Shown piece by piece: positions 1-64,000 of a DNA stretch of 64,000 bases. The notes below the pieces were generated by a model. The model was given only the letters and a program-made list of their open reading frames with translations. It was not told where the DNA came from and did not search any database. Every line of letters begins with the position of its first letter. Positions within the stretch are counted from its first letter, which is position 1. The translations under genes were made by a program, and so were the position numbers. The stretch is from Parcubacteria group bacterium Gr01-1014_30 (GTDB lineage Bacteria; Patescibacteriota; Minisyncoccia; Minisyncoccales; 2-12-FULL-40-12), in contig VMFS01000001.1 in assembly GCA_007376185.1 (NCBI GenBank), positions 94,206-158,205 on the forward strand, given 5' to 3'.

Positions 1-65
1 TTTTTCTAGACGCCTTTGATGACAACGACCCTCCCATTTTTAAGGTTTGCGCCAACCCTGTCCAG

Positions 66-404
66 ATGGCAAAATATATCCCCAACTTTATTGAGGAAAA
101 TGAGAAACGGGTTTCCAGAGGCATTAAAATGCACGCGATAAACCCAGCCTCTAAAGAAGTAATAGAGTTTAGTAAAGCCCACCCATTGCCAAAGGGGGAT
201 GAAATAAGGGTAATCCCAAAAGAGAAGTTTAATTTTCCGGCTAATATTGCGACGCGGGGTAGTAAAGTATCAATTATTTCCATGAAAGGCGACTTCGGCC
301 TCGTTATTGAAAATAAAGAGATCACTGAGAGTTTTAGTAATATTTTTGATTTAGCGTGGGAAATGGCTAAGATGTATGACAAAAAATTAAGAGGTAGTAT
401 TTAA
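66..404 (+). CDS. hypothetical 112-aa protein with no Cys; first gene of the 66-8570 operon
   Basis: Intact ORF ending 10 bp before the MIO-enzyme gene. No recognisable motif. Confidence 0.4.
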   Translation: MAKYIPNFIEENEKRVSRGIKMHAINPASKEVIEFSKAHPLPKGDEIRVIPKEKFNFPANIATRGSKVSIISMKGDFGLVIENKEITESFSNIFDLAWEMAKMYDKKLRGSI

Positions 405-414
405 ACATACAAAA

Positions 415-2094
415 ATGCCAGGTAGCCAAAACGGAGATCAATCACAGGATGGGTTGTTGCGTGCAAAATCAATTGCACAGGATACGTTCAATCTTCAAGA
501 GCAGCAGCGTTTGATGAAGCCAAAAGTTACTCTAGACGGCGACCATCTCGGGGTTCGCGATGTTGACTTATTTGTGCATAACCCCAGCATTGTTATCGAG
601 CTATCAGAAGCAAAGCTTCAAGAAGTTGACAAAAGCAGAAAATTCCTTGAGCGAGAACTTAATAACAGGATTATTTATGGGGTGAACACTGGATTTGGAC
701 CCATGGCTTCGCATATTATTAACCAAGACCAGTTAGAACGGCTGCAAGAAAATCTTGTCCGGAGCCATGCTGTTGGTATGGGGGCGCCTATTGATACAAA
801 ATATGTGCTGGCAGCAATGATTATCCGTTTAAATACTCTTACGAAAAGGTATTCTGGGGTAAGCCGAGGGCTTATAGAGCATCTGCAAAAAGTTCTTAAT
901 CACAGGATAGTGCCAGTGATACCAGAACACGGTGCAGTAGGAACCAGCGGAGATTTGGTTCAACTTGCTCATATTGCTTTAAGCTTGACCGGGCAAGGTT
1001 ACGTGTTTTACCAAGAGGGAAAACAACCTACTTCCAAAGTATTCCAAAGACTTCAGGTACAACCATACAAACTTAAAGCAAAAGAAGGCCTTTCACTTAT
1101 TAACGGCACATCGGCAATGTGCGGAGCGGGCACATTAAACTGTCTTCATGCTCATAGGTTGCTATCTTTGGCAATTCGTTTCGGGGCTTTTGCCTTGGAA
1201 CTTGTTCACGCATACGGCGATAGTATTTCTGAAAAACTTCAAAAGGTAAGGCCGCACCGAGGACAGGTTGCAGTTGCAAAAGCTATACGAGAAACGCTTG
1301 CTTCTTCTAGTATGCTGCACAGCAGGAAAGCTGAAGAACAGGTTGATATTCCAGACGAGGTAAAAGAAATCTCTGAAGTTGTGCAAGAAATTTACTCGTT
1401 CCGCTGTATTCCGCAAATTTTGGGTCCGGTGTACGACGCTTTGTATAAGGCACAAAAAGACATTGAGGTTGAAATTAATTCAAGCTCTGACAACCCAATC
1501 GTTGACCTCGAAGGAGATAACTTCTTACACGGAGGAAATTTCCACGGTGATTACATTGCCTTTGCCATGGACCAACTTAAATTAGCCATTATTAAACTTA
1601 CTATGTTGTCAGAGCGTAGAATAAACTTCTTTTTACACCAAAAACTCAACAACTTTTTCCCGCCATTTTTAAATCTCGGGCAGCCCGGGCTTACGCTTGG
1701 CCTCCAAGGACTGCAATTTGTGGCTACCTCTACCACTTCTCAAAGTCAAACCTTGGCTTTTCCACAATACATACATTCCATCCCAACCAATGCAGATAAT
1801 CAAGACGTAGTAAGCACGGGCATGGAGTCTGCTTTACTTGCGTCAAAAATTATGGAAAACGCCTATATTGTATTGGCCATAGAACTAATTACCCTTGCAC
1901 AAGCTACCGACTTTCGTGGGGTTTACGACAAGCTTTCTAATTCTTCCAAAGATCTATTCAAAGGAGTACGTTCCGTGTTTCCCAAGATAGTTGAAGACCG
2001 CATAATGGTGGACGAACTCCCTAGGGTAGTTGAATTCTTAAAATCCAATCAAACCATTAACCCCTATATAGCTTCAACGAATCATGACTGCTAA
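415..2094 (+). CDS. MIO-dependent aromatic amino-acid ammonia-lyase/aminomutase (HAL/PAL/TAL family)
   Basis: Family motifs GVNTGFGPMA and LVRSHAVGMG are present. The cofactor triad position reads AVGTSGDLVQLAH, i.e. Thr-Ser-Gly where Ala-Ser-Gly is usual. Length 559 aa is typical. Confidence 0.75.
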   Translation: MPGSQNGDQSQDGLLRAKSIAQDTFNLQEQQRLMKPKVTLDGDHLGVRDVDLFVHNPSIVIELSEAKLQEVDKSRKFLERELNNRIIYGVNTGFGPMASHIINQDQLERLQENLVRSHAVGMGAPIDTKYVLAAMIIRLNTLTKRYSGVSRGLIEHLQKVLNHRIVPVIPEHGAVGTSGDLVQLAHIALSLTGQGYVFYQEGKQPTSKVFQRLQVQPYKLKAKEGLSLINGTSAMCGAGTLNCLHAHRLLSLAIRFGAFALELVHAYGDSISEKLQKVRPHRGQVAVAKAIRETLASSSMLHSRKAEEQVDIPDEVKEISEVVQEIYSFRCIPQILGPVYDALYKAQKDIEVEINSSSDNPIVDLEGDNFLHGGNFHGDYIAFAMDQLKLAIIKLTMLSERRINFFLHQKLNNFFPPFLNLGQPGLTLGLQGLQFVATSTTSQSQTLAFPQYIHSIPTNADNQDVVSTGMESALLASKIMENAYIVLAIELITLAQATDFRGVYDKLSNSSKDLFKGVRSVFPKIVEDRIMVDELPRVVEFLKSNQTINPYIASTNHDC

Positions 2095-3598
2095 GTCCAT
2101 TGTTGCTGACTTTGATTTTACCAAACAACGAGATTGGACAACCAGCTTTCTTCATTTCGGCATTACCCAATTCGAAAAACTTCTTACAGATAAACCAGAA
2201 TCGTTTTGGCAGAAAGAAGGAGAGAAACGCGCCTTGAAACTCTTCCATGCAGTCTCCCAAAGAGTTCCTGCTTACAAGACATTCCTTAAAAAGCACAAAA
2301 TAAACCCAAAGAATATACGGACCCTCAAAGATTTTGCCCAGGTCCCTCCTACTGACAAGAAAACCTATATTCGCAAATACCCTTTAATACAGCGTTGCTG
2401 GGATGGGAAACTAGAGACTACAAAATTAGTTGCTATAAGCTCTGGCACTAGCGGGGAGCCAACGTTTTGGCCGCGTAGTAGTTTTCAAGAGTTCGAAGCA
2501 GCGATCATTCACGAACTCTTATATCGCTATCTTTTTGATATTCACAAATACCGCACCCTTCTTATCGTTGGTTTTCCTATGGGCACTTATGTTTCTGGTA
2601 TTGCTACCCTTTTGCCCAGTTGGCTTGTTGCTCAAAAGGGTTATAATCTTACAGTTGCAAGCGTGGGAACGAATAAGCAAGATATTCTAAAAGTGGCCAT
2701 GCTTCTCCAGAAGAATTATGAACAGATTATCTTAGTAGGGCACCCTTTCTTTATGAAAGATGTAGTGGAAACCGGAAGAGAAATTGGGCTTCAGTGGGGA
2801 AAGAAGCGGCTTAAATTTATGTTTTGCTCGGAAGGATTTAGCGAAGAGTGGCGGAGTTATGTATTGAAACAAGTTAAAGCCTCCGTACAGCCTGCCGATA
2901 TGATAAGCACATATGGTTCTTCTGAGTTGTTGCTTATAGCGTGGGAAACCCCAGCAAGTATTGCTTTGAAAGCAGCTATTGAAACAAGTAAAGGAGTAAA
3001 AGGAGAGCTTTTGCACCGTTGGTCTCCTTCGAATCTATTCCAATACAACCCTTTGTTTCGATATATTGAATCTGTTAAAGATGAATTGCTGTTTACTTCG
3101 GCAAGCGGTATCCCGTTAATTCGCTACAATCTCCACGATATGGGCAGAGTTATTTCTCTTGACCAGGCAAAACGAGTGACGTCCAAACTTAAAGTACGCT
3201 GGCAGTTTCCATTTCTTGCGTTAGGAGGCCGGAGTGATTATGCAGTGGTATTTTACGCTGCCAACATTTACCCGGAGCACATTCGTCAAGCCCTTGACTA
3301 TAAACCTTTTTTAACAAAACTCACGGGGAAATTTGTGATGCGTAAAGACTATACCAAAAAGCTGGAGGAGTTTTTGGAAATTAACGTTGAGCTGAAAAAC
3401 CGTGCTAGCCTTGACAAACCCTTTGAACGAGCAATTCAAAAGCGGGTAATCGACCACTTGCAGTCAGTGAACATGGAATATCTTTTCTTGCGCAATAACC
3501 TCAAGCAAGATCTCCGTCCGCGTATAAAGCTTTGGCCATACCAACACGAGAGGTATTTCAAATTAAGCCTTAAGCCTCGTTATATACTGTCTAATTAA
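2084..3598 (+). CDS. adenylate-forming ligase, PaaK / coenzyme F390 synthetase / GH3-like
   Basis: ISSGTSGEPTFWPRS matches the phosphate-binding loop of the PaaK/GH3 clade. 504 aa. Start overlaps the stop of the upstream gene. Confidence 0.55.
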   Translation: MTAKSIVADFDFTKQRDWTTSFLHFGITQFEKLLTDKPESFWQKEGEKRALKLFHAVSQRVPAYKTFLKKHKINPKNIRTLKDFAQVPPTDKKTYIRKYPLIQRCWDGKLETTKLVAISSGTSGEPTFWPRSSFQEFEAAIIHELLYRYLFDIHKYRTLLIVGFPMGTYVSGIATLLPSWLVAQKGYNLTVASVGTNKQDILKVAMLLQKNYEQIILVGHPFFMKDVVETGREIGLQWGKKRLKFMFCSEGFSEEWRSYVLKQVKASVQPADMISTYGSSELLLIAWETPASIALKAAIETSKGVKGELLHRWSPSNLFQYNPLFRYIESVKDELLFTSASGIPLIRYNLHDMGRVISLDQAKRVTSKLKVRWQFPFLALGGRSDYAVVFYAANIYPEHIRQALDYKPFLTKLTGKFVMRKDYTKKLEEFLEINVELKNRASLDKPFERAIQKRVIDHLQSVNMEYLFLRNNLKQDLRPRIKLWPYQHERYFKLSLKPRYILSN

Positions 3599-3600
3599 TT

Positions 3601-4755
3601 ATGCAACAAGCAAGACCACAAATTTTCCGTACCCAAAAAGATCAAGCAAAAATACTAGCTCTTAAGAGGAGAAGTAGTACTAATATTGTTGACGCACTTG
3701 AGCAGCAACTAAGGGAATTGTTTTTGGCTCGGCACCCAAAATTGAAACTAAGCCCAGAAAAAGCAAAACAAGAAACTGCAAAGTTTTTGAAATCGAAAAA
3801 GAAAAAACCATTAGAAAAACAAGGTAGTTGGGTATACTTTAAATGGAATAGAACACTTGTTCATATCTTGGATGAAGATGATTTCTTTGAACTGCGTACG
3901 GCAAGAAACAAAAATCTTATTACAAAAGGCGAGCAAGAAAAACTTCGCACTTTTCGCATTGGCATAGCCGGTTTGAGCGTAGGCAACAGCGCCGCCCTAG
4001 TTCTTGCGCTGGAAGGCGCAGAAACTATGCGGTTGGCAGATTTTGACGAACTTTCGCTTTCAAATCTCAATCGCATTCGAGGAAGTATTACCCAACTTGG
4101 TTTAAATAAAACAATAATGACCGCAAGGCAGGTGTATGAACTGAATCCTTATGCAAAACTAGAACTCTTTGAAAAAGGATTACATCAGGCAAGAGATCTG
4201 AAAAAGTTTGTCGCAGACCCGCCTAAGCTAGATGTATTAGTGGACGAAATAGATGATGTTATAATGAAAGTGCAGCTTCGACTAAAAGCAAGAAAACTAC
4301 GCATTCCTGTATTATCGGTTGCGGATAACGGCACCAACTCTATTGCTGACGTTGAGCGTTTTGACTTAGAGCCAAAACGTAAACTTTATCACGGACTTCT
4401 ACAGGACAGTAAAGCAAGCAAACTGCAGAGAGATATCTTGTCGAAAGAAAAAATGAGAATGATTGCAGATATAGTAGGAGTAGAGTATGTTACTTCACGA
4501 ATGAAGACATCATTCCTTGAGGTGGGCAACACGCTATACTCTTGGCCCCAGCTCGGAGGAGCCTCTATGTTAAGCGGTGCTACTCTTGCATATCTTGTGA
4601 AAAAAATCGCGTTTGGGGAAAACCTCGAAAGCGGGAAATACGATGTGAACTTCGACCGAATTTTCGAAAACCAGTACGACTCCTTAACGGCAAAACAACG
4701 TAGAAATAGAGAGAATAAAGAATTTCTCCACAAACAAAAGGAACTATTTTCTTAA
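3601..4755 (+). CDS. ThiF/MoeB/E1-like adenylyltransferase with a ~110-aa N-terminal extension
   Basis: RIGIAGLSVGNSAALVLALEG...LADFDELSLSNLNRI is the canonical ThiF Rossmann/SNLNRQ motif. The N-terminal extension could be a peptide-clamp/RRE-like domain (inference). Confidence 0.7.
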   Translation: MQQARPQIFRTQKDQAKILALKRRSSTNIVDALEQQLRELFLARHPKLKLSPEKAKQETAKFLKSKKKKPLEKQGSWVYFKWNRTLVHILDEDDFFELRTARNKNLITKGEQEKLRTFRIGIAGLSVGNSAALVLALEGAETMRLADFDELSLSNLNRIRGSITQLGLNKTIMTARQVYELNPYAKLELFEKGLHQARDLKKFVADPPKLDVLVDEIDDVIMKVQLRLKARKLRIPVLSVADNGTNSIADVERFDLEPKRKLYHGLLQDSKASKLQRDILSKEKMRMIADIVGVEYVTSRMKTSFLEVGNTLYSWPQLGGASMLSGATLAYLVKKIAFGENLESGKYDVNFDRIFENQYDSLTAKQRRNRENKEFLHKQKELFS

Positions 4756-4756
4756 T

Positions 4757-5812
4757 ATGGAAGACAAGATAAGACAAATACTCGAGCTTGCGATACGTGC
4801 TCCTTCTGGAGAAAACTGCCAGCCATGGAAGTTCCAGATTCAGGGAAATCAACTCACCATTTGGAATATGCCAGAACGCGATAGTTCTCTTTACAGTTGG
4901 GGGCAGCGACCATCGTATGTTGCACACGGTGCGTTTTTAGAAAGCGTTGCTATTGCAGCTCCCGCGTTTGGACTTTCTCCCCGTATAGAGCTTTTCCCTG
5001 ATTCTACAAAAACAGAGTGCGTGGCGCGAATCGTATTTGAAGAATCGCAGCAAAAAATTCATCCCTTGTATCAATTTATTACGGAGCGAGTGACAAACAG
5101 AAAGGTTTATAAAAAAATTGTCCTTACCAAAGAGCAAAAGGAAGAACTTTCTAGTATACACATAGGACTAGAGCGTGGCAAAATTATATTTGTAGAACAA
5201 GAACAAGACATAAAAACCATAGCTCAAGCTATAGCGGGAAACGAACGTATTATCTTTGAAAACCCGTACATGCATAAATTTTTCTATGACCATATCACGT
5301 GGACAGAACAAGAGGATCTCGGAAAAAAAATTGGGTTTTATGTTAAAACATTCGAATTGCCTATGCCAGCAGAAAAAATATTCAAACTTGCGAAGAGTAA
5401 AACTTTTGTCAAATTCGCTAACAAGATTGGCTTTTCGAAAATGATTGCAAAACAAAATGCAAAAGTCTATAGTTCGGCTTCTGCAGTAGGAGCAATTATA
5501 ATGTATAGTAACTCGTCAGTAGATTTTATTGTCGCAGGACGACTCATACAGCGAATCTGGCTTACTGTAACGAAGTTAGGTTTGAGCCTTCAACCTCTTA
5601 CAGGCATCCTATTCCTTTATCAACGCGTTTCTCAACAGCAAACAGACAAACTAAGTCCGGGACAAATAGACTTTATACAAGAACAGTACAAGCGAATTAA
5701 GGAAACTTTTGGGGTTGATAATGAAACTATTGCAATGCTTTTTCGGATCGGAGATGGGGGGAGCCCTACTGCGCGCTCTCTACGACTTCCACTTACGGTT
5801 CAAGAATTTTGA
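4757..5812 (+). CDS. nitroreductase-fold oxidoreductase (SagB/McbC-like or Acg-like, 351 aa)
   Basis: N-terminal LELAIRAPSGENCQPWKF is the nitroreductase-superfamily signature. The size suggests an extended or two-lobed member. Confidence 0.6.
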   Translation: MEDKIRQILELAIRAPSGENCQPWKFQIQGNQLTIWNMPERDSSLYSWGQRPSYVAHGAFLESVAIAAPAFGLSPRIELFPDSTKTECVARIVFEESQQKIHPLYQFITERVTNRKVYKKIVLTKEQKEELSSIHIGLERGKIIFVEQEQDIKTIAQAIAGNERIIFENPYMHKFFYDHITWTEQEDLGKKIGFYVKTFELPMPAEKIFKLAKSKTFVKFANKIGFSKMIAKQNAKVYSSASAVGAIIMYSNSSVDFIVAGRLIQRIWLTVTKLGLSLQPLTGILFLYQRVSQQQTDKLSPGQIDFIQEQYKRIKETFGVDNETIAMLFRIGDGGSPTARSLRLPLTVQEF

Positions 5813-5818
5813 GTACAT

Positions 5819-6538
5819 ATGTTTTTCTCCAACCGAATCCCCGAACCTAAAATAATGGAGAAAGAAGAAATGAAAGTGTTCGAAGAGTTGAGTAATCAGA
5901 ACTACAAAAGGTGGATACTTCCTTTTGTAGATGAAGCAATGCAAACACTGAATGTTGAATCAGGGAAAGTTCTTGACATAGGATGCGGGCCAGGATTACT
6001 TGTTAAGGAACTCGCTAAGCGATCAAAAAACCTCCGAGTCATTGGAGTTGACGTCTCACCCGAAGCCATCAAGCTTGCCAAGAAGAATTGTCGTTCTCTA
6101 AAAAACGTAAAATTTCTTCGCGGCGATGTTACAAGTTTGCCGTTTCCCAATGGCACCTTCGACCTTATTGTTTGCAAAGATAGCTTCCATGAATTCCCAA
6201 ATTTAAGAAAAGCTCTTCAAGAAGTGATGCGTGTTTTGAAACCCGGCGGGATTCTTTACGCGCAAGATTTACGAAGGGATCTCCCGATGTACTTGCTTCG
6301 TCGCGCAATACCCCCTGACACAACTGTAAAAAAACTTCAGTTCTACTCGGCAAGGGCTGCATACATAAAAACCGAGATTCGAGATATATTAAAACAATTA
6401 GATATTCAACACTTCTTTATTAAAACAAGAAAACTTACTGAAAACATTAGAAAAAATTATGGAAAGCAAGGCATCTCTTTAATTCAGCTAAAAGAAGGTT
6501 TTCAGGCTAGGTATATACTTGTAGTAAAAAATAAATGA
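5819..6538 (+). CDS. class I SAM-dependent methyltransferase
   Basis: Motif I VLDIGCGPGLL. A post-I acidic stretch and LKPGGIL are also present. Confidence 0.75.
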   Translation: MFFSNRIPEPKIMEKEEMKVFEELSNQNYKRWILPFVDEAMQTLNVESGKVLDIGCGPGLLVKELAKRSKNLRVIGVDVSPEAIKLAKKNCRSLKNVKFLRGDVTSLPFPNGTFDLIVCKDSFHEFPNLRKALQEVMRVLKPGGILYAQDLRRDLPMYLLRRAIPPDTTVKKLQFYSARAAYIKTEIRDILKQLDIQHFFIKTRKLTENIRKNYGKQGISLIQLKEGFQARYILVVKNK

Positions 6539-8193
6539 ACTTGCCTTTACAAATTTTTGCCCTGGAAAACTTAGATCTTTTAATCCTTGGTATAGCAAAC
6601 ACCGCTATAACCCTTTTAGGTGTGGTGGTATTTCTCCGCAATACACGCAGTATTACTTACAAAACTTTTTTACTCTTCGCATTGGTAGCCTCTGTCTATG
6701 CGACCGTGAATTACATGAGCTACCAATCTAGTTCTTCTATTCTAGTACTTTGGGCACTCCGTTTCGTTCTTTTCTCTGCTACCTGGTACTCTTTTCTACT
6801 GTTGCAGCTTTTTTATGTCTTCCCAAAAGAACGTATTACATTTCCAAAATTGTACAGATTCTTCCTACTTCCAACGGTCACACTTACCTCTTTATTAACC
6901 CTAACTCCATTTGTATTCTCGCGGATATCAGAACTAGCGCCGGTAGGTCAAGTTACTAATCCTGAAAGAGGCATGGGCATTGTGCTATTTGCAATCATAA
7001 GCATCTTTCTAGTAGCCTACGGACTTTTTACTCTATTTAAAAAGACTTTTAGGGCAAAAGGTGAAGAAAGAGATCAGCTTCTTTTTGTACTGATTGGTTC
7101 TCTTATTACCTATGTCTTCATTATTGTATTCAACCTTATACTACCCGTGTTTTTTAACAATACCGTACTCATTCCCTTAGCCCCGGTCTTTACCCTTCCT
7201 TTTATTTCCTTCACTGCATATGCAATCCTTCGATACAAGCTTCTGAATATCAAGGTAATAGCTACGGAAGTTCTTACGTTTATGTTGGCGGCGGTTACAC
7301 TTTTTGAGGTGCTGTTTGCGCGAGAGCTCGGAGTGCTTATTTTCAGAATTGCTATTTTTGTCGCGGTGCTTGGATTTGGTATTTTGCTTATTCGGAGTGT
7401 AAGAAAGGAGGTGGAGCAGAGAGAGAAACTGGAGAGGTTAAGCGAGCAGCTGAAAACAGCCAACGTCAGGTTAGACGCGGCTTTAAAGAAAGTTGAGAAA
7501 CTATCAAAAGCAAAGTCCGAGTTTATTTCCATTGCTTCCCATCAACTAAGAACCCCTTTGACCGCCATAAAGGGATATATCTCAATGATTTTGGAAGGGA
7601 CTTACGGGCGTTTGTCAAAGAAAGCAAGAAGACCTATGGGAAACGTTTATGAGTCAAACGAGCGATTGATTCGTTTGATCAACGACCTGCTAGAGGTTTC
7701 CAGGATTGAAGCTGGCAAAATAGAGCTTGAGCTAGAAGAAGCCCGCGTTGAAGAAATTATTGAGGGCGTAGTTGCGGAATTGGGAATCACGGCTCAGCAG
7801 AAAAAGCTTTATCTGAAATGGGAAAAGCCGGAAACGCCTGCCCCGAAATTATTGCTGGATAAGCAAAAGATAAGGCAGGTTATCTTGAATTTGGTGAACA
7901 ATGCCGTAAAATATACTAAGGAAGGAGGCATCACCATTAAATTGAAAATTGAAAACTTAAAATTGAAAATTGCGATAGCTGATACTGGCGAGGGTATGAC
8001 TAAAGAGGATTTGGGGAAGGTATTTCAAAGCTTTTCCAGAGGGACAACAGGCGTCCGACTTTCAGCCGAAGGAGCAGGCCTTGGTCTGTATATAGCCAAA
8101 AAGTTTGTTGAAATGCACAGGGGCAGAATATGGGCAGAATCAGAAGGAAAAGGTAAGGGGTCAACTTTTTACGTTGAGTTGCCCATAAAGTAG
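6535..8193 (+). CDS. sensor histidine kinase with multi-TM N-terminal domain
   Basis: About seven hydrophobic helices, a coiled coil, then the HisKA motif SHQLRTPLTAIKGY. The HATPase_c region contains GEGMT and GAGLGLYI. Start overlaps the methyltransferase stop. Confidence 0.8.
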   Translation: MNLPLQIFALENLDLLILGIANTAITLLGVVVFLRNTRSITYKTFLLFALVASVYATVNYMSYQSSSSILVLWALRFVLFSATWYSFLLLQLFYVFPKERITFPKLYRFFLLPTVTLTSLLTLTPFVFSRISELAPVGQVTNPERGMGIVLFAIISIFLVAYGLFTLFKKTFRAKGEERDQLLFVLIGSLITYVFIIVFNLILPVFFNNTVLIPLAPVFTLPFISFTAYAILRYKLLNIKVIATEVLTFMLAAVTLFEVLFARELGVLIFRIAIFVAVLGFGILLIRSVRKEVEQREKLERLSEQLKTANVRLDAALKKVEKLSKAKSEFISIASHQLRTPLTAIKGYISMILEGTYGRLSKKARRPMGNVYESNERLIRLINDLLEVSRIEAGKIELELEEARVEEIIEGVVAELGITAQQKKLYLKWEKPETPAPKLLLDKQKIRQVILNLVNNAVKYTKEGGITIKLKIENLKLKIAIADTGEGMTKEDLGKVFQSFSRGTTGVRLSAEGAGLGLYIAKKFVEMHRGRIWAESEGKGKGSTFYVELPIK

Positions 8194-8207
8194 TTGTAGA
8201 ATTAAGT

Positions 8208-8570
8208 ATGGCTAAGATTTTGATAGTAGAAGACGAAAAGCTTTTGGGGGAAATGTACAAAGATAAGCTTGAGGCCTTGGGCCATGAAGTTGTTTTGGTG
8301 CTTTCGTCTGAAGACGCACTTGATTACGTGAACAAAGAGACCCCCGATTTTATTTTATTGGACATAATTTTGCCCAAAGCGAGCGGCATAGATTTTTTAA
8401 GAGCTGCAATGAGAATCAAAAGTATTGCTAAAGTCCCGGTGGTTGTTTTTTCAAACTACGACGACCCCGCAACAAAAAAAGAGGCCTTGAAGCTTGGCGT
8501 CAAGGCCTATTTAATAAAATCGCAGTACACGCCTCAAGGAATGTTGGAAGAGGTTGAAAAGTTTCTTTAA
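8208..8570 (+). CDS. stand-alone response-regulator receiver domain (CheY-like)
   Basis: KILIVEDEK...LLDIILP...K fits the receiver fold. 120 aa with no output domain. Confidence 0.8.
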   Translation: MAKILIVEDEKLLGEMYKDKLEALGHEVVLVLSSEDALDYVNKETPDFILLDIILPKASGIDFLRAAMRIKSIAKVPVVVFSNYDDPATKKEALKLGVKAYLIKSQYTPQGMLEEVEKFL

Positions 8571-8573
8571 GGG

Positions 8574-10481
8574 TCAGCGGCTTAAAGCTTTCTCCATAAA
8601 GGTGCGCCATATAGGCCCGGCCAGCACTATGCCGGGCTCTTGGCGCATTGGCGTGTTGTCGTTGTTACCAACCCAAACGCCGGCAACAATAGAGGGCGTG
8701 TAGCCCAAAATCCAGCCGTCTTTGAAATCCTGGGTCGTGCCTGTTTTGGCGGATACCTTATAGTTTTCAAAGTACATCACTGACCTTGGGCCGAAAATCG
8801 GCGTCCTTGCTTCGTTGTCAGACAGTATGTCTGAAATAAGCTCCGTTGGCTCTCTTTCTATAACCCTTTTGGGAGTTCTCTGGTTTTGTTCAATAACGTT
8901 GCCTTGCGAGTCCTCAATTCTCAAGACGGCCAAAGGAGCCACCTGAAGGCCTGCGGTGGCAAAAACACCATAGGCTGAAACCATGTCTAACAGACGCACC
9001 TCGCCTCCTCCAAGAACAATCGACAAGCCGTAAAAAGAAGGTGGCTGAGTCAGGGTGGTTATGCCGAAGTTTTGAGCCATATTAATAGAGTCCTGTAAGC
9101 CAGCGAGATCTGCCAGAACCTTTACTGAAGGCACGTTTAAGGATTGAGCCAAACCTTGCCTTAGAGTTACAGGCCCCCTGAAGCGACCGTCGTAGTTTTT
9201 GGGGATATATGGTTTTCCGCCCCAAAGGCCGAAGTTAGTTTCTTCATCAACCACCTCGTAATCTGCGTCGTAGCCTTTTTGAAAAGCCGTAACGTAGACA
9301 AAGGGCTTGAAAGCCGAGCCCGGCTGGCGAGACCTTAAAACCACGTTTGGGTAGGGTTCAAACAAGCAGTTTTTGCCGGGGACGCATCCTTTGGGCCAAG
9401 GGTCGCCAAACCAATCCTTTGAGCCGACCATTGCCAAGACCTCTCCGCTGTTTGGGTCAGTTGCCACGATAGCCGCGTTGTAGGCGCCCAAAGACGTGTT
9501 TCTTTGGGCTGCATTAGCAACAGCTTTCTCTGCGGCTTCTTGCAATTCCCAGTCCAAGGAAGTATAAACTTTCAAACCTTTCTCTCTCAAGAAGGCCTCC
9601 CCGTATTTTTCTTCCAGCCAGTCTTTTACCCACAGAGTAAAGTGCGGAGCTTTTATGGGTTGAGACGCTTTAGCAAACTGCAGTTCTTCAGCTTTTGCTT
9701 GCTGTGCTTGGTTTTGCGTCAAGAATCCGACCCTTGCCATTCTGGCCAAAACCACGTTTTTCTTGGACACTAGCTCTTGAAGGTTTTGGCCGTAAGGCGA
9801 AAGAAAACTCGGCGCCTGTATCAAAGCGGCCAGCGTTGCGGCTTCAGACAGTGTGATTTCCCTGACCGATTTTTGAAAATAAGTTTGGCTGGCTGCCTCC
9901 ATGCCGTAGGCGTTCTGCCCCAGCGGAATCTGGTTGAGATACCATTCCAAAATTTGGTCCTTTGAATAACGCCTCTCCATCTCCAGGGTTAAAATAACCT
10001 CTCTAATTTTTCTTTCAGGCGTCTTTTCCAATGTTAGAAACGTTGAGCGAATAAGCTGCTGGGAAATTGTGGAGCCCCCGTATACAGGGCTGCCCAGGCG
10101 AATGTTAATGGGTATTGATCTTAGGATGCCTCTAAAATCAAGGCCAAAGTGCTTGTAAAAGTTAATATCCTCTGCGGCAATGACGGCTTCAATTAAGTGT
10201 TTGGGCATCTCAGACAGAGAAGCCCAGGTTCTTTTTTCTTCACCATATATTTCGTACAAAAGCACTTCGCCTGAGCGGTCGTAGATTTTCGTGGACTGGG
10301 CAAGGGTTCTTTCTGTAAATTTTTCTGGCCTGGGCAAGCTTCTGCCGTAGTAAACGAACAAAGCCAAAACCAAGACGGTAAAGAGTAGGAGTCCGGTTCT
10401 TGAAATTTTCAAAACAAAAACCGCCTTTTTATTCATTCTTTTTTGCGAGTAAGTTTTCCGGTAATATTTTCTTTCGGGCAT
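8574..10481 (-). CDS. mrcA: class A penicillin-binding protein (bifunctional transglycosylase/transpeptidase, PBP1A)
   Basis: N-terminal TM helix. EDINFYKHFG is the GT51 motif. SAFKP (SxxK) and KTGTT are transpeptidase motifs. Confidence 0.85.
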   Translation of the reverse strand: MPERKYYRKTYSQKRMNKKAVFVLKISRTGLLLFTVLVLALFVYYGRSLPRPEKFTERTLAQSTKIYDRSGEVLLYEIYGEEKRTWASLSEMPKHLIEAVIAAEDINFYKHFGLDFRGILRSIPINIRLGSPVYGGSTISQQLIRSTFLTLEKTPERKIREVILTLEMERRYSKDQILEWYLNQIPLGQNAYGMEAASQTYFQKSVREITLSEAATLAALIQAPSFLSPYGQNLQELVSKKNVVLARMARVGFLTQNQAQQAKAEELQFAKASQPIKAPHFTLWVKDWLEEKYGEAFLREKGLKVYTSLDWELQEAAEKAVANAAQRNTSLGAYNAAIVATDPNSGEVLAMVGSKDWFGDPWPKGCVPGKNCLFEPYPNVVLRSRQPGSAFKPFVYVTAFQKGYDADYEVVDEETNFGLWGGKPYIPKNYDGRFRGPVTLRQGLAQSLNVPSVKVLADLAGLQDSINMAQNFGITTLTQPPSFYGLSIVLGGGEVRLLDMVSAYGVFATAGLQVAPLAVLRIEDSQGNVIEQNQRTPKRVIEREPTELISDILSDNEARTPIFGPRSVMYFENYKVSAKTGTTQDFKDGWILGYTPSIVAGVWVGNNDNTPMRQEPGIVLAGPIWRTFMEKALSR

Positions 10482-10769
10482 AGAGGGGATAGGAGCATTC
10501 TACTAAATTTGAGGCGGTTTCGCAATAGTTTAACAAAAAACCCCGACTTTATCGGGGCCTTTTATGAGCTACTCCACGCTTTCTTTCCCCGTCTCCTCTT
10601 CACTTTCTTCTTCTTCGTCAGTGTTTTCTTCGTCTTCGCCGGTGACAGAAGTCAAAATTTCGTCTTCGAAAATCATATTTAACTTTTTTGGTTCAGATTA
10701 ACTTGGCCGACCTTTGGCTTCACAGGGATAGTATAATTGCCCCAAAATACTTGTCAAGTGGGAGATCTA

Positions 10770-11063
10770 TTACAGCCTTTCCTTTTTAAATCTCTTTTCT
10801 TTTTTTACCCAGTGCCAGATTTCCAAAGGCAGCTTTACCTTATTTTTTTTGAAAAAATCCAGAATCTTCTTGCGGCACCTCGCAACGTTCTTTGGCGTAG
10901 TCAACTGAATATGTCTAAGTTTTCTTCCTTTTAGAGCCAGCAGGTCAATGATGCCGAAAACGTCGTTTTGTTTGAAGCGCACTTTTGAGGGATACCAGGT
11001 TATCCACCCCCTTTGTGCAAGCTCGGCAACCGCCTTTTTTCTCGTTTCCGTTTCCTTAGCCAT
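10770..11063 (-). CDS. small basic protein, possible Hjc/VRR-NUC-like PD-(D/E)XK resolvase-fold protein
   Basis: AVAELAQRGW...DVFGIIDLLALKGRKLRHIQL resembles the Hjc core (E...D...ExK), but Q/T stand where E/K are expected. The gene overlaps the yebC stop, in the position ruvC usually occupies. Confidence 0.35.
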   Translation of the reverse strand: MAKETETRKKAVAELAQRGWITWYPSKVRFKQNDVFGIIDLLALKGRKLRHIQLTTPKNVARCRKKILDFFKKNKVKLPLEIWHWVKKEKRFKKERL

Positions 11064-11613
11064 TTTTTACGTTATCATATATCTCTTGTACGCTGTCTAG
11101 TTCGTCAAGCTCGTCAAAGAGCTTTTGTAACGAACCTTTTGTTTTTTCGTCAACCTCAATTTCCTGCAATGGCTGCCATTCTAAGGACCCGGGCTCTTTT
11201 ACTTTCCTTTCAAACATCCATTTCACGCCTCCTTCTCCCACCAGTTTGCCCCCATGCTGGGCCAAAATCCGCTTTACCTCGCCTAAAGCGCGGTTTTTGT
11301 TATCGGTAATGCCCTCAATTATGATGGCTACCCCGCCCGGACCGTATGCTTCAAACAAAACCTCTTCCAGTTTTTCGCCTTCCACTGGACCTGAGCCCCG
11401 CAAAATAGCCCTTTCAATGTTTTCTTTGGGCATATTGCAGGTTCTCGCGGTTTCAATGACAGCTTTTAGCTTGGGATTTGCTTCGGGATTTGGCCCCCCT
11501 TCTTTAACCGCAACCTGAATCAAACGGGCCATCTTTGAAAAGATTTGCCCTCTTTTTTTGTCGCTCGCTTCCTTAATCCTTTTTACTGTTTTGGCATGGC
11601 TATGGCCGCTCAT
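11056..11613 (-). CDS. yebC: YebC/PmpR-family probable transcriptional regulator (short form)
   Basis: MSGHSHAKTVKRIKEASDKKRGQIFSKMARLI is the conserved N-terminus of the family. Confidence 0.8.
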   Translation of the reverse strand: MSGHSHAKTVKRIKEASDKKRGQIFSKMARLIQVAVKEGGPNPEANPKLKAVIETARTCNMPKENIERAILRGSGPVEGEKLEEVLFEAYGPGGVAIIIEGITDNKNRALGEVKRILAQHGGKLVGEGGVKWMFERKVKEPGSLEWQPLQEIEVDEKTKGSLQKLFDELDELDSVQEIYDNVKNG

Positions 11614-12524
11614 ACGTCTTTATTGTGATTATGAGTATTTTTTAATTTGTTTTTGAATAGCAAAATTGCGGTACCCGAAACCCCTGCCAGCAAAAAGGCG
11701 ATGAGAAAAACCGGAAGCCTCTCTTTGGTTTCTTGGTTAGAGTATGGCAACTCGAAGGGTTGCGCAGCTTGGGCCAAGCCGGTTTCCGGTAAATCTTTCT
11801 CATTTTCTATTTTAGGAGGTTTCAGGGCAGGGTCAACCCAGGCCAAACCTTGGCTTTTAATGTCTTGCAGAGTTTTTTCGCCAATCCCCTGCACTTTGGC
11901 CAAGTCGTCCAAGGAGTAAAAAGGTCTAACGTCTATTATTCTTTGGGCTAAAACTTGACCCACGCCGGCCAACTTTTGAAGCTCCTCGGCAGATGCGGCG
12001 TTGATATCTACTCTAAGGGGCGCTGGCTCCTTAGATGGCTGGACGGGTTTCGTTGCCGTAGAGGAGGAGTTGGGTTGAGGCGGCGCGGGAGGGGGCGTGT
12101 TTTGTGTGGACTCCAAGGTTGTTTCTTGATTTGCAGTTGTGAAGGTTTCCTGTTCTGTTGCGGTTTGTGTTTGTGGTTTTGGTGGTGGAGGCGGCGGCGG
12201 AGGAGGTTCGGAAGGAGGTTGCATATTAGGATCTGCCCAAGCTAAGCCTTGTGCTTTAATATCTGCCAGCCGCTTTTCCCCTATACCATTTACCTTGATA
12301 AGCTCGTCTATCGAGTAAAACGGCCTCGCTTCTATTATCCTGTGAGCTATGACAGGACCAACCCATTTTATTTTCTGCAACTCTTCAGACGAAGCGGTGT
12401 TAATGTCTACTTTTTCCTCCTCCGCCGCCCCGATCCAAGCCAAGAGAAGCAAGAAAAGGCAAACAATGACTACTTTTGACCCCCACACCAAAGCGTTGGC
12501 GTGGGGGCTTGACAAAGTTCTCAT
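11610..12524 (-). CDS. comEA: competence protein ComEA with duplicated helix-hairpin-helix DNA-binding domain
   Basis: Two copies of VDINxASxEELQKxxGVGxVxAxRII. A poly-Pro linker separates them and there is a TM helix. Confidence 0.8.
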   Translation of the reverse strand: MRTLSSPHANALVWGSKVVIVCLFLLLLAWIGAAEEEKVDINTASSEELQKIKWVGPVIAHRIIEARPFYSIDELIKVNGIGEKRLADIKAQGLAWADPNMQPPSEPPPPPPPPPKPQTQTATEQETFTTANQETTLESTQNTPPPAPPQPNSSSTATKPVQPSKEPAPLRVDINAASAEELQKLAGVGQVLAQRIIDVRPFYSLDDLAKVQGIGEKTLQDIKSQGLAWVDPALKPPKIENEKDLPETGLAQAAQPFELPYSNQETKERLPVFLIAFLLAGVSGTAILLFKNKLKNTHNHNKDV

Positions 12525-12757
12525 AATATATTAGAATAGGAATGTTATACAGCCCCAAAGCTGAGGGCCGGGAGTTTTTCTTAGAATGGACGGTTTGGCT
12601 GAGGCGAAACCCATCCTCAAGAAAGTTCTAAACTTTGTGTTCCTAAAACCAAGTGGCCCTCAGCTTTGGGGCTTCCCCGTATATCATCTTTCGGTCGCCT
12701 GCGGCGATAATTGCGTTTTTCAAGAACGCACCGAAAGTTGTATTACGGGGCTGATTT

Positions 12758-14062
12758 TTATTCTCCGGTCACGCGCTCCACTTCTTCAATCGTCGTTATC
12801 CCCTCTAACACCTTTATCAGCCCGTCTTGATGCATCAGAACCATTCCTTTTTTGATTGCCAAATCTCTCATGTCAACAATGGAGGGCGACTTTAAAATAA
12901 ACCTTTCCATTTGGTCGTCAACCAAAAACGTTTCGTAAATGCCTATTCTGCCCCGGTATCCCGTGTTGTTGCACTCTGAACATCCCTTAGCCTGCGGAAT
13001 TTTAAAGTACTTGGCAAAAAACGCTTTTGGCAATATTTCTTTTTTAACTTTGGCCAACCCTTTCTTTATTTTTTCAAGATTCTCTTTTGAAGGAGACACA
13101 AACTCGGCACACTTTTGACACACTTTTCTGGGCAGGCGTTGGGCTACAACCATGTTGATGGAGGGCGCTATGGAAACTGGCCTTACCCCAAGGTCAATCA
13201 GCCGCGCCACTGCACCCGAGGAATCGTTGGTGTGCAAGGTTGAGAAAACCAGATGCCCGGTCAAGGCAGCTTGCAGGGCGATTTCAGCTGTTTCTTTGTC
13301 CCTAATTTCGCCCACCAAAATAACGTCAGGGTCCTGACGCATTATGGATCTTAAGCCGTTGGCAAAAGTGTAGCCCCTTGACGGGTCAACTTGGGTTTGG
13401 GAAAGGCCTTCCAAGTGATACTCAACAGGGTCTTCAATGGTAATGATTTTAATTTCTGGTTTGTTTATGCGTTTCAAAACCGCGTAGAGCGTGGTCGTTT
13501 TGCCAGAGCCCGTGGGCCCGGTAACCACTATCATGCCGTTTGGTTTTTTAATTTCTTTTTTGAAAATTTCCTCAATGTCTTTTCTCAACCCCAGCGCTTC
13601 TATTTCAATCAAGTTTTTGGGATTGAGCAAGCGCAAGACCGCAGTTTCTCCTCTTTCTGAAGGCAGGGTAGATATTCTTATTTCTATTGCAGTGTTTTCC
13701 ACCAAGATTGTGAAACGCCCATCTTGCGGCCTGGTGGTTATGTTCAGTTTGATGCCAGAGAGCAGTTTGACGCGGGAAAGAAGCATGTTGTAAGTTTTTA
13801 AATCAAAAAGCTTGGCGTCTTGCAGAATTCCGTCAATTCTTAAGCGCAGTTTTGCTTTTTCCTCCTCGGGCTCCAAGTGCACGTCAGACGCCCCCAAGTA
13901 AAGGGCTCCTGCCAGCACGGTTTCTAACAGCTCTGTTGCCGAGGCGCCGATGAGCTTTTCAATTTCTTTGCCGAGGCCGGCGATATTTTCGACTGTTTTC
14001 TGAATCTGGGCGGCTCTTTTGGAAGAAATTTCCACCTCTCCGGTAATTTTTTCCCGTTCCAT
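12758..14062 (-). CDS. type II/IV secretion ATPase of the GspE/PilB family (short paralogue lacking the N1 domain)
   Basis: Walker A VVTGPTGSGKTTTLYAVL. A C-terminal tetracysteine CQKC...CSEC is present. Confidence 0.8.
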   Translation of the reverse strand: MEREKITGEVEISSKRAAQIQKTVENIAGLGKEIEKLIGASATELLETVLAGALYLGASDVHLEPEEEKAKLRLRIDGILQDAKLFDLKTYNMLLSRVKLLSGIKLNITTRPQDGRFTILVENTAIEIRISTLPSERGETAVLRLLNPKNLIEIEALGLRKDIEEIFKKEIKKPNGMIVVTGPTGSGKTTTLYAVLKRINKPEIKIITIEDPVEYHLEGLSQTQVDPSRGYTFANGLRSIMRQDPDVILVGEIRDKETAEIALQAALTGHLVFSTLHTNDSSGAVARLIDLGVRPVSIAPSINMVVAQRLPRKVCQKCAEFVSPSKENLEKIKKGLAKVKKEILPKAFFAKYFKIPQAKGCSECNNTGYRGRIGIYETFLVDDQMERFILKSPSIVDMRDLAIKKGMVLMHQDGLIKVLEGITTIEEVERVTGE

Positions 14063-14100
14063 GGTAAAATACTAAAGGTTATTGTAGATTATATTATCCT

Positions 14101-14604
14101 ATGAGAGTAGTCAAACGCCGAGCTCTGCGAAGCAGAGTGAGGAGGGAGATGCGACGAAGTCGCAGCGAGTTTACAAATAAAGCAGCCTCTACAATAAAGT
14201 TTGGAGAAGGGTTTGCCAAAAAAATTATCAAAACTGGAGTTGCCAAGAGGGCAAAAGTTTTAGCCCTGCAAGGCGAGCTGGGCGCTGGAAAGACAACTTT
14301 CATCAAAGGATTTGCCAGAGGGCTAGGCATAAAGGGCAAAGTCCTCAGCCCAACATTTATTCTGATTAAAAAATTCGCAATCCGCAATCCGCAATTCTTC
14401 AATTTTTATCACATTGATTGCTACCGTTTAAAAAACCCAAAGGACCTTTTGGACCTGGGTTTCAAAAAAATTATTGCCGTCCCTCAAAATATCGTCGCAG
14501 TGGAATGGGCTGCCAGAGTAAAAAGCATATTGCCGCGAAAAATCATCAGAATAAAATTCAAGACCATTGATAAAAACAAAAGAGAAATTATAATAAGCAA
14601 GTAA
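14101..14604 (+). CDS. tsaE: tRNA threonylcarbamoyladenosine biosynthesis ATPase TsaE
   Basis: LQGELGAGKTTFIKGFARGLGI...YHIDCYRL. The Arg-rich N-terminus may be spurious; an alternative ATG at 14149 is preceded by GAGGAGG. Confidence 0.7.
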   Translation: MRVVKRRALRSRVRREMRRSRSEFTNKAASTIKFGEGFAKKIIKTGVAKRAKVLALQGELGAGKTTFIKGFARGLGIKGKVLSPTFILIKKFAIRNPQFFNFYHIDCYRLKNPKDLLDLGFKKIIAVPQNIVAVEWAARVKSILPRKIIRIKFKTIDKNKREIIISK

Positions 14605-14605
14605 A

Positions 14606-15481
14606 ATGCAAAAAAAGCGACTCTTGGTTATTATTGACGCAAACTCTGTTATTCACAGAGCGTTTCACGCTTTGCCGCCTTTCACCACCAAGAAAGGAGA
14701 GCCGGTAGGCGCGATTTACGGATTCTTGCTTGTCTTTTTCAAAGCCATTAAAGATTTTGAACCCGACTTTGTGGCGGCTTGTTTTGACGTACCGGGCCCA
14801 ACTTTCAGGCACGCCAAGTTCAAAGAATACAAAGCCAAAAGGCCGCCGGCTCCCGAAGACCTATATAACCAAATCCCAAAAGTTAAGGAAGTTTTGCGCT
14901 CGTTTAACGTTCCAGTGTTTGAAAAGGCAGGTTTTGAAGCAGATGATATCATTGGCACGATAGCCGATAAAGCCCCCAAAAAGCAAGCTTTTCCCGAATT
15001 GGAAACGATAATTCTAAGCGGCGACAAAGACGTGTTGCAGCTGGTTGACAAAAACACAAAAGTTTACGCTTTGAGCAAAGGGGTAAAAGACGTTGTTTTG
15101 TACGACGAAGAGTTAGTTAAAGAAAAATACGGACTGAGGCCAAAGCAGCTTCTTGACTATAAAGCCCTGAGGGGCGATCCATCTGATAACATACCAGGAG
15201 TAACGGGCGTTGGAGAAAAGACGGCAACAGATCTTTTGGCGCGCTTTAACACCTTAGACAAGATTTACGAAAATATATCTCAAGTGCCAGACAAGCTGAA
15301 AGAAAAATTGCTCGCTTATAAAGACCAGGCCCAGCTTTCCCGAGAGCTCGCCAGAATAAATAAAGCAGTCCCCATTGACTTTAACTTACAAGATTGCCAA
15401 TGGGGAGGGTATGACAGAGCAAAAGCAGGTCAAGCCGTAAAAGAGCTTGAGTTTAAAAGTTTAGCGGAAAAACTGCCTTAA
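14606..15481 (+). CDS. stand-alone 5'-3' exonuclease (Pol I N-terminal / FEN-like domain)
   Basis: IDANSVIHRAFHAL, GDKDVLQLV and GDPSDNIPGVTGVGEKTA (H3TH) motifs. Confidence 0.8.
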   Translation: MQKKRLLVIIDANSVIHRAFHALPPFTTKKGEPVGAIYGFLLVFFKAIKDFEPDFVAACFDVPGPTFRHAKFKEYKAKRPPAPEDLYNQIPKVKEVLRSFNVPVFEKAGFEADDIIGTIADKAPKKQAFPELETIILSGDKDVLQLVDKNTKVYALSKGVKDVVLYDEELVKEKYGLRPKQLLDYKALRGDPSDNIPGVTGVGEKTATDLLARFNTLDKIYENISQVPDKLKEKLLAYKDQAQLSRELARINKAVPIDFNLQDCQWGGYDRAKAGQAVKELEFKSLAEKLP

Positions 15482-15485
15482 AAAC

Positions 15486-16211
15486 GTGCCGGAACTTCCA
15501 GAAGTTGAAACAATCAAGCGTCAGCTTGCGCGAAAGATTATTGGCAAGCAGCTGAAAGGACAAAAGATTATAAGCGTCCGGCGCAGAGGCAAGCTTTTAA
15601 TAATTGACTTTCAGAATGGCTCAAGTTTGGTTTTTCACTTGAAAATGACCGGCCAACTGATTTTGAACGGCGCCCGCGCTTCACACACGCGCCGCATTTT
15701 TCGCCTTAGTGACGGCTCTCAACTGGTCTTTAATGACGTCAGAAAGTTCGGCTGGTGGAAAAGGTTAAAAAAGGCGGAAAAGGAGTTGGGCGCTTTGGGT
15801 CCAGAACCCCTTGAACTTAACCTAAAATCTTTTAAGGATATCTTAGGGCGGCACCCCAGATCCCGCATTAAATCTTTGCTGATGGACCAAAAAGCTATAG
15901 CAGGTATAGGCAACATTTACTCGGACGAGATTTTATACAAAGCTCGAGTTCGTCCTTTGCGCTGGATTGAAAGTTTGAAGAGAGACGAGTTTTTGCGAAT
16001 TTTTGAAAGTATGAAAAAAATTCTTAAAGCCGCAATCAGACACCATGGCTCTTCCGCGAGGAATTATCGCGACCTTTTCGGCAAAGAAGGCGGCTACCTG
16101 AAATACCACAAGGTTTATCAAAAGAAAGAGTGCGCCAGGTGCGGGTCAAAGTTAAAGAGAGTTAAACTGAACGGAAGAAGCGCGCATTATTGCGAAAATT
16201 GCCAAATATGA
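15486..16211 (+). CDS. mutM: formamidopyrimidine-DNA glycosylase (Fpg/MutM family)
   Basis: N-terminal MPELPEVET catalytic Pro. C-terminal zinc finger CARCG...CENCQ. Confidence 0.85.
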   Translation: MPELPEVETIKRQLARKIIGKQLKGQKIISVRRRGKLLIIDFQNGSSLVFHLKMTGQLILNGARASHTRRIFRLSDGSQLVFNDVRKFGWWKRLKKAEKELGALGPEPLELNLKSFKDILGRHPRSRIKSLLMDQKAIAGIGNIYSDEILYKARVRPLRWIESLKRDEFLRIFESMKKILKAAIRHHGSSARNYRDLFGKEGGYLKYHKVYQKKECARCGSKLKRVKLNGRSAHYCENCQI

Positions 16212-17107
16212 TAATTCTGTTACACGGGCCCGATACCTACAGGTCTCGCCAAAAGCTACAAGAGATAGTTGAGCGTTACAGAAAAGTTCACAAAAGCGGA
16301 CTTAGTTTGACCTACTATGATGCGCTTTCGGATTCTTTTGAAAAGTTTTTTGACGAGTTCAGACAATTCACAATGTTCAAGGAAAAAAAACTTGTTGTTT
16401 TGCAAAATGTTTTCCAGTCAGAGAGTTTCAAAGAGAAGTTTTTGCGGTCTCAAAAGAGCTTCTTTAAAACCGACAACATTATTGTGATTTTTGAACAAGG
16501 TAAAGTTTTAAAGGGAGACCGCCTTTTCAAGCAACTTTCAAAAGAAGCGAAAACACAAGAGTTCTCTATTTTGCAAGGAACTCCTTTAAGAAATTGGGTC
16601 AAAAAAGAGTTTGAGAAATACAGCGCAAGGCCTGAACCGCAAGCTGTTGAGAAATTAATAGAGTTTGTTGGCTTTGACTCTTGGAGGATTGCTTCAGAAG
16701 TAAAAAAACTGGCCGCATTCAATAAAAGCGTTGACGAAAGAACCGTTGAGCTTTTGGTGTCTCAAAAAATTGATACAGACATTTTTAAAACCATTGACGC
16801 CATAGGCGCTAAAAACAAAAAACAGGCAATAGCCCTTTTGAAAAAACACTTGCTGTCTGGCGACCCGCCCCTTTATCTTCTTTCAATGATTAACTATCAG
16901 TTCAGGAACTTGCTTTTGGTAAAGTCGGGTTCTAAGCACCCAAATATGCACCCTTTTGTGGCCAGAAAGTCAGCAGAGCAAGCCAGGCGCTTTTCTTTTG
17001 AAGAACTGAAAAGAATTTACCGCAAACTTCTTGAAACCGACCTAAACATAAAAACCGGCAAACTTGATGCAGAAACCGCTCTGGATTTGTTGGTCGCTGA
17101 GCTGTAA
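16208..17107 (+). CDS. holA: DNA polymerase III delta subunit (HolA-like)
   Basis: Call rests on size, the MIILLHGPDTY start and a helical C-terminal domain. The ATG at 16208 overlaps the mutM stop (ATGA). Confidence 0.55.
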   Translation: MIILLHGPDTYRSRQKLQEIVERYRKVHKSGLSLTYYDALSDSFEKFFDEFRQFTMFKEKKLVVLQNVFQSESFKEKFLRSQKSFFKTDNIIVIFEQGKVLKGDRLFKQLSKEAKTQEFSILQGTPLRNWVKKEFEKYSARPEPQAVEKLIEFVGFDSWRIASEVKKLAAFNKSVDERTVELLVSQKIDTDIFKTIDAIGAKNKKQAIALLKKHLLSGDPPLYLLSMINYQFRNLLLVKSGSKHPNMHPFVARKSAEQARRFSFEELKRIYRKLLETDLNIKTGKLDAETALDLLVAEL

Positions 17108-17110
17108 TTT

Positions 17111-17365
17111 TTATTTCAGCGATTTCGCCAGGCGAGATTTTTTCCTGGAGGCGGTGTTTTTTTTGATAACGCCGACTTTGGCGGCTTTGTCCAGAATTTT
17201 GTAGAGTTCTGGCAAAAGCTTTTTGGCTTCGTCAGTTTTTTTGGCCAAAATTAAGGTTCGCGTTTTCTTTAAGAGCGTTTTTATTTTGTTTTTGTAAACA
17301 AGGTTTTTGGATTTTCTTCTTTGGCTTTGCCTTAAAGCTTTTTTAGCGGATTTGGTGATTGCCAT
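17111..17365 (-). CDS. rpsT: 30S ribosomal protein S20
   Basis: MAITKSAKKALRQSQRRKSKN is a typical S20 N-terminus. Confidence 0.85.
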   Translation of the reverse strand: MAITKSAKKALRQSQRRKSKNLVYKNKIKTLLKKTRTLILAKKTDEAKKLLPELYKILDKAAKVGVIKKNTASRKKSRLAKSLK

Positions 17366-17395
17366 ATTTTCAAAACAAGGTAAAATGACTATAAC

Positions 17396-17794
17396 ATGGC
17401 TGAAGAGAAATATCCAGTCCCGGAAATGAAGCCGGGCGAGGAAATCAAGATTCTAAAAGAGCGTTTGGAAAAACTCGAGACCCAGCTTTCAAAAGAAACG
17501 GTTCCGGTCGAAAAGGAAGAAGCGGTGAAGCAAGAAATCAAGAGCTACCTCCAAGAGCTTCAGCAAACGCCGAGTTTCGCTCCGCCAGCTAAAACCAAAG
17601 ATGAAGTTAGCGAAATTTCCAAGTTTGAGCCGAGTCAACAGGTCGGCGCTCTGGTCAGCTTAGTTTTTCAGAAGGGGCTGACGCAGGCAATTTCAGTTGC
17701 CAGAGACTTGGACAACCCCGCCATTTTGGATGAGTTTCATGACACACTGGCCGATCATTATTATCAGCGGTTGGTTGAAGAGAAAATTGTTTAA
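17396..17794 (+). CDS. hypothetical acidic protein
   Basis: Intact ORF packed tightly against the next gene. Confidence 0.35.
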   Translation: MAEEKYPVPEMKPGEEIKILKERLEKLETQLSKETVPVEKEEAVKQEIKSYLQELQQTPSFAPPAKTKDEVSEISKFEPSQQVGALVSLVFQKGLTQAISVARDLDNPAILDEFHDTLADHYYQRLVEEKIV

Positions 17795-17797
17795 GGC

Positions 17798-20257
17798 ATG
17801 TCCCACTATTGGTTAATTCCACTTGCCATAGCGGTTTTTTTAGCGCTTTTTCTTTTACTTTTTTGGCGCCGCCAGAAAGAAAGAAAATTCCTGAAGCGGG
17901 GTATACAAACAGCCCTTTTCTTGGTGACCCTGCCTCAGGAAATTAAAAAAGAAGAGACCAAAGAAACGCCTTTGGAACAGTACTTGAAAATGGTTGAACA
18001 GTTTTACTCTTCTTTATCCGGAATCAAAGAGAGGAGTTTTTTTTCGAGGCTTTTTGAGGGCAACCCTGTCTTTGTTTTTGAGGTGGCCGTGCATCGCCTT
18101 GGAGAGGAGATATTTTTTTACTTGGCCGCCCCCCGTTCAATGGCGGGAGTCATTGAAAAACAAGTTCTGGCTTTTTGGCCCAAAGCCCAGGTTCAGCCCT
18201 CGGAAGATTACAATATTTTTAATCCCTCCGGTTTTTCTGTTGGCACAAACGCTTCTTTAAGAAGGGCGCCTGTTTTCCCTCTAAAGTCCTTTCATGAGTT
18301 TGGAGCAGATCCTTTGTCGGCTATAACCAGCGTTTTTACAAAACTTGCCAGAGAAGGCGAGGGCGCCTCTTGTCAGATTTTGCTGAGGCCAAGCAGGAGC
18401 AAAATTAAAAAAGCCGGGCAGAAAACCGTATACCTTATTGAAAAAGGAGCGAAACCAGAAGAACTTGTTTCAGGAACGCAAATTAAAGACATACTGAAAG
18501 GAGAACAGACAGTCGGTTACCGCACCAAAGAGCAAAAACAGGGCCAGCCGCTTTACCACGCGAGCAACGTGATGACTCCCACCCAGCAGGACGCGGTAAA
18601 ATTCATTTCAGAAAAAATCAGCCAGCCGCTTTTTGACGTCAATTTGAGGATTTTGGCTTCAGCAGGCACGCGCGAGAGAGCCGAACAAATCTTGGGCGAA
18701 CTGGAAGCCGCTTTTTCCCAGTTTAACACAACGGTTTTGAACCAGTTAAAGTTCAGGCGGCTTTCAGGACGCGCCTTAAAAAAACTTTTTTACCGTTTTT
18801 CGTTCCGCATATTTAATGAGCGAGAGACAATGACTCTTTCTTCAGGAGAGTTAGCGGGAATGTTTCATTTTCCATCGCCCCAGCTACTCACTCCTCACAT
18901 AAAGTGGTTGAAAGCCAAACAAGCTCCTCCCCCGCCAAACTTGGCCAAAGAAGGTGTAATACTTGGCAAGAACGTTTTTAGAGGAGAAGAAAGAACCGTG
19001 CCTATTTTGCCAGACGACAGACGACGGCATTTTTACATAATTGGACAGACAGGCACTGGTAAGTCGGTTTTGCTGCAGGAAATGATAAGGCAAGATATTG
19101 AAGCTGGCCAAGGCGTTGCTTTAATTGACCCTCACGGTGATATAGCTGAAAAAGTTTTGGAGCTGGTGCCGCCCGAAAGAGCCGAAGACGTCATTTACTT
19201 TAACCCCAGCGATTTTGAAAGGCCGTTGGGTTTGAATATGCTGGAATTTGACCAAAAATACCCCGAGGCAAAAACCTTTGTGGTGAATGAATTGCTGGAG
19301 ATTTTTGAAAAACTTTACAACTTGAAAGCCCAGGGTTTTGGGGGTCCTGTTTTTGAGCAGTATATGAGAAACTCGCTTTTGCTGGTTATGGAAGACCCGG
19401 AATCAGGCAACACTTTAATTGAAATACCTAAAGTGCTTTCTGACGTCAACTTTCGCAAATACAAGCTTTCAAAGTGCAAAAACATAGTGGTTAAGAACTT
19501 CTGGGAACTGGAAGCCGAAAAAGCTGGCGGGGAGGCAGCTTTAGCAAACATGGTGCCTTACATTACCAGCAAAATGAACGTTTTTATAGCCAATGACCTG
19601 GTTCGTCCGATTATCGCCCAGCAGAAGAGCGCGTTTAACTTTAGAGAAATAATGGACCAGGGCAAAATTCTGGTTATCAATCTTTCCAAAGGGAAGCTTG
19701 GCGACATCAACAGCCATTTGCTTGGTATGATTATTGTGGGCAAAATTTTAATAGCAGCTTTCTCTCGGGCGGATATTCCAGAGGAACAGCGCCGCGATTT
19801 TAACCTTTACATTGACGAGTTTCACAACGTTACCACCAAAACCATCACCACGGTTTTGGCTGAAGCCAGAAAATACCGCCTGAATATGATTTTCGGACAT
19901 CAGTTCATAGGCCAGCTTGAAGAAGACACGCAAAAAGCCATTTTCGGCAACGTCGGTTCCCTTTTGGCGTTTCGCATGGGGCCTGACGACGCCAAGTATT
20001 TAAAAACAGTTTTTGAACCGTCTTTTGACGAAAACGACCTTGTTAACTTTGACAACTACAACGCGGCGCTCAAACTTTTAATCAAGGGCGAAACGTCAAA
20101 ACCTTTCAACCTGATAACTTTTCCTCCGAGCAAAGGCAATCCTGAGGTAGCCCGTTTGATCAAAGAGTTTTCCCGCGCCAAATACGGCTCTGACAGAGCC
20201 AAAGTGGAACAGGAACTCTACGGACGGCTGTCCAAGACCTACGTACGACCGCTATAG
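17798..20257 (+). CDS. membrane-anchored P-loop ATPase, VirD4/TraG/TraD (type IV coupling protein, DUF87) family
   Basis: N-terminal TM helix. Walker A YIIGQTGTGKSV followed by LIDPHGD; Walker B LYIDEFHNV. Confidence 0.55.
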   Translation: MSHYWLIPLAIAVFLALFLLLFWRRQKERKFLKRGIQTALFLVTLPQEIKKEETKETPLEQYLKMVEQFYSSLSGIKERSFFSRLFEGNPVFVFEVAVHRLGEEIFFYLAAPRSMAGVIEKQVLAFWPKAQVQPSEDYNIFNPSGFSVGTNASLRRAPVFPLKSFHEFGADPLSAITSVFTKLAREGEGASCQILLRPSRSKIKKAGQKTVYLIEKGAKPEELVSGTQIKDILKGEQTVGYRTKEQKQGQPLYHASNVMTPTQQDAVKFISEKISQPLFDVNLRILASAGTRERAEQILGELEAAFSQFNTTVLNQLKFRRLSGRALKKLFYRFSFRIFNERETMTLSSGELAGMFHFPSPQLLTPHIKWLKAKQAPPPPNLAKEGVILGKNVFRGEERTVPILPDDRRRHFYIIGQTGTGKSVLLQEMIRQDIEAGQGVALIDPHGDIAEKVLELVPPERAEDVIYFNPSDFERPLGLNMLEFDQKYPEAKTFVVNELLEIFEKLYNLKAQGFGGPVFEQYMRNSLLLVMEDPESGNTLIEIPKVLSDVNFRKYKLSKCKNIVVKNFWELEAEKAGGEAALANMVPYITSKMNVFIANDLVRPIIAQQKSAFNFREIMDQGKILVINLSKGKLGDINSHLLGMIIVGKILIAAFSRADIPEEQRRDFNLYIDEFHNVTTKTITTVLAEARKYRLNMIFGHQFIGQLEEDTQKAIFGNVGSLLAFRMGPDDAKYLKTVFEPSFDENDLVNFDNYNAALKLLIKGETSKPFNLITFPPSKGNPEVARLIKEFSRAKYGSDRAKVEQELYGRLSKTYVRPL

Positions 20258-20531
20258 CGCGCGCGTTTTTTGAGCTAACTCCCATTTGGGGTATTGACAA
20301 ATTTAGGGAGAAGCGTATTTTAAAAATATGACAAATCAATTTGAAAAACCTCAAAAATCTGCTCAAGAGGCATCATCGCCGCCTTCGGCGGCGATGACCA
20401 AACCGCCACCTCTTCTGAAAATTCTGAATCGGATCTGCCGCTGGGATAAAAACTGCCAAAGAACCTGATAAAAATATCGGCTCGAACCATATAAATAAAA
20501 GAAACTTTTAATAAATTAATTTTATAAACAT

Positions 20532-21158
20532 ATGTCATTTGAACAACCATCTCCCGAACAAATAGGAGCACAATCAGAAGAACAGAGTTTAACGCCCGAA
20601 CAAAGAGAAGCAGAACGGGCAAAGTTTGAATCAGCATTTATTCCAGTGTTAAGAAAAGCTGTCGTTGAAACATATGAGGATGAAAATTATGCGCGTTCAC
20701 ATCATTTAAATCCTATTGATTTTGAAAGAAAGGGGATAGAGGCGGCAAAGGACGTTACTTTAGAAGTAAAATACAACGATGACGGTACTGTGAACGATAC
20801 TAATTATCGGCTTGGCGGTTATACGCCAGAACGTAATAAAACTTGGAATGCTTTTATGAAAGCTCAAAGTGAAAGTGGTTCTGACGAAGGAGCTAAAACT
20901 TTTAAGCGAGAAATGTTGCTTAAAGAAAAGGAACAAAATGAACAAAGTAGACAGTATGCCAAAGAACAAGTACGAGATTTAGAAAAGCGTTATGATGCCG
21001 TTGCTAGAGATCCTGAAAATCCAAATATTTTACGTTCATCTGAGGAGGGAAATAAATTATTGAGAGCCATTAATGAGTGGAAAGAAAAACTAGAAATGCA
21101 CAGGAATAGAAATGGTGGTTTATCTACAGAATTATCACGCCTAGAACTTTCAAGATAA
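20532..21158 (+). CDS. hypothetical acidic protein in an AT-rich inserted segment
   Basis: The ORF has lower GC than its neighbours. The segment is flanked by 18-bp direct repeats. Confidence 0.4.
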   Translation: MSFEQPSPEQIGAQSEEQSLTPEQREAERAKFESAFIPVLRKAVVETYEDENYARSHHLNPIDFERKGIEAAKDVTLEVKYNDDGTVNDTNYRLGGYTPERNKTWNAFMKAQSESGSDEGAKTFKREMLLKEKEQNEQSRQYAKEQVRDLEKRYDAVARDPENPNILRSSEEGNKLLRAINEWKEKLEMHRNRNGGLSTELSRLELSR

Positions 21159-21460
21159 ATTTTATTTCCACCTATTATTTTGTAAAAGAGTTTGCCGCCA
21201 GAGAAAAATTTATCTTTCGATGAGGCTCAGGACAATGGTGAGCTTGTCGAACCATTGAAATCGTCGCCTCGCTTTGCGAGGCGGCATCTGTGAATTTGAC
21301 CTTTTCCATTTGGCAGGGGAACTGCGGTTTGACTCTCAGAACGTGAACGACGATTTAAGTTATTTTACCAGGACTGGCGGTCTTAGAGGAAAAGTTCGTC
21401 AACTTTTGTTAGGTGAAGCTTTGTCTGGCGAATAATCTTTTGAGAAGCGCGTTTTTTGAG

Positions 21461-23476
21461 CTAAAGTTTCTTAATCAAGTCCCTTATTTCAGCCGCCCTT
21501 TCAAAGTCAAGATTGCGGGCGGCTTCTTTCATTTCTTTCTCCAGAAGTTTTTTATCCCGCACTTGCCAAAATTCAGCAGCCACTTGTTTTTCTTTGGAAG
21601 CGAACGGCCAATCCCTGATTGCCTTGACTATTGGTTTTGGTTCAATGCCGTGTTCTTTGTTGTATTCTTCCTGAATCTTTCTTCTTCTTTTGATTTCGGC
21701 AATGGCTTTTTTCATTGAATAAGTTTCTTTGTCGCCGTACAAAATCACGCGTCCTTCAGGGTGCCTCGCCGCCCTGCCCATCGTTTGAATGAGCGTTGTT
21801 TCGGAACGTAAGAAACCTTCTTTATCCGCGTCCAAAATGGCGACTAAAGCTACCTCAGGCAAGTCTAGACCCTCCCTAAGTAAGTTTATCCCAACCAGCA
21901 CTTGGTACTTTCCTTCTCTCAAGTCCTTCAGAATCTGCGGCCTTTCCAATGTCTTGACTTCAGAGTGCAGCCACTGGGCTTTAATTTTTTCTTCTGCCAG
22001 GTGGTCAGATAAAGCTTCTGCTAACCGCTTGGTTAAGGTTATGGCTAAAACGCGCTGATTGAGCATCCTTCTTTTTTTAATTTCGGCTATTAAGTCGCGA
22101 ACCTGGTTTTTGGTTGGCCTTACTTCAATTGACGGCTCCAAAAGACCGGTAGGCCTGATTAGCTGTTCAACCACATAATTGCCCGATTTTCTTCTTTCTT
22201 CCGTGGCTGGCGTGGCGGAAACATAGATTGTCTGTTTGACCTTTTTTTCAAATGCCGCGGCTGAAAGCCGAGGCGCTCGCAGAGAGCTTCGCTCTCTTCT
22301 CGCCTCCCCGAGAGTGAGAGGAAGTGGAGCTTCAGCGAACTCTTCAAAAGTCAAAGGCCGATTGTCAACAGCCGAAGGTAACCGAAACCCGTGTTCAACA
22401 AGAGTTTTTTTTCTAGCCCTGTCTTGCACGGCCATAGCATGGAGCTGGGGCAGCGTTTGGTGGGACTCGTCAATAAAAACCAAAAAATCTGTGGGAAAGT
22501 AGTCCAACAAAGTATAAGGCGCCTGTTCTGGTTTTCTGAATTCCAAATGGCGCGAGTAGTTTTCTATTCCGTGGCAATAGCCCTGTTCTTTAATCATTTC
22601 CAAATCGTAGTTGGTTCTTTGTCCTAAGCGTTGAGCTTCCAATAATTTTTTTTCTTTCTTCAGTTTTTTGAGTTGATCTTGCAACTCTGATTTTATGTTT
22701 TCAAGGGCGACATTTAGCTTATTTTGCGGCGTCACCCAGAAAGTGGCAGGGAAGATTAGTTTGTAGTTTGTAGTTTTTAGTTGGTAGTTAGGGATTAAGG
22801 CGTTTTCTGAAACGGAAATTTTGTCTACTTTGTCGCCGGAGAACTCAACCTGAATGATTTCTTTCCCGGTTACCAAAAATATTTCAACTAAATCACCTCT
22901 AACCCTAAAAGTGCCTGGTTTAAAATCAACGTCGTTTCTTTGATACTGCAAAGAGATAAGATGCGAAAGAAAATCTTTCCTCTTTATTTTTTGCCTTGTT
23001 TGCATTTGCAACGAAACTTCTTGATAAGCGTCTGGTGAGCCGATGTTGTAAATGCAAGAGACCGAAGCCACCACAATAACGTCGTTTCTCGTTAAAACGT
23101 CTTGGGTGGCTGCGTGGCGCAGTCGATCAATTTCTTCGTTAATCTTGGCGTCTTTTTCAATATATGTATCGGTTTGGGGAATGTAGGCCTCGGGCTGGTA
23201 GTAGTCATAATAAGAAACGAAAAAATGTACGCCGTTTTCTGGGAAGAATTCTTTGAACTCTTGGTAAAGTTGAGCCGCTAAAATTTTATTGGGCGATATG
23301 ACAAGAGTCGGCCTTTGCATTTTTTCAATCACGCAGGCCATTGTCATTGTTTTGCCAGAGCCCGTAACTCCCAAAAGCACCTGGTCTGCAACACCGGCTT
23401 TTAGGTTTTCCGCCAGCTGGCGGATGGCTTGGGGCTGGTCGCCCTTCGGCTTAAATGGAGAAACTAACTTAAACAT
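21461..23476 (-). CDS. uvrB: excinuclease ABC subunit B
   Basis: QLLGVTGSGKT Walker A, helicase motifs, and a C-terminal UVR motif AEIRDLIKKL. Confidence 0.9.
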   Translation of the reverse strand: MFKLVSPFKPKGDQPQAIRQLAENLKAGVADQVLLGVTGSGKTMTMACVIEKMQRPTLVISPNKILAAQLYQEFKEFFPENGVHFFVSYYDYYQPEAYIPQTDTYIEKDAKINEEIDRLRHAATQDVLTRNDVIVVASVSCIYNIGSPDAYQEVSLQMQTRQKIKRKDFLSHLISLQYQRNDVDFKPGTFRVRGDLVEIFLVTGKEIIQVEFSGDKVDKISVSENALIPNYQLKTTNYKLIFPATFWVTPQNKLNVALENIKSELQDQLKKLKKEKKLLEAQRLGQRTNYDLEMIKEQGYCHGIENYSRHLEFRKPEQAPYTLLDYFPTDFLVFIDESHQTLPQLHAMAVQDRARKKTLVEHGFRLPSAVDNRPLTFEEFAEAPLPLTLGEARRERSSLRAPRLSAAAFEKKVKQTIYVSATPATEERRKSGNYVVEQLIRPTGLLEPSIEVRPTKNQVRDLIAEIKKRRMLNQRVLAITLTKRLAEALSDHLAEEKIKAQWLHSEVKTLERPQILKDLREGKYQVLVGINLLREGLDLPEVALVAILDADKEGFLRSETTLIQTMGRAARHPEGRVILYGDKETYSMKKAIAEIKRRRKIQEEYNKEHGIEPKPIVKAIRDWPFASKEKQVAAEFWQVRDKKLLEKEMKEAARNLDFERAAEIRDLIKKL

Positions 23477-23495
23477 GGTAAAGTGGAGAGTAATA

Positions 23496-24710
23496 ATGCA
23501 GGCAAAAGAACTTATTAAAAAAATTATCCCTCCCTTTTTGTTGAGCTGGTATCATTTTATTTTAGCATTTTTGGGAGCTATTTTGTATGGGTTTCCATCG
23601 CGCAAGCTAAAGGTCATCGGGGTGACCGGAACCAACGGCAAAACCACGACAACCGAGATGACTGCTCGCATTTTGGAAGAAGCCGGCTACAAAGTGGCTT
23701 TGGTCAACTCAATCCGCTTTAAAATCGGAGAGTCAGAGGAGCCGAATATGTTTAAGATGACAATGCCCGGTCGCTTTTTTATTCAAAAGTTTTTGCGCCA
23801 TGCGGTAAAAAATGGCGCAAAGTACGCGGTTTTGGAAGTTACCTCTGAAGGCATAAAACAGCATCGCCACAGATTTATTCATTTTGACACGGCGGTTTTA
23901 ACCAATTTGAATCCGGAACACATTGAGTCGCACGGCTCTTTTGAAAAATACCGAGAGGCCAAAGAAGAGCTTTTTCGCTCGTGCAGAAATATTCATGTAA
24001 TAAACGAAGACGACCCCAACGCCAACTACTTTTTGAGTTTTTCCAGCGCCAAAAAATTTACTTTTGGCAAAGAAGACAAAAATTTACTGCTATATAGCAG
24101 TAAACTTTTTGGAGAATTTAACGCTTGGAACGCGGCAGCCGCTTGTAAAGTCGGCTTGTCGCAGGGTATTGATTGGGATATTTGCAAAAAAGCCATAGAA
24201 AAAGTTGATAAAATCCCGGGCAGAATGGAACAAGTTATTGCAGAACCTTTCAAAGTTTTTGTTGACTACGTTTTTATTCCCAACGCGCTTGAAAAAGTTT
24301 ACCAAACCATAAAGTCATTAGTTATTAGTCATCAGTCAAAAGTTATTTGCGTTTTGGGAGCGGCTGGCGGGGGCAGAGATAAATGGAAAAGGCCGGTTTT
24401 GGGCGAGCTGGCGTCAAAGTACTGCCAAGAAATAATTGTTACCAACGAAGATCCTTATGACGAACCCCCCATGGAAATCATAGAACAGGTAGCTAAAGGA
24501 GCCGGAGAGAAAGCGCAAAAAATACTGGATAGAAGAGAGGCGATAAGGCGGGCTTTAGAACTGGCGAAACCGGGCGACACGGTGGTGATTACAGGGAAAG
24601 GTTCAGAGCCGTGGATATGCGTTGCCAATGGGCGAAAGATTCCATGGGACGACAGAAAAGTTGTTTTTGAGGAATATGAGGAATTACGAAATTCTAGAAC
24701 ACAAAGCTGA
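23496..24710 (+). CDS. Mur ligase family protein (MurE/MurT-like central and C-terminal domains)
   Basis: VIGVTGTNGKTTTTEM is the Mur ligase P-loop. Start placed at the ATG at 23496, which follows GGAGAG, rather than at the ORF-track start that overlaps uvrB. Confidence 0.6.
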   Translation: MQAKELIKKIIPPFLLSWYHFILAFLGAILYGFPSRKLKVIGVTGTNGKTTTTEMTARILEEAGYKVALVNSIRFKIGESEEPNMFKMTMPGRFFIQKFLRHAVKNGAKYAVLEVTSEGIKQHRHRFIHFDTAVLTNLNPEHIESHGSFEKYREAKEELFRSCRNIHVINEDDPNANYFLSFSSAKKFTFGKEDKNLLLYSSKLFGEFNAWNAAAACKVGLSQGIDWDICKKAIEKVDKIPGRMEQVIAEPFKVFVDYVFIPNALEKVYQTIKSLVISHQSKVICVLGAAGGGRDKWKRPVLGELASKYCQEIIVTNEDPYDEPPMEIIEQVAKGAGEKAQKILDRREAIRRALELAKPGDTVVITGKGSEPWICVANGRKIPWDDRKVVFEEYEELRNSRTQS

Positions 24711-25083
24711 TTTGAAAATCAGGGTTTGGGGGGAAACGAAAGAGGAACTGTTTTTGAACGCGGTTTTAGCGATGCAAAGCTCCTTGTTTGCTGAAAAGCG
24801 CAAAGCTAAAAGCGCAAAGCGAAAAATGAGCGCAAGTTCCCCAGACGTAAGCGCTCTACTGGTTGATTTTTTGAGCGAGGTTTTGTACCTTATTCAAACA
24901 AAAAAAGAGATATACAGTAAGGTTAATTTCACTAAGTTTTCAGATACGGAAGTTGCAGTTGAACTTGCAGGCCAGAAAGTCGCGAGGTTTAACCAAGAGA
25001 TAAAAGCCGTTACCCACCACGGTTTAAAAGTGCGCCAAAGAAAAGATGGTTTCTGGGAAACAACAATAATTTTTGATGTATGA
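24676..25083 (+). CDS. archease (RtcB activator)
   Basis: YEILEHKADLKIRVWGETKEELFLNAVLAM and a C-terminal TTIIFDV match the archease family. It lies immediately upstream of rtcB. Confidence 0.75.
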   Translation: MRNYEILEHKADLKIRVWGETKEELFLNAVLAMQSSLFAEKRKAKSAKRKMSASSPDVSALLVDFLSEVLYLIQTKKEIYSKVNFTKFSDTEVAVELAGQKVARFNQEIKAVTHHGLKVRQRKDGFWETTIIFDV

Positions 25084-26495
25084 ATTCCAAAAAGGACTTA
25101 GTGAAAATTTCAGATTGGCTTTGGGAGTTGCCAAAAAGTTTTCGCAAAGACATGCGGGTTCCCTCGCACATTTATGCGACAGAGAAACTACTTGAGAAAA
25201 TAGAGCCAGAAGCCATAACGCAGGTTGTTAATGTTGCCACTCTGCCAGGGATAGTTGACTACTCTTTTGCCATGCCGGATATCCACACTGGATACGGTTT
25301 TGTCATTGGCGGAGTGGCTGCGATGTCAGCTGAAAGCGGAGTTATATCACCTGGTGGCGTGGGCTATGACATTGCTTGCTCTGTGCGTCTGTTGAGGTCT
25401 TATCTAAGCGCAAAAGAGATCTCTCCTTACATAGACGCTCTGGCAACAGAGATTCAAAAAGAAGTGCCTTCTGGATTAGGTCGTGGCAGACAGGTTAAGC
25501 TTTCAAGGACCGAGATTGACAAAATCTTAGAAGGCGGCGCGTCTTATCTTGTTGAGCAGGGTTATGGCACAAAAGAAGACATTGAATATTGCGAAGAACG
25601 AGGCAGGATGGAAGGAGTCGATCCTACACTTGTTTCAGACCACGCCAAGCAAAGAGGCCGAGACCAGGTCGGCACCTTGGGTTCTGGCAACCATTTCATG
25701 GAAATACAGGTTGTTGATGAAATTTTTGATAAAGAAGCTGCCGAGGCCTTTGGGCTTCTTGATGGCCAGATTGTATTAATGATTCACTGCGGATCCCGCG
25801 GCTTGGGACATCAAATCGCCACCGACTATATTAAGATTATGATACGCGCGATGGAAAAGTACGACATTAAGCTACCTGACAGAGAGCTTACTTGCGCGCC
25901 TTTTAATTCGCCTGAAGGGCAAAATTATTTCGCTGCAATGAAAGCAGGTGCCAACTTTTCCTGGGCAAACAGACATATGATAACTCATTATATCAGACAG
26001 GCGTGGCAAAAGATTCTAGGAGAAGACGCTAGACTGGAATTGGTCTACGACGTTTCGCACAACACCGCCAAGCTTGAGCAAGGCAGGGTCGTTCACAGAA
26101 AGGGGGCAACCAGGGCTTTTCCGCCGGGGCACCCTGAACTTCCGGAAAAGTATCGCGAAGTCGGCCAGCCGGTTTTGATTCCAGGGTCAATGGGCACCGC
26201 TTCTTGGGTTTTGGTCGGGCAAAAAGAAGGCGAGCAAGCATTCTTTAGTTCTTGTCACGGGGCCGGGCGCGCCATGTCAAGAAAAGAAGCAACAAGGCGG
26301 GTGTCTGGACAAAAAGTGATAAATGAGCTAAAATCAAAAGGAATTCTGGTTAAGTGCTTTTCTTCTCGCGGCATTGCAGAGGAAGCGCCGCTGGCTTATA
26401 AAAACGTAGACGAGGTGGTGGAGGTTGTGAAAGAAGCCGGGCTTTCAAAGAAGGTGGCGCGACTTTTACCCTTAGCCGTAATAAAGGGAGAATAA
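25080..26495 (+). CDS. rtcB: RNA-splicing ligase RtcB
   Basis: Metal-binding His/Cys motifs HNTAKLE...HRKGATRA and GSMGTASW. 471 aa. Confidence 0.85.
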   Translation: MNSKKDLVKISDWLWELPKSFRKDMRVPSHIYATEKLLEKIEPEAITQVVNVATLPGIVDYSFAMPDIHTGYGFVIGGVAAMSAESGVISPGGVGYDIACSVRLLRSYLSAKEISPYIDALATEIQKEVPSGLGRGRQVKLSRTEIDKILEGGASYLVEQGYGTKEDIEYCEERGRMEGVDPTLVSDHAKQRGRDQVGTLGSGNHFMEIQVVDEIFDKEAAEAFGLLDGQIVLMIHCGSRGLGHQIATDYIKIMIRAMEKYDIKLPDRELTCAPFNSPEGQNYFAAMKAGANFSWANRHMITHYIRQAWQKILGEDARLELVYDVSHNTAKLEQGRVVHRKGATRAFPPGHPELPEKYREVGQPVLIPGSMGTASWVLVGQKEGEQAFFSSCHGAGRAMSRKEATRRVSGQKVINELKSKGILVKCFSSRGIAEEAPLAYKNVDEVVEVVKEAGLSKKVARLLPLAVIKGE

Positions 26496-26804
26496 ACTTT
26501 AAATCCGAAGCACGAAGCACGAAGTCCGAAACAATGTTTAAATAACCAAAGTTCAAATGAGCAAAGCAGGTTTTAAGAATTTGAACATTATAATTTTGAA
26601 TTTGTTTCGAATTTCGATATTCGAATTTAGAATTTTAAACCAACCCATTGTTTCTCCGCAATTTAATCATGAAGAAGCTTCCCAGAGGAATCAGAAAATA
26701 TATCAGACGAGAGAAAGCCCGGATCCGCCGGGAGGTTTTGGGTTCCAAGGAGCAGGAAAGGTTGATCAGCGAGCTGTATCAGAAGTTTTTGCCACGAAAA
26801 CAAA

Positions 26805-27764
26805 ATGACAGTAAATGAAATATACAACCTCGCTTTGCAAATGGGTATTGACTCTGATTTTCGCGGCAGAGATACGATTCAGAAACTGCTTAAGCGGAGA
26901 AAAGAAAAATACGAGAAACTATCTGACGAGGAAAAAAAAGAGTTTGACTTGGAGTCACTCACTAATCCGTATTCAGACACCAGAGTTTTGCACGTGGCTA
27001 AAGACCAGCAAATCAAGAAGGTTTTGGCTGGCATTGACATTGAACCAGCTGAAATCCTTTTGGCAAAAGAAATCGGAGGTGTTGATTTAATAATCGCTCA
27101 CCACCCAGTGGGCAAAGGACTTGCCAACCTGCACGACGTAATGGAACTTCAATGCGACGTTCTTTCGCAGTACGGAGTTCCAATAAACGTTGCCGAAGGA
27201 CTGATGAAGCCGCGGATTGACGAGGTGGCGCGAGGCATCAACGCAAAAAATCACGAAAGAACCGTGGACGCGGCTCGTCTTTTAGGTTTTAATTTGATGT
27301 GCGCCCACACTGTTACCGATAACTTAGCCGCCAAGTTCTTAAAGGAAAAAGTTGAGAGATCAGACGGCGCATTGCTCCGTCTTGAAGATTTGATGAAGAT
27401 GTTAAAAGAAGTTCCGGAGTACCGGGTAGCTACGAAAATCGGAGCAGGCCCGAGAATTTTTGTTGGAGACCCCGAAAGAAGGTGCGGCAAAATCGCTTTG
27501 TCTGAAATAACCGGGGGCACGGAGGGCTCTCCAAAACTCTACGAAAAAATGGCAATCGCGGGCATTGGCACCACAGTTGGCATGCACGTTTCCGAAGAGC
27601 ACAAAAAGGAAGCAGAAGCCGCCCACTTAAACGTGGTGATAGCAGGCCACATGAGTTCTGACTCAATAGGAATGAACCTTTTTTTGGACGAACTTGAAAA
27701 GAAAGGCATTGAAATAGTTGCTTGCTCTGGTTTAATCAGGGTTTCCAGGGAAGCGAAGAGCTAA
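26805..27764 (+). CDS. Nif3-like dinuclear-metal-centre protein (DUF34/YqfO family)
   Basis: DLIIAHHPVG matches the family motif. Size and C-terminal GxHxxxD are consistent. Confidence 0.5.
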   Translation: MTVNEIYNLALQMGIDSDFRGRDTIQKLLKRRKEKYEKLSDEEKKEFDLESLTNPYSDTRVLHVAKDQQIKKVLAGIDIEPAEILLAKEIGGVDLIIAHHPVGKGLANLHDVMELQCDVLSQYGVPINVAEGLMKPRIDEVARGINAKNHERTVDAARLLGFNLMCAHTVTDNLAAKFLKEKVERSDGALLRLEDLMKMLKEVPEYRVATKIGAGPRIFVGDPERRCGKIALSEITGGTEGSPKLYEKMAIAGIGTTVGMHVSEEHKKEAEAAHLNVVIAGHMSSDSIGMNLFLDELEKKGIEIVACSGLIRVSREAKS

Positions 27765-27766
27765 AA

Positions 27767-28915
27767 ATGGCAAAAGCGGTCCAAGAGGTTCTCGTGCGCT
27801 ATGGCGAGATTTTTTTGAAGTCACCGTTTGTTTTCAGGCAGTTTGAAAAAAAGCTTGTAGAAAACGTAGCCAGAGTTTTCAAAAGAAGGGGCGTAAAGTT
27901 TAAAATAAGAAAAGAAAGGGGCCGCATTTTTGTTGAGGCGCCAGTTTCAGAAGCCCGTGAGCTCCAAAATGTCTTCGGAGTTGTTTCTTTTTCGCCTGTT
28001 TGGCGGCTTGGTTCGGTAAAACTCAAGGATATAAAAAATTTTTGCAAAGATAAATTTAAGGGATTTGTCAAAAAGGGAGAAACGTTTGCAGTCAGGGCTA
28101 AGAGGGTGGGCAACCACAACTTTTCCAGTAAGGATTTGGAGGTAGAAGTGGGTAAAGTCGTTAGGGGAAAAGTTGACTTATCAAGGCCGCAAAAAGAGAT
28201 TTTCGTTGAGGTAAGAGAAAATGAGGCCTATATTTTTACGGAGGTTTTTCAGGGGCCGGGAGGGTTGCCGGTTTCAAGTTCCGGCAAAGTCGTTTCTTTC
28301 ATTTCCGGGGGCATTGATTCGGCTGTTTCTTCCTGGCTTGCCATGAAAAGGGGCTGCCAAGTCGTTTTTCTGCATTTTCACAGCTTCCCGCTTGTTTCTC
28401 AAAAAAGCATTGAGAAAACTAAAACCATTGTTGAAAAGTTAAACGATTATCAGTTCAACGGCAAGCTCATTTTGATCCCTTTCCAGAAAGTTCAGCAGTT
28501 ATTGAAACTTGGAGCGCCGGCCAAGTATTTAGTTGTTTTGTACAGGCGCTCGATGGTTCGGGTTGGTCAAAACTTGGCCGAGGAAGAAAAAGCCAAAGCT
28601 TTGTTCACGGGCGAGTCCTTGGGACAGGTTTCCTCTCAAACTTTGCCGAACTTAGCAGTTATTGACGAAGCCGCCAAGCTTCCCGTTTTCAGGCCTTTGA
28701 TAGGTATGGACAAAGCGGAAATTATTGACATTGCCCGAAAAATAGGTACTTTTGAAACGTCAATTTTGCCACAGGAGGACTGCTGCCAGCTTTTTGTGCC
28801 AAAACACCCTGCCACACAAGCCAACGTGGCGCTGATAAAAGATATTGAAAAGAAAGTAGGCGTTCAAAAACTGGAAAGGGAAATCTTAAAAGAGAAGCGG
28901 GAGATTTTTGTTTAA
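27767..28915 (+). CDS. thiI: tRNA 4-thiouridine synthase ThiI
   Basis: THUMP-like N-terminus. PP-loop SGGIDSAVS. The ATG at 27767 follows the Nif3 stop. Confidence 0.8.
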   Translation: MAKAVQEVLVRYGEIFLKSPFVFRQFEKKLVENVARVFKRRGVKFKIRKERGRIFVEAPVSEARELQNVFGVVSFSPVWRLGSVKLKDIKNFCKDKFKGFVKKGETFAVRAKRVGNHNFSSKDLEVEVGKVVRGKVDLSRPQKEIFVEVRENEAYIFTEVFQGPGGLPVSSSGKVVSFISGGIDSAVSSWLAMKRGCQVVFLHFHSFPLVSQKSIEKTKTIVEKLNDYQFNGKLILIPFQKVQQLLKLGAPAKYLVVLYRRSMVRVGQNLAEEEKAKALFTGESLGQVSSQTLPNLAVIDEAAKLPVFRPLIGMDKAEIIDIARKIGTFETSILPQEDCCQLFVPKHPATQANVALIKDIEKKVGVQKLEREILKEKREIFV

Positions 28916-28963
28916 TGTTGCAGTGGCTTTCGGCGTTGCCGCTTTTGAAGTAAGCAAGTCCAG

Positions 28964-29035
28964 GTCCCTATAGCTCAGTGGATAGAGCGCCGGCCTCCGG
29001 AGCCGGAAACAGAGGTTCAAATCCTCTTAGGGACA
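28964..29035 (+). tRNA. tRNA-Arg (anticodon CCG)
   Basis: Cloverleaf folded by hand: acceptor GTCCCTA/TAGGGAC, D arm GCTC-AGTGGATA-GAGC, anticodon loop CTCCGGA, T arm AGAGG-TTCAAAT-CCTCT. Confidence 0.75.
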
Positions 29036-29045
29036 CAAACCTTTA

Positions 29046-29118
29046 TGCGCCCGGCAGGACTCGAACCTGCAGTCTCTTCCTCCGCAGGGAAACGCTTTAT
29101 CCATTAAGCTACGGGCGC
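29046..29118 (-). tRNA. tRNA-Arg (anticodon GCG as read, unusual)
   Basis: The reverse complement folds as acceptor GCGCCCG/CGGGCGC, D arm GCTT-AATGGATA-AAGC, anticodon loop CTGCGGA, T arm GCAGG-TTCGAGT-CCTGC. Confidence 0.65.
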
Positions 29119-29279
29119 AACCTGTTTTATGATACCGCCAAGGCCGCTTTACTTCAAGCCCCGTATATCATCTTCGACAGGATTTTCTTTTAGAAAATCC
29201 TGTAATCGCGAAGCGAGTCGAAGTTGTATTACGGGGCAAGGTTGACTTAGTTTATTTTAATAGGTAAGATATAGCCATT

Positions 29280-29368
29280 GGAGGAGTGCGTGAGTGGTTC
29301 AAACGAGCGGCTTGCTAAGCCGTGGCGGCCTAATAAGTCGCCCGTGGGTTCAAATCCCACCTCCTCCG
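29280..29368 (+). tRNA. tRNA-Ser (anticodon GCT), type II with long variable arm
   Basis: Acceptor GGAGGAG/CTCCTCC. Anticodon stem-loop GCGGC-TTGCTAA-GCCGT. Long variable arm. T arm GTGGG-TTCAAAT-CCCAC. Confidence 0.75.
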
Positions 29369-29414
29369 CACTTCGGAAGCTCAGTGCAAGCATTTGTTTT
29401 AAGAGTATAAATTA

Positions 29415-29576
29415 ATGAGTATGTGGTACACGTATGTGCTTCTTTGCGATCAGAAAACTTTTTATGTAGGAGTTACAGATAACCCTGTAGCGAGGATAGG
29501 TCAACATAGAAATAGAAAACCACTTTTTACTAAAAAGTTTTTCCCACCTCCTCCGCTTTCTGGAGGGTTCGCCTAA
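29415..29576 (+). pseudogene. truncated GIY-YIG nuclease gene remnant running into tRNA-Ser(TGA)
   Basis: Translation MSMWYTYVLLCDQKTFYVGVTDNPVARIGQHRN is the GIY-YIG N-terminal motif. Compare the intact paralogue at 48518-48775. The ORF stops after 54 aa inside the tRNA. Confidence 0.6.
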
Positions 29577-29646
29577 TGGTATGGCACCGCTCTTGAAAAG
29601 CGGCGGACGAAAGTCCTTAGAGGTTCGAGTCCTCTACCCTCCGCCA
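29562..29646 (+). tRNA. tRNA-Ser (anticodon TGA) with encoded CCA
   Basis: Acceptor GGAGGGT/ACCCTCC. Anticodon stem-loop CCGCT-CTTGAAA-AGCGG. Long variable arm. Ends GCCA. Confidence 0.75.
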
Positions 29647-29776
29647 GTTATCAACCATTGTCTTCTTGCACTAGAATAACCGAAATAATAAAATGAAATC
29701 AGGACATTTCTGCCGGACTTGTTGGGGAGTCCAGGTCTATTTGAAGCATCATAATAAGAATTTTAACTTTTTTATT

Positions 29777-30715
29777 ATGAAAAAATTACTGCTAACTTTT
29801 TTATTGATAGTTTTTGTATTTCTATTTTTACTCGCATTTCAAGCCAATGCCGTAACCACGCTCTTTATTAAGGGTGACAGTTCAGAAATAAGTGGAGTAA
29901 CCAATGGTTCAATTTTAACACCCAATGTACGTCCGGCTTTATTAGTAGGAACAGTTATTGTTAAAGGTACAGGATCAGTCAACTTTGCTCCAGCTAATAC
30001 TGGAGATGGTGTATTTTTTAAGTTTGGAGGAGCGCAAAATGTAAATTCGGCTTTCTACAGACTGGTTGGAAACGGCGTTGGCGATGTATTTAATTCTAAT
30101 CAAGGTGATATAATTTTTTATTTAAAATCTAATTATAGCTTTGCCGAAAGAAAAGCCCTAACTGACCCCCCTCCTATAGGTAGTTATGTCTTTGATGTTG
30201 TTGATGGAAATAATATAAAATTTTATAAATTTTATGTTTTAACAAGCGAGGTTGGAAAATTATCTTTTGTTTATCAGGTAAATGGTTCGTCTGATATTAC
30301 TTACGAAGTGCCAGCTGGTCAAGAAGATGTATTTTTTGGAAAAGACGTAATTTTAAAAATCCACATAAGCTGGATTGGGAATACAGTCTCTTTGTATTTA
30401 AACCAAAACCTCGTTAATGCCACTAATTACACACCTCAAACTCCCAATTGGACAAGTATTTCCGGAATAATTATAGGAGCTGCTCAGGGCGGTTTTTTTG
30501 CTTCACCTGATATTATAGATGATTTTTTTGTTGGAGAACCAACTCCTACACCTACTCCTACGCCAACTCCTACGCCAACTCCAATACCAAGAATATATAG
30601 CCAGACCTCAGATTTTTTCGACGCCACTACTGTTCATCCAGAAGCCAAGGGATTTCAATTAGCCGACTATGACCCCGTAAGTAAAAAGGTTGTCTTTTAT
30701 CCATGGGGGGGGTGA
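29777..30715 (+). CDS. N-terminal part of a large secreted surface protein (signal peptide, lectin-like region, PT-repeat linker); frame broken at a G8 tract
   Basis: The internal ATG at 29777 gives MKKLLLTFLLIVFVFLFLLAFQANA. A (PT)n linker follows. The ORF ends at a TGA created by the G8 run at 30705-30712. Confidence 0.6.
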   Translation: MKKLLLTFLLIVFVFLFLLAFQANAVTTLFIKGDSSEISGVTNGSILTPNVRPALLVGTVIVKGTGSVNFAPANTGDGVFFKFGGAQNVNSAFYRLVGNGVGDVFNSNQGDIIFYLKSNYSFAERKALTDPPPIGSYVFDVVDGNNIKFYKFYVLTSEVGKLSFVYQVNGSSDITYEVPAGQEDVFFGKDVILKIHISWIGNTVSLYLNQNLVNATNYTPQTPNWTSISGIIIGAAQGGFFASPDIIDDFFVGEPTPTPTPTPTPTPTPIPRIYSQTSDFFDATTVHPEAKGFQLADYDPVSKKVVFYPWGG

Positions 30716-33659
30716 AGGCGATAATCCCCGTGGTGTTATATTATCTTATCAAACCGATAAAAACTTTTTAGATAAAACAAGCTACGAAGCTTCTGACCTC
30801 ACCCAGTTAATCGCCCCAGAAGCTGAGGGCTTTGGCGCCGGCTGCCTAGGTACAAATGGGTGGTTTTATCTCCCAGCCAATAGAAAAGATGTAGGAAGCG
30901 GAATCCAGGCCAATACCTTAATGGTCCGCTATCTAGGAACTAGGTCAGTCACCGACCGCTCTGCCTATGAGACCTTTGATGTAGCAGTATTAGGTATGCC
31001 TAGCACCGGTTGGGCGCCTTGCATCTACCTTAACGGCTTCATCTATTACAGCCCGATTCTCCAGAAAGGAAGCACTAAAGTTCTCCACGGTATCTTCCTA
31101 AGGTATAACACCAGCCTTGCCTTTGATAATCCCTTAGCTTGGAGTTGGTATGACATTAAAACAAATGTTAATTCCAGAGCTCACGCTTTTCAATCAATGG
31201 CTGCGAAATATCCTTATGTTTATCTGATTCCTTTTGGTGTAGGTGAAAGCTTAATAGTTCGCTATGACGTCACAAAACCCTTTAACTCCCCTTCTTCTTA
31301 CGAAACTTTTGACATTGCCACCCTCAATCCTAATGTAAAAGGTCCGACAGGAGGAATAGTAGTTGGCAATACTCTCGTCCTCGTTCCCTGGAGAAATCTT
31401 TCCAAGCCATCTGGCACTCAACAAATCATGAGCACGTCTGCTGCTTATGACACTACTAAATCATTATCTGATTCAACTGCCTGGAAATTTTTCGATACCA
31501 CCACCATCGACCCTAATGCTAAAGGCTACCAATTCGGCTGGGCTGATAAGAATAGCTTTGTTCACTTTGTTCCCCAGCAGAGAGGTCATGGCCGCGTTCC
31601 GCCGTTTATTGTTTGGGATGGAGAGGGGATTTTCGATAACGCTTCATTCTGGAAAACCTATAGTAGTTCGGGTGTAAAGCCATCTACTGGTGCTGCCTAT
31701 GACGGTGAGAGTACCGCTTGGCTTGCTCCTTATGGCAGCGATGGAGATAGCGGTCTTATTACCCGCGTAAATATGGCGTATTCTGTAACTCCACCGCCTG
31801 GAGGCGGAGGCGGTGGAGGAGGAGGAGGCGGAGGAAGCGAAATTCCAGATATTACACCGCCATCGCAGGTTAGCAATTTTCAGGCCGAAGGTGCATATTC
31901 TCAGGTTTCTCTTTCTTGGACTAATCCCTCTTCTACGGACTATGCTGGAATTATAATTGTAAGAAAAGATGGTTCCACTGCTTCAAATATTAATGACGGA
32001 ACCAAGATATATGAAGGAACTGGTCAATCTTTTGTTGATACAGGTATTGTTGGCGGGCGCACCTATTACTATTCAGCCTTTACATTTGATAGTATCCCTA
32101 ACTACTCTTTTCCAGTGACTATCGTAAGTACTGCCTCCGATATTTCTGATATTCAAGTCAAAAATATTACTGACACAACGGCTATTATAACTTGGATAAG
32201 CAGTAATCCATCATCATCTAAAGTTAACTATGGGTTAACTTCAGCCTATTCATTTTCGACATTAAAGGATAATAATTTGATTACTAATCATTTAGTAATC
32301 CTAGGCAACTTAAATCCATCGACTAGTTATCATTTTCAGGTTGAATTCGCGGACTCTTTAAATCAGACGTCTATCTCCGATGATTATATTTTCACTACTG
32401 AAGCATTAACTATCCTACCCAAAATAAGTAATCTTAAAGTTTTAGAAATAACTAAAAATTCCGCTAAAATAACTTGGGATACAGACAAAGCATCCGATTC
32501 ACAAGTTGAATATGGTTTGTTCCCTACTTATGGATTAATTACTTCTTTAGACACTAATTTAGTGACTAATCATGGCATTATCCTGGCCAGTCTTTCCGAG
32601 GGCACTACTTATCATTTCAGAGTTAAATCAGGGGGAAGCGTGTCTATAAACAATACTTTTGAAACCAATCAATCTATCTCGACAGATATTACTTCGCCTT
32701 CAAAGATAACAGATCTTAAAGTTGAAGATTCAACAGAAACTTCTGTAACTTTGAGTTGGATTAGCCCAGGAGATGATGGTGTAATAGGGGTTGCCTATAG
32801 CTACGATATGCGTTGGAGTAATTCTGAAATTACTGATTTTAATTGGCAATTTGCAAAAAAGCTTGATGGATTGCCAATGCCTCTGACTTCGGGCAGAAAA
32901 CAAATTTATGATGCTATTTTTTTGAATCCCGACACAACATACTATTTTGCCATCCAGGTAAAAGATGAGGCTAATAATATATCTTTATTGTCTGAATATG
33001 TACAGGCAAAGACAAAACCAAAACAAGAAATCAGCGATTTAACTCCTGCTGGTCAGGTTAAAATTGAAAAATCAATAGGGGCTGACAGACAGGTAATTAT
33101 TGAATGGATAAATCCCTCTGACAGCGATTTTGCCAGAGTAATAATTGTATTTAAACCGGACAAAGCACCGAATAGTATAGCTGATGGCAATAATGTCTTT
33201 AATGGCAAAGATACAAAATATACCCAAATTAATTTAGAAAACGGAAAGACATACTTTTTTGCCCTTTATACCGTAGATCTTGCCGGGAATTATTCTCCTC
33301 CAGTTATCTTTAAGGTTGTTCCTAAGGCAGAAGTTACTTACTTTTCAGAAGTTAAACCGACAAATTTTGATCAAGTTACGCCATTTACTCCTCCTTCTCC
33401 AAAAACAGCAATCGCCATAACTAAAAGCCTAAGCTTTGGTTCAAGAGGAGATGAAGTTAAAAGGCTTCAAGAATTACTCTCTTTAGACTCTTCTATTTAT
33501 CCCCAAAAACTAGTGACTGGCTACTTTGGTTCTCTTACCAAGGCTGCGGTTCAAAAGTTCCAGTGCAGCCAGAAAATTGTTTGTTCAGGCACAGAAACAA
33601 CTACTGGTTATGGCCGAGTCGGTCCCAAGACCAGAACTAAATTAGATGAGGTTTTTTAA
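30690..33659 (+). CDS. C-terminal part of the same surface protein: Gly13 linker, FN3-like repeats, C-terminal peptidoglycan-binding domain
   Basis: Repeated ITWxSxxPSSSxVxYG...TxYHFxV modules are FN3-like. The C-terminal GDEVKRLQELL...GYFGSLTKAAVQKFQ is PG_binding_1-like. The ORF has no ATG and begins inside the G-run overlap. Confidence 0.6.
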   Translation: MSFIHGGGEGDNPRGVILSYQTDKNFLDKTSYEASDLTQLIAPEAEGFGAGCLGTNGWFYLPANRKDVGSGIQANTLMVRYLGTRSVTDRSAYETFDVAVLGMPSTGWAPCIYLNGFIYYSPILQKGSTKVLHGIFLRYNTSLAFDNPLAWSWYDIKTNVNSRAHAFQSMAAKYPYVYLIPFGVGESLIVRYDVTKPFNSPSSYETFDIATLNPNVKGPTGGIVVGNTLVLVPWRNLSKPSGTQQIMSTSAAYDTTKSLSDSTAWKFFDTTTIDPNAKGYQFGWADKNSFVHFVPQQRGHGRVPPFIVWDGEGIFDNASFWKTYSSSGVKPSTGAAYDGESTAWLAPYGSDGDSGLITRVNMAYSVTPPPGGGGGGGGGGGGSEIPDITPPSQVSNFQAEGAYSQVSLSWTNPSSTDYAGIIIVRKDGSTASNINDGTKIYEGTGQSFVDTGIVGGRTYYYSAFTFDSIPNYSFPVTIVSTASDISDIQVKNITDTTAIITWISSNPSSSKVNYGLTSAYSFSTLKDNNLITNHLVILGNLNPSTSYHFQVEFADSLNQTSISDDYIFTTEALTILPKISNLKVLEITKNSAKITWDTDKASDSQVEYGLFPTYGLITSLDTNLVTNHGIILASLSEGTTYHFRVKSGGSVSINNTFETNQSISTDITSPSKITDLKVEDSTETSVTLSWISPGDDGVIGVAYSYDMRWSNSEITDFNWQFAKKLDGLPMPLTSGRKQIYDAIFLNPDTTYYFAIQVKDEANNISLLSEYVQAKTKPKQEISDLTPAGQVKIEKSIGADRQVIIEWINPSDSDFARVIIVFKPDKAPNSIADGNNVFNGKDTKYTQINLENGKTYFFALYTVDLAGNYSPPVIFKVVPKAEVTYFSEVKPTNFDQVTPFTPPSPKTAIAITKSLSFGSRGDEVKRLQELLSLDSSIYPQKLVTGYFGSLTKAAVQKFQCSQKIVCSGTETTTGYGRVGPKTRTKLDEVF

Positions 33660-33763
33660 AATAGAGCACTAAATAAACACTGCTATTTATCAACACTCAT
33701 TTTTATCTTTGAAGATTTGCTGTCTTATTAAAACTTAATTATATTTAAATCAATCAATTTTTA

Positions 33764-34921
33764 ATGTTAAAGCAAAAGGGTATAACAACTACTCAAACTA
33801 TATTGATTATTGCAGTAATATTGCTATTGATTTTAATTATTAGCAGAGCTAATCGCAGACAAGACTTACAAGAAGGAGTTCCCGAAGAGATAGATATCGA
33901 TATTCCCGGAAGCATGGTTAAGAAAATTTCACTATTGGCAACGAGTTCATATGCCGGCAGAGTGGACTGGTCGCATGCAAATAACCTTATCGCATTTTCT
34001 AAAGTCGGCGACGACGGCTATGCAGATATCTATACTATGAATTCGGATGGTTCAAATAAAACCTGTTTGACTTGCGGCGCAGTCGGTGTTCCGCAGTTTT
34101 ATAACGACCAGCCGGTGTGGCACCCATCCGGAGACTATATTATCTTTCAAGCCCAGGATCCCAATTTAAGTTCTCTGTCTACGTATTTGGTGCAAGGCGG
34201 CGCAGGACTTAATAATAATTTATGGGCCATAAGTAAAGACGGACAGCGGTCCTGGCAGTTGACGCACATTGAGGATAGGGAAGCAACACTTCATTCGCAT
34301 TTTTCTCATGACGGTAAAAAGTTGCTTTGGGCGGCTCGAGAATTGCAAGACGGCAAGAAAGCCCAGTGGATGCTTAAAATCGCTGATTTTATCGTGGATG
34401 GCGGCGGCCCTCGTTTAGCCAATGAAAAAACCTATCAGCCAATGGGCGAAAATGTATTCTACGAAAGCCATAGTTTTACTCATGATGGTCAAAAGATTAT
34501 TTTTTCGGCCAGTTACACTGCCCCGGCTTTTGATTTGGATATTTATATTTTGGATCTTCGAACCAATAAGCTCACCAACCTGACCAATTCTCCCGGAGAG
34601 TGGGATGAACATTCTATTCTTTCTCCCAACAACAGATTAGCTTGGATATCAAGCAAAGGATACTCATTCACCCCCTCCGCGAATTGGGGCGCAACTCTTA
34701 AAACCGATCTCTGGCTTATGAATCTGGACGGAAGCAATAAAACAAAGGTTACTCACTTTAATGAGCCGGGCTATCCGGAATATGAGAGCGGGAAAAGGGT
34801 GATTGCTGCTGATAATTCTTGGAACAAAACCGGAGATAAGCTAGTATTAACTCTTGGCGTAATAAAAGGTAAAACCGTTGGCAGTAGGGTAGTATTAGTG
34901 GAATTTAACAGTCCTCAATGA
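33764..34921 (+). CDS. TolB-like beta-propeller (PD40 repeat) secreted/membrane-anchored protein
   Basis: N-terminal TM helix. Repeated xDGSNKTxLT/WHPSGD PD40-like blades. Paralogue of 38778-40019. Confidence 0.55.
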   Translation: MLKQKGITTTQTILIIAVILLLILIISRANRRQDLQEGVPEEIDIDIPGSMVKKISLLATSSYAGRVDWSHANNLIAFSKVGDDGYADIYTMNSDGSNKTCLTCGAVGVPQFYNDQPVWHPSGDYIIFQAQDPNLSSLSTYLVQGGAGLNNNLWAISKDGQRSWQLTHIEDREATLHSHFSHDGKKLLWAARELQDGKKAQWMLKIADFIVDGGGPRLANEKTYQPMGENVFYESHSFTHDGQKIIFSASYTAPAFDLDIYILDLRTNKLTNLTNSPGEWDEHSILSPNNRLAWISSKGYSFTPSANWGATLKTDLWLMNLDGSNKTKVTHFNEPGYPEYESGKRVIAADNSWNKTGDKLVLTLGVIKGKTVGSRVVLVEFNSPQ

Positions 34922-35049
34922 TTAAAACTGGTTGCCGTCGCCGCCCTGCCCGCCGAAGTCTACCTACTCCGCCGAAGTAGCTTCAGCTACGAAGGCCGGG
35001 CAACGCAGGCGGGGCCCAGCCAGTTCTGTTCGGATATTTTCAAACAGAC

Positions 35050-35227
35050 ACCGCCAGTTGGGAAATGAAGCACTTGGCTCGCCCGCTCCCACTTCGCCCT
35101 TCGGGCTACGAGGGACAAGTACGCGGGCTCGCCATCCGTTTTTCGGGGAAATTTCAAGCCGTTTTGCCTGCCCGCCGAAGCCTTGGCGCAGGCGGGAATT
35201 CAGTAAGGCCAGAAGCGGGCTTTTCTT
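35050..35227. repeat. GC-rich structured element, copy 1 (about 180 bp; UUCG-capped and GC-stem hairpins)
   Basis: Near-identical to 36230-36375 apart from a 33-bp indel. Much higher GC than the surroundings. Confidence 0.6.
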
Positions 35228-35244
35228 TACGGAATGGAAATTTT

Positions 35245-35292
35245 TTGATATCATAAATTTGAAATCATAATCCGTGATTTGATGATATCAAA
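35245..35292. promoter_or_regulatory. palindromic operator-like site upstream of the XRE regulator gene
   Basis: Inverted repeat TTTGATATCAT...ATGATATCAAA ends 12 bp before the ATG at 35304. Confidence 0.45.
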
Positions 35293-35303
35293 GTTTTGAA
35301 ACT

Positions 35304-35501
35304 ATGGCAACAATAGGTGAAAATATCAAAAAATACCGCAACAAACTTAGCATGACACAAGACGATCTAGTGAGAAAGTCCGGTGTGAAGCACACGACCC
35401 TTACGAAAATCGAAGGCGATTTTGTAAAAAAGCCAAGTGTTCAAGTGATAGCAAAAATCTCTAAAGCGTTGGGCGTACCAATGGAAGATTTGATAAAATA
35501 A
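35304..35501 (+). CDS. XRE-family (Cro/C1-type) helix-turn-helix transcriptional regulator
   Basis: IKKYRNKLSMTQDDLVRKSGVKHTTLTKIE is the canonical HTH_XRE. Confidence 0.8.
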   Translation: MATIGENIKKYRNKLSMTQDDLVRKSGVKHTTLTKIEGDFVKKPSVQVIAKISKALGVPMEDLIK

Positions 35502-35507
35502 AAAGGT

Positions 35508-36095
35508 ATGCAGAAAAATCTCGAAAACAACAAAATTATTATCATTACTCTTTCACTTTTAGCTGTACTTGGTGTTTTTTACTTTTATTGGAAATCTGGA
35601 AAGTCTTCAAGTATCAACGAGAATGTTGTGACTGAAAAAATAGTATTTGAGGCGGTTCCTAAAAATTATTTAGAATGTATGGAAACCGAAAATAAATATA
35701 ATTTTCGAAACAGAAATCGGTCAATGCTATCCTGTTCATATACAGTTTTTCCTGAAGAGATACCGAACATCGATCCCCAAGCGGTAGATAAAAACAAATA
35801 TGATGAATGTGTAAAAGAAAAAGGTCATCCAATTTCTTTTGCTGGAGATTGCTCATTTTTATTTTACAACCCAGATTATACATTTCCACAAAGTTTTAGA
35901 GAATGTGTCGATGAGAAAAAAGGAGAATTTACTACTTCCGTTAGACCTCGCTGTATGATTAATATTACTGTTTTAGGTGCCGCAAATGTTGATGTAGCCA
36001 ACAACTTAATCAATAAATGCGTAGCTTTGGGAGGGATGTATAGCGAAGAATTTGGTCGTCAATGCTACATAGAATTCGATGAAAGTAATCTATAG
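35508..36095 (+). CDS. Cys-rich secreted/membrane-anchored hypothetical protein
   Basis: N-terminal TM/signal helix and about 10 Cys. Co-transcribed with the XRE gene. Confidence 0.45.
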   Translation: MQKNLENNKIIIITLSLLAVLGVFYFYWKSGKSSSINENVVTEKIVFEAVPKNYLECMETENKYNFRNRNRSMLSCSYTVFPEEIPNIDPQAVDKNKYDECVKEKGHPISFAGDCSFLFYNPDYTFPQSFRECVDEKKGEFTTSVRPRCMINITVLGAANVDVANNLINKCVALGGMYSEEFGRQCYIEFDESNL

Positions 36096-36229
36096 GTCTG
36101 TTGTTAATAAGAATTTGCCGCCAAAGAAAAACTTGAAATTGTTAATGTTCGCGGCTTCGCAGCGCGGATTTCTGCCCGCCACCCACGCCGCCTTCGGCGG
36201 CGAATTCCGTTCGAGCTATTTTTAGAATA

Positions 36230-36375
36230 CACCGCCAGTTGGGAAATGAAGTCATTGGCTCGCCCGCTACGCGGGCTCGCCAGCCGTTTTTCGGGGAAAT
36301 TTCAAGCCGTTTTGCCTGCCCGCCGAAGCCTTGGCGCAGGCGGGAATTCAGTAAGGCCAGAAGCGGGCTTTTCTT
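36230..36375. repeat. GC-rich structured element, copy 2
   Basis: See copy 1. Lies about 175 bp upstream of the gene at 36550. Confidence 0.6.
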
Positions 36376-36549
36376 GAAAGAATTAAGATTTTTTGATATC
36401 GTAATCTTGAAAGCATCTTATGACAAGTTATTGCTAAAATTGCAAAGGCATTAGGTGTTGATATAGAATAGAAGATATGATAAAAAAGGTTTATACTGTG
36501 GATGAAGTCGACTCTACAATGAAATTAATAAGACCATTAAATAAAAAGT

Positions 36550-37665
36550 ATGTCAGAAGTAAATAACAATAATCGTATGAAGCAGACTTCTAACGGGGTG
36601 AAGTTTTTTGTAACACTGTTTATTATTACATCGTTCATTTTCGTCGGAGGAAGTGCCATAGCCCAGGATCAGCAAGTGGCGTTGCCTTCAGCTGGTCTTA
36701 CCCCCGAAAGCTCCTTTTATTTTATTGACAGATTCGGAGAAGCACTGCGTGAGTTTTTCACTTTTAATCCAGATGGTAAAGCCCGCCTTCAGATCACTTT
36801 TGCCGCCGAACGAGTTGCCGAGATAAAAGTTATTCTTGAAACAAAGGGCGTTCAAGCGCCGGGCCTCGAAGTTGCCCAAAGCCGCCTGCAAGCGCATCTT
36901 GCTAATGCCGCCACCATCGTTACTGAACAAAAAGCAAAAGGAAAAGATGTGAGCCAACTTGCCAAAGAGCTGAACGATGAGTTTGGAAGTTCCAAAACCG
37001 CTCTTCGGCAAAGTTTCAAAGCAAAAGAGCGAGCATTAGAAACTCAAGAAAAAGATTTGAAAGCAAAAATCCGTGAAGCACGGATTGCCGGCGACGCCGC
37101 CCAAGTTGAGGCGTTAGTTAAGCAATTAGGAGAAGTCAAAGCGCAAAAAGACCTTTTGGAACTTAGAGAAAAGGAGCAGGAAGAAGCGTTAGAGCGGGAA
37201 GAAGAAAAGATTGAGCGGGAGATGGATAAAAAAGAGGATGCCCAAAAAGCCATAAAAGAAGCTGAAGAAGAAAAGCAGGAAGTATTGGATGAGGCCGCCG
37301 AGGAGGGTGTTGATGTTCCTGCAGAAGCGTTTGAAAAATTTGACCGCCTCCTTACTCAAGCCAAAGAACTCTTTGCCAAAGAGAACTATGTCGGCGCGAA
37401 ACAATTAGCCAAGCAGGCAGAAAAAAGCCTTGAAAAAGTAGAGGAGGCAATTGAAGATTTGGAAGAAGCAAAAGAGAAAGAGGAAGAATTAAAAGAGGAA
37501 CAAGAGGAGAAAGAGCGCGAGGCTAAAGAAGAGCAGGAAGAAAAAATAAAGGAAGAGGCGGAAAAGGAAGCCGAACGATTAGAAAAAGAAAGAGAAAAAG
37601 CCGAAGAGGATGCGCGTAAAGCCGAAGAGAGATTGCGTGAAGCAGGAAATGAAGACGAAGATTAA
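36550..37665 (+). CDS. secreted E/K-rich coiled-coil protein
   Basis: Signal/TM helix followed by about 250 aa of EK-rich heptad-like sequence. Confidence 0.5.
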   Translation: MSEVNNNNRMKQTSNGVKFFVTLFIITSFIFVGGSAIAQDQQVALPSAGLTPESSFYFIDRFGEALREFFTFNPDGKARLQITFAAERVAEIKVILETKGVQAPGLEVAQSRLQAHLANAATIVTEQKAKGKDVSQLAKELNDEFGSSKTALRQSFKAKERALETQEKDLKAKIREARIAGDAAQVEALVKQLGEVKAQKDLLELREKEQEEALEREEEKIEREMDKKEDAQKAIKEAEEEKQEVLDEAAEEGVDVPAEAFEKFDRLLTQAKELFAKENYVGAKQLAKQAEKSLEKVEEAIEDLEEAKEKEEELKEEQEEKEREAKEEQEEKIKEEAEKEAERLEKEREKAEEDARKAEERLREAGNEDED

Positions 37666-37725
37666 TTTTTAGAGATATTTTCAAACAGACATCGCCCTTG
37701 ACAGCGTTATACCAGAGTATATACT

Positions 37726-38010
37726 ATGGTTAGTATGGAGAAAACAATACTTAACGTTAAAACCGATAAAAAATTGAAGGAAGCTGCGCAAAAAGCCGCA
37801 CAGGAGCTTGGCTTGCCTCTTGGCACCATAGTTAACGCCTACCTTCGTGAGTTGGCGCGCGAAAAAAGAATACTATTTTCCGTTCCTCCCGTGCCAAATC
37901 TGCGATTACAAAGGCTCTTAAAAAAGGTTAGAAAAGAAACGAGTAAAAGCAGGAGACGCGCGAAGCCATTTACTTACGAGGAGGCAGTTAAATATCTGGA
38001 TAGATTATGA
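37726..38010 (+). CDS. type II antitoxin, RelB/DinJ (ribbon-helix-helix) family
   Basis: LNVKTDKKLKEAAQKAAQELGLPLGTIVNAYL is RHH-like. Stop overlaps the toxin start. Confidence 0.7.
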   Translation: MVSMEKTILNVKTDKKLKEAAQKAAQELGLPLGTIVNAYLRELAREKRILFSVPPVPNLRLQRLLKKVRKETSKSRRRAKPFTYEEAVKYLDRL

Positions 38011-38267
38011 AAGTTAGCTTTCATAACCGTTTCAATAAAAGTTATAAGAGATGTCCCGCAAAAGTTCAGAAACAATTTAAGAAACGGCTCAAGTCATTCC
38101 TTGAAAACCCGTATAATCCTTTATTAGAAAACCATGCGCTCGGAGGCGACTGGCAGGATTTTCGCAGCATCAACGTAACCGGGGATTATCGCGCCCTCTA
38201 TTATCATTTGGTAGACGACACTGTAGAATTTTTTATAATTGATACGCACAGCAATTTGTACGGGTAG
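38007..38267 (+). CDS. type II toxin, RelE/ParE/YafQ family mRNA interferase
   Basis: LGGDWQDFRSINVTGDYRALYY...FFIIDTHSNLY matches the RelE-fold motifs. Confidence 0.7.
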   Translation: MKVSFHNRFNKSYKRCPAKVQKQFKKRLKSFLENPYNPLLENHALGGDWQDFRSINVTGDYRALYYHLVDDTVEFFIIDTHSNLYG

Positions 38268-38471
38268 AAGGTTAAAGGAATAAAAAATTCCTTCACCCAA
38301 ATTTTTGCTCCATTTCATTCCGCAAAAACTTCGCATACTCTTAAACGTTATATCAAAAAGAATTTGCCGCCAAAGAAAAACTTGTGGTTCGACAAGCTCA
38401 CCATCCTGAACGAAGTTGAAGGAAAATTGTTAATGTCCGCCTCTGGTTGTTATGGTATACTTTAAAATAAT

Positions 38472-38771
38472 ATGATTCAATCATACCAAAACAGCGCAAG
38501 AAAAGCAGGATTCACATTCCTGCTCTTAAACTTAATTGCACTTATTTTAGCTCGCCAGCATATATGGCTTTGGCTTAGGATCAATCCTCTGGGTAAAGTA
38601 TTTTTGGCCGCAATAATTATTAGTGCTTTTGTTTGGTATTATAACTTTGCAAAAGCCAAAGGATACTCCGGTTGGCTTTCGCTCTTAGGCTTGTTGCACC
38701 TAGTAGGTTTTATTATTATTTTGTTATTACCCGATAAAACCAAACAATTAAATTCTACTGTCAAGCAATAA
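38472..38771 (+). CDS. small integral membrane protein
   Basis: Three predicted TM helices. Confidence 0.4.
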   Translation: MIQSYQNSARKAGFTFLLLNLIALILARQHIWLWLRINPLGKVFLAAIIISAFVWYYNFAKAKGYSGWLSLLGLLHLVGFIIILLLPDKTKQLNSTVKQ

Positions 38772-38777
38772 GTTCCT

Positions 38778-40019
38778 ATGAAAAAAGTTTTAATTATCGG
38801 CGTTTTTGTCATTTTAGCCCTTGTCGCATTGGGTTTGATTGGCAACATAAGAAAGGGGGAAGAACTTACTCCTGAACCGACACCTTCTCCAACACCAACA
38901 CCAGCTGATAGTTCCGTACCGACTCCAACCCCAACTCCTATTAAAGGAGCCCAGAACGACAGAATAGAAAGTATGAGAGTTATTCTTGAGGAAGGCGCCC
39001 GGCCAAGATTTTCGCCTGATGGCCAGTATTTTCTCTTTGACCGCAGGAATAGTAACGACCTTTATGCCGATCTTTATGTTTCTGATTTAAACGGCGGGAT
39101 AGTTACCAGATTAACTGAAGGGCGGGAAGGAGTAAACCAGCGCAATAACGGCAATGGTGTATATCATTCAAGTAAGAATTATATTATCTTTATTTCTGAA
39201 GAATCAGGCCACTACTTGGATGACGACAAGTGGTTGGCTGATCCCGGAATTGGTCTTTTTTCTAACCTTTACGCCACCGATTTTTCTGGAAGCAGATTCT
39301 GGAAGCTTACCGATATTCCGATCAAGAAAGCATTAGGAGATGGGATTCCGGCTACGGCCACAGTCAACCCTCATTTCCTGAAAAACGGAACTCTAATCTG
39401 GACTGAACGCTACGCAGAAGGCGGAAATTTAAATTGGGGAAAATGGCGGCTAAAGGCGGCTGATTTTGTTGAAGAAAATGGAGTTCCCAAATTAATAAAC
39501 ACGCGGGTAGTATACACCCCGGCTAATGGAAATTATGTAACTTTCATGGGCGAGCTTGATTCGGACAACTGGGTTGTTTCCGGCAACCTTAACGGCCAGC
39601 ACGAATATGGAATGGACCAGTATGTCCTTAATATCAGAAATGGCTCGCTTAAAAATCTTACCAACACGCCCGAATACTGGGAAGAAGATTCAAGTCTTAC
39701 TCCAAGCGGCAAGATCGTCTATATGAGCAACATTGATTCGCAGTATAAGTTTGATTTTACCAAAGACTGGGTTATCCAGAAAGTGGAAAGGGATTACTAC
39801 ATAACCGACAGGAACGGCGGGCAAAAAGAAAGATTGACTTTCTTTAACGAGCCGGGTGCGGTGGAGAAATCAGAATATGCCATTCTATCCGTGGCTGCTG
39901 ATATCAGCCCTGACGGCAAGTATATGGCCGGAACAGTCGGAGTGCAATTCGGTGCAGGGAAAGATCGAGGGAGAATAGTCTTGAAAATAGTATTGATTAA
40001 GTTTAAAAATCCGTTTTAA
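38778..40019 (+). CDS. TolB-like beta-propeller (PD40 repeat) protein, paralogue 2, with PT-rich linker
   Basis: TM helix, PTPSPTPTP linker, and PD40-like blades (YVSDLNGGIVTRLTEG; YITDRNGGQKERLTFFNEPG). Confidence 0.55.
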   Translation: MKKVLIIGVFVILALVALGLIGNIRKGEELTPEPTPSPTPTPADSSVPTPTPTPIKGAQNDRIESMRVILEEGARPRFSPDGQYFLFDRRNSNDLYADLYVSDLNGGIVTRLTEGREGVNQRNNGNGVYHSSKNYIIFISEESGHYLDDDKWLADPGIGLFSNLYATDFSGSRFWKLTDIPIKKALGDGIPATATVNPHFLKNGTLIWTERYAEGGNLNWGKWRLKAADFVEENGVPKLINTRVVYTPANGNYVTFMGELDSDNWVVSGNLNGQHEYGMDQYVLNIRNGSLKNLTNTPEYWEEDSSLTPSGKIVYMSNIDSQYKFDFTKDWVIQKVERDYYITDRNGGQKERLTFFNEPGAVEKSEYAILSVAADISPDGKYMAGTVGVQFGAGKDRGRIVLKIVLIKFKNPF

Positions 40020-40024
40020 AATAA

Positions 40025-40654
40025 ATGCGCCTTCTAAAATCACAATTTGGATTAACATTCTCGCTTCTATACATTTTTGGGAGTGTATACCTAATAGCTA
40101 CACAAGGGCTATTCGGGGAAAGTTTTATCGCTGTTACTCTTGGATTGCCCTGGAGTTTTATTTTGGTCTTATCTCGCATTAGTGTTCCTGTATATATTTA
40201 TGTCCTTGCGCCCATAGTTTTAAATATAATTCTTCTGTACTATCTTGGCGTTGGCATTCAGAAGTTACTTCCCATAAAGTACAAAGTAGCGGGAATAATA
40301 GTCGCTGGTTTCATATTTGGTTCAATCATCTTATCTTTTGTTGTTTCCCTTGGATTTAAGGGTGTGCCAATCTTCGAAAGTCTAGCGCCGTTAGGTGCGC
40401 CTGGAATGTTTGTTTCCGAACAGTTGATTACGACGAAAGAGGGTTCTAACACTCGACTGATAATTAATCCGGGCAATGACGCAGCGAAATCAATCCAAGA
40501 CTTGATACAACAGAGACAAGGAAAGCCAACCCCTCTTGCTTGGATCGTAATAACGATTATCAATGGAATAGTCTACTCATTTCTATTCTGGCTCTTTTAT
40601 CTTTTAGCGGGCAGAATGGTTAGTAATGCGTATATCGGTGCTGAAGGTGTATAG
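40025..40654 (+). CDS. polytopic membrane protein, hypothetical
   Basis: Five to six TM helices. Confidence 0.4.
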   Translation: MRLLKSQFGLTFSLLYIFGSVYLIATQGLFGESFIAVTLGLPWSFILVLSRISVPVYIYVLAPIVLNIILLYYLGVGIQKLLPIKYKVAGIIVAGFIFGSIILSFVVSLGFKGVPIFESLAPLGAPGMFVSEQLITTKEGSNTRLIINPGNDAAKSIQDLIQQRQGKPTPLAWIVITIINGIVYSFLFWLFYLLAGRMVSNAYIGAEGV

Positions 40655-40738
40655 AATATTCGATGATAAAAACAAAAAGCAATAAGTATAAATTTGCCGC
40701 CAAAGCACAAAATTTGAGCAATTTCAAGAATACACCGC

Positions 40739-41404
40739 TTATTCTCTTGCTACAGTTATTCCCCAAACCTCTTTGGCGCCGCTTTCTTTTAAAACACGGG
40801 CGGCTTCTTCCATGGTTGAGCCGGTTGTGAAAACGTCGTCAACCAGAAGAACAGTTTTCTTTTTTATTGCCTCGGCATTTTCGCAAAAGAAAACGTCCTT
40901 GACGTTTTGAATTCTTTCCTGTTTTGATAACTCTACTTGCGGCATAGTTTCTTTTGTTTTTAGCAAAACGTTATTTACTAGAGGCACTTTCAATTGTTTG
41001 GACAATTCTCTGCCGATTTCTTCTGCTTGGTTGAAACCTCGCTGTCTTAACCGTTTTCGAGTCAAAGGAATTGGTATGATTAGGATTTGCCCCCCACCGC
41101 TTTTGGCCAAAAGCGGTGGGGGGTATTCGGTTTGTTCAAACTGATGTATAATTAAACCGGCCAGAGTTGAAGCCAGATCCTTGACAAACGGGTTGTACTT
41201 AAATTGCGCGATTAGTTTTTTTACTATAAAATTATTGTAAGGCGAGGCGGAGATTAGCAATTTCAGGTTTTTGGATTTATAATGAGAGCGGGGGAGAAAT
41301 TCAATCATTGCAAAACAATCCTCGCACAAATAGCTTCTTTCTTTCTGACAATTTTGGCAGAACTTTGGAAAGAATAAATCCGCAAGAAAGGTTTTGAGCG
41401 ACAT
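40739..41404 (-). CDS. comFC: ComF-family protein (ComFC, phosphoribosyltransferase-like)
   Basis: N-terminal CxxC...CxxC zinc ribbon. C-terminal PRTase motif LLVDDVFTTGST. Confidence 0.8.
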   Translation of the reverse strand: MSLKTFLADLFFPKFCQNCQKERSYLCEDCFAMIEFLPRSHYKSKNLKLLISASPYNNFIVKKLIAQFKYNPFVKDLASTLAGLIIHQFEQTEYPPPLLAKSGGGQILIIPIPLTRKRLRQRGFNQAEEIGRELSKQLKVPLVNNVLLKTKETMPQVELSKQERIQNVKDVFFCENAEAIKKKTVLLVDDVFTTGSTMEEAARVLKESGAKEVWGITVARE

Positions 41405-41455
41405 TGAAATATCTTAACATTTAGCTTTCGAGTTCGGAATGGTATAATGTAATCT

Positions 41456-42538
41456 ATGGCATGGTTTTCTTTTAAAAAGAAGCGGAGAAGTTTTTTGGGC
41501 GTAGATTTTGGAACTTCCTCGGTAAGGGTTGTTGAATTGGCAAGAAGAGGGCAATCAGTGCACCTGCAAAACTACGGAGAGGTTGCGGCATCGGATATTC
41601 AAAAGTCGCCCCCTGGAACCATCACAAGCGATTCCTTGCTGTTTTCAAGCCGAGAAATGGCGGGAGCGGCCGAAGCGATCATAAGAGAAGCAGGAATTGC
41701 AACGAGAGAGGTTAACTTTCCCATACCGGATTTTTCAAGCTTTTTCACCAGTTTTGAGTTGCCCTCTATGAGTCCTAAAGAGTTAGAGCAGGCGATTTTC
41801 TACGAAGCAAGGAGCTACATTCCTCTTCCTCTATCTGAAGTAACCCTTGACTGGCAGGTTGAAGGAGGAGTTGTTGGGAAAAGAAGTCCTTTAATAAAGG
41901 TCCTGGTGGCGGCAGTACCGAACGACGTGATCGAACAGTACCAGCAAATTGCCGCCTTGTCTGGTTTGCAGATGAAGTCGCTGGAAGTAGAAGTGTTCGC
42001 TTTGCAAAGAGCGCTTGCCAGAGGAGAAAGCGGAACAATAGCGATCCTTGACATAGGGGCGAGGAGCACAACCTGCAACATCTTTGAGAATGGAGAGTTG
42101 AAAACTAGTCACAGCTTTAATGTATCTGGAAACGATTTAACAGAAATTTTAAGCAGGGCTCTCAAAATAGGTTATCAGGATGCCGAAAATATCAAAAAAG
42201 AGCAAGGAATTACTGGTTTTCAGGGGGCCGAAAAAGAAGCCAGAGAAATTTTGCTTCCCGTTGTTGATTCAATTTTGGAAGAAACGAAAAAAATTTTCCG
42301 AACTTTTAACAACAATCAGAAGAAAGGTGTAGAAAAGGTAATCTTGGCCGGCGCCACGGCTGTAATGCCGGGTTTGAAGGAATATTTTCTTGAGGAGTTA
42401 AACCCGCAAAAAATAGAGGTCCAAATTGCCGACCCCTTTAAAAAAGTATCCTGTCCCCAGATTTTAGAAGATATGCTAAAGGAGATGGGGCCTGTCTACG
42501 CGGTAGCCGTGGGTTCTGCCCTAAAAGGACTGGAATAA
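41456..42538 (+). CDS. pilM: type IV pilus assembly protein PilM (actin-like ATPase)
   Basis: FLGVDFGTSSVRVVEL is the actin-fold phosphate-1 motif. Confidence 0.8.
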   Translation: MAWFSFKKKRRSFLGVDFGTSSVRVVELARRGQSVHLQNYGEVAASDIQKSPPGTITSDSLLFSSREMAGAAEAIIREAGIATREVNFPIPDFSSFFTSFELPSMSPKELEQAIFYEARSYIPLPLSEVTLDWQVEGGVVGKRSPLIKVLVAAVPNDVIEQYQQIAALSGLQMKSLEVEVFALQRALARGESGTIAILDIGARSTTCNIFENGELKTSHSFNVSGNDLTEILSRALKIGYQDAENIKKEQGITGFQGAEKEAREILLPVVDSILEETKKIFRTFNNNQKKGVEKVILAGATAVMPGLKEYFLEELNPQKIEVQIADPFKKVSCPQILEDMLKEMGPVYAVAVGSALKGLE

Positions 42539-42563
42539 AAAATCCCATACTTGAACTACCAAT

Positions 42564-43088
42564 ATGGCTATAGAGGCATTTCCAAAATCAAAAATTAGAG
42601 AAGTTCACTGGCCGAAAACTTTTTCATATATTCTTACGGGCGCATTTTTGATTCTTCTTTCAAGCTACTTCATTTTGATTTTTCTTCAAGCACGCCTGAC
42701 CGATGAGCTGTCGGTGTTGGAAAGGAAACTCGAAAGGACGCAAGATGAGACAGAGTTGGAGAAAAACGTGCTTGACGCCAAGAAACGCATTGAGGACTGG
42801 AAGTTTCTGATAACGCATCACACCATGCCCTTTAACGTCTTTGAACTTTTGCAGTCAAGGACTCATCCTGAAGTTTGGTTTACCGATTTTATGCTGGACA
42901 CAGGGAATTCTTTGATGTCGCTTGGAGGCAGAGCGGAGAGCTTTGAAGTTTTGAGCCAGCAGCTCAAAATTTTTGAAAGCGAGGAGTCATTTCGCGGCAT
43001 GAATTTATCAAACATTACGGTTGTTAAAGGAGGGGAAGTAATGTTTGATCTGCAGCTTCAACTTGACCCAAGCGTTTTTAAACAATGA
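42564..43088 (+). CDS. pilN: PilN-like bitopic pilus assembly protein
   Basis: Single TM helix followed by a coiled coil. Lies next in the pil operon. Confidence 0.6.
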   Translation: MAIEAFPKSKIREVHWPKTFSYILTGAFLILLSSYFILIFLQARLTDELSVLERKLERTQDETELEKNVLDAKKRIEDWKFLITHHTMPFNVFELLQSRTHPEVWFTDFMLDTGNSLMSLGGRAESFEVLSQQLKIFESEESFRGMNLSNITVVKGGEVMFDLQLQLDPSVFKQ

Positions 43089-43621
43089 ACAGACCCATTC
43101 TTTACATTGCTCTTATGTCTTTGCTGCTTGTTTTGGGAGTGATATTTTTTTGGCAGCCAAAGTACAGAGACTTTACAGGGCTGCGGCTTCAAGTAAGCGC
43201 CAAAGCGCAGGAACTGTCCAGCAAAGTAGAGTACTTTTCGCGACTAGAGGATTCATTTGCCAGGATTTTGAAGTTTGACTCGGAGGTTGCTAAAGTTGAA
43301 TCGGCTCTTCCCGAGTCCCAAGACATCCCCGAGACAATCAACTTCATTTCCAGCGTCAGTTTTACTTCGGGCTTGTTGCTGCAAGCTTTGGACATTGGCA
43401 AGACGGCTCCCTTGACCGAGGATTCCTCAATTCTGAAAACCGAGATTACTTTTTCGCTTTTAGGGACTTACTCCGCATTCAAGGGTTTTCTGTCGGAACT
43501 TCAAAACAGCGCCAGGTTGATTGCGGTCCAAGAGGCGTCTTTTAAGCAACAGGGCGGAGAGGCAACCGAGATTTTCTTATTCAATCTAAAAGTAAGGACG
43601 CAGTCGTACCAAGGTTTATAA
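43085..43621 (+). CDS. pilO: PilO-like bitopic pilus assembly protein
   Basis: Single TM helix followed by a coiled coil. Overlaps the pilN stop. Confidence 0.55.
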   Translation: MNRPILYIALMSLLLVLGVIFFWQPKYRDFTGLRLQVSAKAQELSSKVEYFSRLEDSFARILKFDSEVAKVESALPESQDIPETINFISSVSFTSGLLLQALDIGKTAPLTEDSSILKTEITFSLLGTYSAFKGFLSELQNSARLIAVQEASFKQQGGEATEIFLFNLKVRTQSYQGL

Positions 43622-43624
43622 GCT

Positions 43625-43900
43625 ATGGCCACTTTTATTGAAGAAAAGAAAAAACAACGACGACTTGTTTACATTTTGATAGCGTTGACTACGATTACGG
43701 CTTTTGTTTTGTGGTACGGTTTTATCCGCAGGCCTCTGAGTCAGCCCTTGGAGATAGCCGTATTTCCTGCTCTTTTGGGGGTGGCGCAGATTGACTTTTC
43801 CGTTTTGGAAAACCCAATTTTGCAGCAACTTCGCCCTTTTGAAGAAGTGACTCCTTTTGATGGCGTTTTGGGAAGAGAAAACCCGTTTATACCATATTAG
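43625..43900 (+). CDS. small bitopic membrane protein (PilP-position)
   Basis: One TM helix. Operon position only. Confidence 0.35.
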   Translation: MATFIEEKKKQRRLVYILIALTTITAFVLWYGFIRRPLSQPLEIAVFPALLGVAQIDFSVLENPILQQLRPFEEVTPFDGVLGRENPFIPY

Positions 43901-43965
43901 AATTTCATCATTTCATCATGGCATCGTGATTAAATGTTGAAATGATTAAATGTTGATATGTTTCC

Positions 43966-45696
43966 ATGACTTTAGTTCAGCAATTAGTCAAAAAAGGGTT
44001 GCTGGAAAAAGACAAAGCTGTTCCTCTTGAATACGAAATTAAAAATTCCGGCAAAAAAGAAGAGGAGGTAATTTTGGAAAAAAGAGTAGTGTCAGAAGCC
44101 TTTCTCTTCGGTTTGAAAAGCGAAAACCTTAAAATCCCTCTGAGAAAAGTTGACCCAGAAACTGTTCCTTTAAGAGTGCTGGAAGTAATACCCGAGGATT
44201 CGGCCCGTTTTTACCGCTTCATACCCATTGCCAAAAAGGACAATGCCCTTCAAGTGGGCATGGTTTATCCCGAAGACATAAAAGCGCAAGAAGCGCTTGA
44301 GTTTTTGGCTAGACGGCAAAAACTCTCGTATCAAGTCTTTTTAATAACTTTATCCAACTTCAACGACCTTTTAAAAAAATACCGCACCCTCAAAGGGGAA
44401 GTAACCAAGGTTCTTGAGGAACTGGAAACGGAATTCAAAGAAGAGAAAGCTGGAGAAAAACCAGTTGCCGTTTCGGAGTTTGAAAGAATGGCCGAAGAAG
44501 CGCCCATTTCAAAAGTCGTGGCGGTGCTCTTGCGCAACGCGGTTGACGGGGAGGCCTCCGACATCCACATTGAGGCGACCAAAGAGAAAATAAGAGTCCG
44601 CTTTCGTTTGGACGGCATTCTGCATGCCTCAATTTTTCTGCCCTTGAGAATTCTGCCGGCCGTGGTGTCAAGAGTTAAAATCTTGTCAAACTTGAAAATA
44701 GACGAAACCAGGGTTCCTCAAGACGGCAGATTTACCGCAAGGATAGCCGGCAGAGACATTGACTTCAGGGTGTCAACTTTCCCGACTATCGTCGGAGAAA
44801 AAGTTGTTATGCGCATTCTTGACTCGGCAAAAGCCATCGTTAACATAAGAGACCTTGGGCTGTCGGAAAGAAACTTGAAAACCATTAATAAGGCTATAAA
44901 AAAACCGTACGGCATGATTCTGACGACTGGGCCCACGGGAAGCGGGAAAACCACTACCCTTTATTCCATTTTGAGGATTTTAAATAAAGAAGGCATCAAC
45001 ATTACAACCCTGGAAGACCCCGTAGAATACTTTATTGAGGGCGTGAACCAGTCGCAGGTGAGGCCTGAGATAGGGTATGAGTTTGCCACCGGATTGCGGC
45101 ACATAGTGAGGCAGGATCCGGACGTCATTATGGTTGGCGAAATTCGTGACGAAGAAACTGCTTCTTTAGCCATCCACGCCGCGTTAACAGGCCATATTTT
45201 GTTGTCCACGCTTCACACAAACAGCGCCATCGGAATAATTCCAAGGTTGGTTGACATAGGAATAAAGCCCTACCTCATACCTCCTACTTTCAGTTTAGGT
45301 ATCGCTCAGCGCTTGGTTAGGGTTTTATGCTCAAAGTGCAAAGAGAAAACTGTACCGAAAAAAGACATCAAGAATTTAATCTCGAAAGAAATTGAAAGCT
45401 TGCCTCAAGCAGTAAAGCAGGACCTTAAACTTCCAAAAGCCATTTATATTTATGAACCGGTTGGCTGTAAAAAATGCGCAGATACAGGTTATTCGGGGAG
45501 AATCGGGGTTTACGAGGCCATGGAGATGACCGATGAACTTGCCGAGATAGCTTTGCACGAACCCTCTGAAGTCAAGCTTGAACAAGAGGCGAAACGCCAG
45601 GGTATGGTAACCATGAAGCAAGACGGAATTTTAAAGGTTGTTGTAGACGGAATAACTTCCGTTTCGGAAGTGCTTAGAATGGCGGAAGAAAAGTAG
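43966..45696 (+). CDS. pilB: type IV pilus assembly ATPase PilB (GspE family, full length)
   Basis: Walker A LTTGPTGSGKTTT. Tetracysteine CSKC...CKKC. 576 aa. Confidence 0.85.
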   Translation: MTLVQQLVKKGLLEKDKAVPLEYEIKNSGKKEEEVILEKRVVSEAFLFGLKSENLKIPLRKVDPETVPLRVLEVIPEDSARFYRFIPIAKKDNALQVGMVYPEDIKAQEALEFLARRQKLSYQVFLITLSNFNDLLKKYRTLKGEVTKVLEELETEFKEEKAGEKPVAVSEFERMAEEAPISKVVAVLLRNAVDGEASDIHIEATKEKIRVRFRLDGILHASIFLPLRILPAVVSRVKILSNLKIDETRVPQDGRFTARIAGRDIDFRVSTFPTIVGEKVVMRILDSAKAIVNIRDLGLSERNLKTINKAIKKPYGMILTTGPTGSGKTTTLYSILRILNKEGINITTLEDPVEYFIEGVNQSQVRPEIGYEFATGLRHIVRQDPDVIMVGEIRDEETASLAIHAALTGHILLSTLHTNSAIGIIPRLVDIGIKPYLIPPTFSLGIAQRLVRVLCSKCKEKTVPKKDIKNLISKEIESLPQAVKQDLKLPKAIYIYEPVGCKKCADTGYSGRIGVYEAMEMTDELAEIALHEPSEVKLEQEAKRQGMVTMKQDGILKVVVDGITSVSEVLRMAEEK

Positions 45697-45764
45697 ATTT
45701 TCTTCCTTAACTCTGCGCTTCGCTTGAGTGGCGGAAGAAAAGTAAATAACGCGATGCCAAATTC

Positions 45765-46130
45765 ATGAAAAGCATTTTGTTAGTAGAAGACGATCCATTT
45801 TTGATAGACATCTACAGCACCAAGCTGAAAGAGGCCGGTTTTTCAGTTGACGTGGCTCCCTCTGGCAAGGAGTGTTTGCAAAAACTCAAGCAAGAACTTC
45901 CCGACCTCTTGCTTTTAGACATAGTTTTGCCCGAAGTTGACGGCTGGGAAATTATAAGAAAAATCAAGGAAGACGCCAAACTCAAGGACTTAAAAGTCGT
46001 TGTTCTGTCAAATCTCGGGCAAAAGGACGAAGTTGAGAAAGGACTGGCCTTTGGCGCCGTAAAATACCTTATCAAAGCCCACTACACGCCGTCTGAAGTA
46101 GTTAACGCGATAAAAGAGATAACTGTATGA
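45765..46130 (+). CDS. stand-alone receiver domain protein within the pil operon
   Basis: ILLVEDD...LLDIVLPEVDGWEI...K receiver fold. Paralogous to 8208-8570 and 59222-59608. Confidence 0.75.
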   Translation: MKSILLVEDDPFLIDIYSTKLKEAGFSVDVAPSGKECLQKLKQELPDLLLLDIVLPEVDGWEIIRKIKEDAKLKDLKVVVLSNLGQKDEVEKGLAFGAVKYLIKAHYTPSEVVNAIKEITV

Positions 46131-47194
46131 ATTACCAAGACCAGATAAAAAAGTTATTAGAACACGCCGTTAAAGAGCAGGCTTCAGACCTTCACTTGTC
46201 TGTCGGTCACCCGCCTACTTTGAGGATAGCCGGCCGACTTTTCCCTTTGGCGAAAGTAATGAAAGAGTTGTCTCCAGCTGACACTCAAGGGCTTGCTTTT
46301 GCTTTATTGCAAGAGGAGCAAAAGCAAAGGTTGTTGTCGGTGAAAGAACTGGACTTTTCCTACGAGCTTCAAGAGAAATCAAGGTTCAGGGTAAATATCT
46401 TTTTGCAAAGAGGAAACTTTGCGGCCGCTTTAAGACAAGTGCCAAGCCGCATTCCGACGATTGAAGAGCTGAATCTGCCGCCGCTTTTGCATAAATTCAC
46501 CACGCCGAAACAGGGTTTTATCCTCATTACGGGACCTTCAAGCCAAGGTAAGTCAACCACCTTGGCCGCCCTGCTTGACGAGATAAATCACACGAGAACC
46601 GACCACATCATCACCATTGAAGACCCTATTGAGTATATTTTTGAGGCTGACCGCTGCATCATTGACCAAAGAGAGGTTTACCAAGACACGCTTTCTTTTG
46701 ATAGGGCCCTGAGGTCAACCTTCCGTCAAGACCCCGACGTCATTATGGTGGGTGAAATGCGCGACGCTGAAACCATGGCCATTGCTTTGCAGGCCGCAGA
46801 AACAGGGCATTTGGTTTTTTCCACTCTGCACACCAACTCGGCCCCTCAAAGCATACACAGAATTGTGGGGGCGTTTCCTCCAGAATATCAGATCCAGATT
46901 AGGGCTCAGTTGTCAGGGGCTCTTTTAGGCGTAGTTTCTCAGCGGCTGGTTCCCAGAATAAAGGGCGGTCTTATCCCGGCTTGCGAGGTAATGATTACCA
47001 CCCCGGCTGTCGCCAACCTTATCCGCGAAAATAAAATTCACGAACTGCCCTTAGTTATAGAGACGTCGGCTGAAGCGGGAATGACGTCTTTAAACAAGTA
47101 CTTGGCGAACTTGATAAGGACTAAAGAAGTAGCTTTGGAAAACGCCCTGAGTTATTCTCTGGACCCGGTAGAACTAAGGACTTTGGCAAGATGA
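46127..47194 (+). CDS. pilT: twitching-motility/retraction ATPase PilT
   Basis: Walker A ILITGPSSQGKSTT. 355 aa with no zinc motif. Confidence 0.8.
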   Translation: MNYQDQIKKLLEHAVKEQASDLHLSVGHPPTLRIAGRLFPLAKVMKELSPADTQGLAFALLQEEQKQRLLSVKELDFSYELQEKSRFRVNIFLQRGNFAAALRQVPSRIPTIEELNLPPLLHKFTTPKQGFILITGPSSQGKSTTLAALLDEINHTRTDHIITIEDPIEYIFEADRCIIDQREVYQDTLSFDRALRSTFRQDPDVIMVGEMRDAETMAIALQAAETGHLVFSTLHTNSAPQSIHRIVGAFPPEYQIQIRAQLSGALLGVVSQRLVPRIKGGLIPACEVMITTPAVANLIRENKIHELPLVIETSAEAGMTSLNKYLANLIRTKEVALENALSYSLDPVELRTLAR

Positions 47195-47280
47195 TTACGA
47201 AATTACGAATTTTCTACGAAAGTACGAAAATTCTTAATTTTTTTTCGTATTTTCGTATTTTTTTCGTAATTTCGTAAGGC
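47195..47280. repeat. imperfect 86-bp palindrome made of 'tacgaaa' heptads; same sequence as the inverted repeats flanking the GxxExxY gene at 61.6 kb
   Basis: Left arm TTACGAAATTACGAA..TACGAAAGTACGAAAA; right arm is its reverse complement. Fills the pilT-pilC intergenic space exactly. Confidence 0.7.
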
Positions 47281-47281
47281 T

Positions 47282-48487
47282 ATGAAATTCAACTACCAAG
47301 CCCGAACAAAGACTGGAGAAATTCAATCAGGCCAGGTAGAAGCGGTTTCTCGGGATTCGGCTCTTAATCTTTTGAGGTCGCACAAGCTTTTCATTACCGC
47401 CTTGGAAGAGGTCGCCGCCCCTTTTTACGCGAGACGTCTAAAATTCTTTGACAGGATTCCGGCCAAAGAAATCGTTATTTTCTCCAGTCAGCTGGCCGTT
47501 ATGTTTAAATCGGAAATATCTCCGGTTGAAGTTTTGGGCACGCTTGCCAAGCAAGTTAAAAATGAACAGCTCCGAGAAAAAATTCTTGACATGGTTGAAA
47601 AAGTGGAAGGAGGAAGCCCTCTCTCAAATACGTTCGCTCTTTATCCTGAGGTTTTCAGCCCATTTTACGTTAATATGGTTAAAAGCGGGGAAGCAACGGG
47701 AAAGCTGTCAGAAATCTTCTCATACCTGGCCGATTATCTGGAGAAGGAATACGAGTTTAACAGAAAGGTTAAGGGAACGATGATTTACCCCGTTTTTCTT
47801 TTGGCCGTTTTCCTGGCCGTAATAGGCATAATAATATTTTTCGTGGTGCCCCAGCTCTCTCAGTTTTTAGCCGAAGCGGAGATAGAGCTTTCTCTTCTCA
47901 CCAGGTTTCTGCTCGGCGCTTCTAAGTTTTTAAGACAATGGTGGTTTCTTTTACTTTTACTTCCTTTGGGGCTGGCCGTTTTTCTACGTTTTTATTTAAA
48001 AACCAAAGAAGGCAAGGCCTTTTTTGATAAAATGATGCTCAAGGTGCCTGTCTTGGGAGGTTTCTTAAAAAGTATTTATCTTTCTCGCGTATCTCTTAAC
48101 CTTTCAACCTTGATATCAGGGGGTTTGCCCATTGTGCAGGCGCTGCAGGTTACCAGCAACGTTGTCGGCAACGAAGTTTACAAATCAATTATTACGGAAA
48201 CCGCGAAAGAGGTGAGGACTGGCGAGTCTATAAGCGCGACCTTGGCAAAGTATCCTGAAGAGTTTTTCGCCCTCTTCGTTCAGATGGTGGCAGTGGGTGA
48301 AAAAACCGGCCGGCTAGATTCTTCTTTAAGAAGTACGGTTGATTTTTACCAAAAGGAGGTTGAGCGGGAACTAGATAACTTTATGAGAGTTTTGGAGCCG
48401 GCTTTGATTGTTTTTTTCGGCCTTTTGGTTGGCGCTTTGATGACTGCGGTGATTATTCCAGTTTACCAGATAATAACCAGTTTTTGA
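47282..48487 (+). CDS. pilC: type IV pilus inner-membrane platform protein PilC (GspF family)
   Basis: Duplicated T2SF domain layout with three TM segments. 401 aa. Confidence 0.8.
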   Translation: MKFNYQARTKTGEIQSGQVEAVSRDSALNLLRSHKLFITALEEVAAPFYARRLKFFDRIPAKEIVIFSSQLAVMFKSEISPVEVLGTLAKQVKNEQLREKILDMVEKVEGGSPLSNTFALYPEVFSPFYVNMVKSGEATGKLSEIFSYLADYLEKEYEFNRKVKGTMIYPVFLLAVFLAVIGIIIFFVVPQLSQFLAEAEIELSLLTRFLLGASKFLRQWWFLLLLLPLGLAVFLRFYLKTKEGKAFFDKMMLKVPVLGGFLKSIYLSRVSLNLSTLISGGLPIVQALQVTSNVVGNEVYKSIITETAKEVRTGESISATLAKYPEEFFALFVQMVAVGEKTGRLDSSLRSTVDFYQKEVERELDNFMRVLEPALIVFFGLLVGALMTAVIIPVYQIITSF

Positions 48488-48915
48488 CCCCGCACCTTTT
48501 CAGGACTTATTAACTTAATGTACTGGGTCTATATCATAAAAAGCGAGCTCCACAGTAAGTTATACATTGGCCGTACCAATGACTTATCTAAGAGATTAAA
48601 AGATCATAACTCAGGAAGATCCCCATCTACAAAAAAATACATACCATGGAAACCAGTTTATATTGAAGGCTACGCCGTTGAACAAGACGCTAAAGACCGA
48701 GAAGAAAAAATGAAATACTTTGGTAAGGTTTATAGCCAACTTAAAATAAGGATCAGGCGTAGCCTTCGGTCCTGAAAAGGTGCGGGGTTTTGATTGACAA
48801 AGGAGTTTGCTGTATAATAATAGAAGTAGCAGGAAATATACAAACCCCGCACCTTTTTTGTGCTCCTTTCAGTAATTTTGATGCCGTAGGCATCAAGCAC
48901 ACAAAAGGTGCGGGG
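48488..48915. repeat. four copies of a 13-bp palindromic unit CCCCGCACCTTTT in alternating orientation
   Basis: Copies at 48488-48500 (+), 48775-48787 (-), 48845-48857 (+) and 48903-48915 (-). The first pair brackets the GIY-YIG gene and the second a 45-bp hairpin. Confidence 0.7.
48518..48775 (+). CDS. stand-alone GIY-YIG nuclease-domain protein (YhbQ/UPF0213-like)
   Basis: MYWVYIIKSELHSKLYIGRTNDLSKRLKDHN is the GIY-YIG motif. Flanked by inverted CCCCGCACCTTTT repeats. Confidence 0.75.
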   Translation: MYWVYIIKSELHSKLYIGRTNDLSKRLKDHNSGRSPSTKKYIPWKPVYIEGYAVEQDAKDREEKMKYFGKVYSQLKIRIRRSLRS

Positions 48916-48962
48916 AAAGGTCGAGCATCAATCATAGATCAAAAATTTAAACTATAATAATT

Positions 48963-49379
48963 ATGAAAAGAAATAAAGGTTTTACCCTAATTGAACTTTT
49001 GGTGGTCATTGCCATTATCGGCATTTTGGCCTCCATTGTATTGGTTTCTTTGGCCGGAGCCAGGAACAGGGCTAGGGACGCGAGAGTTACTGCGGATATG
49101 GGGCAGATAAGAACAGTCGCCACGGTTTATGAAGGAAATAACGGCAACTACGTCGGATTGTGTGCTAACGCAGACATGGACACGCTTGAAGCAGATATAG
49201 ACGCTCAAAATGGGACATTGGGGGTTCCGGAATGCCAAGTGGACGCTGGTGGTGCCGCCTTCTGCGTTGTAGCTGCGCTAAATAACGGGCAATTCTGGTG
49301 TGTGGACTCTACCTTGAGGTCGCAGTCGTATGCCGCTGACCCGGCAACTTGCAGTGGGACTGCATGGACCTGTCAGTAA
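48963..49379 (+). CDS. type IV pilin (major pilin candidate)
   Basis: Prepilin leader MKRNKG|FTLIELLVVIAIIGILASIV with Glu+5. Four C-terminal Cys. Confidence 0.8.
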   Translation: MKRNKGFTLIELLVVIAIIGILASIVLVSLAGARNRARDARVTADMGQIRTVATVYEGNNGNYVGLCANADMDTLEADIDAQNGTLGVPECQVDAGGAAFCVVAALNNGQFWCVDSTLRSQSYAADPATCSGTAWTCQ

Positions 49380-49410
49380 AATACTGATAATCGGTTATTT
49401 CAGTTTTGGA

Positions 49411-49438
49411 GCCATTCTGTTAATATTAACAGAATGGC
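49411..49438 (+). terminator. perfect 28-bp palindrome followed by T-run after the pilin gene
   Basis: GCCATTCTGTTAATATTAACAGAATGGC then TTATTTTTTATTT. Overlaps the pilD start, so probably a partial terminator. Confidence 0.5.
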
Positions 49439-50252
49439 TTATTTTTTATTTCATTTTTTTGTTTTTATCTTAGGTCTGGTTGTCGGCTCATTTTTAAACT
49501 CGGTTATCTATCGTTTAGAGTCAAGAGGCAGCTTTTTGAAAGGCCGTTCTTTTTGCCCGCATTGTAAACACATTTTAACTTGGCAGGATTTAGTTCCTTT
49601 TGTCAGTTTTTTCGTTCTTGGGGGCAAATGTCGCTACTGCCAGCAAAAAATCTCCTGGCAATACCCAGCAGTAGAAGTATCAACTGCGCTGCTGTTTCTG
49701 CTAATTTTCAATCAACAATTTATCTCCACTTTATCTCAATTTACTACTACTTTATATCTATTTCTTGTTTCCTCCTTCTTGATAGTGATTTTCGTCTATG
49801 ATCTGAAACACTATATTATTCCCGATAAAATAGTTTACCCCGCCATCGTCATCGCCTTTTTATACCAGCTGTCTGTTATAATTTGGAATTTGCCTGCCCC
49901 GTATCATTCCGAAGGAATTGGTGCGGGGTTTAGGATTTGGAGTTTAGGATTTGGAATTTTGCCTTCTTTGTTCTTTTTAGGGATTATTTTATTGTCTCAA
50001 GGCCGCTTGATGGGCATGGGCGACTTTAAGTTAGCCATATTGATGGGCTTGATTCTTGGCTGGCCCAACATTTCGGTGGCTCTATTTTTAGCTTTCCTCA
50101 TCGGTGCTATAATGGGGGCAGGATTGATACTTTCTGGCAGGAAGTCCTTAAAATCAGAGGTGCCTTTCGGCCCTTTTCTGGTTGGCGGCACATTTTTGGC
50201 CTTTTTCTGGGGAGATAAAATAATTAATTGGTATTTTAATTTCCTATTATGA
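49434..50252 (+). CDS. pilD: prepilin peptidase PilD (A24 family)
   Basis: Cytoplasmic zinc tetracysteine CPHC...CRYC. Catalytic loops GMGDFKL. Confidence 0.85.
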   Translation: MAYFLFHFFVFILGLVVGSFLNSVIYRLESRGSFLKGRSFCPHCKHILTWQDLVPFVSFFVLGGKCRYCQQKISWQYPAVEVSTALLFLLIFNQQFISTLSQFTTTLYLFLVSSFLIVIFVYDLKHYIIPDKIVYPAIVIAFLYQLSVIIWNLPAPYHSEGIGAGFRIWSLGFGILPSLFFLGIILLSQGRLMGMGDFKLAILMGLILGWPNISVALFLAFLIGAIMGAGLILSGRKSLKSEVPFGPFLVGGTFLAFFWGDKIINWYFNFLL

Positions 50253-50761
50253 GTCAAAAAGGATTTACCCTTGTAGAACTTGTTGTCGTCACCGGCATAA
50301 TTATTTTTTTGTCCGCGATGCTTTTAGTCAACTGGCGACCGGCGGCCGAGGAGTTTGCCCTTCAGCGTTCAGCTCACAAGCTGGCTCAAGACATCAGAAG
50401 AGCCAGCGAGATGGCAATGTCGGCAAGGGAATTTCAAGGGAGCGTGCCTCAAGGCGGCTACGGGTTTCACGTTCGTTTTCCCTCAGAAACAGAATCTTAT
50501 GTGCTGTATGCGGACACCAACGGCAACCAAAGATACGACGCAGCCGACGGCATAGTGGAAACGGTTTACTTAGAACAGGAAGTTATTGTGCACAGCGTTT
50601 CCAAGAACAACTTAAGCATAAATTTCAAGCCGCCCAACCCAACGGTTAGTATTACCCCCATTTCAACCGTGGCAGACATAACTCTTGCCCTTAAATCAGA
50701 CCCCACGAAAATAAGATCAGTCATAATTCATATCTCGGGGTTAATAGAAATAGAGGAATAA
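50249..50761 (+). CDS. minor pilin / pseudopilin
   Basis: MSQKG|FTLVELVVV prepilin N-terminus. Confidence 0.7.
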   Translation: MSQKGFTLVELVVVTGIIIFLSAMLLVNWRPAAEEFALQRSAHKLAQDIRRASEMAMSAREFQGSVPQGGYGFHVRFPSETESYVLYADTNGNQRYDAADGIVETVYLEQEVIVHSVSKNNLSINFKPPNPTVSITPISTVADITLALKSDPTKIRSVIIHISGLIEIEE

Positions 50762-51265
50762 ATGCTTAAATGCTTAAGTGTTAAAGTGAAAGGTGGGGGG
50801 TTCACGCTGTTGGAGATGATGTTTGCCGTGTTTGTGGTTGCCGTAGGATTGACGGGGGTAATTTCTTTAATACATAGGGCGTCTTTTGGCGCGCAAATAG
50901 CCGCCTCGCGCTTAACAGCAGCTTACTTGGCGCAAGAAGGCGTTGAGATAGTCAGAAACATACGCGACTCAAACTGGCTGGCGCAAAGAGACGACCCCGC
51001 CATTGCTTGGAACCAAAACCTTGGGAATGGGGACTGGGAAGCCGATTATGACGATTTCACTTTAACCCCTTTTCAAAACCGCAACCTGAAAATTAACGGC
51101 GGTTTTTACAACTATGCCTTCGGTACAGACACCAAGTTCAAAAGAAAAATTACCATTACCCAAACAAGCGCGGGTACTTTGGCGGTTGCGGTTGATGTTG
51201 CCTGGCAGGAAGGGGGAAGGTCTTGGTCGGTTTTTGTTCACGAGAATTTATATAACTGGAGATAA
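50762..51265 (+). CDS. minor pilin / pseudopilin
   Basis: GG|FTLLEMMFAVFVVAVGL prepilin-like N-terminus. The true start may be an internal alternative codon. Confidence 0.6.
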   Translation: MLKCLSVKVKGGGFTLLEMMFAVFVVAVGLTGVISLIHRASFGAQIAASRLTAAYLAQEGVEIVRNIRDSNWLAQRDDPAIAWNQNLGNGDWEADYDDFTLTPFQNRNLKINGGFYNYAFGTDTKFKRKITITQTSAGTLAVAVDVAWQEGGRSWSVFVHENLYNWR

Positions 51266-51269
51266 TTTT

Positions 51270-51812
51270 ATGGGACACAAGGGATTCACACTAATTGAAC
51301 TGCTGGTTGCCGTAGCCGTGCTTTCCATTATAATTGGAGCCATAGTGGGCATTTTTATTGCCGGAGTAAGGCAGCAAAGTATCGCGTTGAAAGTCCAGAC
51401 GATTTTGGACCAAACAAGCTTCGTGGCGGAGTTTATGAGCAGGGCTCTAAGGCTGGCGCAAAAAGAACTCGGCCAGGGGTGTCTTTCAGAGCTGGGCTTG
51501 AACTACGAGATAACCAGAGGAGGCGAGGGAATAAAGTTTATAAACTCTTTGGAAAACCAAGACTGCCAGGAATTTTTCTTTGACCCTAATTTTAGGCAGG
51601 TGATGTATTCTAGAATGGGGCAGGAGCTTGAAATTACTTCCATAAGGAATCCGGTGCTTTCCTTTAGCGTTAACTTAACCGGCGAGTCCCAAGACGACAA
51701 CGTTCAGCCGCGTATAACCTTCTTTTTAGCGGTTCAAGGAGAAACTGCAGGTGTGCCGAGGGTGCGTATTCAAACCACAGTATCTCAGCGAAACTTAGAT
51801 GCCAGACGCTAA
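51270..51812 (+). CDS. minor pilin / pseudopilin
   Basis: Internal ATG at 51270 gives MGHKG|FTLIELLVAVAVL. The upstream part of the ORF-track entry overlaps the previous gene. Confidence 0.65.
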   Translation: MGHKGFTLIELLVAVAVLSIIIGAIVGIFIAGVRQQSIALKVQTILDQTSFVAEFMSRALRLAQKELGQGCLSELGLNYEITRGGEGIKFINSLENQDCQEFFFDPNFRQVMYSRMGQELEITSIRNPVLSFSVNLTGESQDDNVQPRITFFLAVQGETAGVPRVRIQTTVSQRNLDARR

Positions 51813-52146
51813 TGCTAAAATGAATAAAGGGGCGGCTCTTTTCCTGTCGATTATGGTTTTGGCAACTCTTTTGGCAATCGCTTTGGGTATTTCCACGATT
51901 TCCGTCAGACAGGTCGATACCCTGCAGCGCATGGTAAGTTCGGTGCAGGCGTTTTTTGCCGCCGACACCGGAATTGAAAGAGCTTTATTTGAAGGACAGT
52001 CGGTTTCTGGAACCCTTCCTAACGGCGCCTCATACTCGGTTCAGCTCATATCGCCTGGTTCTTCCGGATGCCTAGGAGCGAATTACTGCTTAAGAGGAAT
52101 AGGAATTTTCCGAAGCGTAAGAAGGGCTCTGGAGATCACGAGATAA
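51799..52146 (+). CDS. PilX-like minor pilin
   Basis: NKGAALFLSIMVLATLLAIALG resembles the PilX N-terminal domain. A likely start at the M at 51820. Confidence 0.5.
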   Translation: MPDANAKMNKGAALFLSIMVLATLLAIALGISTISVRQVDTLQRMVSSVQAFFAADTGIERALFEGQSVSGTLPNGASYSVQLISPGSSGCLGANYCLRGIGIFRSVRRALEITR

Positions 52147-52183
52147 ATTTCATTTTAGCATTTAAACATGTTTTTATGTTTGA

Positions 52184-55328
<3,145 letters not shown>

Positions 55329-55329
<1 letters not shown>

Positions 55330-55360
55330 CCCCCACACCAAATTTTGGTGTGGGGGTTAA
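55329..55360. terminator. bidirectional hairpin terminator between the rodA/ftsW-family gene and atpC
   Basis: AACCCCCACACC-aaaatt-GGTGTGGGGGTT, a perfect 12-bp stem flanked by A/T. Confidence 0.65.
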
Positions 55361-55620
55361 AGCCCTAAAAAGATATTAACTCTGTTTTCGCTTGTCTCCA
55401 AGAGTCCTCTTTCAAATTGGTAAGTGAGTTTTTTTTTATCAGAGATGTGAATTGTTAAATTATCAAAAATAAGGGTAATGAAATTGGTGTGCTCTGGCAG
55501 AACATCAAATTTTCCCAATCTATTTTGGGAAGAAACAGCTTGGGCCGTTCCTCGAAATTGTTCTTTTTCAATAATTGCCGAAAATAACACTTTTACATCA
55601 AGCGCGGTAGTTTTTTCCAT
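55357..55620 (-). CDS. atpC: F-type ATP synthase epsilon subunit, beta-sandwich domain only
   Basis: GKFDVLPEHTNFITLI matches the epsilon consensus. Only 87 aa. Confidence 0.7.
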   Translation of the reverse strand: MEKTTALDVKVLFSAIIEKEQFRGTAQAVSSQNRLGKFDVLPEHTNFITLIFDNLTIHISDKKKLTYQFERGLLETSENRVNIFLGL

Positions 55621-55623
55621 GGT

Positions 55624-57818
<2,195 letters not shown>

Positions 57819-57821
57819 AGG

Positions 57822-59210
57822 TTATCCTGACCCCTTAATTGGTAGTTCAATCCAGAAAGTTGTTCCTTTACCCCAGCCTTCAGATTCGGCCCAGGTTCTG
57901 CCTCCGTGGGCTTTGACAAATTCAAAGACAATACTTAAACCAATTCCCCGTCCCGGGCCGTAAAGTTTTTTTGCCGCCGCTGACCTTTCAAAGAGTTTCC
58001 CCCGCAAAAAATAATCTATTTCTTCTTTTTCCATTCCAATACCCGTGTCAGTAACCCCAATTTTTAACCACCGCCCTTTTCCAGAAGGGCGGGGCCCAGC
58101 CCATTTAGAAATGGGCTGTGGTTCTTCATTTTCCACTTTTAATTTAACAGTCACGCCTCCCCGATTCGTGTATTTAACGGCATTATTAACCAAATTCCAA
58201 ATTGCCTCTTTTATCATGCTTTTGTTCAACATTAAGGTTGGGAGTTTTTCGCCAGTACCGGCAGCTAGCTCATACTTTAAATAGATATTTTTTTGCTCTG
58301 CTTCAAGTTTCAATTCTTCAATTACGTTTTTAATGAGAGCTTCAATTTGGCAATCTTCTAAATCCAAAGATTTTTTCCCCACCCTCAGTTCCTGGATGTA
58401 TAATAAGTTTTCCATTAAAGAATAGAGATTATCAACTAATTTTTTTATTTCAATAAGTTTCTCCTTGATAACCGGATTTTCCTCTCTGCCGTAAGTTCCT
58501 TCTAAAATTCTTTCCAAATATCCTTTAATTGGGCCAATTGGAGTTCTTAGGTGATGCTGGAGAGATAACAAGAGTTGGTCTTTTGCCGATGCCAATTTTC
58601 CCCATTCTTCAGCCAAACTTTCGGCTTCCTTTCTCTTAGCTTTCTCTTTGGTTAAAGAATGACCAAAAATAAAGGACACTAAAAATAAAAAAGCAAGTAC
58701 GGGACCCAGCCACAAATATTCACTTTGCCCGGTTATTATTGGTAAGAAGACGTACAAAACCGTAATGGCAACAACTAACAACGCAAAACTAACCAAAGTA
58801 TAAAGAGCCCGCGAGTGGCTTAGCAAGGAACTTTTAAGTGATTTTTCAAATAAAATTGCCGTTCCCAACCCGGCATAGATAAAAAGCAGCATAAAAAAGA
58901 TTGCTTCTTGAGGATGCATCCTCGTTAAAAAGTTTTTTTCATCTTCAATAATGAAAATGCCCACAATGAGAGCTAGACCCAAAATGGAGGAGGCAATTAA
59001 CGGGACTTTAATTTTTGGAGAGACACTATTGGAAATAGCGACAATGAAATAAAAAAGCTCCAAGATAACAATAATTGTTAGCGAAGCAGTTATTTTCATC
59101 CATTCTGGACCTGCCAGCAAGAGGGGGTTTGAGTAAAAATATAAAGAGCCCGACCATGAGATGATAATAATAGCGAAGATGAGAAAATGGAGATTGCTAA
59201 TAAAGTTCAT
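57822..59210 (-). CDS. multi-TM sensor histidine kinase inserted in the atp operon
   Basis: HisKA HHLRTPIGPIKGY. ILEGTYGR is shared with the kinase at 6535-8193. HATPase_c GIGMEKEE...GRGIGL. Confidence 0.8.
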   Translation of the reverse strand: MNFISNLHFLIFAIIIISWSGSLYFYSNPLLLAGPEWMKITASLTIIVILELFYFIVAISNSVSPKIKVPLIASSILGLALIVGIFIIEDEKNFLTRMHPQEAIFFMLLFIYAGLGTAILFEKSLKSSLLSHSRALYTLVSFALLVVAITVLYVFLPIITGQSEYLWLGPVLAFLFLVSFIFGHSLTKEKAKRKEAESLAEEWGKLASAKDQLLLSLQHHLRTPIGPIKGYLERILEGTYGREENPVIKEKLIEIKKLVDNLYSLMENLLYIQELRVGKKSLDLEDCQIEALIKNVIEELKLEAEQKNIYLKYELAAGTGEKLPTLMLNKSMIKEAIWNLVNNAVKYTNRGGVTVKLKVENEEPQPISKWAGPRPSGKGRWLKIGVTDTGIGMEKEEIDYFLRGKLFERSAAAKKLYGPGRGIGLSIVFEFVKAHGGRTWAESEGWGKGTTFWIELPIKGSG

Positions 59211-59221
59211 TTAGACAGAGT

Positions 59222-59608
59222 TTATTTTAGCCCTTCTCGCATTATTTCGGTTAGTTCCTTTAGTGAGTATTGAGCTTTAACCAAGATTTTGTCAATTCCT
59301 TCTTTGTTAAGCTCTTCGTTTGATTCAGCGCTACTGTAGTTGGTTAAGGCATAAATTTTAAGAGTTTTCGTTTCAGGGTATTTTCTGACTTCTTTTAAAA
59401 TCTCAATGCCGTTGATATCTGGCAGAATTAAATCCAATAAAATTAAATCTGGTTTCTCTTTTTTACCCTCTCTGATTTCTTGCACCATTGCAATTGCCTT
59501 CTTTCCCAAGTCCAAAATTTCAATTTCAAATCCGGCCATTGGAAAGGTCTCTTTAAAAAGTTTAATGGTTGGAACATCGTCTTCGATTATGAGAATTTTC
59601 GGTTTCAT
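59222..59608 (-). CDS. stand-alone receiver domain protein
   Basis: ILIIEDD...LLDLILPDINGIEI...K receiver fold. Confidence 0.8.
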   Translation of the reverse strand: MKPKILIIEDDVPTIKLFKETFPMAGFEIEILDLGKKAIAMVQEIREGKKEKPDLILLDLILPDINGIEILKEVRKYPETKTLKIYALTNYSSAESNEELNKEGIDKILVKAQYSLKELTEIMREGLK

Positions 59609-59665
59609 AGAGATAGAAAATTTTCATCAAGATAAGCTTGAACAAAATGAAAGCTTATCGCTATT

Positions 59666-59705
59666 AAAATTTTTGGCTTTGGCATAAAATTTTTGGCTTT
59701 GGCAT
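59666..59705. repeat. perfect tandem 20-bp direct repeat AAAATTTTTGGCTTTGGCAT x2 upstream of the receiver/kinase genes (minus strand)
   Basis: Read directly from the sequence. Candidate regulator-binding site. Confidence 0.5.
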
Positions 59706-59712
59706 TTAGAAT

Positions 59713-61200
59713 CTAGAAGGGGCGGTATAAAATTTCTTTGACTGTTGGAGTAATCTCTTTGATAAAATCTTTAAGTTCGTCTAAATTTTTTATTTTTTCT
59801 ACCTCTGCTTCTATTTGCATAAAAACCTCTTTATAGCTTTTCAAAATTGTATCAATCTCTACTTTCATTATATTTTCGGGTTTATCATCCCAAAAACCAG
59901 AAATCAGCAGTCCAAAAAGAAACAATTGCAGGGCTCTGGGAATTGTTGCTTTCGGCCCTTGGTTAAAAAGAATCTCCACTTTCCTGCCCAGCTCTAAAAT
60001 TTTTTGAGTCTCCAGAGATAATTCTCCGCCAAACTGAGCGATTTCCGTTACTCTTTGATATTCAACCATTTTTTTTCTTATCCAACCGGCTAAAGCCTTG
60101 TCTAATGGCTCTTTGGTTTGATTGCCCACACGAGAAACCGAAAGGAAAGCGTTGATGGCCGGCAGTTTTCCTTTTCTGAAGTCATTAATATCAAAAAAAA
60201 TGTGGCCGTCGGTCATTGCCATCAGATTTGTTTGGATGAATCCAGAGATGTCGTTTTCCAGGGTTTCGGCAACTGGCAGTGCGGTAATGCTTACCCCTTC
60301 CTGCCCATCCAAATTTTTAGTGGGGGATTTGATATTTCCTGCTCTTTCCAGTAAGGCAGCTTGGATGTGAAAGATATCTCCGGGATAGGCGCTTCTCCCG
60401 GGCAGCCTTTTTATTAATAGAGAGATTTCCCGGTAAAATTTTGCATGACTGGTTAGGTCGTCGAGAATAATTAATACATTTTCTCCCTTGTCGCGGAAGT
60501 ATTCGGCAATTGCCATTCCAGAAAAGGGGGCAAGGTAGTTTATGGTTGACGGTTTTTCCGAGGTGGCAACGACCATCACTGTTTTGTCAAAAACGCCCAT
60601 TTCTTTTAGATAATCCTCCACGGCTTTTATTGCCGAAATTTCTTTTCCAATTCCGACATAAACGGAAACTACCCCCCTTTTTGCCTGATTGGAGATGGTT
60701 TGCAAAAGAAGAGTGGTTTTGCCTGTTTTGGCGTCTCCAATAACCATCTCTCTTTGGCCATAACCAATGGGCACCAATAAATCCACCACCATTACGCCGG
60801 TCTCCAGAGGTTTTCCCACCCTTACCCTTTGAGTAATACCGGCAGCCTCTATTTTTATCGGCAAATATTTTTTCTCTCCCAATATTGGTCCCAACCCGTC
60901 TATCGATTCACCGAGAGGGTTGATTATTCTGCCCAAGAGCTTCTGGGAAGCCGGAATTCTAAAAGGATTTTTAGTCCTGGATACCCCTGTCCCGACTTTT
61001 AATTTTGTAACATCAAACATTAAAATTTCGGCTACCTCTCTGTCCAAACCATGTACCACGCCTCTTTCCTCGTTTTCGGTAATGACCATTTCTCCCAATC
61101 TTAAGGAGGGGAGGCCTGAGATGTGAGCTAAATAATGGTTCAATCCTACGACCCGACCTATTTCTGCTGTTTTTTCTAAATGTTCTCTAAAATTCGCCAT
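59713..61200 (-). CDS. atpA: F-type ATP synthase alpha subunit
   Basis: P-loop GDAKTGKT. 495 aa. Confidence 0.9.
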   Translation of the reverse strand: MANFREHLEKTAEIGRVVGLNHYLAHISGLPSLRLGEMVITENEERGVVHGLDREVAEILMFDVTKLKVGTGVSRTKNPFRIPASQKLLGRIINPLGESIDGLGPILGEKKYLPIKIEAAGITQRVRVGKPLETGVMVVDLLVPIGYGQREMVIGDAKTGKTTLLLQTISNQAKRGVVSVYVGIGKEISAIKAVEDYLKEMGVFDKTVMVVATSEKPSTINYLAPFSGMAIAEYFRDKGENVLIILDDLTSHAKFYREISLLIKRLPGRSAYPGDIFHIQAALLERAGNIKSPTKNLDGQEGVSITALPVAETLENDISGFIQTNLMAMTDGHIFFDINDFRKGKLPAINAFLSVSRVGNQTKEPLDKALAGWIRKKMVEYQRVTEIAQFGGELSLETQKILELGRKVEILFNQGPKATIPRALQLFLFGLLISGFWDDKPENIMKVEIDTILKSYKEVFMQIEAEVEKIKNLDELKDFIKEITPTVKEILYRPF

Positions 61201-61543
61201 GATTTGAAAGAAAGAACTTGTCTATTTCTCCTGCCAATGAGAAATCGCGCCAATTCCCCTGGTATTCTATTATGGCGCCAGCAACAATTTTCGGATTTAT
61301 GGTAAGATTTAAAATAACTTTCTGACCCGATTCTTTCTCAAGCCATTCACTAATTTTATTAAGAAAATTGTCTTTAGGAGAAAACGCAATTTCCAACTTA
61401 ATCTCAGGCAGAGACTTGAGCTTTTTTTCCAGCTTGAGGTCGACCTCATTTTTTAATTTTTTTTGAGCAATTTCATCTAAAACCAATATTAAATCTTCTC
61501 TCGTCCTTATTTTTTTTACAAAATCTCCAGAGACCTTTTTCAT
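61187..61543 (-). CDS. atpH: F-type ATP synthase delta (OSCP) subunit, C-terminal domain only (118 aa)
   Basis: LNLTINPKIVAGAIIEYQGNWRDFSLAGEI matches the delta C-terminal consensus. Confidence 0.6.
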   Translation of the reverse strand: MKKVSGDFVKKIRTREDLILVLDEIAQKKLKNEVDLKLEKKLKSLPEIKLEIAFSPKDNFLNKISEWLEKESGQKVILNLTINPKIVAGAIIEYQGNWRDFSLAGEIDKFFLSNHGEF

Positions 61544-61550
61544 ACACTCC

Positions 61551-62058
61551 TACGAAATTACGAAAATAATACTAAAGTACGAAACTCACTTATTTTTTAT
61601 ATTAAATTTACTACCCTTTTGAATTTTACGCCCTCTTTTGTAAAATTTACCATTATTCCTAGTTTGGATCCGCTTGCTTTTAGATAAGCATATACTTGCT
61701 CAATATGTCTTCGGGGAAATTTGTTACCCTTTTTAAACTCCAATACCACTTGATTTTCTATAACAAAATCTAAGAAGTAACCTCCAATCCCCTTTCTTTT
61801 ATAAATCAGTGGAGCGGCAACTTGTTCCTTATATCTTAACCCACAATTTTTAAGTTCTACGGCAACAGCTCTTTGATAATATTTTTCCTGGTAATCACTA
61901 CCTAATTGCCTATATATCTCAAAAAGAATGCCAATAATTTGATAACATAACTTAGGATAAATTAAATCATTTCTTTTAAGATAAGGTTTATTTTCCATTT
62001 TTTATAGTGGAAACCTAAATTTTCGTACTTTCGTAAAAAATTTCGTAATTTCGTAACC
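61551..62058. mobile_element. about 510-bp mini-element: GxxExxY gene bounded by 40-bp terminal inverted repeats of 'tacgaaa' heptads
   Basis: Inverted repeats at 61551-61587 and 62017-62058 are reverse complements of each other. They match the palindrome at 47195-47280. Confidence 0.65.
61597..61998 (-). CDS. GxxExxY-family protein (PD-(D/E)XK nuclease-like)
   Basis: IIGILFEIYRQLGSDYQEKYYQRAVAVEL...GYFLDFVIENQVVLEFK...KLGIMVNF follows the GxxExxY family pattern. Confidence 0.7.
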   Translation of the reverse strand: MENKPYLKRNDLIYPKLCYQIIGILFEIYRQLGSDYQEKYYQRAVAVELKNCGLRYKEQVAAPLIYKRKGIGGYFLDFVIENQVVLEFKKGNKFPRRHIEQVYAYLKASGSKLGIMVNFTKEGVKFKRVVNLI

Positions 62059-62696
62059 TTAGAAGATTTCCCTTTTTGCTTTTTCCAGGGCTTCCATTAC
62101 CAATTTCTCGTGGTCAGAAAGGTCAATCGCTTTACCTATTGTTTTTTTAGCCACCTTCGAAAGTATCTGATAAATTTTTTGGTCTATTTCTCCAATCTCC
62201 TTTTTTTTATAATCTTCAATCTCTCCTTGTACTTCTTCAACCTTTTTGTTAATGGCTTCTCTGGTTGATTGCAAGGTCTGAGCCGACGTTTTTAAATACG
62301 CCTCTTGGATTTTAACAAATTTTTCTTCAGCCGCCCGATTTAATCCCAAAATTTTATTTTCCGTCCCTTCTAAAATTATATTTTGCACGTCTTGAGCAGA
62401 TTTTGATAGATTAGCAGCTTCCTTAGTTATGCGTTCTGCGAATTCTCCAAGCACTTTTTGAATCTCCTGATTTCCGTCTGCAAATTTGCTTTTGTAGCTT
62501 TTTATGATTTCTTGGGTAGCTTCCTGGAACGCATCTCTGAACTCCCTGACGTTTTTTTGCAACTCTTTTTCATTTCTTCTTGACGGTCTTCTTGTCAAGA
62601 AGAAGAAGAGTCCAAGTAAAGCCACAGCCTCGGCGGCTCCAAGAAAGAAAATAATGAAGGTTAGAAGGTCTGAACATTCAACTAACAACTCAAACA

Positions 62697-62697
<1 letters not shown>
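62059..62697 (-). CDS. atpF: F-type ATP synthase b subunit (long form)
   Basis: N-terminal TM helix followed by about 170 aa of charged helix. Confidence 0.6.
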
Positions 62698-63476
<779 letters not shown>

Positions 63477-63494
63477 TTATGCAGGAAAATAAAA

Positions 63495-63850
63495 ATGCAA
63501 TTCAAGATTAACAAACAATTCGGTTTTTTGCCAGAGCCACACACCAACTTTATTTTTGCCGCGATTGTCGAAGAGTTTGGGTTAGTTGGAGTGGTGGTTT
63601 TGCTTTTTTACTTTTAGCTCTGTTTTGGCGAACGCTGAAAATAGCGCTGGATGCCGCAAACAATTTTCCACGACTCTTCGCGACTGGCTTTGCTATTGTC
63701 TTAATATCCAAAGCATTTATCAATATCGGAATGAATATCGGCATATTTTAGATTGTTGGGTTTCTTTTGCCTCTGGCGAATTAAGGCGTTCATCATTAAC
63801 TGCAACTTTCGTTGCTTTAGGTTTTCTGCAGAGCTTAAGAATCGGATAAG
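63495..63850 (+). pseudogene. degenerate duplicate of the 3' third of the RodA/FtsW-family gene
   Basis: About 85% nucleotide identity to 54998-55329. Translation MQFKINKQFGFLPEPHTNFIFAAIVEEFGLVGVVVLLFYF stops; downstream frames are broken. Confidence 0.65.
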
Positions 63851-63945
63851 ATTTCAGATAACCGATACATCTGAAGGTTATCCACTCCATGCCTATTGAC
63901 AGGATTTTTTGTATATTGGACAATTGAGTAATAGTTATGCCAGAG

Positions 63946-64000
63946 GATTTTATTTCACTTCAAGCAGCTACTCAATTCTGCAATTACACACAGGAGTATT
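63946..64000 (+). CDS. 5' end of an unidentified gene running off the window
   Basis: ATG preceded by TTGACAGG-N17-TATATT. Open to the window end. Confidence 0.25.

Follow-up and report, generated by a model that had tools for sequence, protein, structure and literature searches.

A duplicated GC-rich sequence in a Parcubacteria genome is a mobile-DNA scar, most probably left by small integrative elements that target tRNA-Ser 3′ ends

The GC-rich sequence that occurs twice in the stretch of Parcubacteria DNA analyzed here (the window, 64 kb) is a scar of mobile DNA and not a regulatory RNA. Each copy most probably represents the left-end module of a small integrative element with site specificity for tRNA-Ser 3′ ends. 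The two copies belong to two tandem mini-elements that lack the large serine recombinase (LSR) of their family, of which only scraps remain. Four points behind this reading were observed directly: which junctions occur, how the element matches the LSR tail, where it is found across genomes, and that the window has lost the LSR.

Copy A (core region 35051-35229) and copy B (36232-36377) lie in direct orientation with a spacing of 1.18 kb and differ by 1 base outside of two indels, which bears out the original prediction of two near-identical copies. The extra 33-bp UUCG-capped hairpin described for one of them is a 33-nt insert in copy A, and the copies are GC-rich, as had been claimed; the copy regions are the largest GC islands of the window (302 and 237 nt, ∼0.6 GC versus 0.42 overall). 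A 22-mer and a 30-mer derived from the element each have 2 exact matches in the window (shuffle expectation 0, n = 100), and the only full copies of the module in the 64 kb are these two adjacent ones. The repeat extends beyond the bounds first given, leftward to 35019/36200 at a weaker similarity of 77% and rightward to 35268/36416 at ∼93%, where it enters the XRE promoter region. Each copy had been placed 5′ of a gene. This stands for copy A, where the XRE gene starts 75 nt downstream, but an XRE remnant separates copy B from the DUF5667 gene located 173 nt downstream.

Table 1. Features of the window that bear on the two copies. The ORF and Pfam survey of the window covered 29.7-40.7 kb.
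Feature	Position	Strand	Basis
Further LSR scrap	20450-20495	-	Homology
Third M1 scrap; a 42-nt palindrome is inserted at 21213-21254	21185-21283	+	Homology
tRNA-Ser(UGA), ends in CCGCCA, then GTT	29562-29646	+	ARAGORN, Rfam, sequence
GC-rich spacer, right-end module of preceding element	34925-35026	+	Repeat family, homology
P arm type 1 (TGTTCGGATATTTTCAAACAGACA), right terminus of element family	35027-35050	+	Same 24-mer in 12 other loci
Core CCGCCA	35051-35056	+	Identical to tRNA-Ser acceptor end, discriminator G, CCA
Copy A P′ arm, remnant of an LSR gene end (∼30 codons)	35051-35166	-	tblastn E 1.5e-9; BLASTP
h33 mini-palindrome insert TCCCACTTCGCCCTTCGGGCTACGAGGGACAAG, UUCG loop	35087-35119	.	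Inside loop of conserved tail hairpin
h30 mini-palindrome insert (CCTGCCCGCCGAAGCCTTGGCGCAGGCGGG)	35167-35196	.	Missing from most homologues
Terminator-like tail (AATTCAGTAAGGCCAGAAGCGGGCTTTTCTT) of copy A	35197-35229	+	Alignment
14-nt inverted repeat TTTGATATCATAAA / TTGATGATATCAAA, overlaps promoter-like hexamers	35244-35292	+	Sequence
XRE-family HTH gene, 65 aa, regulator module of the element	35304-35501	+	Pfam HTH_3 E 1e-12
Cys-rich protein, N-terminal hydrophobic segment, cargo of mini-element 2	35508-36095	+	ORF, Pfam survey
M1 scrap, LSR codons 28-40 (AAGAATTTGCCGCCAAAGAAAAACTTGAAATTGT)	36109-36142	+	97% identity to L046 1352-1385
P arm type 2 (CGTTCGAGCTATTTTTAGAATACA) at the right end of mini-element 2	36208-36231	+	Also in L008, L022, L030, L033
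Copy B core and P′ arm, LSR tail remnant	36232-36314	-	tblastn
h30 insert, second copy	36315-36344	.	Sequence
Terminator-like tail of copy B	36345-36377	+	Alignment
XRE gene remnant, last 14 codons (VIAKIAKALGVDIE, then stop)	36427-36471	+	Read against XRE C-terminus
DUF5667 coiled-coil protein, cargo of mini-element 3	36550-37665	+	Pfam PF18915 E 2.6e-13
attR-like junction, P arm (GATATTTTCAAACAGACA) and mutated core TCGCCC	37674-37696	+	Pattern as in 117 attR-like sites
Second M1 scrap, divided by an inserted 39-nt palindrome (38385-38423)	38357-38445	+	Homology
attP-type junction sequence CAAACAGACACCGCCAGTTGGGAAATGAAG			P arm-core-P′ arm

Read from the other strand, the P′ arm of the module corresponds to the end of an LSR gene. 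The relative L046 carries a 499-codon ORF with Resolvase, Recombinase, and Zn_ribbon_recom domains, which ends in the reverse complement of the element and continues into tRNA-Ser antisense. Genes with these three domains are present in L046, L015, and L030, with at least 120 homologues among the matches listed, and the family comprises >7,700 relatives at E ≤ 1e-30. The LSR tail (..GSNFILKDKKF.F..KIGWRALAEGEP...F.NWRRGRDSNPR) is shared by 29 database homologues of 59-94% identity, and a homologous tail is retained in diverged LSRs of 58-65% identity. The residues past the core differ, being either RGRDSNPR.. after ..FPNWR (tRNA antisense) or CLFENIRTE.. (P arm). In the window, the remnant in copy A matches residues 456-483 of protein P0002 (BLASTP E 5e-14, with an 11-aa gap) and is interrupted in frame by the h33 insert, and that in copy B is 93% identical to LSR residues 455-482 (tblastn E 1.3e-12). 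The 64-kb window contains no intact LSR, only scraps starting at 36109, 38357, 21185, and 20450, and the window copies are therefore non-autonomous and their present-day mobility unproven; LSR-less derivatives behave as non-autonomous copies. In L110, an LSR relative of 53% identity reads into tRNA-Val. A search of the literature on LSRs in CPR, Patescibacteria, or Saccharibacteria and tRNA-Ser did not find this family described.

At 22 sites, the first 6 nt of the element are the last 6 nt (CCGCCA) of a complete tRNA gene, which is a tRNA-Ser gene at 20 sites (all four isoacceptors), tRNA-Asp at 1, and tRNA-Trp at 1; at ∼7 further sites the element follows tRNA 3′ fragments. Four junction types were seen, with the core CCG(CCA) in common: tRNA to element (attL, tRNA-P′, the 22 sites), element end to element (attP, P-P′), element end to native flank (attR, P followed by diverse flanks, 117 sites), and tRNA to native flank, the attB-like site seen in the tRNA-Ser(UGA) gene of the window with its own flank. 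Right ends, in which the P arm and CCG are followed by unrelated sequence, occur at 5 genome loci and at 117 of 128 metagenome sites, and the right end with P arm type 1 is carried by >120 metagenome stretches. The flank often consists of a hairpin and T run of the kind seen in native tRNA terminators. Among the 62 sites with enough upstream DNA, 30 have a tRNA-Ser gene in the same orientation 0.5-4.4 kb upstream (median ∼1.4 kb), and the interval usually holds a P′ arm and an XRE gene, typically with one cargo gene; a long LSR is present in only one of the 30 (L088, 3.2 kb). Elements bounded by direct attL and attR at a defined target include L011 (1.07 kb), L088, L154, L159, and L106, among others. 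The recombinase domains of relatives, the four junctions, and these direct bounds support a placement of the family among site-specific LSR integrative elements. The stretches 35051-36231 and 36232-37692 start with the core and P′ arm, end with a P arm, and lack an LSR, as is characteristic of CIMEs.

Other parts of the array recur elsewhere as well. XRE homologues are found at the equivalent position in at least 15 loci, and the terminator-like tail comes after the P′ arm in copies located 5′ of XRE or LSR genes, although the hairpin predicted for it without the h30 insert is weak. Within the GC-rich spacer to the left of copy A, a palindrome of the h30 type carries another hairpin in its loop (34945-35013); the spacer is homologous to L046 1040-1122 and other loci. 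An origin of the P arm and spacer from the LSR 5′ coding region was considered and rejected, as local alignment was not significant against shuffles. The attR-like junction is followed by unrelated sequence, the RelB/ParE promoter. The Cys-rich protein had no match in the Pfam search, and an exact-protein look-up returned only one ENA metagenome contig (36.7 kb), which encodes the same genes; the same look-up returned no record for the XRE protein.

We propose that a module runs from the core CCGCCA, the putative site of crossover, through the P′ arm, which on the opposite strand corresponds to the last ∼30 LSR codons, and the terminator-like tail to the XRE promoter/operator, probably the 14-nt inverted repeat at 35244-35292. 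The layout of autonomous relatives is tRNA-Ser, P′ arm, an LSR converging on the tRNA, XRE, cargo, P arm, and native tRNA flank. In the window, mini-element 2 would span 35051-36231 with the XRE gene and the Cys-rich protein, and mini-element 3 would span 36232-37692 with the XRE remnant and the DUF5667 protein; the attP-type junctions that join them (P arm, core, P′ arm) would be the outcome of successive accretion at one site. The LSR would catalyze integration with crossover at or beside the CCG of the core, and the mini-elements may be mobilized, or may once have been, by a relative that encodes an LSR, acting in trans or in cis. The conserved GC hairpin and U-rich tract would replace the terminator of the tRNA gene and keep transcription from running on into the convergent LSR gene. 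In the window, the hairpin would act only as an intergenic terminator or insulator before the XRE promoter. The nearest possible anchor of the array (attB/attL side) is the tRNA-Ser(UGA) gene, located 5.4 kb from copy A.

Several observations count against an integrative element. The array does not abut a tRNA gene, three ordinary-looking genes fill the 5.4-kb gap, only the GTT of the P′ arm follows tRNA-Ser(UGA), and the attR-like core at 37692 is mutated. Tandem attP-type junctions are non-canonical for the product of an LSR attP × attB reaction and need attP × attL exchange, multimer integration, or homologous recombination. The near-perfect conservation of ∼230 nt exceeds recombinase binding alone, given that a normal LSR site is ∼50 bp. 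Lastly, autonomous copies contain an internal inverted copy of the module, and simple steps of integration, deletion, and inversion gave no derivation of this architecture (inverted internal module, M1 breakpoint). Mobility of the family is suggested by three features of the sequences: loci whose LSR genes share 88-91% identity have modules that are 97-100% identical, the module in L013 has 61%-GC Chloroflexi genes on both sides, and many hits to the 20-mer CCGCCAGTTGGGAAATGAAG fall at contig ends.

This 20-mer is present in 44 species genomes, mostly from CPR/Patescibacteria, along with Chloroflexi, Acidobacteriota, and Dadabacteria; L005, L012, L020, L032, and probably L021, which carry the 20-mer only, in unrelated sequence, were set aside. 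A lack of conservation outside this genome had been named as a sign against the original prediction, and the element is instead 95-100% conserved across phyla. All comparative data come from MAGs and metagenome contigs, and some host assignments are possibly binning or co-assembly errors. BLAST searches of phage and plasmid collections left the element unmatched, and scans of viral contigs gave one match, which covered no more than the 30-nt h30 insert and lay in a phage ORF.

The h33 insert is identical and in the same place in L036 and L030; h30 also occurs in L027, and L001 has it within a phage ORF. The nested inserts of 30-42 nt have lengths that are multiples of three, introduce no stop codon, and sit in other sequences, coding sequence included. 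For these palindromic inserts, the label REP/MITE may be appropriate. They resemble by description the Rickettsia palindromic elements and the GC clusters of yeast mitochondria, which are likewise short GC-rich palindromes inserted elsewhere, including in coding sequence, but the inserts here are nested in the module of a mobile element.

Whether the ∼230-nt module of P arm, core, P′ arm, and tail does more than serve as a passive att site was also weighed. We regard it as fairly unlikely that it is a self-inversion switch of the LSR, alternating between a tRNA-Ser-promoter state and an XRE-controlled state, or a structured RNA for recombination or tRNA 3′ processing. If this were true, the LSR-less cassettes would constitute an integron-like gene-capture platform based on a serine recombinase at CPR tRNA-Ser genes.

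It is unlikely that the repeats are the active sites of an inversion or cassette-shuffling switch, in which inverted module copies let the LSR flip the XRE-cargo segment along with its own gene and the arrays are an integron-like cassette platform and not decayed elements. The LSR genes of two diverged lineages are bracketed by 90-113-nt inverted repeats whose arms co-vary, the LSR segment is found in either orientation with respect to the P arm and XRE (L046/L088 versus L043/L027/L011), the LSR gene is less conserved than the module, and cassette-like arrays are also found in L022 and L030. However, homologous recombination between 90-nt repeats suffices for such inversions with no dedicated switch, and nearly all full-length LSRs have one orientation, converging on the tRNA. 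Moreover, the copies in the window are direct, not inverted, and the window is without an LSR.

Very little probability attaches to the reading in which a plus-strand structured leader, of the riboswitch or attenuator type originally predicted, controls the XRE gene and the downstream secreted-protein gene by switching between alternative CCCGCC/GGCGGG and GCCCGC/GCGGGC-U-run pairings. The module does lie upstream of XRE or LSR start codons at many loci and is better conserved than the recombinase gene, and one hairpin, GGCUC-GCCCGC-UAC-GCGGGC-UCGCC, exceeds shuffles in stability (z = −2.45) and is kept across the family with at least five different stem sequences. This is, however, the only hairpin in the module conserved by compensatory changes, and it is equally explained as a terminator or a DNA palindrome. 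The Rfam scan proposed at the outset was run with cmscan at the gathering threshold and at E ≤ 10 and returned only tRNAs and noise, with no match for the element. Minimum free energies of both copies on both strands are near those of dinucleotide shuffles (z = +0.20, +0.08, +0.38, and −0.82), and the RNAalifold consensus fold of 17 copies is weak (−4.9 kcal/mol). The nested stems described earlier are thus present as sequence, but they fold no better than shuffles; they are largely separate palindromic inserts of 30-33 nt and not parts of one RNA fold, and two of them are lineage-specific. The proposed GCCCGC...GCGGGC terminator stem with its T run fares no better, since its 5′ arm lies within the 30-nt insert, which is missing from 12 of 14 aligned type-I copies, and arms of the alternative pairings are missing from most copies with it. 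A consensus terminator scan did not call this stem; its only terminator-like call in the region was 35008-35030, in the GC-rich spacer and P arm to the left of the core. The opposite strand of the same sequence is protein-coding in autonomous copies, and the module is found directly 3′ of tRNA genes, before recombinase genes, before XRE genes, and inside recombinase coding sequence, contexts in which a leader for one class of genes is not expected. As the sequence belongs to no described RNA family, has no covariation-supported stable multi-stem fold, and has no constant position in a 5′ UTR, one candidate riboswitch is struck off the list.

The original prediction also raised a MITE, which came near the truth in that the sequence is a mobile repeat. 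In the strict sense, a MITE- or REP-like repeat moved by a trans-acting transposase at terminal inverted repeats is highly improbable. The module is GC-rich, palindrome-rich, multi-copy, and assembly-breaking, and non-autonomous copies far outnumber autonomous ones, but its 150-180 nt show neither terminal inverted repeats nor a target-site duplication, with the P arm or tRNA on one flank and XRE or LSR on the other. It is inserted site-specifically, in one orientation, at the 3′ ends of tRNA genes, the enzyme found with it is an LSR and not a DDE or HUH transposase, and the two full copies in the window are adjacent. A plain local duplication in tandem of the region upstream of XRE, with one XRE copy decaying afterwards, would fit direct copies 1.18 kb apart that each precede promoter-like sequence and an XRE gene or remnant, but it has next to no chance of being correct, given the 95-100% identical sequence at tRNA-Ser ends and beside LSR genes in dozens of unrelated genomes, the two different P-arm types on the left flanks, each common to other genomes, and an XRE remnant (36427-36471) far more diverged than the module.

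Among known systems, the closest relatives of the proposed integrative elements are the Int/attP/repressor unit of phiRSM and accretion of the CIME type. In the Ralstonia filamentous phages phiRSM1 and phiRSM3, a serine-family recombinase integrates at the tRNA-Ser 3′ end (Askora et al. 2011, reviewed in PMC3816273). The 13-nt core TGGCGGAGAGGGT is identical to the tRNA-Ser 3′ end but runs opposite to int, and attP lies between int and a gene for a repressor-like DNA-binding protein (PMC3816273). The element family of the window has the same order of LSR, TGGCGG core, and XRE. However, the phiRSM Int is a small enzyme of the resolvase/invertase type, whereas the LSR here has Recombinase and Zn-ribbon domains and an ORF that crosses the core into tRNA antisense, and the elements here are 1-3 kb, carry no phage genes, and reside mainly in CPR bacteria. 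CIMEs, as known from ICESt1/ICESt3 and IME_Sag2603_tRNAlys, have lost the integrase but kept att-type ends, and their tandem accretion with related elements at one site reflects decay and repeated site-specific integration (PMC5704250). CIME accretion is the best description of the two copies in the window. Known CIMEs derive from ICEs or IMEs with tyrosine (or DDE) integrases and conjugation or mobilization genes, unlike the 3-kb parent here, with its LSR and XRE but no transfer genes, and here the units join at full attP-type sites.

The LSR of the family matches the domain architecture of the phage large serine integrases (phiC31, Bxb1, A118/LI) and gives weak sequence matches to the SPbeta and A118 integrase structures. 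As in those systems, a short core is shared, the arms are dissimilar, and attP lies beside int. A GTTCG(A/G) motif stands 29 nt from the core in both P arms versus 24 nt in the tRNA T-loop, and as a lead, by analogy, this 5-nt shift may recall the zinc-ribbon-domain motif described for A118, which lies ∼5 bp farther out in attP than in attB. Unlike phage serine integrases, the family has a tRNA 3′-end target, ∼230 near-invariant nt around the site, and a second, inverted site flanking the gene. The tRNA 3′ ends are usually targets of tyrosine integrases. In the archaeal integrases of the SSV type, attP lies inside the int gene, the target is a tRNA gene, and the ORF is changed by integration. 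The att site of the family likewise overlaps the integrase ORF at a tRNA target, but SSV integrases are tyrosine recombinases whose gene is split in two, whereas here only the residues past the core change. The tycheposons of Prochlorococcus are reportedly small cargo-carrying elements that pile up in islands at tRNA genes, some with large serine recombinases. They are similar as small cargo elements that integrate at tRNA genes and are set apart, by description, by recombinase lineage, hosts, and att sequences. An integron cassette with an attC palindrome recombined by a tyrosine IntI was rejected based on the serine recombinase and the tRNA-derived core with asymmetric arms; the ORF and Pfam survey covered 29.7-40.7 kb.

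For genome analysis, the conserved module breaks assemblies and spawns spurious ORFs in genomes of CPR and other groundwater and soil bacteria, and its recognition flags small islands and their cargo behind tRNA-Ser genes. A very large LSR family appears to use tRNA 3′ ends, with its ORF running into tRNA antisense, and near-identical elements are found in different phyla, including CPR bacteria, whose routes of gene exchange are poorly known.

Two near-identical, GC-rich copies of the element were confirmed in the window as direct repeats (copies A and B) that, two indels aside, differ at a single base, with a 33-nt UUCG-capped hairpin in copy A that is missing from copy B. The diagnostic 22-mer and 30-mer each occur exactly twice in the window and not at all in shuffles, and the repeat is slightly longer than originally described, as similarity at lower identity extends leftward to 35019/36200 and rightward into an AT-rich promoter-like stretch. 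The regions of the two copies form the largest GC islands of the window (42% GC overall), which bears out their reported GC richness. The proposal of a riboswitch- or attenuator-like leader is not supported: cmscan of the window returned four tRNAs only, relaxing the threshold to E ≤ 10 still gave the element no match, and neither strand of either copy folded better than dinucleotide shuffles.

For a 20-mer taken from the element's 5' end (CCGCCAGTTGGGAAATGAAG), 44 species-representative genomes gave a hit. Five of these hold a bare match within unrelated sequence; in the remaining genomes, 50-200 nt align to the window with 95-100% identity. The hosts are mainly CPR/Patescibacteria lineages, and copies were also found next to tadA with 61%-GC Chloroflexi sequence on both sides (L013) and in an Acidobacteriota contig of 59% GC. 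Many of the matches sit at the edge of a contig, which is typical of repeats. At 22 sites, a complete tRNA gene predicted by ARAGORN ends with the six bases that open the 20-mer (20 Ser, comprising all four isoacceptors, one Asp, and one Trp), and tRNA 3' fragments precede the element at ∼7 further sites. The alternative of a MITE was right in spirit as to a mobile repeat, but the actual identity differs: the element is the attachment-end module of tRNA-Ser-targeting large serine recombinase (LSR) elements, present here in two decayed tandem mini-elements.

The recombinase itself is found at the related locus L046, where an ORF of 499 codons (Resolvase, Recombinase, and Zn_ribbon_recom domains) finishes as the element's reverse complement (..LNSKRLEISPKNGWRARVAGEPMASFPNWR) before continuing into tRNA-Ser antisense (..RGGDSNPR). 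A homologous tail is retained by LSRs of just 58-65% identity, and the pattern ..GSNFILKDKKF.F..KIGWRALAEGEP...F.NWRRGRDSNPR is general in 29 database homologues (59-94% identity). At E ≤ 1e-30 the family exceeds 7,700 members, for which the most specific annotation is "recombinase family protein". The minus strand of the window matches this tail with E values of 1.3e-12 (copy B) and 1.5e-9 (copy A), and matches the homologous protein P0002 at 5e-14 with an 11-residue in-frame gap at the site of the 33-nt insert. The ORFs that run through the copies thus represent what is left of the end of a real gene, and are not spurious as the original prediction had called them. Codons 28-40 of the LSR (AAGAATTTGCCGCCAAAGAAAAACTTGAAAT) are a recurrent breakpoint at which truncated recombinase genes begin, and isolated scraps of these codons (M1 scraps) lie just left of the right-end module of mini-elements. 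In one cluster of homologues (P0022, 559 aa), the LSR carries fused HTH domains of XRE type. At L110, an LSR of 53% identity reads into tRNA-Val antisense, which suggests that different clades of the family target different tRNAs.

The core CCGCCA is preceded by a tRNA or by a conserved P arm, of which there are two types: type 1 (..CGTTCGGATATTTTCAAACAGACA) before copy A and type 2 (..CGTTCGAGCTATTTTTAGAATACA) before copy B. Both types recur in other genomes, and at five genome loci a P arm is followed by unrelated sequence. A metagenome scan with P arm 1 plus CCG as query gave at least 120 stretches. Among the matches listed, diverse sequence follows at 117 of 128 sites, often CCA, a hairpin, and a T run resembling a native tRNA terminator, and the P' arm (the last ∼30 LSR codons, on the minus strand) at 8 of 128 only. 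The sequences diverge 0-3 nt past CCG, which places the putative crossover at the discriminator/CCA. This gives a junction set of attL (tRNA/P'), attR (P/flank), and attP (P/P'), plus attB-like sites. Among the listed matches with at least 1.5 kb of upstream DNA, 30 of 62 lie 0.5-4.4 kb (median ∼1.4 kb) downstream of a co-oriented tRNA-Ser, which is usually followed by the P' arm and then an XRE gene before the right end; a long LSR occurs in only one of those 30 (L088, 3.2 kb). This survey shows that, among the matches listed, most copies are recombinase-less mini-elements with an XRE gene and one cargo gene, for example a methyltransferase, a metallophosphoesterase, or a small membrane protein.

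Copies A and B are attP-type junctions heading two such tandem mini-elements. No intact LSR was found within the 64-kb window, and three scraps of codons 28-40 survive. The nearest tRNA-Ser (29562-29646) lies 5.4 kb upstream of the array and is followed by merely GTT of the P' arm. Directly past the attR-like junction is a RelB-like antitoxin and ParE/YafQ-like toxin pair (37726-38267) with a near-consensus promoter (TTGACA-17-TATACT, 37698-37726), and two paralogous PD40/beta-propeller secreted proteins of 385 and 413 aa flank the array (33764-34921 and 38778-40019). The four-tRNA cluster opens with a convergent tRNA-Arg pair, CCG (+) and GCG (-), 8 nt apart (28964-29119). Between its tRNA-Ser(GCU) and tRNA-Ser(UGA), a half-length GIY-YIG nuclease ORF (29415-29573; PF01541, E 2.8e-7) is bracketed by 14-nt direct repeats of the tRNA-Ser(GCU) 3' end (29356-29369 and 29543-29556) and has the appearance of another small tRNA 3'-end insertion, unrelated to the mini-elements.

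Coordinates of the element copies, mini-elements, and associated features
Feature	Locus	Coordinates	Content
Copy A	window	35051-35229	direct repeat, GC-rich
Copy B	window	36232-36377	direct repeat, GC-rich
Mini-element 2	window	35051-36231	XRE + Cys-rich protein
Mini-element 3	window	36232-37692	last 14 codons of an XRE + DUF5667 protein
attR-like junction, array end	window	37674-37696	mutated core; just before RelB/ParE operon
LSR codons 28-40 breakpoint/scrap sites	window	36109-36142; 38357-38384; 21185-21211	
LSR codons 28-40 breakpoint/scrap sites	other loci	L009 ∼6038; L026 4326; L022 3430 and 4792; L030 4745-4780	
Palindromic inserts	window	35087-35119; 35167-35196; 36315-36344; 34945-35013; 38385-38423; 21213-21254	35087-35119, UUCG-capped hairpin
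Palindromic inserts	other loci	L001 633-662; L005 4635-4673; L039 3391-3429	
Inverted repeats bracketing intact LSR genes	L046	1147-1236 / 2623-2712	
Inverted repeats bracketing intact LSR genes	L030	5594-5706 / 7096-7208	
Inverted repeats bracketing intact LSR genes	L037, L088		

The nested stems were revisited in an alignment of 17 copies of the element. The hairpins exist, but two of them, of 33 nt and of 30 nt (CCTGCCCGCC..GGCGGG), are inserts that most copies lack, and the terminator stem proposed earlier cannot be a family feature because one of its arms falls within the 30-nt insert. The conserved structure is a single hairpin within the LSR tail, in which at least five different sequences form the stem (outer stem of 3-5 bp, 2x2 internal loop, inner GC stem of 6-8 bp, and 3-nt loop). 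This hairpin and the U-rich tract after it would stand in for the displaced tRNA terminator and would shield the convergent LSR gene. The inserts form a population of 30-42-nt GC-rich palindromes nested in other sequences, among them hairpin loops, an LSR gene scrap, and an ORF of a phage. L036 and L030 have the 33-mer at the identical place, the 30-mer is also found in L027 and, in another context, within the phage ORF, and members of a 39-42-nt family split M1 scraps and the P' arm of L039. All insert lengths are multiples of three, and on the LSR-coding strand the frame is kept with no stops. These inserts resemble Rickettsia palindromic elements or mitochondrial GC clusters.

A serine-integrase site is ∼50 bp, and the conservation of the module exceeds the needs of such a site: P arm, P' arm, and tail retain 97-100% identity between loci at which the LSR genes have diverged to 88-91%. 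Autonomous copies carry a second, inverted module copy just upstream of the LSR start, and the LSR gene is therefore bracketed by inverted repeats of 90-113 nt, which co-vary between two lineages; one of the two arms is the 3' coding end of the LSR gene itself. The LSR segment is found in both orientations among different genomes, and the bracketed segment may be a self-inversion switch. A comparison of the P arm with the LSR 5' region gave no sign of homology. The over-conservation, the inverted module copy, the two orientations, and the breakpoint at codons 28-40 could not be derived from simple steps.

The element was unmatched in phage and plasmid collections, and we found no description of this tRNA-Ser LSR family in the literature on LSRs with CPR, Patescibacteria, or Saccharibacteria. 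Of the systems already described, the phiRSM Int/attP unit comes closest: its serine recombinase uses a 13-nt core that lies between int and a repressor-like gene and is identical, in reverse orientation, to the 3' end of tRNA-Ser (PMC3816273). The phiRSM enzyme, however, is a small resolvase-type protein, unlike the large serine recombinase of the window family. The state of the window array matches CIME-type decay and tandem accretion (PMC5704250).

Follow-up and report, generated by a model that had tools for sequence, protein, structure and literature searches.

Site-specific nucleases that cut only single-stranded DNA were described for the first time in 2025 with the Ssn nucleases, single-domain GIY-YIG proteins that are specific for ssDNA hairpins and whose genes are flanked by their own hairpin repeats (Chenal 2025, Nat Commun, PMC11893778; CDD cd10448). 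In Neisseria meningitidis the Ssn/NTS system modulates natural transformation, SsnA does not bind RNA, and an origin of the gene-between-hairpins layout from a mobile element was put forward solely as a hypothesis (PMC11893778). The region described here, between pilC and a pilin gene in the window (the whole 64-kb stretch of DNA that was analysed), probably contains two members of a family of hairpin-bounded selfish mini-elements of the CPR (Patescibacteria), a full unit and a gene-less derivative.

The 13-mer CCCCGCACCTTTT matches the window at 48488(+), 48775(-), 48845(+) and 48903(-), the four copies in alternating orientation that the initial annotation had reported, and no further copy is found in the 64 kb with one mismatch tolerated; the chance expectation is 0.14, and four or more copies appeared in 0 of 100 shuffles. 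Copies 1 and 2, said to bracket an 85-aa GIY-YIG ORF, do so, and they are the outer portion of a perfect 20-nt inverted repeat, with a spacing of 262 nt between the arms of this first 13-mer pair. The resulting unit of ~300 bp (48488-48787) holds a single 85-aa GIY-YIG gene inside the inverted repeat and occupies the site from the pilC stop to the pilin promoter. Because the sequence of the locus is the same in three independent assemblies, an assembly artefact is ruled out. The features of the two units and their surroundings are as follows.

48482..48487, plus strand: left-hand TTTTGA, one of the two direct repeats next to the unit, read from the sequence and including the pilC stop TGA (48485-48487)
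48487..48506, plus strand: left arm of the terminal inverted repeat, ACCCCGCACCTTTTCAGGAC; its outer CCCCGCACC is the family core, and its inner part is variable and co-varies with the right arm
48518..48775, plus strand: gene for the 85-aa single-domain GIY-YIG nuclease (Ssn-like), starting 30 nt past the pilC stop and without a promoter of its own
48665..48676, plus strand: 5' arm of a conserved inner stem within the ORF, GAAGGCTACGCC, at codons E50-A53
48756..48767, plus strand: 3' arm of the inner stem, GGCGTAGCCTTC, in the region of codons R80-R84 and directly adjoining the right terminal arm
48769..48788, plus strand: right arm of the terminal inverted repeat, GTCCTGAAAAGGTGCGGGGT, overlapping the final codons and stop of the GIY-YIG ORF
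48788..48793, plus strand: right copy of the direct repeat TTTTGA, identical to the left copy at 48482-48487
48794..48821, plus strand: promoter-like site predicted to be native to the pilin gene, TTGACA ... TATAAT/AATAAT, outside the element
48845..48915, no strand assigned: gene-less hairpin unit of 71 bp with the same 13-nt termini as the GIY unit, within the pilin 5' leader between the promoter and AAGGTCGAG
48917..48925, plus strand: AAGGTCGAG, a conserved pilin-leader motif of host sequence that marks the insertion point of the 71-bp unit

The inner stem is present in both the predicted MFE and the centroid folds, and the predicted folds of the two units have z = -5.5 and -8.7. Copies 3 and 4 of the 13-mer, reported to bracket only a 45-bp hairpin, close a hairpin of 71 nt with 45 nt between the 13-mers and 20-nt arms that are 95% complementary; folded as DNA it reaches -27 kcal/mol at the lower of these z values (-8.7). 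Its inner arm, TTGTGCT, belongs to a different sublineage from the adjacent GIY unit. Units comparable to this hairpin occur at 14 other loci, and it is not found in the pilin leaders of the related loci L098, L099 and L101; the best reading of it is as a non-autonomous (MITE- or REPIN-like) derivative. No Rfam family matches the locus at gathering and E-value thresholds, save for one sub-threshold match to CRISPR-DR33 within the 71-nt hairpin (28 versus 39 bits, single copy), which we take to be a chance match. As for the adjoining leader motif, AAGGTCGRG considered as a general leader motif occurs at chance level in 1.3 Mb of loci, yet abuts four elements.

The promoter-like TTGACA that had been noted between the two pairs is there, at 48794, followed after 16 nt by AATAAT with 11/12 matches, and TTGATT with 17 nt and TATAAT offers a second option. 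The same layout is seen in L101, L099 and L098, all without the GIY gene, and because it is conserved in relatives that lack the element, the promoter is predicted to be the native one of the pilin gene; an implied tie between the cassettes and the pilus locus itself is thus not supported. The GxxExxY cassette, which had been counted as another small nuclease gene there, turned out to be a pair of minor pilin genes: the only ORFs in that locus with G..E..Y motifs are 50249-50761 and 50762-51265, and since both begin with prepilin motifs (GFTLVE and GFTLLE), we identify them as minor pilins.

The 85-aa protein matches the Pfam GIY-YIG family PF01541 over residues 1-66 as one domain (E = 7e-16; score 58.7 bits, cut-off 22.6), and residues Y5, Y16, G18, R26, H30, R61 and E62 are invariant in 23 homologues. 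The conserved Tyr, Arg, His and Glu presumably play the catalytic roles suggested by alignment to UPF0213, Slx1 and I-TevI. An AF2 model with a pLDDT of 92.9 has the beta-beta-alpha-beta-alpha GIY-YIG core (E2-9, E15-20, H23-32, E44-52, H55-84), and a Foldseek search with it returns UPF0213, Slx1, I-TevI and UvrC-N, the best matches among solved structures being 1zg2, 1ywl and Slx1 (TM 0.65, rmsd 2.2 Å). Domain score above threshold, conserved catalytic residues and core fold together place the protein in the GIY-YIG superfamily. The 85 residues amount to the catalytic domain, with no extra DNA-binding domain. Its ORF is under purifying selection, with dN/dS of 0.09-0.16. NCBIfam and PADLOC gave weak, sub-threshold matches of GIY-YIG type and no assignment to a defence system; TIGR01453 scores 21.7 against a cut-off of 56. 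There are no family members among IMG/VR viral contigs, where partial N-terminal matches to GIY-YIG proteins of giant viruses and phages are found.

Relatives of the protein, 40-75% identical and mostly from Patescibacteria, are encoded in unrelated gene neighbourhoods, and the closest relative of the present copy is 75% identical. An inverted repeat encloses about 60 of 85 homologues from several phyla, in settings that include positions after uvrB, before rpoB, after an acylphosphatase gene and in tRNA genes. Its outer core is conserved and specific to the protein subfamily, and the inner part is variable yet complementary: among homologues at least 55% identical the inverted repeat is present in 23 of 26 and the CCCGCACC core in 21, whereas among the 48 homologues of 45-55% identity, 29 of which bear an inverted repeat, that core is found in 4 of the 29 and the rest carry CCCCCACACC, GCCCCTCAC or further variants. 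Terminal arms measure 12-30 nt in 59 family members, compared with the perfect 20 nt here. Pairing in the outer helix reaches 99.6% in the family alignment, and in 11 of 20 pairs both partners have changed; hardly any cells of this helix are G-U, from which it follows that the palindrome is maintained at the DNA level. The inner helix (helix 2) is 75% paired, with compensatory changes at five pairs (CGCC/GGCG, TTTT/AAAA, CGCA/TGCG, TCTT/AAGA), and it is strand-specific to judge from its content of about 10% G-U pairs. Three copies have decayed (L027, L109 and L117) and one MAG carries two paralogues, and we found no near-identical copies inside one genome, so that recent transposition has not been caught in the act. 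The recurrence of the same pairing of protein and repeat at unrelated sites in many CPR genomes leads us to regard the unit as a tiny mobile element. Literature searches on GIY-YIG with TIR, MITE, CPR and transposase themes yielded no description of the family, the Ssn paper alone being relevant.

Several lines of evidence bear on insertion. Abutting direct repeats of at least 4 nt flank 29 of 59 elements, against 3.6% in a null of mismatched flanks; their length varies from 3 to 9 nt with a mode of 4, and 15 of the 59 elements have none at all. Such a pattern, with no fixed length and with about half of the elements lacking the repeat, is unusual for a classical transposase, and the TTGA or TTGAC flanks could be part of a recognised motif, like the CGTCA of NTS, instead of a duplication. 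Gene orientation relative to TTGAC is uniform (13:0), for which selection for read-through expression could be an alternative cause. The comparison of the pilC-pilin spacer across relatives that the initial annotation had proposed gives empty sites in the closest PilC relatives: L098, L099 and L101 have no GIY gene, in-silico removal of 48488-48793 leaves the pilC stop followed by TTGACA as in L101, and with both units removed a 98-nt spacer remains that aligns with that of L101. These empty-site relatives are just 67-73% identical in PilC, and so loss instead of gain may account for the difference.

Presence and absence at orthologous sites are seen between the window and L101, L126 and L122, L013 and L008, and L126 and L004, all of them comparisons of genomes that are not near-identical. 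In L126 a 30-bp hairpin with a TAAA duplication stands where L122 runs uninterrupted, a nested pair of filled and empty sites; in L013 a unit of 70 bp is accompanied by a TTATTTT duplication at the site compared with L008; and the order of units is swapped between L126 and L004. The elements of L122 and of L004 and L126 are 88-89% identical in nucleotide sequence, and their flanks are unrelated. Gene-less units of 30-145 bp recur at several sites and in some loci outnumber full units; one of 135 bp is present in at least three contexts. A 30-nt mini hairpin reads TCCCGCACCTTTT-TGTG-AAAAGGTGCGGGA. The initial annotation had inferred a family of miniature nuclease-carrying mobile or homing cassettes, and the unrelated contexts, direct repeats, empty sites, L126/L122 pair and multi-copy gene-less units support a mobile family with a gene-less derivative; the homing part finds no support, there being no DNA-binding domain, intron, intein or single conserved target gene.

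The CPR family is clearly related to Ssn at the level of sequence. With the family profile, Ssn proteins from Neisseria, Azospirillum and Rhizobium whose genes have NTS or SRM flanks reach 48-58 bits and UPF0213 proteins 35-42 bits, and Ssn proteins outscore any protein of solved structure. The N. gonorrhoeae ssnA homologue, used in place of the query of the Ssn paper (N. meningitidis CAX49033.1), is 31.4% identical to the 85-aa protein over 70 residues (37.4 bits; 47.7 bits with the profile), and L039 is its best match in the family at 58.5 bits. The N. gonorrhoeae ORF was used without its first residues, such that coverage is 78% of the 90 aa read and ~74% of a 94-aa protein. Ssn membership was defined by a blastp match to Neisseria SsnA at E < 1e-10 that covers 75% or more of the query (PMC11893778), and the match of the 85-aa protein to the N. 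gonorrhoeae homologue falls short of this. At 85 aa the protein is within the size of a single-domain Ssn (<150 aa). The SRM motif HGTCWY..YYVSBRH..WNVSBRG..RNCYNB has 0 matches in the window and occurs in one of the 85 family loci (L077), with 4-7 matches in each of the Neisseria, Azospirillum and Rhizobium loci that served as positive controls.

As in Ssn/NTS, a single-domain GIY-YIG gene of about 90 aa has its own inverted, hairpin-forming repeats on both sides, other genomic sites carry extra copies of the repeat without a gene, protein and repeat co-evolve, and the stem base (Y)CCCGC adjoins a flank of GTCA(A/T) type (CGTCAT-CCCCGCG in Azospirillum versus TGTCAA-CCCCGCACC on the bottom strand here). 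The flanking repeats are built differently, however: each arm here is half of one long-range stem around the whole gene (or around 4-130 nt), whereas Ssn genes have two self-contained 28-nt hairpins. CPR stems are also longer (13-22 bp) and their copy number is low, and the CPR proteins are 31-35% identical to Ssn proteins, a group whose members share 55-59% identity with one another. The hosts lie outside the coverage of the Ssn paper, and the CPR family provides evidence of insertion (direct repeats, empty sites, and insertions in tRNA genes and promoters) for what that paper had only hypothesised. On sequence comparison the family is a candidate sister of Ssn/NTS and not a canonical member, at 31-35% identity and without SRM.

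Comparison with other known systems gives partial likenesses. REP/REPIN-RAYT systems (IS200/IS605-like Y1) also have a small gene flanked by inverted palindromic repeats and dispersed, intergenic, gene-less hairpin doublets, with ssDNA-hairpin recognition expected and protein and repeat co-evolving; the enclosed gene here encodes a GIY-YIG nuclease and not a HUH/Y1 transposase, so that the REP/RAYT definition of a Y1 HUH gene flanked by REPs does not apply, and the element is half the size. Insertion of IS200/IS605 is not known to make direct repeats, whereas these are frequent here. Terminal inverted repeats and presence or absence at orthologous sites agree with insertion sequences and MITEs, and bacterial MITEs such as the Neisseria Correia elements share a size of 30-145 bp, short flanking direct repeats (here putative target duplications) and an intergenic, promoter-adjacent location with the potential to alter transcripts. 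MITEs, however, are derived from and moved by a conventional IS transposase, and the sole gene associated here is that of the 85-aa nuclease; no recognised transposase (DDE, HUH, Ser/Tyr recombinase) is encoded in the unit, whose only ORF is GIY-YIG, or annotated in those loci that have gene calls. GIY-YIG homing endonucleases (I-TevI, Seg proteins) have the same catalytic fold and spread selfishly, but they possess a C-terminal DNA-binding domain (>200 aa), are directed at a single conserved gene, rely on recombinational repair for their spread and lack terminal inverted repeats; no added DNA-binding domain, intron or specific target gene is found here, and contexts vary. UPF0213 (YhbQ-YazA) and Slx1, the latter a structure-specific nuclease for branched DNA, are the top matches among solved structures; the Bacillus subtilis yazA locus (L138), however, has no SRM match and is placed amid housekeeping genes, and the profile scores these proteins below Ssn. 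An integron attC cassette was also considered and rejected, as repeats are found to either side of the ORF and the loci for which genes were called have no annotated integrase.

By analogy with Ssn, the two arms would pair into a stem when the DNA is single-stranded during replication, repair or uptake, and the nuclease would read the stem base (Y)CCCGC(A)CC and cut a few nt outside the stem; the cut could start copying or movement of the unit to new sites, leaving short direct repeats. Preferred targets would be TTGA(C) beside promoters, positions 4-5 nt after G-runs and the ends of tRNA genes, and gene-less units would depend on the nuclease acting in trans. On this analogy, binding and cutting of the hairpin as ssDNA would be the work of the protein itself, as would the driving of mobility. 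A stronger form, in which the 300-bp unit is an autonomous transposable element, by a wide margin the smallest known, and the 85-aa GIY-YIG protein a new class of transposase that acts on single-stranded hairpin ends, inserts 4-5 nt away from G-runs, promoter boxes of TTGA(C) type and the acceptor ends of tRNAs, and moves units of 30-145 bp in trans, with the Ssn/NTS of Neisseria, Wolbachia and others as domesticated or expanded relatives, is offered tentatively, as a possibility that we find doubtful. If it is the nuclease that mobilises the unit, transposition would here follow a new chemistry, and no autonomous element smaller than this one (~300 bp) would be known.

The inverted repeats might alternatively be MITE ends moved in trans by an unrelated transposase, with the GIY-YIG gene as passenger cargo, and it is true that gene-less units with the same ends exist and exceed full units in some loci, and that no GIY-YIG transposase is known, nor did the literature searched describe one. 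We nevertheless think this quite improbable: the repeat core shifts with the GIY-YIG subfamily, the repeat as such is retained in several phyla (~60 of 85 homologues), the final part of the ORF lies within the right arm, the internal stem is built into coding sequence, and in 1.3 Mb of loci a non-exhaustive search saw no full-length IS with these ends. In addition, related Ssn proteins bind such flanking hairpins (PMC11893778). Somewhat easier to entertain, but still unlikely, is a domesticated host system, in which an Ssn-like nuclease and hairpins mark or restrict ssDNA, for example in type IV pilus uptake as proposed for Neisseria SsnA/NTS, and the repeats are host regulatory or recognition sites. 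The effect of Ssn/NTS on natural transformation in N. meningitidis, the strong purifying selection on the protein and the location of this copy in a type IV pilus locus would all suit it, as would hairpin units elsewhere, which follow pilC in L098 and L099 and precede a pilB-like gene in L115. Most family members, however, are located away from pilus genes, with a few copies per 64 kb and not hundreds, and the direct repeats and empty sites are selfish signatures, as are the nested insertion, the decay of some copies and the insertions in tRNA genes; domestication and mobility can, moreover, coexist.

A function at the RNA level, with pairing of the arms in the transcript serving the stability, processing (RNase III) or regulation of the GIY-YIG mRNA, and with the 71-nt hairpin as a stabilising or regulatory structure in the pilin mRNA 5' leader, derives some support from the strand-specific inner helix with its ~10% G-U pairs, and the 71-nt hairpin, being downstream of the pilin promoter, would be transcribed. 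Yet the near absence of G-U from the outer helix points to symmetry of the DNA, units occupy many positions that are not leaders, including the inside of tRNA genes, relatives express pilin without the hairpin, and Rfam families do not match; SsnA, too, shows no RNA binding (PMC11893778). We therefore consider an RNA function very unlikely as the main explanation, and a secondary effect of the 71-nt hairpin on pilin mRNA possible. Hardly any credence can be given to the 13-mer as the intrinsic-terminator consensus of this genome, the outcome that the initial annotation had named as fatal to its proposal. The stems are G+C-rich and intergenic, as terminators would be, but there are just four copies in 64 kb with ~60 genes, no T tract follows either hairpin, the first-pair arms are 262 nt apart, and the lone terminator-like site in the scan (49409-49440, after the pilin gene) is unrelated in sequence.

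Read as a selfish mini-element, the CPR family supplies for the mobile-element hypothesis of Ssn natural sites with and without the unit, putative duplications at the flanks, insertions that are nested or in tandem, derivatives that lack the gene, and target preferences (promoter TTGAC boxes, tRNA gene ends). For CPR biology it adds a probably selfish element that is widespread in genomes regarded as highly streamlined, sitting in promoters, mRNA leaders (here that of pilin) and tRNA genes, and the makers of ssDNA tools would gain a practical supply of new specificities, of hairpins as well as nucleases.

Other hairpins and a further trace of GIY-YIG genes are present in the window, which contains two units of the present core and two or three of sister cores per 64 kb.

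12480..12507, no strand assigned: imperfect mini hairpin CCCCCACACCAAAGCGTTGGCGTGGGGG, with TTTTGA on its left and CTTGACA on its right
29370..29556, plus strand: truncated ORF left by another kind of GIY-YIG cassette, inserted where tRNA-Ser(gct) has its 3' end and bounded by a 15-nt direct repeat, TCCCACCTCCTCCGC
41090..41123, no strand assigned: perfect 34-nt palindrome CCCCCCACCGCTTTTGG/CCAAAAGCGGTGGGGGG within a ComF-like CDS
55326..55360, no strand assigned: sister-core mini hairpin TTAA, CCCCCACACCAAA-T-TTTGGTGTGGGGG, TTAA, at the ftsW stop codon

Other GIY subfamilies have CCCCCACACC as their terminal core. The palindrome at 41090-41123 is possibly related to the family and may be an in-frame insertion; at its position ComF-like homologues have a variable linker that is only about three residues shorter.

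The 64-kb window contains four copies of the 13-mer CCCCGCACCTTTT, at 48488 (+), 48775 (-), 48845 (+) and 48903 (-), against 0.14 copies expected by chance, and four copies were reached in none of 100 shuffles; with one mismatch allowed, no additional copies are found in the window. The arrangement described in the initial annotation, with one inverted pair around a GIY-YIG open reading frame and another around a gene-less hairpin, is confirmed, and a reading of the hairpins as terminators is refuted by this low copy number. The locus, between pilC and a pilin gene, is identical in three independent assemblies.

Features of the pilC-pilin locus (window positions)
48482-48793: full unit with its duplication, between the pilC stop codon and the native pilin promoter
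48482-48487 and 48788-48793: direct repeat TTTTGA of the full unit
48487-48506 and 48769-48788: perfect 20-nt terminal inverted repeat of the full unit, with 13-mer copies 1 and 2 as its outer part
48518-48775: 85-aa GIY-YIG ORF inside the 20-nt inverted repeat (Pfam GIY-YIG, 7e-16)
48665-48676 with 48756-48767: second stem, inside the ORF (codons 50-53 with 80-83)
48794-48821: promoter-like site
48845-48915: 71-nt gene-less hairpin closed by the second 13-mer pair (DNA fold -27 kcal/mol, z = -8.7), inserted in the pilin leader immediately 5' of the conserved AAGGTCGAG

The promoter-like site noted between the two pairs is present, but it is host sequence, conserved in relatives without the element. 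A second, GxxExxY-type nuclease cassette proposed for the pilus locus is not borne out: the motifs lie in two minor pilin ORFs (50249-51265) that start with the prepilin signal motifs GFTLVELVVV and GFTLLEMMFAV. In Rfam, the interior of the 71-nt hairpin (48865-48900) matches CRISPR-DR33 below threshold (28.2 bits against a gathering score of 39, E = 5e-4), probably by chance because it is a single copy. The neighbouring pilT-pilC spacer is filled by an 83-nt palindromic array of TACGAAA-like heptamers (47195-47277; 36-nt arms, 83% complementary).

Four other genomes contain protein homologues with 59-75% identity, each in a neighbourhood of its own: following uvrB, preceding rpoB, following an acylphosphatase gene, or surrounded by hypothetical genes. 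The terminal repeat of the full unit, (A)CCCCGCACCTTTT... / ...AAAAGGTGCGGGG(T), recurs around all four; its inner sequence varies among these loci yet stays complementary. A scan of one genome per species recovered at least 439 protein relatives, mostly in Patescibacteria (CPR) with a few in Omnitrophota, WOR-3, Phycisphaerae and others, and an exhaustive profile search at E <= 1e-10 yielded 2,808 clusters at 50% identity. One MAG holds two diverged paralogues. A flanking inverted repeat (score >= 12) accompanies the gene in 59 of the 85 loci examined.

Members of this CPR family carry insertion signatures and have non-autonomous derivatives. The spacer comparison suggested in the initial annotation shows that in the three closest relatives by PilC (67-73% identity) the pilin gene is next to pilC, without an intervening GIY-YIG gene; once 48488-48793 and 48845-48915 are deleted from the window sequence, the remaining 98-nt spacer aligns with the 94-nt spacer of L101 (L-numbers denote comparison loci from other genomes), with the order TTGACA, TATAAT, AAGGTCGAG and ATG shared. 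A diverged gene-less hairpin occupies the exact post-pilC site in L099. A 30-bp hairpin (TCCCGCACCTTTT-TGTG-AAAAGGTGCGGGA) with a TAAA duplication lies within the 5' leader of the L126 GIY unit, and L122 is uninterrupted at that point, giving a clean filled/empty pair. In front of ychF, L013 carries a unit of 70 bp flanked by a TTATTTT duplication; L008, 99% identical downstream, has no unit there. Unrelated flanks surround elements that are 88-89% identical in nucleotides (L122 versus L004 and L126), and full and gene-less units are in swapped order at the orthologous loci L126 and L004. A further 14 loci carry gene-less units, 30-145 bp long and with perfect arms of 11-23 nt, and one of these, of 135 bp, recurs in three or more contexts; no recent near-identical copies within one genome were caught. 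The inner arm of the 48845-48915 unit (TTGTGCT) is similar to those of other sublineages (L022, L034), so this unit is not a deletion product of the neighbouring full unit. The same repeat in unrelated neighbourhoods, the direct repeats and the empty sites largely bear out the proposed family of small mobile cassettes that carry a nuclease gene.

Direct repeats of at least 4 nt abut 29 of the 59 elements, compared with 3.6% when left and right flanks are drawn from different loci. The commonest is TTGA, followed downstream by CA, CG or CT, and in most loci inspected it reads into a -35-like TTGAC box 15-18 nt from a -10-like hexamer. The gene is oriented towards this box in all 13 TTGAC-type full units, which may reflect selection for read-through expression. 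Direct repeats vary in length and are missing from half of the elements, and TTGA(C) may be a piece of a recognition motif rather than a duplication. Elements of the GCCCCTCAC subfamily sit at the start of intact tRNA-Ala and tRNA-Val genes: the right terminus of the element doubles as the initial 2-4 nt of the tRNA, whose start is duplicated over 7-11 nt on the left. Other members adjoin tRNA 3' ends and make up tandem arrays with repeated 4-nt spacers.

Several minor observations concern element ends. AAGGTCGAG (48917-48925) is conserved in the pilin 5' leaders of the relatives L098, L099 and L101. The same motif, AAAGGTCGRG, also stands directly at the right end of elements in three other genomes (L020, L021 and L029), where the next gene is not a pilin, and may represent a target preference or a right-end extension; its frequency in 1.3 Mb of loci is only that expected by chance. 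A DnaA-box-like nonamer (TTATCCACA/TGTGGATAA) lies directly at element ends in L054, L056, L078 and L117, and also in the empty pilC-pilin spacer of L101. At 10272-10360 in L042, a tRNA-like 5' end (GGGGCGGTTAGCTCAGTTGGTA) following an element is split by a 39-nt hairpin, CCCGCCC...GGGCGGG, and ARAGORN does not call this tRNA; in L042, too, a tRNA-Pro (13028-13099) lies between CCCCTCAC and GTGAGGGG (13012-13118).

A close analogue is already published. Ssn proteins are single-domain GIY-YIG proteins of ~94 aa (CDD cd10448). They bind a hairpin repeat and cleave just 5' of it, only when it is ssDNA (Chenal et al. 2025, PMC11893778). The repeat, NTS (CGTCATTCCCGCGMAVGCGGGAATCYRG; generalised form SRM), typically stands on both sides of the gene (NTS-ssnA-NTS), an IS-like look noted by those authors, who did not demonstrate mobility and make no mention of CPR bacteria (PMC11893778). 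The CPR nuclease is related to this experimentally characterised family of ssDNA-hairpin nucleases: its family profile scores control Ssn proteins at 47.7-57.6 bits, B. subtilis YazA (UPF0213) at 41.6 and the best PDB sequence at 35.3. Pairwise identity is 31-35% between Ssn and the CPR family, whereas Ssn proteins share 55-59% among themselves; the window protein would not pass the blastp criterion of PMC11893778, and the SRM pattern has no match in the window and one among the 85 family loci, and we therefore file the CPR family as a sister or variant of Ssn/SRM rather than as canonical. As in Ssn hairpins, the stem base is (Y)CCCGC and the bottom strand has a GTCA(A/T) flank (TGTCAA-CCCCGCACC in the CPR family, CGTCAT-CCCCGCG in Azospirillum), and from their sequences these motifs may be homologous. 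Unlike the ssn gene, which sits between two local hairpins, the CPR gene (or 4-130 nt in its place) lies within one long stem. REP/RAYT and IS200/IS605 resemble the system in function but use a different enzyme, and the gene-less units have their analogues in MITEs. The CPR elements are unusually small and clear in anatomy, and offer the first comparative evidence that nuclease-and-hairpin units of this kind insert as mobile DNA.

Control Ssn loci were recovered from N. gonorrhoeae (NTS-flanked), Azospirillum and Rhizobium. In Azospirillum lipoferum 4B plasmid AZO_p3 (L136, 254918-256315), a canonical Ssn homologue with a pair of SRM hairpins on each side separates sufB from sufC, and this position inside an operon itself resembles an insertion. 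The PLSDB 'plasmid' of N. gonorrhoeae 2022NG-0032 (L102, 2.17 Mb) is a whole chromosome mislabelled as a plasmid, and its ssnA homologue is apparently without an in-frame ATG, with a seeming 2-nt difference relative to the upstream ATG.

The GIY-YIG catalytic residues are invariant, and the confident AlphaFold model (pLDDT 92.9) shows a beta-beta-alpha-beta-alpha core and, after it, a long basic helix at the C-terminus, with UPF0213 BH0048, the Slx1 nuclease domain (TM 0.65, rmsd 2.2 Å) and I-TevI as the best solved structural matches. The 85-aa protein contains no additional DNA-binding domain, and the classical homing-endonuclease behaviour raised in the initial annotation is thus unlikely. 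We propose instead that the nuclease would recognise the folded ends in ssDNA and cut a few nucleotides outside the stem, and that this cut would promote copying or movement of the unit. The target pattern (insertion 4-5 nt past a G-run or an existing right end, TTGA(C), and tRNA acceptor ends) is consistent with an enzyme measuring a short distance from the stem base.

Hairpin-forming ends are conserved in the family and co-evolve with a maintained nuclease gene. Across 25 aligned elements, pairing in the terminal helix reaches 99.6%, with both sides changed in 11 of 20 pairs and up to five pair types per position, values that no shuffle or slid control came near; G-U cells are nearly absent, so the palindrome is kept on both strands, at the DNA level. 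The second stem is 75% paired, with compensatory changes (CGCC/GGCG, TTTT/AAAA, CGCA/TGCG, TCTT/AAGA) and ~10% G-U cells, and so is strand-specific; the fold predicted for the 302-nt unit (z = -5.5) includes both stems. The nine outermost pairs of the terminal helix, the CCCGCACC core, are invariant, and together with the varying inner pairs this fits sequence-specific recognition of the stem base and a purely structural need further in.

The repeat core follows the protein subfamily, with CCCGCACC in 21 of the 26 homologues at least 55% identical (23 of which have the inverted repeat) and CCCCCACACC, GCCCCTCAC, ATCCCGCCC and other cores in more distant ones. The dN/dS of 0.09-0.16 between element copies identifies the ORF as a maintained gene, and decayed copies with stops or frameshifts are also present in the family. 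Rival readings are a domesticated system of ssDNA restriction or uptake control, a role of the repeats at the RNA level, and a GIY-YIG gene that would be passenger cargo of an unrelated transposase.

Other sites in the window resemble parts of these units. A truncated GIY-YIG-like ORF of another subfamily (MSMWYTYVLLCDQKTFYVGVTDNPVARIGQHRNRKPLFTKKFF...) lies between tRNA-Ser(gct) and tRNA-Ser(tga) (29355-29646), with TCCCACCTCCTCCGC, a 15-nt stretch of the tRNA 3' end, repeated directly on either side (29355-29369 and 29542-29556); the ORF looks like what is left of another GIY-YIG cassette that integrated where a tRNA ends. A sister-type 35-nt mini hairpin, TTAA/CCCCCACACCAAA-T-TTTGGTGTGGGGG/TTAA (55326-55360), overlaps the stop codon of ftsW, at the point of convergent gene orientation and of the turn in cumulative GC skew (~55-56 kb). 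An imperfect one, CCCCCACACCAAAGCGTTGGCGTGGGGG (12480-12507), has the flanks TTTTGA and CTTGACA; downstream are a promoter-like site (TTGACA-17-TAGAAT) and then a 123-nt unit (12551-12673) with 19-nt perfect arms AGCCCCAAAGCTGAGGGCC, which has no Rfam match and may be a small RNA not yet annotated or belong to another repeat family. Finally, a perfect 34-nt palindrome, CCCCCCACCGCTTTTGG/CCAAAAGCGGTGGGGGG (41090-41123), possibly related, lies within a ComF-like CDS (40739-41404, minus strand), in a variable linker that is only ~3 residues shorter in homologues, too small a difference to demonstrate a hairpin inserted in frame; the palindrome codes for PPPLLAKSGGG.

Follow-up and report, generated by a model that had tools for sequence, protein, structure and literature searches.

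A receiver and histidine kinase pair as a conserved member of an ATP synthase-like operon in a group of Parcubacteria

Introduction

F-type ATPases are known to be controlled by built-in or small inhibitor proteins and not by phosphorelay signalling. Their protein-level regulators include the C-terminal domain of the epsilon subunit, zeta in alphaproteobacteria, IF1, and AtpTheta in cyanobacteria. To our knowledge, neither a phospho-receiver nor a kinase-driven protein is among these regulators, and we know of no receiver that regulates an F-type ATPase. In a 64-kb stretch of Parcubacteria DNA (the whole stretch analyzed, hereafter the window), the minus strand encodes an intact receiver-only response regulator (RR) and a histidine kinase (HK) with six transmembrane (TM) segments, and their genes separate atpA from atpG. 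A literature search found neither a published description of this pair nor a receiver regulating an F-type ATPase. A preliminary description of the locus, made from the sequence, had offered two options, namely that the pair couples a membrane signal to ATP synthase expression or that the receiver regulates the enzyme at the protein level.

Results

The pair lies in an intact atp operon

Open reading frames, domain matches and flanking genes all bore out the insertion of a receiver and a sensor kinase between atpA and atpG. The features at this site are as follows.

59713..61200, minus strand: F1 alpha subunit (atpA); ATP-synt_ab match, E 8e-66
59222..59608, minus strand: RR, receiver-only response regulator of 128 aa; Response_reg match, E 1.6e-17
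57822..59210, minus strand: HK, histidine kinase of 462 aa; six-TM sensor probably related to HisKA_7TM, with H, N, G1 and G2 boxes
56979..57818, minus strand: F1 gamma subunit (atpG), starting 3 bp after the HK stop codon
55326..55360, minus strand: terminator-like hairpin with a 16-bp stem at the end of the atp operon, after epsilon

Alpha and RR are separated by 104 bp, RR and HK by 11 bp, and HK and gamma by 3 bp. No terminator-like site was found between alpha and RR in the window, and the only strong terminator-like hairpin of the operon is the one downstream of epsilon. The flanking genes do not form a pseudo-operon, a possibility that would have undermined the preliminary description: all atp genes are 50-84% identical across dozens of relatives.

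RR is a complete receiver without an output domain

RR is a single-domain protein, with the receiver spanning residues 5-121 of 128 (Pfam), and every receiver orthologue (126-136 aa long) keeps its key residues D10, D11, D59, T89 and K111. Its N-terminus reads MKPKILII, it carries a family-specific insert, EIREGKKEKPD, and its best matches among solved structures include the YycF and NtrC1 receivers and DivK (E about 5e-10). RR is conserved at least as well as the structural subunits; in the locus L122, identities are 65% for RR, 58% for alpha, 48% for gamma and 39% for HK. A Pfam search of the 128-aa protein found no output domain, DNA-binding or other, so that RR must act by binding another protein, and this makes action at the protein level the more plausible of the two options.

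RR stands alone, has every residue of the D-D-D-T-K set and lacks an output domain; in this it resembles the single-domain regulators CheY, DivK, CpdR and PilH, and like CheY, which acts on FliM, it is encoded beside a rotary machine. It differs from these regulators in its insert and in that its binding partner is only putative, and it differs from CheY-type systems in that chemotaxis genes do not accompany it and a membrane kinase of the HisKA type, in place of CheA, is its partner.

As had been described, the window encodes three receiver-only proteins (120, 121 and 128 aa; mutual identity 31-33%), none of them with an output domain, and no further HK or RR genes were found in the 64 kb. 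An orphan receiver elsewhere in the window sits between pilB and pilT.

HK has a compact membrane sensor

The HATPase_c domain of HK was matched with E 2e-20, and HisKA with E 1.4e-5 (25.5 bits, slightly below the Pfam cut-off of 26.9). The H-box QHHLRTP (residues 218-224, phospho-acceptor H219) and the N, G1 and G2 boxes (NLVNNAVKYT, DTGIGM and GPGRGIGL) are invariant in 18 orthologues. HisKA kinases usually have an acidic residue adjoining the phospho-histidine. In HK, a histidine takes the place of the acidic residue after it (HHLRTP), and hence the balance of kinase and phosphatase activities is not predictable.

The polytopic N-terminus noted earlier was confirmed as six hydrophobic segments in residues 1-187, joined by loops of at most 14 aa. 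Short loops, which mark the intramembrane type of sensor, are shared with the HisKA_7TM (PF16927) kinases; unlike these, HK has six helices, not seven or more, and the H-box HHLRTP. PF16927 was not matched by the whole HK protein or by its N-terminal 200 aa, and the link to this family is indirect: the second kinase of the window (6535-8193) matches PF16927 (E 4e-12), and the N-terminus of one HK orthologue (L002, 525 aa) aligns to the PF16927 region of that kinase (E 4e-11).

The preliminary description had called the pair paralogous to the kinase and receiver of the operon at 66-8570. This holds only at the level of the family, as the cores of HK and the 6535-8193 kinase are 39% identical (E 2e-58) and both N-termini are probably of the HisKA_7TM type. 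A recent duplication of that pair (6535/8208) was rejected because identity between the receivers is no more than about 30% and the two genes come in the opposite order. Similarly, the motif ILEGTYGR (HK residues 235-242) does occur in both kinases, but it is a family trait and not a special signature of the two, since the orthologues carry IL[ED]GTYG[RK]EENP.

The pair remains with atp genes when it changes position

Kinase orthologues were obtained from a metagenome scan with a DHp-only alignment together with context look-ups; a scan of genome contigs with the whole-kinase alignment, which gave the generic pattern DTGIGMxK[EK], had the single locus L007 as its useful yield. At 90% identity, the 62 loci of the kinase-centred survey fell into 41 clusters. 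RR-HK adjoins atp genes in 35 of the 41, in four arrangements: alpha-RR-HK-gamma (type A, 13 clusters), epsilon-RR-HK (type B, 19), RR-HK-first gene (type C, 2) and divergent (type D, 1). Four clusters are not adjacent to atp and two are uninformative, so that the synteny check gives adjacency in 35 of the 39 clusters that are informative. Overlaps of 4 bp between start and stop codons are seen in most loci, as eps[-4]RR[-4]HK or alpha[-4]RR[-4]HK[3-17]gamma. On a tree of the alpha subunit every arrangement forms a single clade, A lying within B, and C and D being sisters, which implies about three relocations, each of which kept the adjacency to atp. RR and HK are adjacent in every orthologous locus, from which we infer that they are cognate partners. 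The pair is thus a conserved member of an ATP synthase-like operon in one CPR/Parcubacteria group, and it overlaps the genes of that operon.

A sister clade with the same operon type (type E; L168, L169, L171-L173) is without the RR-HK pair, and no two-component system was found in the operon of the Amesbacteria outgroup, so that the ATPase works without RR-HK. The type E loci have an unrelated PAS kinase and a receiver in a convergent ligA-rodA operon. This pair was rejected as a strand-switched orthologue because the kinases are 26-29% identical, the sensor is different, and the operon is that of ligA, rodA and a TPR gene.

These data bear on a possible, if less probable, explanation, in which RR-HK is a general-purpose signalling pair whose receiver acts elsewhere, for example on type IV pilus ATPases, in envelope growth or as a phosphate sink. 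Tight packing and local rearrangement in streamlined CPR genomes would have placed it in the atp operon, and co-transcription would merely give constitutive expression. Synteny in the clade is high overall, and rodA and ligA are always nearby, which weakens guilt by association; as neighbours, rodA, ligA and TPR genes are conserved just as well, and nothing obvious ties them to atp. A true orthologous pair (L099-L101; RR 78% and HK 56% identical) lies between uvrB and rpsT, and no atp gene was found within 8 kb of it. Passengers are also tolerated inside the operon, as the PDDEXK_3 and GIY-YIG genes described below indicate, and the receiver between pilB and pilT is consistent with the same explanation. 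Against it, the pair occupies four different positions and is still beside atp in nearly all informative clusters; in types A, C and D the relocated pair goes with atp and not with the equally syntenic rodA and ligA; and 4-bp overlaps with atp genes arose anew each time the pair moved.

The repeat upstream of RR is not a conserved regulatory site

The 104-bp spacer between alpha and RR contains two features.

59666..59705, minus strand: perfect tandem repeat of 2 x 20 bp, ATGCCAAAGCCAAAAATTTT; both copies begin with ATG
59605..59685, minus strand: 26-codon small ORF, MPKPKILIAISFHFVQAYLDENFLSL, starting in the second repeat copy, its stop overlapping the RR start codon (ATGA)

The perfect tandem direct repeat upstream of the pair had been correctly described. 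It is the top-scoring tandem repeat of the window, in which its unit occurs only in these two copies (0.07 expected by chance), and an independent Logan assembly (L001) carries it too. The N-terminus of the small ORF mimics that of RR, and the repeat duplicates the start of this ORF, homologues of which were found in L103 and L107. The repeat was rejected as an operator because in most orthologous loci the genes overlap and leave no spacer, and a riboswitch or attenuator was dropped because the RNA fold of the spacer was not significant (z = -1.29).

Transcriptional control is the commonest role of two-component systems, and the spacer, with its repeat and a hairpin upstream of the RR gene, would be a place for it. 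We nevertheless consider it quite unlikely that the pair works by way of a DNA-binding partner or a phosphorelay to control the expression of the atp operon or other genes. RR has no DNA-binding or other output domain, the other receivers of the window are receiver-only as well, and the lack of a spacer in most orthologous loci leaves no conserved operator. In addition, promoter-like matches were at chance level (22 vs 19.7 expected), the best of them lying inside the RR gene, and the spacer fold is the non-significant one given above.

The ATPase appears to lack parts for handling ions

The remaining genes of the operon are listed below.

62697..63467, minus strand: X256, product of the first gene, 256 aa, c-like fusion
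62059..62697, minus strand: b-like stalk subunit of 212 aa; a long helix comes after a single N-terminal TM helix
61597..61998, minus strand: PD-(D/E)XK (GxxExxY) gene between b and delta; PDDEXK_3 match, E 6e-30
61187..61543, minus strand: short delta/OSCP subunit of 118 aa; Pfam OSCP and NCBIfam delta
55624..56988, minus strand: F1 beta subunit; ATP-synt_ab match, E 7e-60; Walker A GGAGVGKT
55357..55620, minus strand: epsilon subunit of 87 aa; ATP-synt_DE_N at residues 18-84

Alpha, beta, gamma, delta and epsilon were all recognised by Pfam and NCBIfam matches. Delta is truncated at its N-terminus, with residues 43-109 matching positions 100-167 of the OSCP profile, the C-terminal part only. 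Epsilon consists of the beta-sandwich domain, without the C-terminal helical domain, and is 83-93 aa long in all relatives. The b-like protein gave weak NCBIfam matches to F0F1 subunit B (E 0.0075), and the position of its gene is kept in all relatives. The PD-(D/E)XK gene does not belong to the conserved operon; it is missing from this position in other loci, and L002 has a GIY-YIG gene instead.

The gene previously called c does encode a c-subunit-like hairpin, but as part of a 256-aa fusion protein that has no Pfam or NCBIfam match. X256 comprises a signal or anchor helix, an extracytoplasmic beta-domain and the C-terminal hairpin with an invariant RNP loop. A profile search of the PDB gave F-type c subunits as all of the top five matches (E 0.008-0.03). 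In an AF2 model, predicted with alignment rows from database hits (pLDDT 79), Foldseek matched the hairpin to c-rings (TM 0.71-0.85, rmsd 1.5 A) and the beta-domain to phage decoration proteins. The position of the c-ring glutamate is S240 in the window and I, V, L, A or F in 146 diverse relatives, and no Asp or Glu was found at positions 238-243 in the window or in these 146 representatives. Judged by its residues, the hairpin is without the ion-binding carboxylate of c subunits.

No a subunit (PF00119) was found in the operon or the 64-kb window, nor within the 8-10 kb flanks of the operon in those relatives for which the context was retrieved. Among the other ORFs of the window, six that are small or polytopic were considered as candidates for a or c and had no Pfam match. 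The preliminary description had taken this to be a canonical ATP synthase. This does not stand, as the a subunit and a carboxylate-bearing c subunit are both absent from the operon, and the atp operon is non-canonical.

The operon shares the alpha and beta P-loop subunits, gamma, delta and epsilon with canonical F1Fo ATP synthases, from which it differs in having neither the c-subunit carboxylate nor, in the operon and the window, an a subunit. N-ATPases have the gene order atpDCQRBEFAG, with atpQ and atpR present and a Na+-type c subunit; the operon of the window runs c-like, b, delta, alpha, (RR, HK), gamma, beta, epsilon. A further comparison is offered by the F1-like X0 ATPases of mycoplasmas (Types 2 and 3), which are described as seven-gene clusters present as extra copies beside a genuine F1Fo operon and encoding alpha-, beta-, gamma- and epsilon-like proteins together with three proteins dissimilar to known ones, two of these with 3 and 12 predicted TM helices (PMC3369863). 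Both systems have F1-like subunits (alpha, beta, gamma, epsilon) and a non-canonical membrane sector in a genome-reduced, host-dependent bacterium. The ATPase of the window presumably also serves a use other than ordinary proton-coupled ATP synthesis. Unlike the mycoplasma clusters as that account describes them, the window operon keeps b-like, delta and c-like subunits and has the two-component pair.

It is very improbable that the membrane domain of HK, RR or the two together are structural components of the modified membrane sector, taking the place of the missing a subunit as stator-like partners to the c-like ring, with signalling secondary; while the lack of an a subunit in operon and window and the polytopic nature of HK, encoded in stoichiometric coupling with the subunits, would fit this, the Amesbacteria and type E operons are equally a-less and do without this kinase, the TM region of HK has no invariant charged residue (only W19, W37 and P100 are invariant), and the number of TM helices differs among orthologues, in which a 53-aa segment is present or absent.

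Discussion

Of the coupling between signalling and ATP synthase proposed earlier, the embedding proved intact, conserved and tied to atp, which favours a functional coupling, and of its two forms the one at the protein level is the more plausible. The arrangement is suggestive of a rotary ATPase that is switched directly by a phosphorylation signal. We give about even odds to RR-HK being a clade-specific signalling module coupled to this ATPase and acting at the protein level through its CheY-like receiver. The pair would then be a fixed accessory module of a CPR-type F-like ATPase operon in a Nealsonbacteria-related clade of Parcubacteria, and would share its transcription and translation with the ATPase subunits.

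The signal, the target of RR and the direction of control are what we infer from the makeup of the locus. Because HK is a compact six-TM sensor with no extracytoplasmic domain, its signal would arise within or at the membrane, and could be membrane energisation, the lipid state or the state of the membrane sector of the ATPase. HK would autophosphorylate on H219 and hand the phosphate to D59 of RR, whose most parsimonious target would be the ATPase encoded around it. There, RR may be a switchable brake or activator. As epsilon is without the inhibitory C-terminal domain, RR would supply a control that is otherwise missing from the complex, and its proposed role, that of a small protein switching ATPase activity, is the one that the epsilon C-terminal domain, zeta, IF1 and AtpTheta have, although we expect no relationship in sequence.

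A bolder version, which we think rather unlikely, is that the complex is a rotary device which runs on ATP but has ceased to move ions, a mechanical ATPase that acts on the cell surface of an episymbiont and is switched, in this clade, by a CheY-like receiver phosphorylated by a membrane kinase. The device would have a ring without carboxylates, no a subunit and an outer crown of phage-decoration-like beta-domains, and RR would turn it on or off much as CheY does the flagellar motor.

A two-component pair that is genetically fixed in the operon throughout a clade would offer the first candidate case of a kinase and a receiver controlling a rotary ATPase directly. The ATPase, at least in these lineages, appears to be without the parts for binding and conducting ions. 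The "F-type ATPase" of CPR bacteria, which is routinely scored as present and read as proton-coupled, deserves attention, and the apparent absence of ion-handling parts changes the genome-based inference of energy metabolism in ultra-small symbionts.

The atp operon and its kinase/receiver pair

The atp operon occupies 55357-63467 (-) as ten closely packed ORFs, with gaps of 104 bp between alpha and the receiver-only response regulator (RR), 11 bp between RR and the histidine kinase (HK), and 3 bp between HK and gamma.

ORFs of the atp operon in order (all on the - strand)
62697-63467, X256, 256 aa, first ORF, no Pfam match
b-like protein, second
61597-61998, PD-(D/E)XK (GxxExxY; PDDEXK_3) protein, third, between b and delta
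delta subunit, short, fourth
alpha, fifth
59608-59222, RR, receiver-only, 128 aa, sixth
59210-57822, HK, 462 aa, seventh
gamma, eighth
beta, ninth
epsilon, 87 aa, tenth and last

Small 'selfish' genes of nuclease type occur in or beside the operon: the PDDEXK_3 gene of the window, a GIY-YIG gene at the matching spot in the relative L002 (2824-3063), and a 23S_rRNA_IVP-family gene near the operon of L171 (4137-4508). Just upstream of the operon lies the 3' end only of a second FtsW/RodA-like gene (63586-63849, +), the other rodA being at 54241-55329 (+), and rodA paralogues therefore stand on both sides; L001, an independent Logan assembly, has RodA-like tblastn fragments at the matching position. 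In at least seven relatives, though not in the window, the gene directly upstream of X256 has the same orientation and encodes a protein of 226-269 aa. Weak matches to IS1595 transposases (zinc ribbon, or DDE domain) were seen in L006, L167, L168 and L169; the L002 protein, which had no recorded match, aligns closely by eye with that of L167.

Protein upstream of X256 in relatives
L002, 517-1242
L006, 1101-1808
L167, 9320-10000
L168, 9175-9945
L169, 9136-9945
L170, 5246-5959
L172, 3196-3978

Position of the pair in relatives

Full-length HK orthologues are many (39-67% identity), and in the first contexts examined the pair lay between alpha and gamma (L004) or directly 3' of epsilon (L002, L006). 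A metagenome scan with an alignment restricted to the DHp region, followed by tblastn of the window proteins against all loci, gave a kinase-centred sample of 62 loci, or 41 clusters at 90% kinase identity.

Arrangement of the pair in 41 clusters
A, alpha-RR-HK-gamma: 13
B, epsilon-RR-HK: 19
C, RR-HK-X256, same strand: 2
D, pair divergent from X256: 1
Pair away from atp: 4
Uninformative, contigs too short: 2

Thus the insertion between atpA and atpG reported in the preliminary description is conserved, and the pair adjoins atp in all four arrangements. Among the four clusters with the pair away from atp, one (L099-L101, order uvrB-RR-HK-rpsT) is clearly orthologous; in the other three the N-terminus differs, and RR and HK are separated by a methyltransferase gene. 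In most loci the genes overlap by 4 bp, start on stop, both at epsilon-RR or alpha-RR and at RR-HK, a signature of translational coupling. A neighbour-joining tree of alpha subunits gave one clade per arrangement, with A inside B and C and D as sisters, and thus about three relocations, at each of which the pair remained with atp and regained its overlapping codons. As rodA and ligA too are conserved neighbours, the synteny is poor evidence by itself; the pair, however, keeps to atp and not to rodA in types A, C and D.

The kinase and the receiver

HK has six hydrophobic segments within residues 1-187, joined by short loops, so that its polytopic N-terminus is upheld, as is the ILEGTYGR motif that it was said to share with the second kinase of the window (6535-8193), to which it is 39% identical across the kinase core. 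It carries an H-box, QHHLRTP (H219), and N, G1 and G2 boxes. Its HisKA score is below threshold (25.5 bits), probably because the acidic residue that normally follows the phospho-histidine is absent, as it is in both window kinases; HHLRTP (58542-58562, residues 217-223) is invariant in the family, and the second kinase has HQLRTP. The second kinase matches HisKA_7TM (E 4e-12), and the N-terminus of the L002 orthologue (525 aa) aligns to that region (E 4e-11). Comparison of orthologues showed that HK is a shortened version, without a 53-aa two-helix segment and one N-terminal helix, and that W19, W37 and P100 are the only invariant positions of its TM region.

RR retains D10, D11, D59, T89 and K111, and the three receivers of the window are 31-33% identical to one another. 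No kinase or receiver was found in the 64 kb beyond these two kinases and three receivers. The second kinase/receiver pair ends a gene cluster (66-8570, +) in which we recognized by eye a HAL/PAL-type ammonia-lyase or aminomutase-like protein (415-2094, motif GTSGDL) and adenylating-ligase-like, ThiF/E1-like, nitroreductase-like and methyltransferase-like proteins.

The spacer upstream of the receiver

The alpha-RR spacer is absent in most orthologous loci. The 2 x 20-bp tandem repeat described within it is real: it is perfect at 59666-59705, is the best tandem repeat in the window, has no further copy of its 20-mer there, and was also found in L001. The first copy gives a 13-codon ORF; the second opens a 26-codon ORF, MPKPKILIAISFHFVQAYLDENFLSL, whose stop overlaps the RR ATG. 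Homologous small ORFs precede the receiver in the relatives L103, where the ORF overlaps the epsilon stop with its start and the receiver ATG with its stop, and L107.

Small ORF region
Window, 59605-59705 (-)
L103, 8684-8797
L107, 3098-3190

The N-termini of these ORFs copy that of the receiver itself (MKPKILII), and the tandem repeat duplicates the start of one of them; the spacer thus has the look of a decayed copy of the 5' end of the RR gene, which may have been kept as a coupling leader. A hairpin of 9 bp is present in both L001 and L107; its stem differs in sequence between them and its 11-nt loop is similar, and two sequences are not enough to speak of covariation. Folding of the spacer RNA gave no significance, and promoter matches were at chance level.

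The spacer between the b and PDDEXK genes has a 2 x 20-bp tandem repeat of its own, AAATTTTCGTAMTTTCGTAA (62017-62056). Related TACGAAA/TTTCGTA direct and inverted repeats occur in the pilT-pilC spacer (47194-47277), and AATTTCG is repeated in tandem (4.9 copies) inside ligA (52706-52739). These three may form a short dispersed repeat family.

X256 and the composition of the ATPase

X256 has no match in Pfam or NCBIfam. When a profile of 21 orthologues was compared with the PDB, the top matches were solely F-type c subunits (E 0.008-0.03), aligned from the RNP (=RQP) loop through helix 2. In an AF2 model (pLDDT 79) an N-terminal helix precedes a confident beta-domain (residues 36-158), which is followed by a helical hairpin; in Foldseek the hairpin matched c-rings (TM 0.71-0.85, 1.5 A rmsd, 67 residues) and the beta-domain phage capsid decoration proteins. 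The position aligned to the ion-binding Glu is S240 in the window and I/V/L/A/F in 146 diverse representatives, in which the RNP loop is invariant. X256 is predicted to join a c-subunit-like hairpin to a beta-domain outside the cytoplasm, and it lacks the ion-binding carboxylate.

The family (373 representatives at E<=1e-30 in a 50%-clustered library; homologues include L002 1401-2162 and L174 10001-10741) occurs widely in CPR, Parcubacteria, Amesbacteria and Woesebacteria among them, and most members are annotated as hypothetical, with COG0636 (subunit c) in some IMG records. The operon, the 64-kb window and the surroundings of the operon (8-10 kb) in every relative examined (among L002-L176) gave neither an a subunit (PF00119) nor a canonical c subunit (PF00137). 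Epsilon (83-93 aa) lacks the C-terminal helical domain in the window and all relatives examined, and delta measures 116-122 aa in type A loci, against 151-169 aa in the rest.

Two-component genes seen from the ATPase side

With X256 as an unbiased marker, seven contexts were examined. Two (L167, L170) were type A; the other five, a sister clade, showed a new type E, in which a soluble PAS kinase and a receiver-only protein directly follow epsilon on the opposite strand (convergent), at the end of a ligA-rodA-TPR-HK-RR operon.

Type E kinase/receiver pairs
L168, 15888-17359
L169, 15970-17523
L171, 13851-15288
L172, 9827-11220
L173, 10979-12397

We rejected this pair as an orthologue of RR-HK (kinases 26-29%, receivers 33-36% identical); its receiver is 46-47% identical to the window receiver between pilB and pilT (45765-46130). 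In Amesbacteria a distant X256 relative heads the same seven-gene operon, which has no two-component genes. Since type E has no orthologous pair and the Amesbacteria operon has none at all, the RR-HK module is an addition made in one clade to an operon type that is widespread in CPR.

Interpretation

Our literature search turned up no account of a two-component pair within an atp operon of CPR bacteria, nor one of a carboxylate-less c-like fusion; in papers on CPR the F-type ATPase is taken to be a standard proton-coupled enzyme. The closest known case of an F1 put to another use is the mycoplasma 'F1-like X0' ATPase. The main alternative is that RR-HK is a 'hitch-hiker' in the operon, which the uvrB-linked orthologous pair, the passenger nuclease genes inside the operon and the generally high synteny support; we regard this as possible but rather unlikely. 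The intact pair is a conserved part, with overlapping frames, of a non-canonical F-like ATPase operon in one Parcubacteria clade. We give about an even chance to a functional reading in which the membrane-embedded kinase would report a membrane-level signal to the output-less receiver, which would act on the ATPase itself and so replace the missing epsilon-type autoinhibition.

What the first reader, a model, noticed from the sequence alone, without database searches (positions are those of the whole stretch)
61551..62058. GxxExxY nuclease-fold gene bounded by 40-bp 'tacgaaa' inverted repeats inside the ATP synthase operon; matching empty palindrome after pilT
A 133-aa GxxExxY (PD-(D/E)XK-like) gene sits between atpF and atpH. 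It is bracketed by two about 40-bp heptad-based repeats that are reverse complements of each other (61551-61587 and 62017-62058). The same two arms occur fused into one 86-bp palindrome at 47195-47280, filling the pilT-pilC spacer. This is the architecture of a small selfish cassette, either inverted-repeat-bounded or homing-type, plus either an unoccupied or hairpin-only site or a MITE-like derivative. GxxExxY genes are known mostly from rRNA intervening sequences. A mobile copy with defined ends inside an essential operon appears to be unreported.
Basis: seen in the sequence. Interest (0 to 1): 0.75.

Follow-up and report, generated by a model that had tools for sequence, protein, structure and literature searches.

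The report
Tiny nuclease-carrying mobile element in operons
A 0.5-kb selfish DNA insertion carrying one small nuclease gene between two mirror-image arrays of a 7-base motif sits inside the ATP synthase operon, and it appears to belong to a widespread family of miniature mobile elements that I could not find described.

Summary
A 133-aa GxxExxY / PD-(D/E)XK nuclease gene (61597-61998, minus strand) lies between atpF and atpH. It is flanked by inverted arms of four TACGAAA heptads. The same arms form an 86-nt palindrome that fills the pilT|pilC spacer (47195-47280).

Both are insertions. The closest relatives have empty junctions: atpF|atpH is 1-7 nt and pilT|pilC is 3-6 nt. A more distant genome (atpA 66%, atpH 45% identical) carries an 80%-identical nuclease with the same arms at the same atpF|atpH junction. 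A sister contig from that sample has a decaying copy.

Of 84 related genes from metagenomes, 63% have a heptad repeated upstream and mirrored downstream, against 3% of control genes. The heptad differs between elements but changes in both arms together, and it tracks protein similarity.

Palindrome-only copies occur many times per genome across the candidate phyla radiation (CPR). Bacteroidota, Sphingomonas and Gemmatirosa family members show the same layout with unrelated 7-9-mers.

Arm linkers are not complementary and mismatches show no G·U bias. The repeats therefore look like protein-recognised DNA sites rather than a selected RNA stem.

Best reading: an undescribed miniature selfish element with MITE-like derivatives. 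Mobility is well supported. The enzymatic mechanism is inferred.

The parts
61544..62058 (-). Whole inserted segment (about 515 nt) between the atpF stop codon and the atpH start codon
   Evidence: Relatives L201, L202/L203 and L205/L206 have only 7, 1 and 1 nt between the conserved atpF end (..KKEIF*) and the atpH ATG.
62019..62058 (-). 5' arm in transcript sense: GGTTACGAAATTACGAAATTTTTTACGAAAGTACGAAAAT. Four exact TACGAAA heptads, directly abutting the atpF stop codon.
61597..61998 (-). GxxExxY / PD-(D/E)XK nuclease gene, 133 aa. Catalytic-type residues E38, D77, E87 and K89 are invariant in homologues.
61551..61584 (-). 3' arm in transcript sense (TTTCGTA-type): three exact heptads plus one degenerate heptad
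61544..61550 (-). GGAGTGT immediately after the arm: the ribosome-binding region of atpH, continuous with the terminal ...CGTAGG of the element
   Evidence: Read from the sequence. 42 of 61 unique related elements have GTAG within 16 nt of the downstream ATG.
47195..47280 (.). Gene-less palindromic copy (non-autonomous, MITE-like). Arms at 47195-47231 and 47241-47280 fill the pilT|pilC spacer.
   Evidence: Close relatives L217, L218 and L220 have 3-6 nt here. Other genomes carry a gene-bearing element at this same junction: L132, L145, L148, L156.
62059..62697 (-). Host atpF-like gene (upstream neighbour)
   Evidence: Weak subunit-b hits. Position and C-terminus are conserved in relatives.
61187..61543 (-). 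Host atpH (delta subunit, downstream neighbour)
   Evidence: PF00213 / TIGR01145.
46127..47194 (+). Host pilT
   Evidence: PF00437, E 7e-48.
47282..48487 (+). Host pilC
   Evidence: PF00482, E 6e-60.

Best explanation
The window holds two copies of a miniature selfish DNA element.

The autonomous form is about 0.5 kb. It has one promoterless gene for a small GxxExxY PD-(D/E)XK nuclease, flanked on each side by about 38 bp made of four copies of a heptad (here TACGAAA), the two arrays in inverted orientation. The non-autonomous form is the two arms joined into a palindrome.

Both forms sit exactly between the stop codon of one gene and the ribosome-binding site of the next gene of an operon. 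The gene points the same way as the operon. It is therefore transcribed by read-through, and the downstream gene keeps a ribosome-binding site, which makes the insertion tolerable even in essential operons.

Shown: it is an insertion; it has been transferred horizontally; it recurs at the same junctions in different hosts; it decays; palindrome-only copies multiply within genomes; and each nuclease lineage has its own heptad.

Inferred: the nuclease binds the heptad arrays as a multimer and makes the DNA break that starts movement. Host recombination or repair then finishes the job. This is a homing-like copy into related genomes through conserved flanking genes or through arms already present, with the palindromes mobilised in trans.
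For: Insertion versus empty sites. atpF|atpH is empty in L201, L202 and L205 (atpH 66-73% identical to the window's). pilT|pilC is empty in L217, L218 and L220 (pilT 77-79% identical).

Horizontal transfer to the same junction. Comparing the window with L207, the nuclease is 80% identical, but atpA is 66%, atpG 60%, atpH 45% and atpF 37%.

Decay. L208, from the same sample as L207, has an internal deletion of about 40 nt in the gene.

Generality. 53 of 84 homologous genes have a 6-mer at least twice upstream with its reverse complement at least twice downstream, against 3 of 108 control ORFs. The best inverted-repeat score has median 15.5 against 7.5.

The same junction is occupied by different protein clades and heptad types: rpsG|fusA, pilT|pilC and PrgI|next. 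Heptad type is associated with protein similarity (permutation p 0.0005). L131 has three adjacent elements with three different heptads.

Palindrome-only copies. The genome scan returned 118 stretches before stopping at its limit. Most are from CPR genomes. At least five copies in one Uhrbacteria genome share even the loop sequence but have different flanks.

DNA-level rather than RNA-level constraint. Heptad positions are 94% complementary between arms, linkers only 24%. Arm mismatches show no sense-strand G·U excess (76 against 100).

The nuclease is intact and well folded. The gene is co-oriented with its neighbours, with median 39-nt spacers on each side. No promoter or terminator was predicted on the gene's strand within the element.

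The layout recurs with unrelated 7-9-mers outside the CPR: Bacteroides finegoldii, Bernardetia, a Bacteroidetes MAG, Sphingomonas (fabD|fabG) and Gemmatirosa.
Against: No biochemical activity is known for any GxxExxY protein.

PD-(D/E)XK enzymes hydrolyse DNA and are not known to carry out strand transfer, so the integration step is unexplained.

No consistent target-site duplication is visible.

Empty junctions are short and not conserved in sequence, so a classical homing target is not evident.

Some genomes with many palindromes (Uhrbacteria MGEP01) showed no nuclease gene in the stretches fetched. However, that scan was truncated.

The link between heptad and protein is statistically clear but modest in size (57% against 53% identity).

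In L207 the arms are doubled on both sides. Simple arm-guided gene conversion does not predict this.

Two non-CPR examples (Fusobacteria, Persicobacter) have direct rather than inverted flanking repeats.
Confidence: 0.6

Rival explanations
1. It is a true cut-and-paste (or copy-and-paste) transposon. The GxxExxY nuclease is the only transposase and the heptad arrays are its terminal or subterminal binding sites. The palindromes are its MITEs.
For: The ends are inverted and built of repeated short motifs, as in the multi-site ends of Tn7, Ac/Ds and En/Spm (my own knowledge). Palindrome-only copies with identical interiors lie at unrelated sites within one genome. In L207 a whole element with its own arms appears nested within or beside another pair of arms. 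In L077 a gene with one arm lies beside a full palindrome.
Against: No target-site duplication was seen. No PD-(D/E)XK protein is known to perform strand transfer alone; in Tn7, TnsA needs the DDE protein TnsB (my own knowledge). Strong recurrence at the same host junctions across genomes fits recombination through conserved flanks better than transposition does.
Confidence: 0.2
2. The arms act in RNA. They pair across the gene, or as a hairpin, to form an intercistronic processing or stability element, for example an RNase III site like the stems of rRNA intervening sequences, or a terminator or attenuator. The nuclease gene is only a passenger in the loop.
For: The palindrome is a very stable predicted RNA hairpin (z -7.1). 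The long-range stem appears in the minimum-energy fold of the atp transcript. Elements are always within transcribed operons and co-oriented. The 5' terminal CCTAC can pair with the GTAGG that overlaps the downstream ribosome-binding site.
Against: Linkers are at chance complementarity (24%) while heptads are conserved. There is no excess of G·U-compatible mismatches on the transcribed strand. There is no terminator-like U tract and no Rfam match. This reading does not explain why heptad sequence tracks the protein lineage, the horizontal transfer, or why close relatives do without the element.
Confidence: 0.1
3. It is a host-serving gene, such as a defence or repair nuclease. Its flanking heptads are operator sites for a regulator, and the palindromes elsewhere are further operators of the same regulon.
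For: Direct repeats of heptads spaced 8 bp apart resemble some operator designs, such as CtsR boxes (my own knowledge). The nuclease is under purifying selection in many lineages.
Against: There is no convincing PADLOC match (best E 1.6e-4 over 40 residues). The element is absent from the closest relatives. A pseudogene copy exists. The junctions occupied are unrelated in function: atp, pil, str operon, greA, hydrogenase, fab. The heptad differs between elements even within one contig (L131), which is not how a regulon behaves.
Confidence: 0.06

Closest known systems
REP / REPIN sequences with their RAYT transposase (REPtrons)
   Same: A single gene is flanked by inverted copies of a short repeat. 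The same repeat is scattered as hairpin-forming doublets in intergenic regions of the same genome. The repeat sequence and the enzyme lineage change together.
   Different: RAYTs are HUH/Y1 (IS200/IS605-like) enzymes, not PD-(D/E)XK nucleases. REPs are single imperfect palindromes, not arrays of four heptads. RAYT systems are vertically inherited and largely immobile between genomes, whereas this element shows horizontal transfer and presence/absence at operon junctions.
Free-standing homing endonuclease genes
   Same: A small nuclease gene lies at the same position next to conserved genes in distant hosts. It is more conserved than its host genes. Close relatives have empty alleles, and degenerating copies exist, as in the homing life cycle.
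   Different: Known homing endonuclease genes have no repeat-array inverted arms and no gene-less palindromic derivatives. Their targets are conserved sequences, whereas the empty junctions here are only 1-7 nt and variable. GxxExxY is not among the characterised homing families. PD-(D/E)XK examples such as I-Ssp6803I are intron-encoded (my own knowledge).
Bacterial MITEs and their parent insertion sequences (e.g. Correia/NEMIS, ERIC, RUP)
   Same: Terminal inverted repeats. Autonomous and gene-less versions. Many near-identical copies per genome. Intergenic, co-transcribed positions.
   Different: There is no DDE or other known transposase. No target-site duplication is seen. The total size is only about 0.5 kb. 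The ends are built from tandem heptads.
rRNA intervening sequences carrying a small ORF (Leptospira, Coxiella, Salmonella type)
   Same: A small ORF is bracketed by complementary ends, inserted in an essential transcript, with sporadic distribution.
   Different: This element is in mRNA spacers, not rRNA helices. The ORF family differs (four-helix-bundle PF05635 in IVSs, from my own knowledge). The arms show no signature of selection for RNA pairing.
Cas4 / RecB-type PD-(D/E)XK nucleases
   Different: The protein has no Fe-S cluster cysteines and no CRISPR context. At about 130 aa it is only the minimal core. Sequence identity is 13-17%.

Membership tests
GxxExxY protein (TIGR04256) / PDDEXK_3 (PF13366) | Profile score above the curated cut-off over the full length | tested here: met
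   105.2 bits against a cut-off of 35 (NCBIfam), and 104.4 bits against a cut-off of 22 (Pfam).
GxxExxY protein (TIGR04256) / PDDEXK_3 (PF13366) | PD-(D/E)XK fold with conserved acidic/lysine active-site residues | tested here: met
TIR transposon / MITE | Terminal inverted repeats bounding the unit | tested here: met
TIR transposon / MITE | Target-site duplication flanking the insertion | tested here: not met
   No consistent direct repeat appears when occupied sites are compared with empty sites.
TIR transposon / MITE | Encodes a recognised transposase (DDE, HUH, serine or tyrosine) | tested here: not met
   The only ORF is a PD-(D/E)XK nuclease.
TIR transposon / MITE | Multiple near-identical gene-less copies at unrelated sites in one genome | tested here: met
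   Uhrbacteria MGEP01 copies share their loop sequence but have different flanks. In the window itself only one gene-less copy is visible.
Homing endonuclease gene | Occupied and empty alleles of the same site among relatives | tested here: met
Homing endonuclease gene | Element phylogeny incongruent with the host: same site in distant hosts | tested here: met
   The nuclease is 80% identical while host atp proteins are 37-66% identical. Sites are shared by different protein clades.
Homing endonuclease gene | The enzyme cleaves the empty allele at or near the insertion point | not testable with these tools
   This needs a cleavage assay. Empty junctions are short and not conserved.
REP / RAYT | HUH-Y1 (IS200/IS605-type) transposase | tested here: not met
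   Pfam and NCBIfam show only PDDEXK_3 / GxxExxY.
rRNA intervening sequence | Located inside an rRNA gene and excised from the rRNA | tested here: not met
   It lies between protein-coding genes. There are no Rfam rRNA hits at the pil site.
Intrinsic terminator | G+C-rich stem followed by a U tract at an operon end | tested here: not met
   No terminator-like site is found at either element on the transcribed strand. Both elements lie between co-directional, tightly spaced genes.

The most novel reading that the evidence does not exclude
GxxExxY proteins are a family of unknown function with about 15,000 clusters at 50% identity. On this reading they are the mobilising enzymes of a previously unrecognised class of prokaryotic mobile element. 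Each nuclease lineage recognises its own 7-9-nt motif, arrayed four times in each inverted end. The elements and their palindromic derivatives colonise stop-codon | ribosome-binding-site junctions of operons across many phyla. This would be the first autonomous element driven by a PD-(D/E)XK nuclease alone.
Probability: 0.35. Interest if true: 0.85.

Novelty: new variant of a known kind. Interest (0 to 1): 0.78.

Why it matters
It gives a concrete, testable role to a widespread protein family of unknown function (PF13366 / TIGR04256): the nuclease of a 0.5-kb selfish element.

It explains a class of conserved palindromes in the very small genomes of CPR bacteria.

It shows how a mobile element can live inside essential operons (ATP synthase, rpsG-fusA, fabD-fabG) without harm. 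The element inserts precisely between a stop codon and the next ribosome-binding site, and it rides on host transcription.

The matched pairs of nuclease lineage and heptad suggest a set of small nucleases with programmable-looking, repeat-array recognition. That would interest both mobile-DNA biology and enzyme engineering.

The elements are also useful markers of recent gene flow among uncultured lineages.

Tried and rejected
Terminator or promoter: consensus scans found nothing on the relevant strand at either site.

Known RNA family: only sub-threshold microRNA noise at the palindrome.

Selected RNA stem: rejected as the main constraint. Linkers pair at chance level and arm mismatches show no G·U bias.

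Defence system or phage gene: no meaningful PADLOC or PHROG match. No relatives were found in viral contigs.

Solved structure by sequence: none found.

Literature: 'GxxExxY', 'PDDEXK_3', 'PF13366', 'TACGAAA + repeat', 'rRNA-intervening sequence protein', and MITEs in Patescibacteria gave no description of such an element.

Orientation of the genes flanking the palindromes: 25 co-directional, 6 convergent and 6 divergent. This is close to what any intergenic feature would show, so it is uninformative.

Target-site duplications: looked for by eye in occupied against empty sites, with none consistent.

I therefore could not count copies in the rest of this genome.

L001 and L002 are the same population as the window and identical over the element, so they say nothing about polymorphism.

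Full report
**What is in the window**

The window comes from Parcubacteria group bacterium Gr01-1014_30, a candidate phyla radiation (CPR) bacterium (source name). The ATP synthase operon runs on the minus strand.

- Between an atpF-like ORF (62059-62697) and atpH (61187-61543) lies a 133-aa ORF (61597-61998).
- This ORF matches PF13366 PDDEXK_3 and TIGR04256 GxxExxY at E about 1e-30.
- It is bracketed by two arms that are reverse complements of each other. Each arm is built from four TACGAAA heptads (one degenerate), with linkers of 1, about 3-6 and 1 nt.
- The same arms, with the same linker bases, are joined into an 86-nt palindrome at 47195-47280. This runs from the pilT stop codon to the base before the pilC ATG.
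- TACGAAA occurs 27 times in the window against 10 +/- 4 expected. Fifteen of these fall in the two loci.
- The palindrome's predicted fold is 7 sd more stable than shuffled sequence.

**Both copies are insertions**

I fetched the atp operons of the nearest relatives through atpH homologues.

- In L201 (atpH 73% identical) the conserved atpF end ...KKEIF* is followed by 7 nt and the atpH ATG.
- In L202/L203 and in L205/L206 (Parcubacteria DG_74_1; 66-68% identical) it is followed by 1 nt.
- The window therefore has about 515 extra bases (61544-62058).

For pilT|pilC, three of the five closest relatives (pilT 77-79% identical) have 3-6 nt. One has an unrelated 55-nt hairpin. One has a 304-nt spacer with a degenerate arm remnant.

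**The element has moved between lineages**

L207 is a more distant genome. Its identity to the window is atpA 66%, atpG 60%, atpH 45% and atpF 37%. Yet it carries a nuclease 80% identical to the window's, with TACGAAA arms, at the same atpF|atpH junction.

An accessory gene that is more conserved than atpA, while closer relatives have empty sites, means horizontal transfer into the same junction.

L208, from the same sample, has the same element with an internal deletion of about 40 nt. That is a decaying copy.

In L207 the arms are doubled on both sides, and the left arm is duplicated together with 9 nt of host flank.

**It is one member of a large family**

A profile of 39 homologues retrieved 80 metagenome loci.

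- In 53 of 84 genes a 6-mer occurs at least twice upstream with its reverse complement at least twice downstream. Only 3 of 108 control ORFs in the same contigs show this.
- Most of the remaining genes show degenerate versions by eye.
- The motif differs between elements: TACGAAA, TACGAAT, TACTAAT, TACAAAT, TACGGAT, ATGCGGA. Both arms of an element always carry the same motif.
- Motif type is associated with protein similarity (permutation p 0.0005).
- One contig, L131, has three elements in three consecutive junctions, each with its own motif.
- The elements are very compact, with median 39 nt on each side of the gene.
- They are almost always co-oriented with both neighbours. They start at or next to the upstream stop codon and end with ...GTAG(G) a few bases before the downstream ATG.
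- The same junctions recur: rpsG|fusA, pilT|pilC, PBP|greA, PrgI-type genes, hydrogenase|hypA. These junctions are occupied by proteins from different clades with different motifs.
- The pilT|pilC junction holds only the palindrome in the window, but it holds gene-bearing elements in L132, L145, L148 and L156.

**Palindrome-only copies are common**

A strict arm pattern found 118 stretches in species-representative genomes before the scan hit its limit. Most are from CPR lineages: Saccharibacteria, Uhr-, Doudna-, Falkow-, Moran-, Portnoy-, Magasanik- and Parcubacteria. There are several per genome.

- Forty-two are clear palindromes with the same four-plus-four heptad design.
- In one Uhrbacteria genome at least five copies share the loop sequence too, but sit in different flanks.
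- Three of these loci carry a GxxExxY gene attached to the arms: L068, L076 and L077.
- In L061 a palindrome-only copy sits in another junction of an atp operon, atpB|atpE.

**Is the constraint on DNA or on RNA?**

Across the palindromes, heptad positions are complementary between arms at 94%. Linker positions are complementary at only 24%, which is chance level.

In gene-bearing elements the transcribed strand is known. Arm mismatches that would be G·U on that strand are no more frequent than those that would be G·U on the other strand (76 against 100).

No terminator, promoter on the gene's strand, or Rfam family fits.

The conserved thing is therefore the heptad itself, in inverted arrays. 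This is what is expected of protein-binding sites at the ends of a DNA element, not of a selected RNA stem.

**The protein**

- The AlphaFold model is confident (pLDDT 90.5).
- E38, D77, E87 and K89 are invariant.
- There is no sequence relative in the PDB, and no defence or phage family match.
- The family has 15,146 representatives at 50% clustering. Many are two-domain fusions, which suggests that a dimer is the working unit.
- The literature held here lists the family only as 'unknown, multiple transfers'.

**Beyond the CPR**

Distant family members (27-33% identical) on plasmids and chromids of cultured bacteria are also wedged between co-directional genes.

| Organism | Junction | Flanking repeats |
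|---|---|---|
| Bacteroides finegoldii | radA\|next | inverted arrays of CACAGAGG |
| Bernardetia | not noted | inverted arrays of CACAGAG |
| Bacteroidetes MAG (L010) | not noted | inverted arrays of CACTAAG |
| Sphingomonas | fabD\|fabG | inverted arrays of ACGCGAAG |
| Gemmatirosa | not noted | CGCGGAT palindrome just downstream |
| Treponema | not noted | an 11-nt inverted repeat only |
| Fusobacteria, Persicobacter | not noted | direct repeats |

**Interpretation**

Shown: a horizontally mobile, inverted-repeat-bounded insertion with gene-less derivatives, sitting harmlessly in operon junctions.

Inferred: the nuclease recognises its own heptad arrays and makes the initiating break, and host recombination completes the copy.

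I favour a homing-like route for spread between genomes, because the same junctions next to conserved genes recur. The spread of palindromes to unrelated sites within a genome points to some transposition-like step that a hydrolytic nuclease alone does not explain. That step is the main gap.

The nearest analogues are REP/RAYT systems, free-standing homing endonuclease genes, and MITEs with their parent insertion sequences. The element fails a defining feature of each one: the enzyme class, the absence of arms in homing genes, and the target-site duplication. I therefore classify it as a new variant of known kinds of selfish element rather than a member of any.

Noticed in passing
window 57822-59608 (minus strand): A response regulator (59222-59608) and a histidine kinase (57822-59210) sit inside the ATP synthase operon between atpA and atpG. 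The same arrangement occurs in relatives L201-L206 but not in L207.
   Followed up: partly
window 62697-63467 (minus strand): The 256-aa ORF just upstream of atpF has no Pfam or NCBIfam hit. Its last 43 residues weakly resemble ATP synthase subunit c (PF00137, E 0.006). No canonical atpB or atpE is visible before the window ends.
   Followed up: no
window 52705-52756: A tandem array of about 4.5 copies of ATTTCGA, one base away from the element's heptad, is followed by an 8-bp-stem hairpin. It lies in frame inside the NAD-ligase ORF (52190-54244) and encodes [11 protein letters not shown] in a loop that seems longer than usual.
   Followed up: partly
L034 252-533; L051 6703-6797; L064 7434-7536; L107 6568-6863: One-strand tandem arrays of TACGAAA(N), up to 37 units, occur in non-CPR MAGs (Bacteroidetes, Longimicrobium). 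A Magasanikbacteria locus has 26 units facing 4 inverted ones. The arm motif can therefore expand like a minisatellite, or these arrays may be unrelated.
   Followed up: no
L131 2150-4600: Three GxxExxY elements lie in three consecutive junctions of a PrgI/type-IV-secretion-like cluster. Each has a different heptad: TACGGAT-type, TACGAAA, and ATGCGGA-type.
   Followed up: partly
L204 2911-3000; L219 2872-2926; L061 2226-2329: Unrelated G+C-rich hairpins occupy the same junctions in other relatives (atpF|atpH, pilT|pilC). These stop|start junctions seem to be general landing places for palindromic insertions.
   Followed up: no
L215 1183-1611 (Sphingomonas parapaucimobilis plasmid/chromid): A GxxExxY gene lies between fabD and fabG of the fatty-acid synthesis operon. 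Its annotated C-terminal extension (..SSRLRVNQR..) is a translated ACGCGAAG-type arm. Similar N-terminal extensions (..LRNYE..) in P0003 and P0018 are translated TACGAAA arms.
   Followed up: partly
proteins P0187, P0188, P0197 and others: Many family representatives are about 260-275 aa with two GxxExxY domains in tandem. These are natural single-chain dimers.
   Followed up: no
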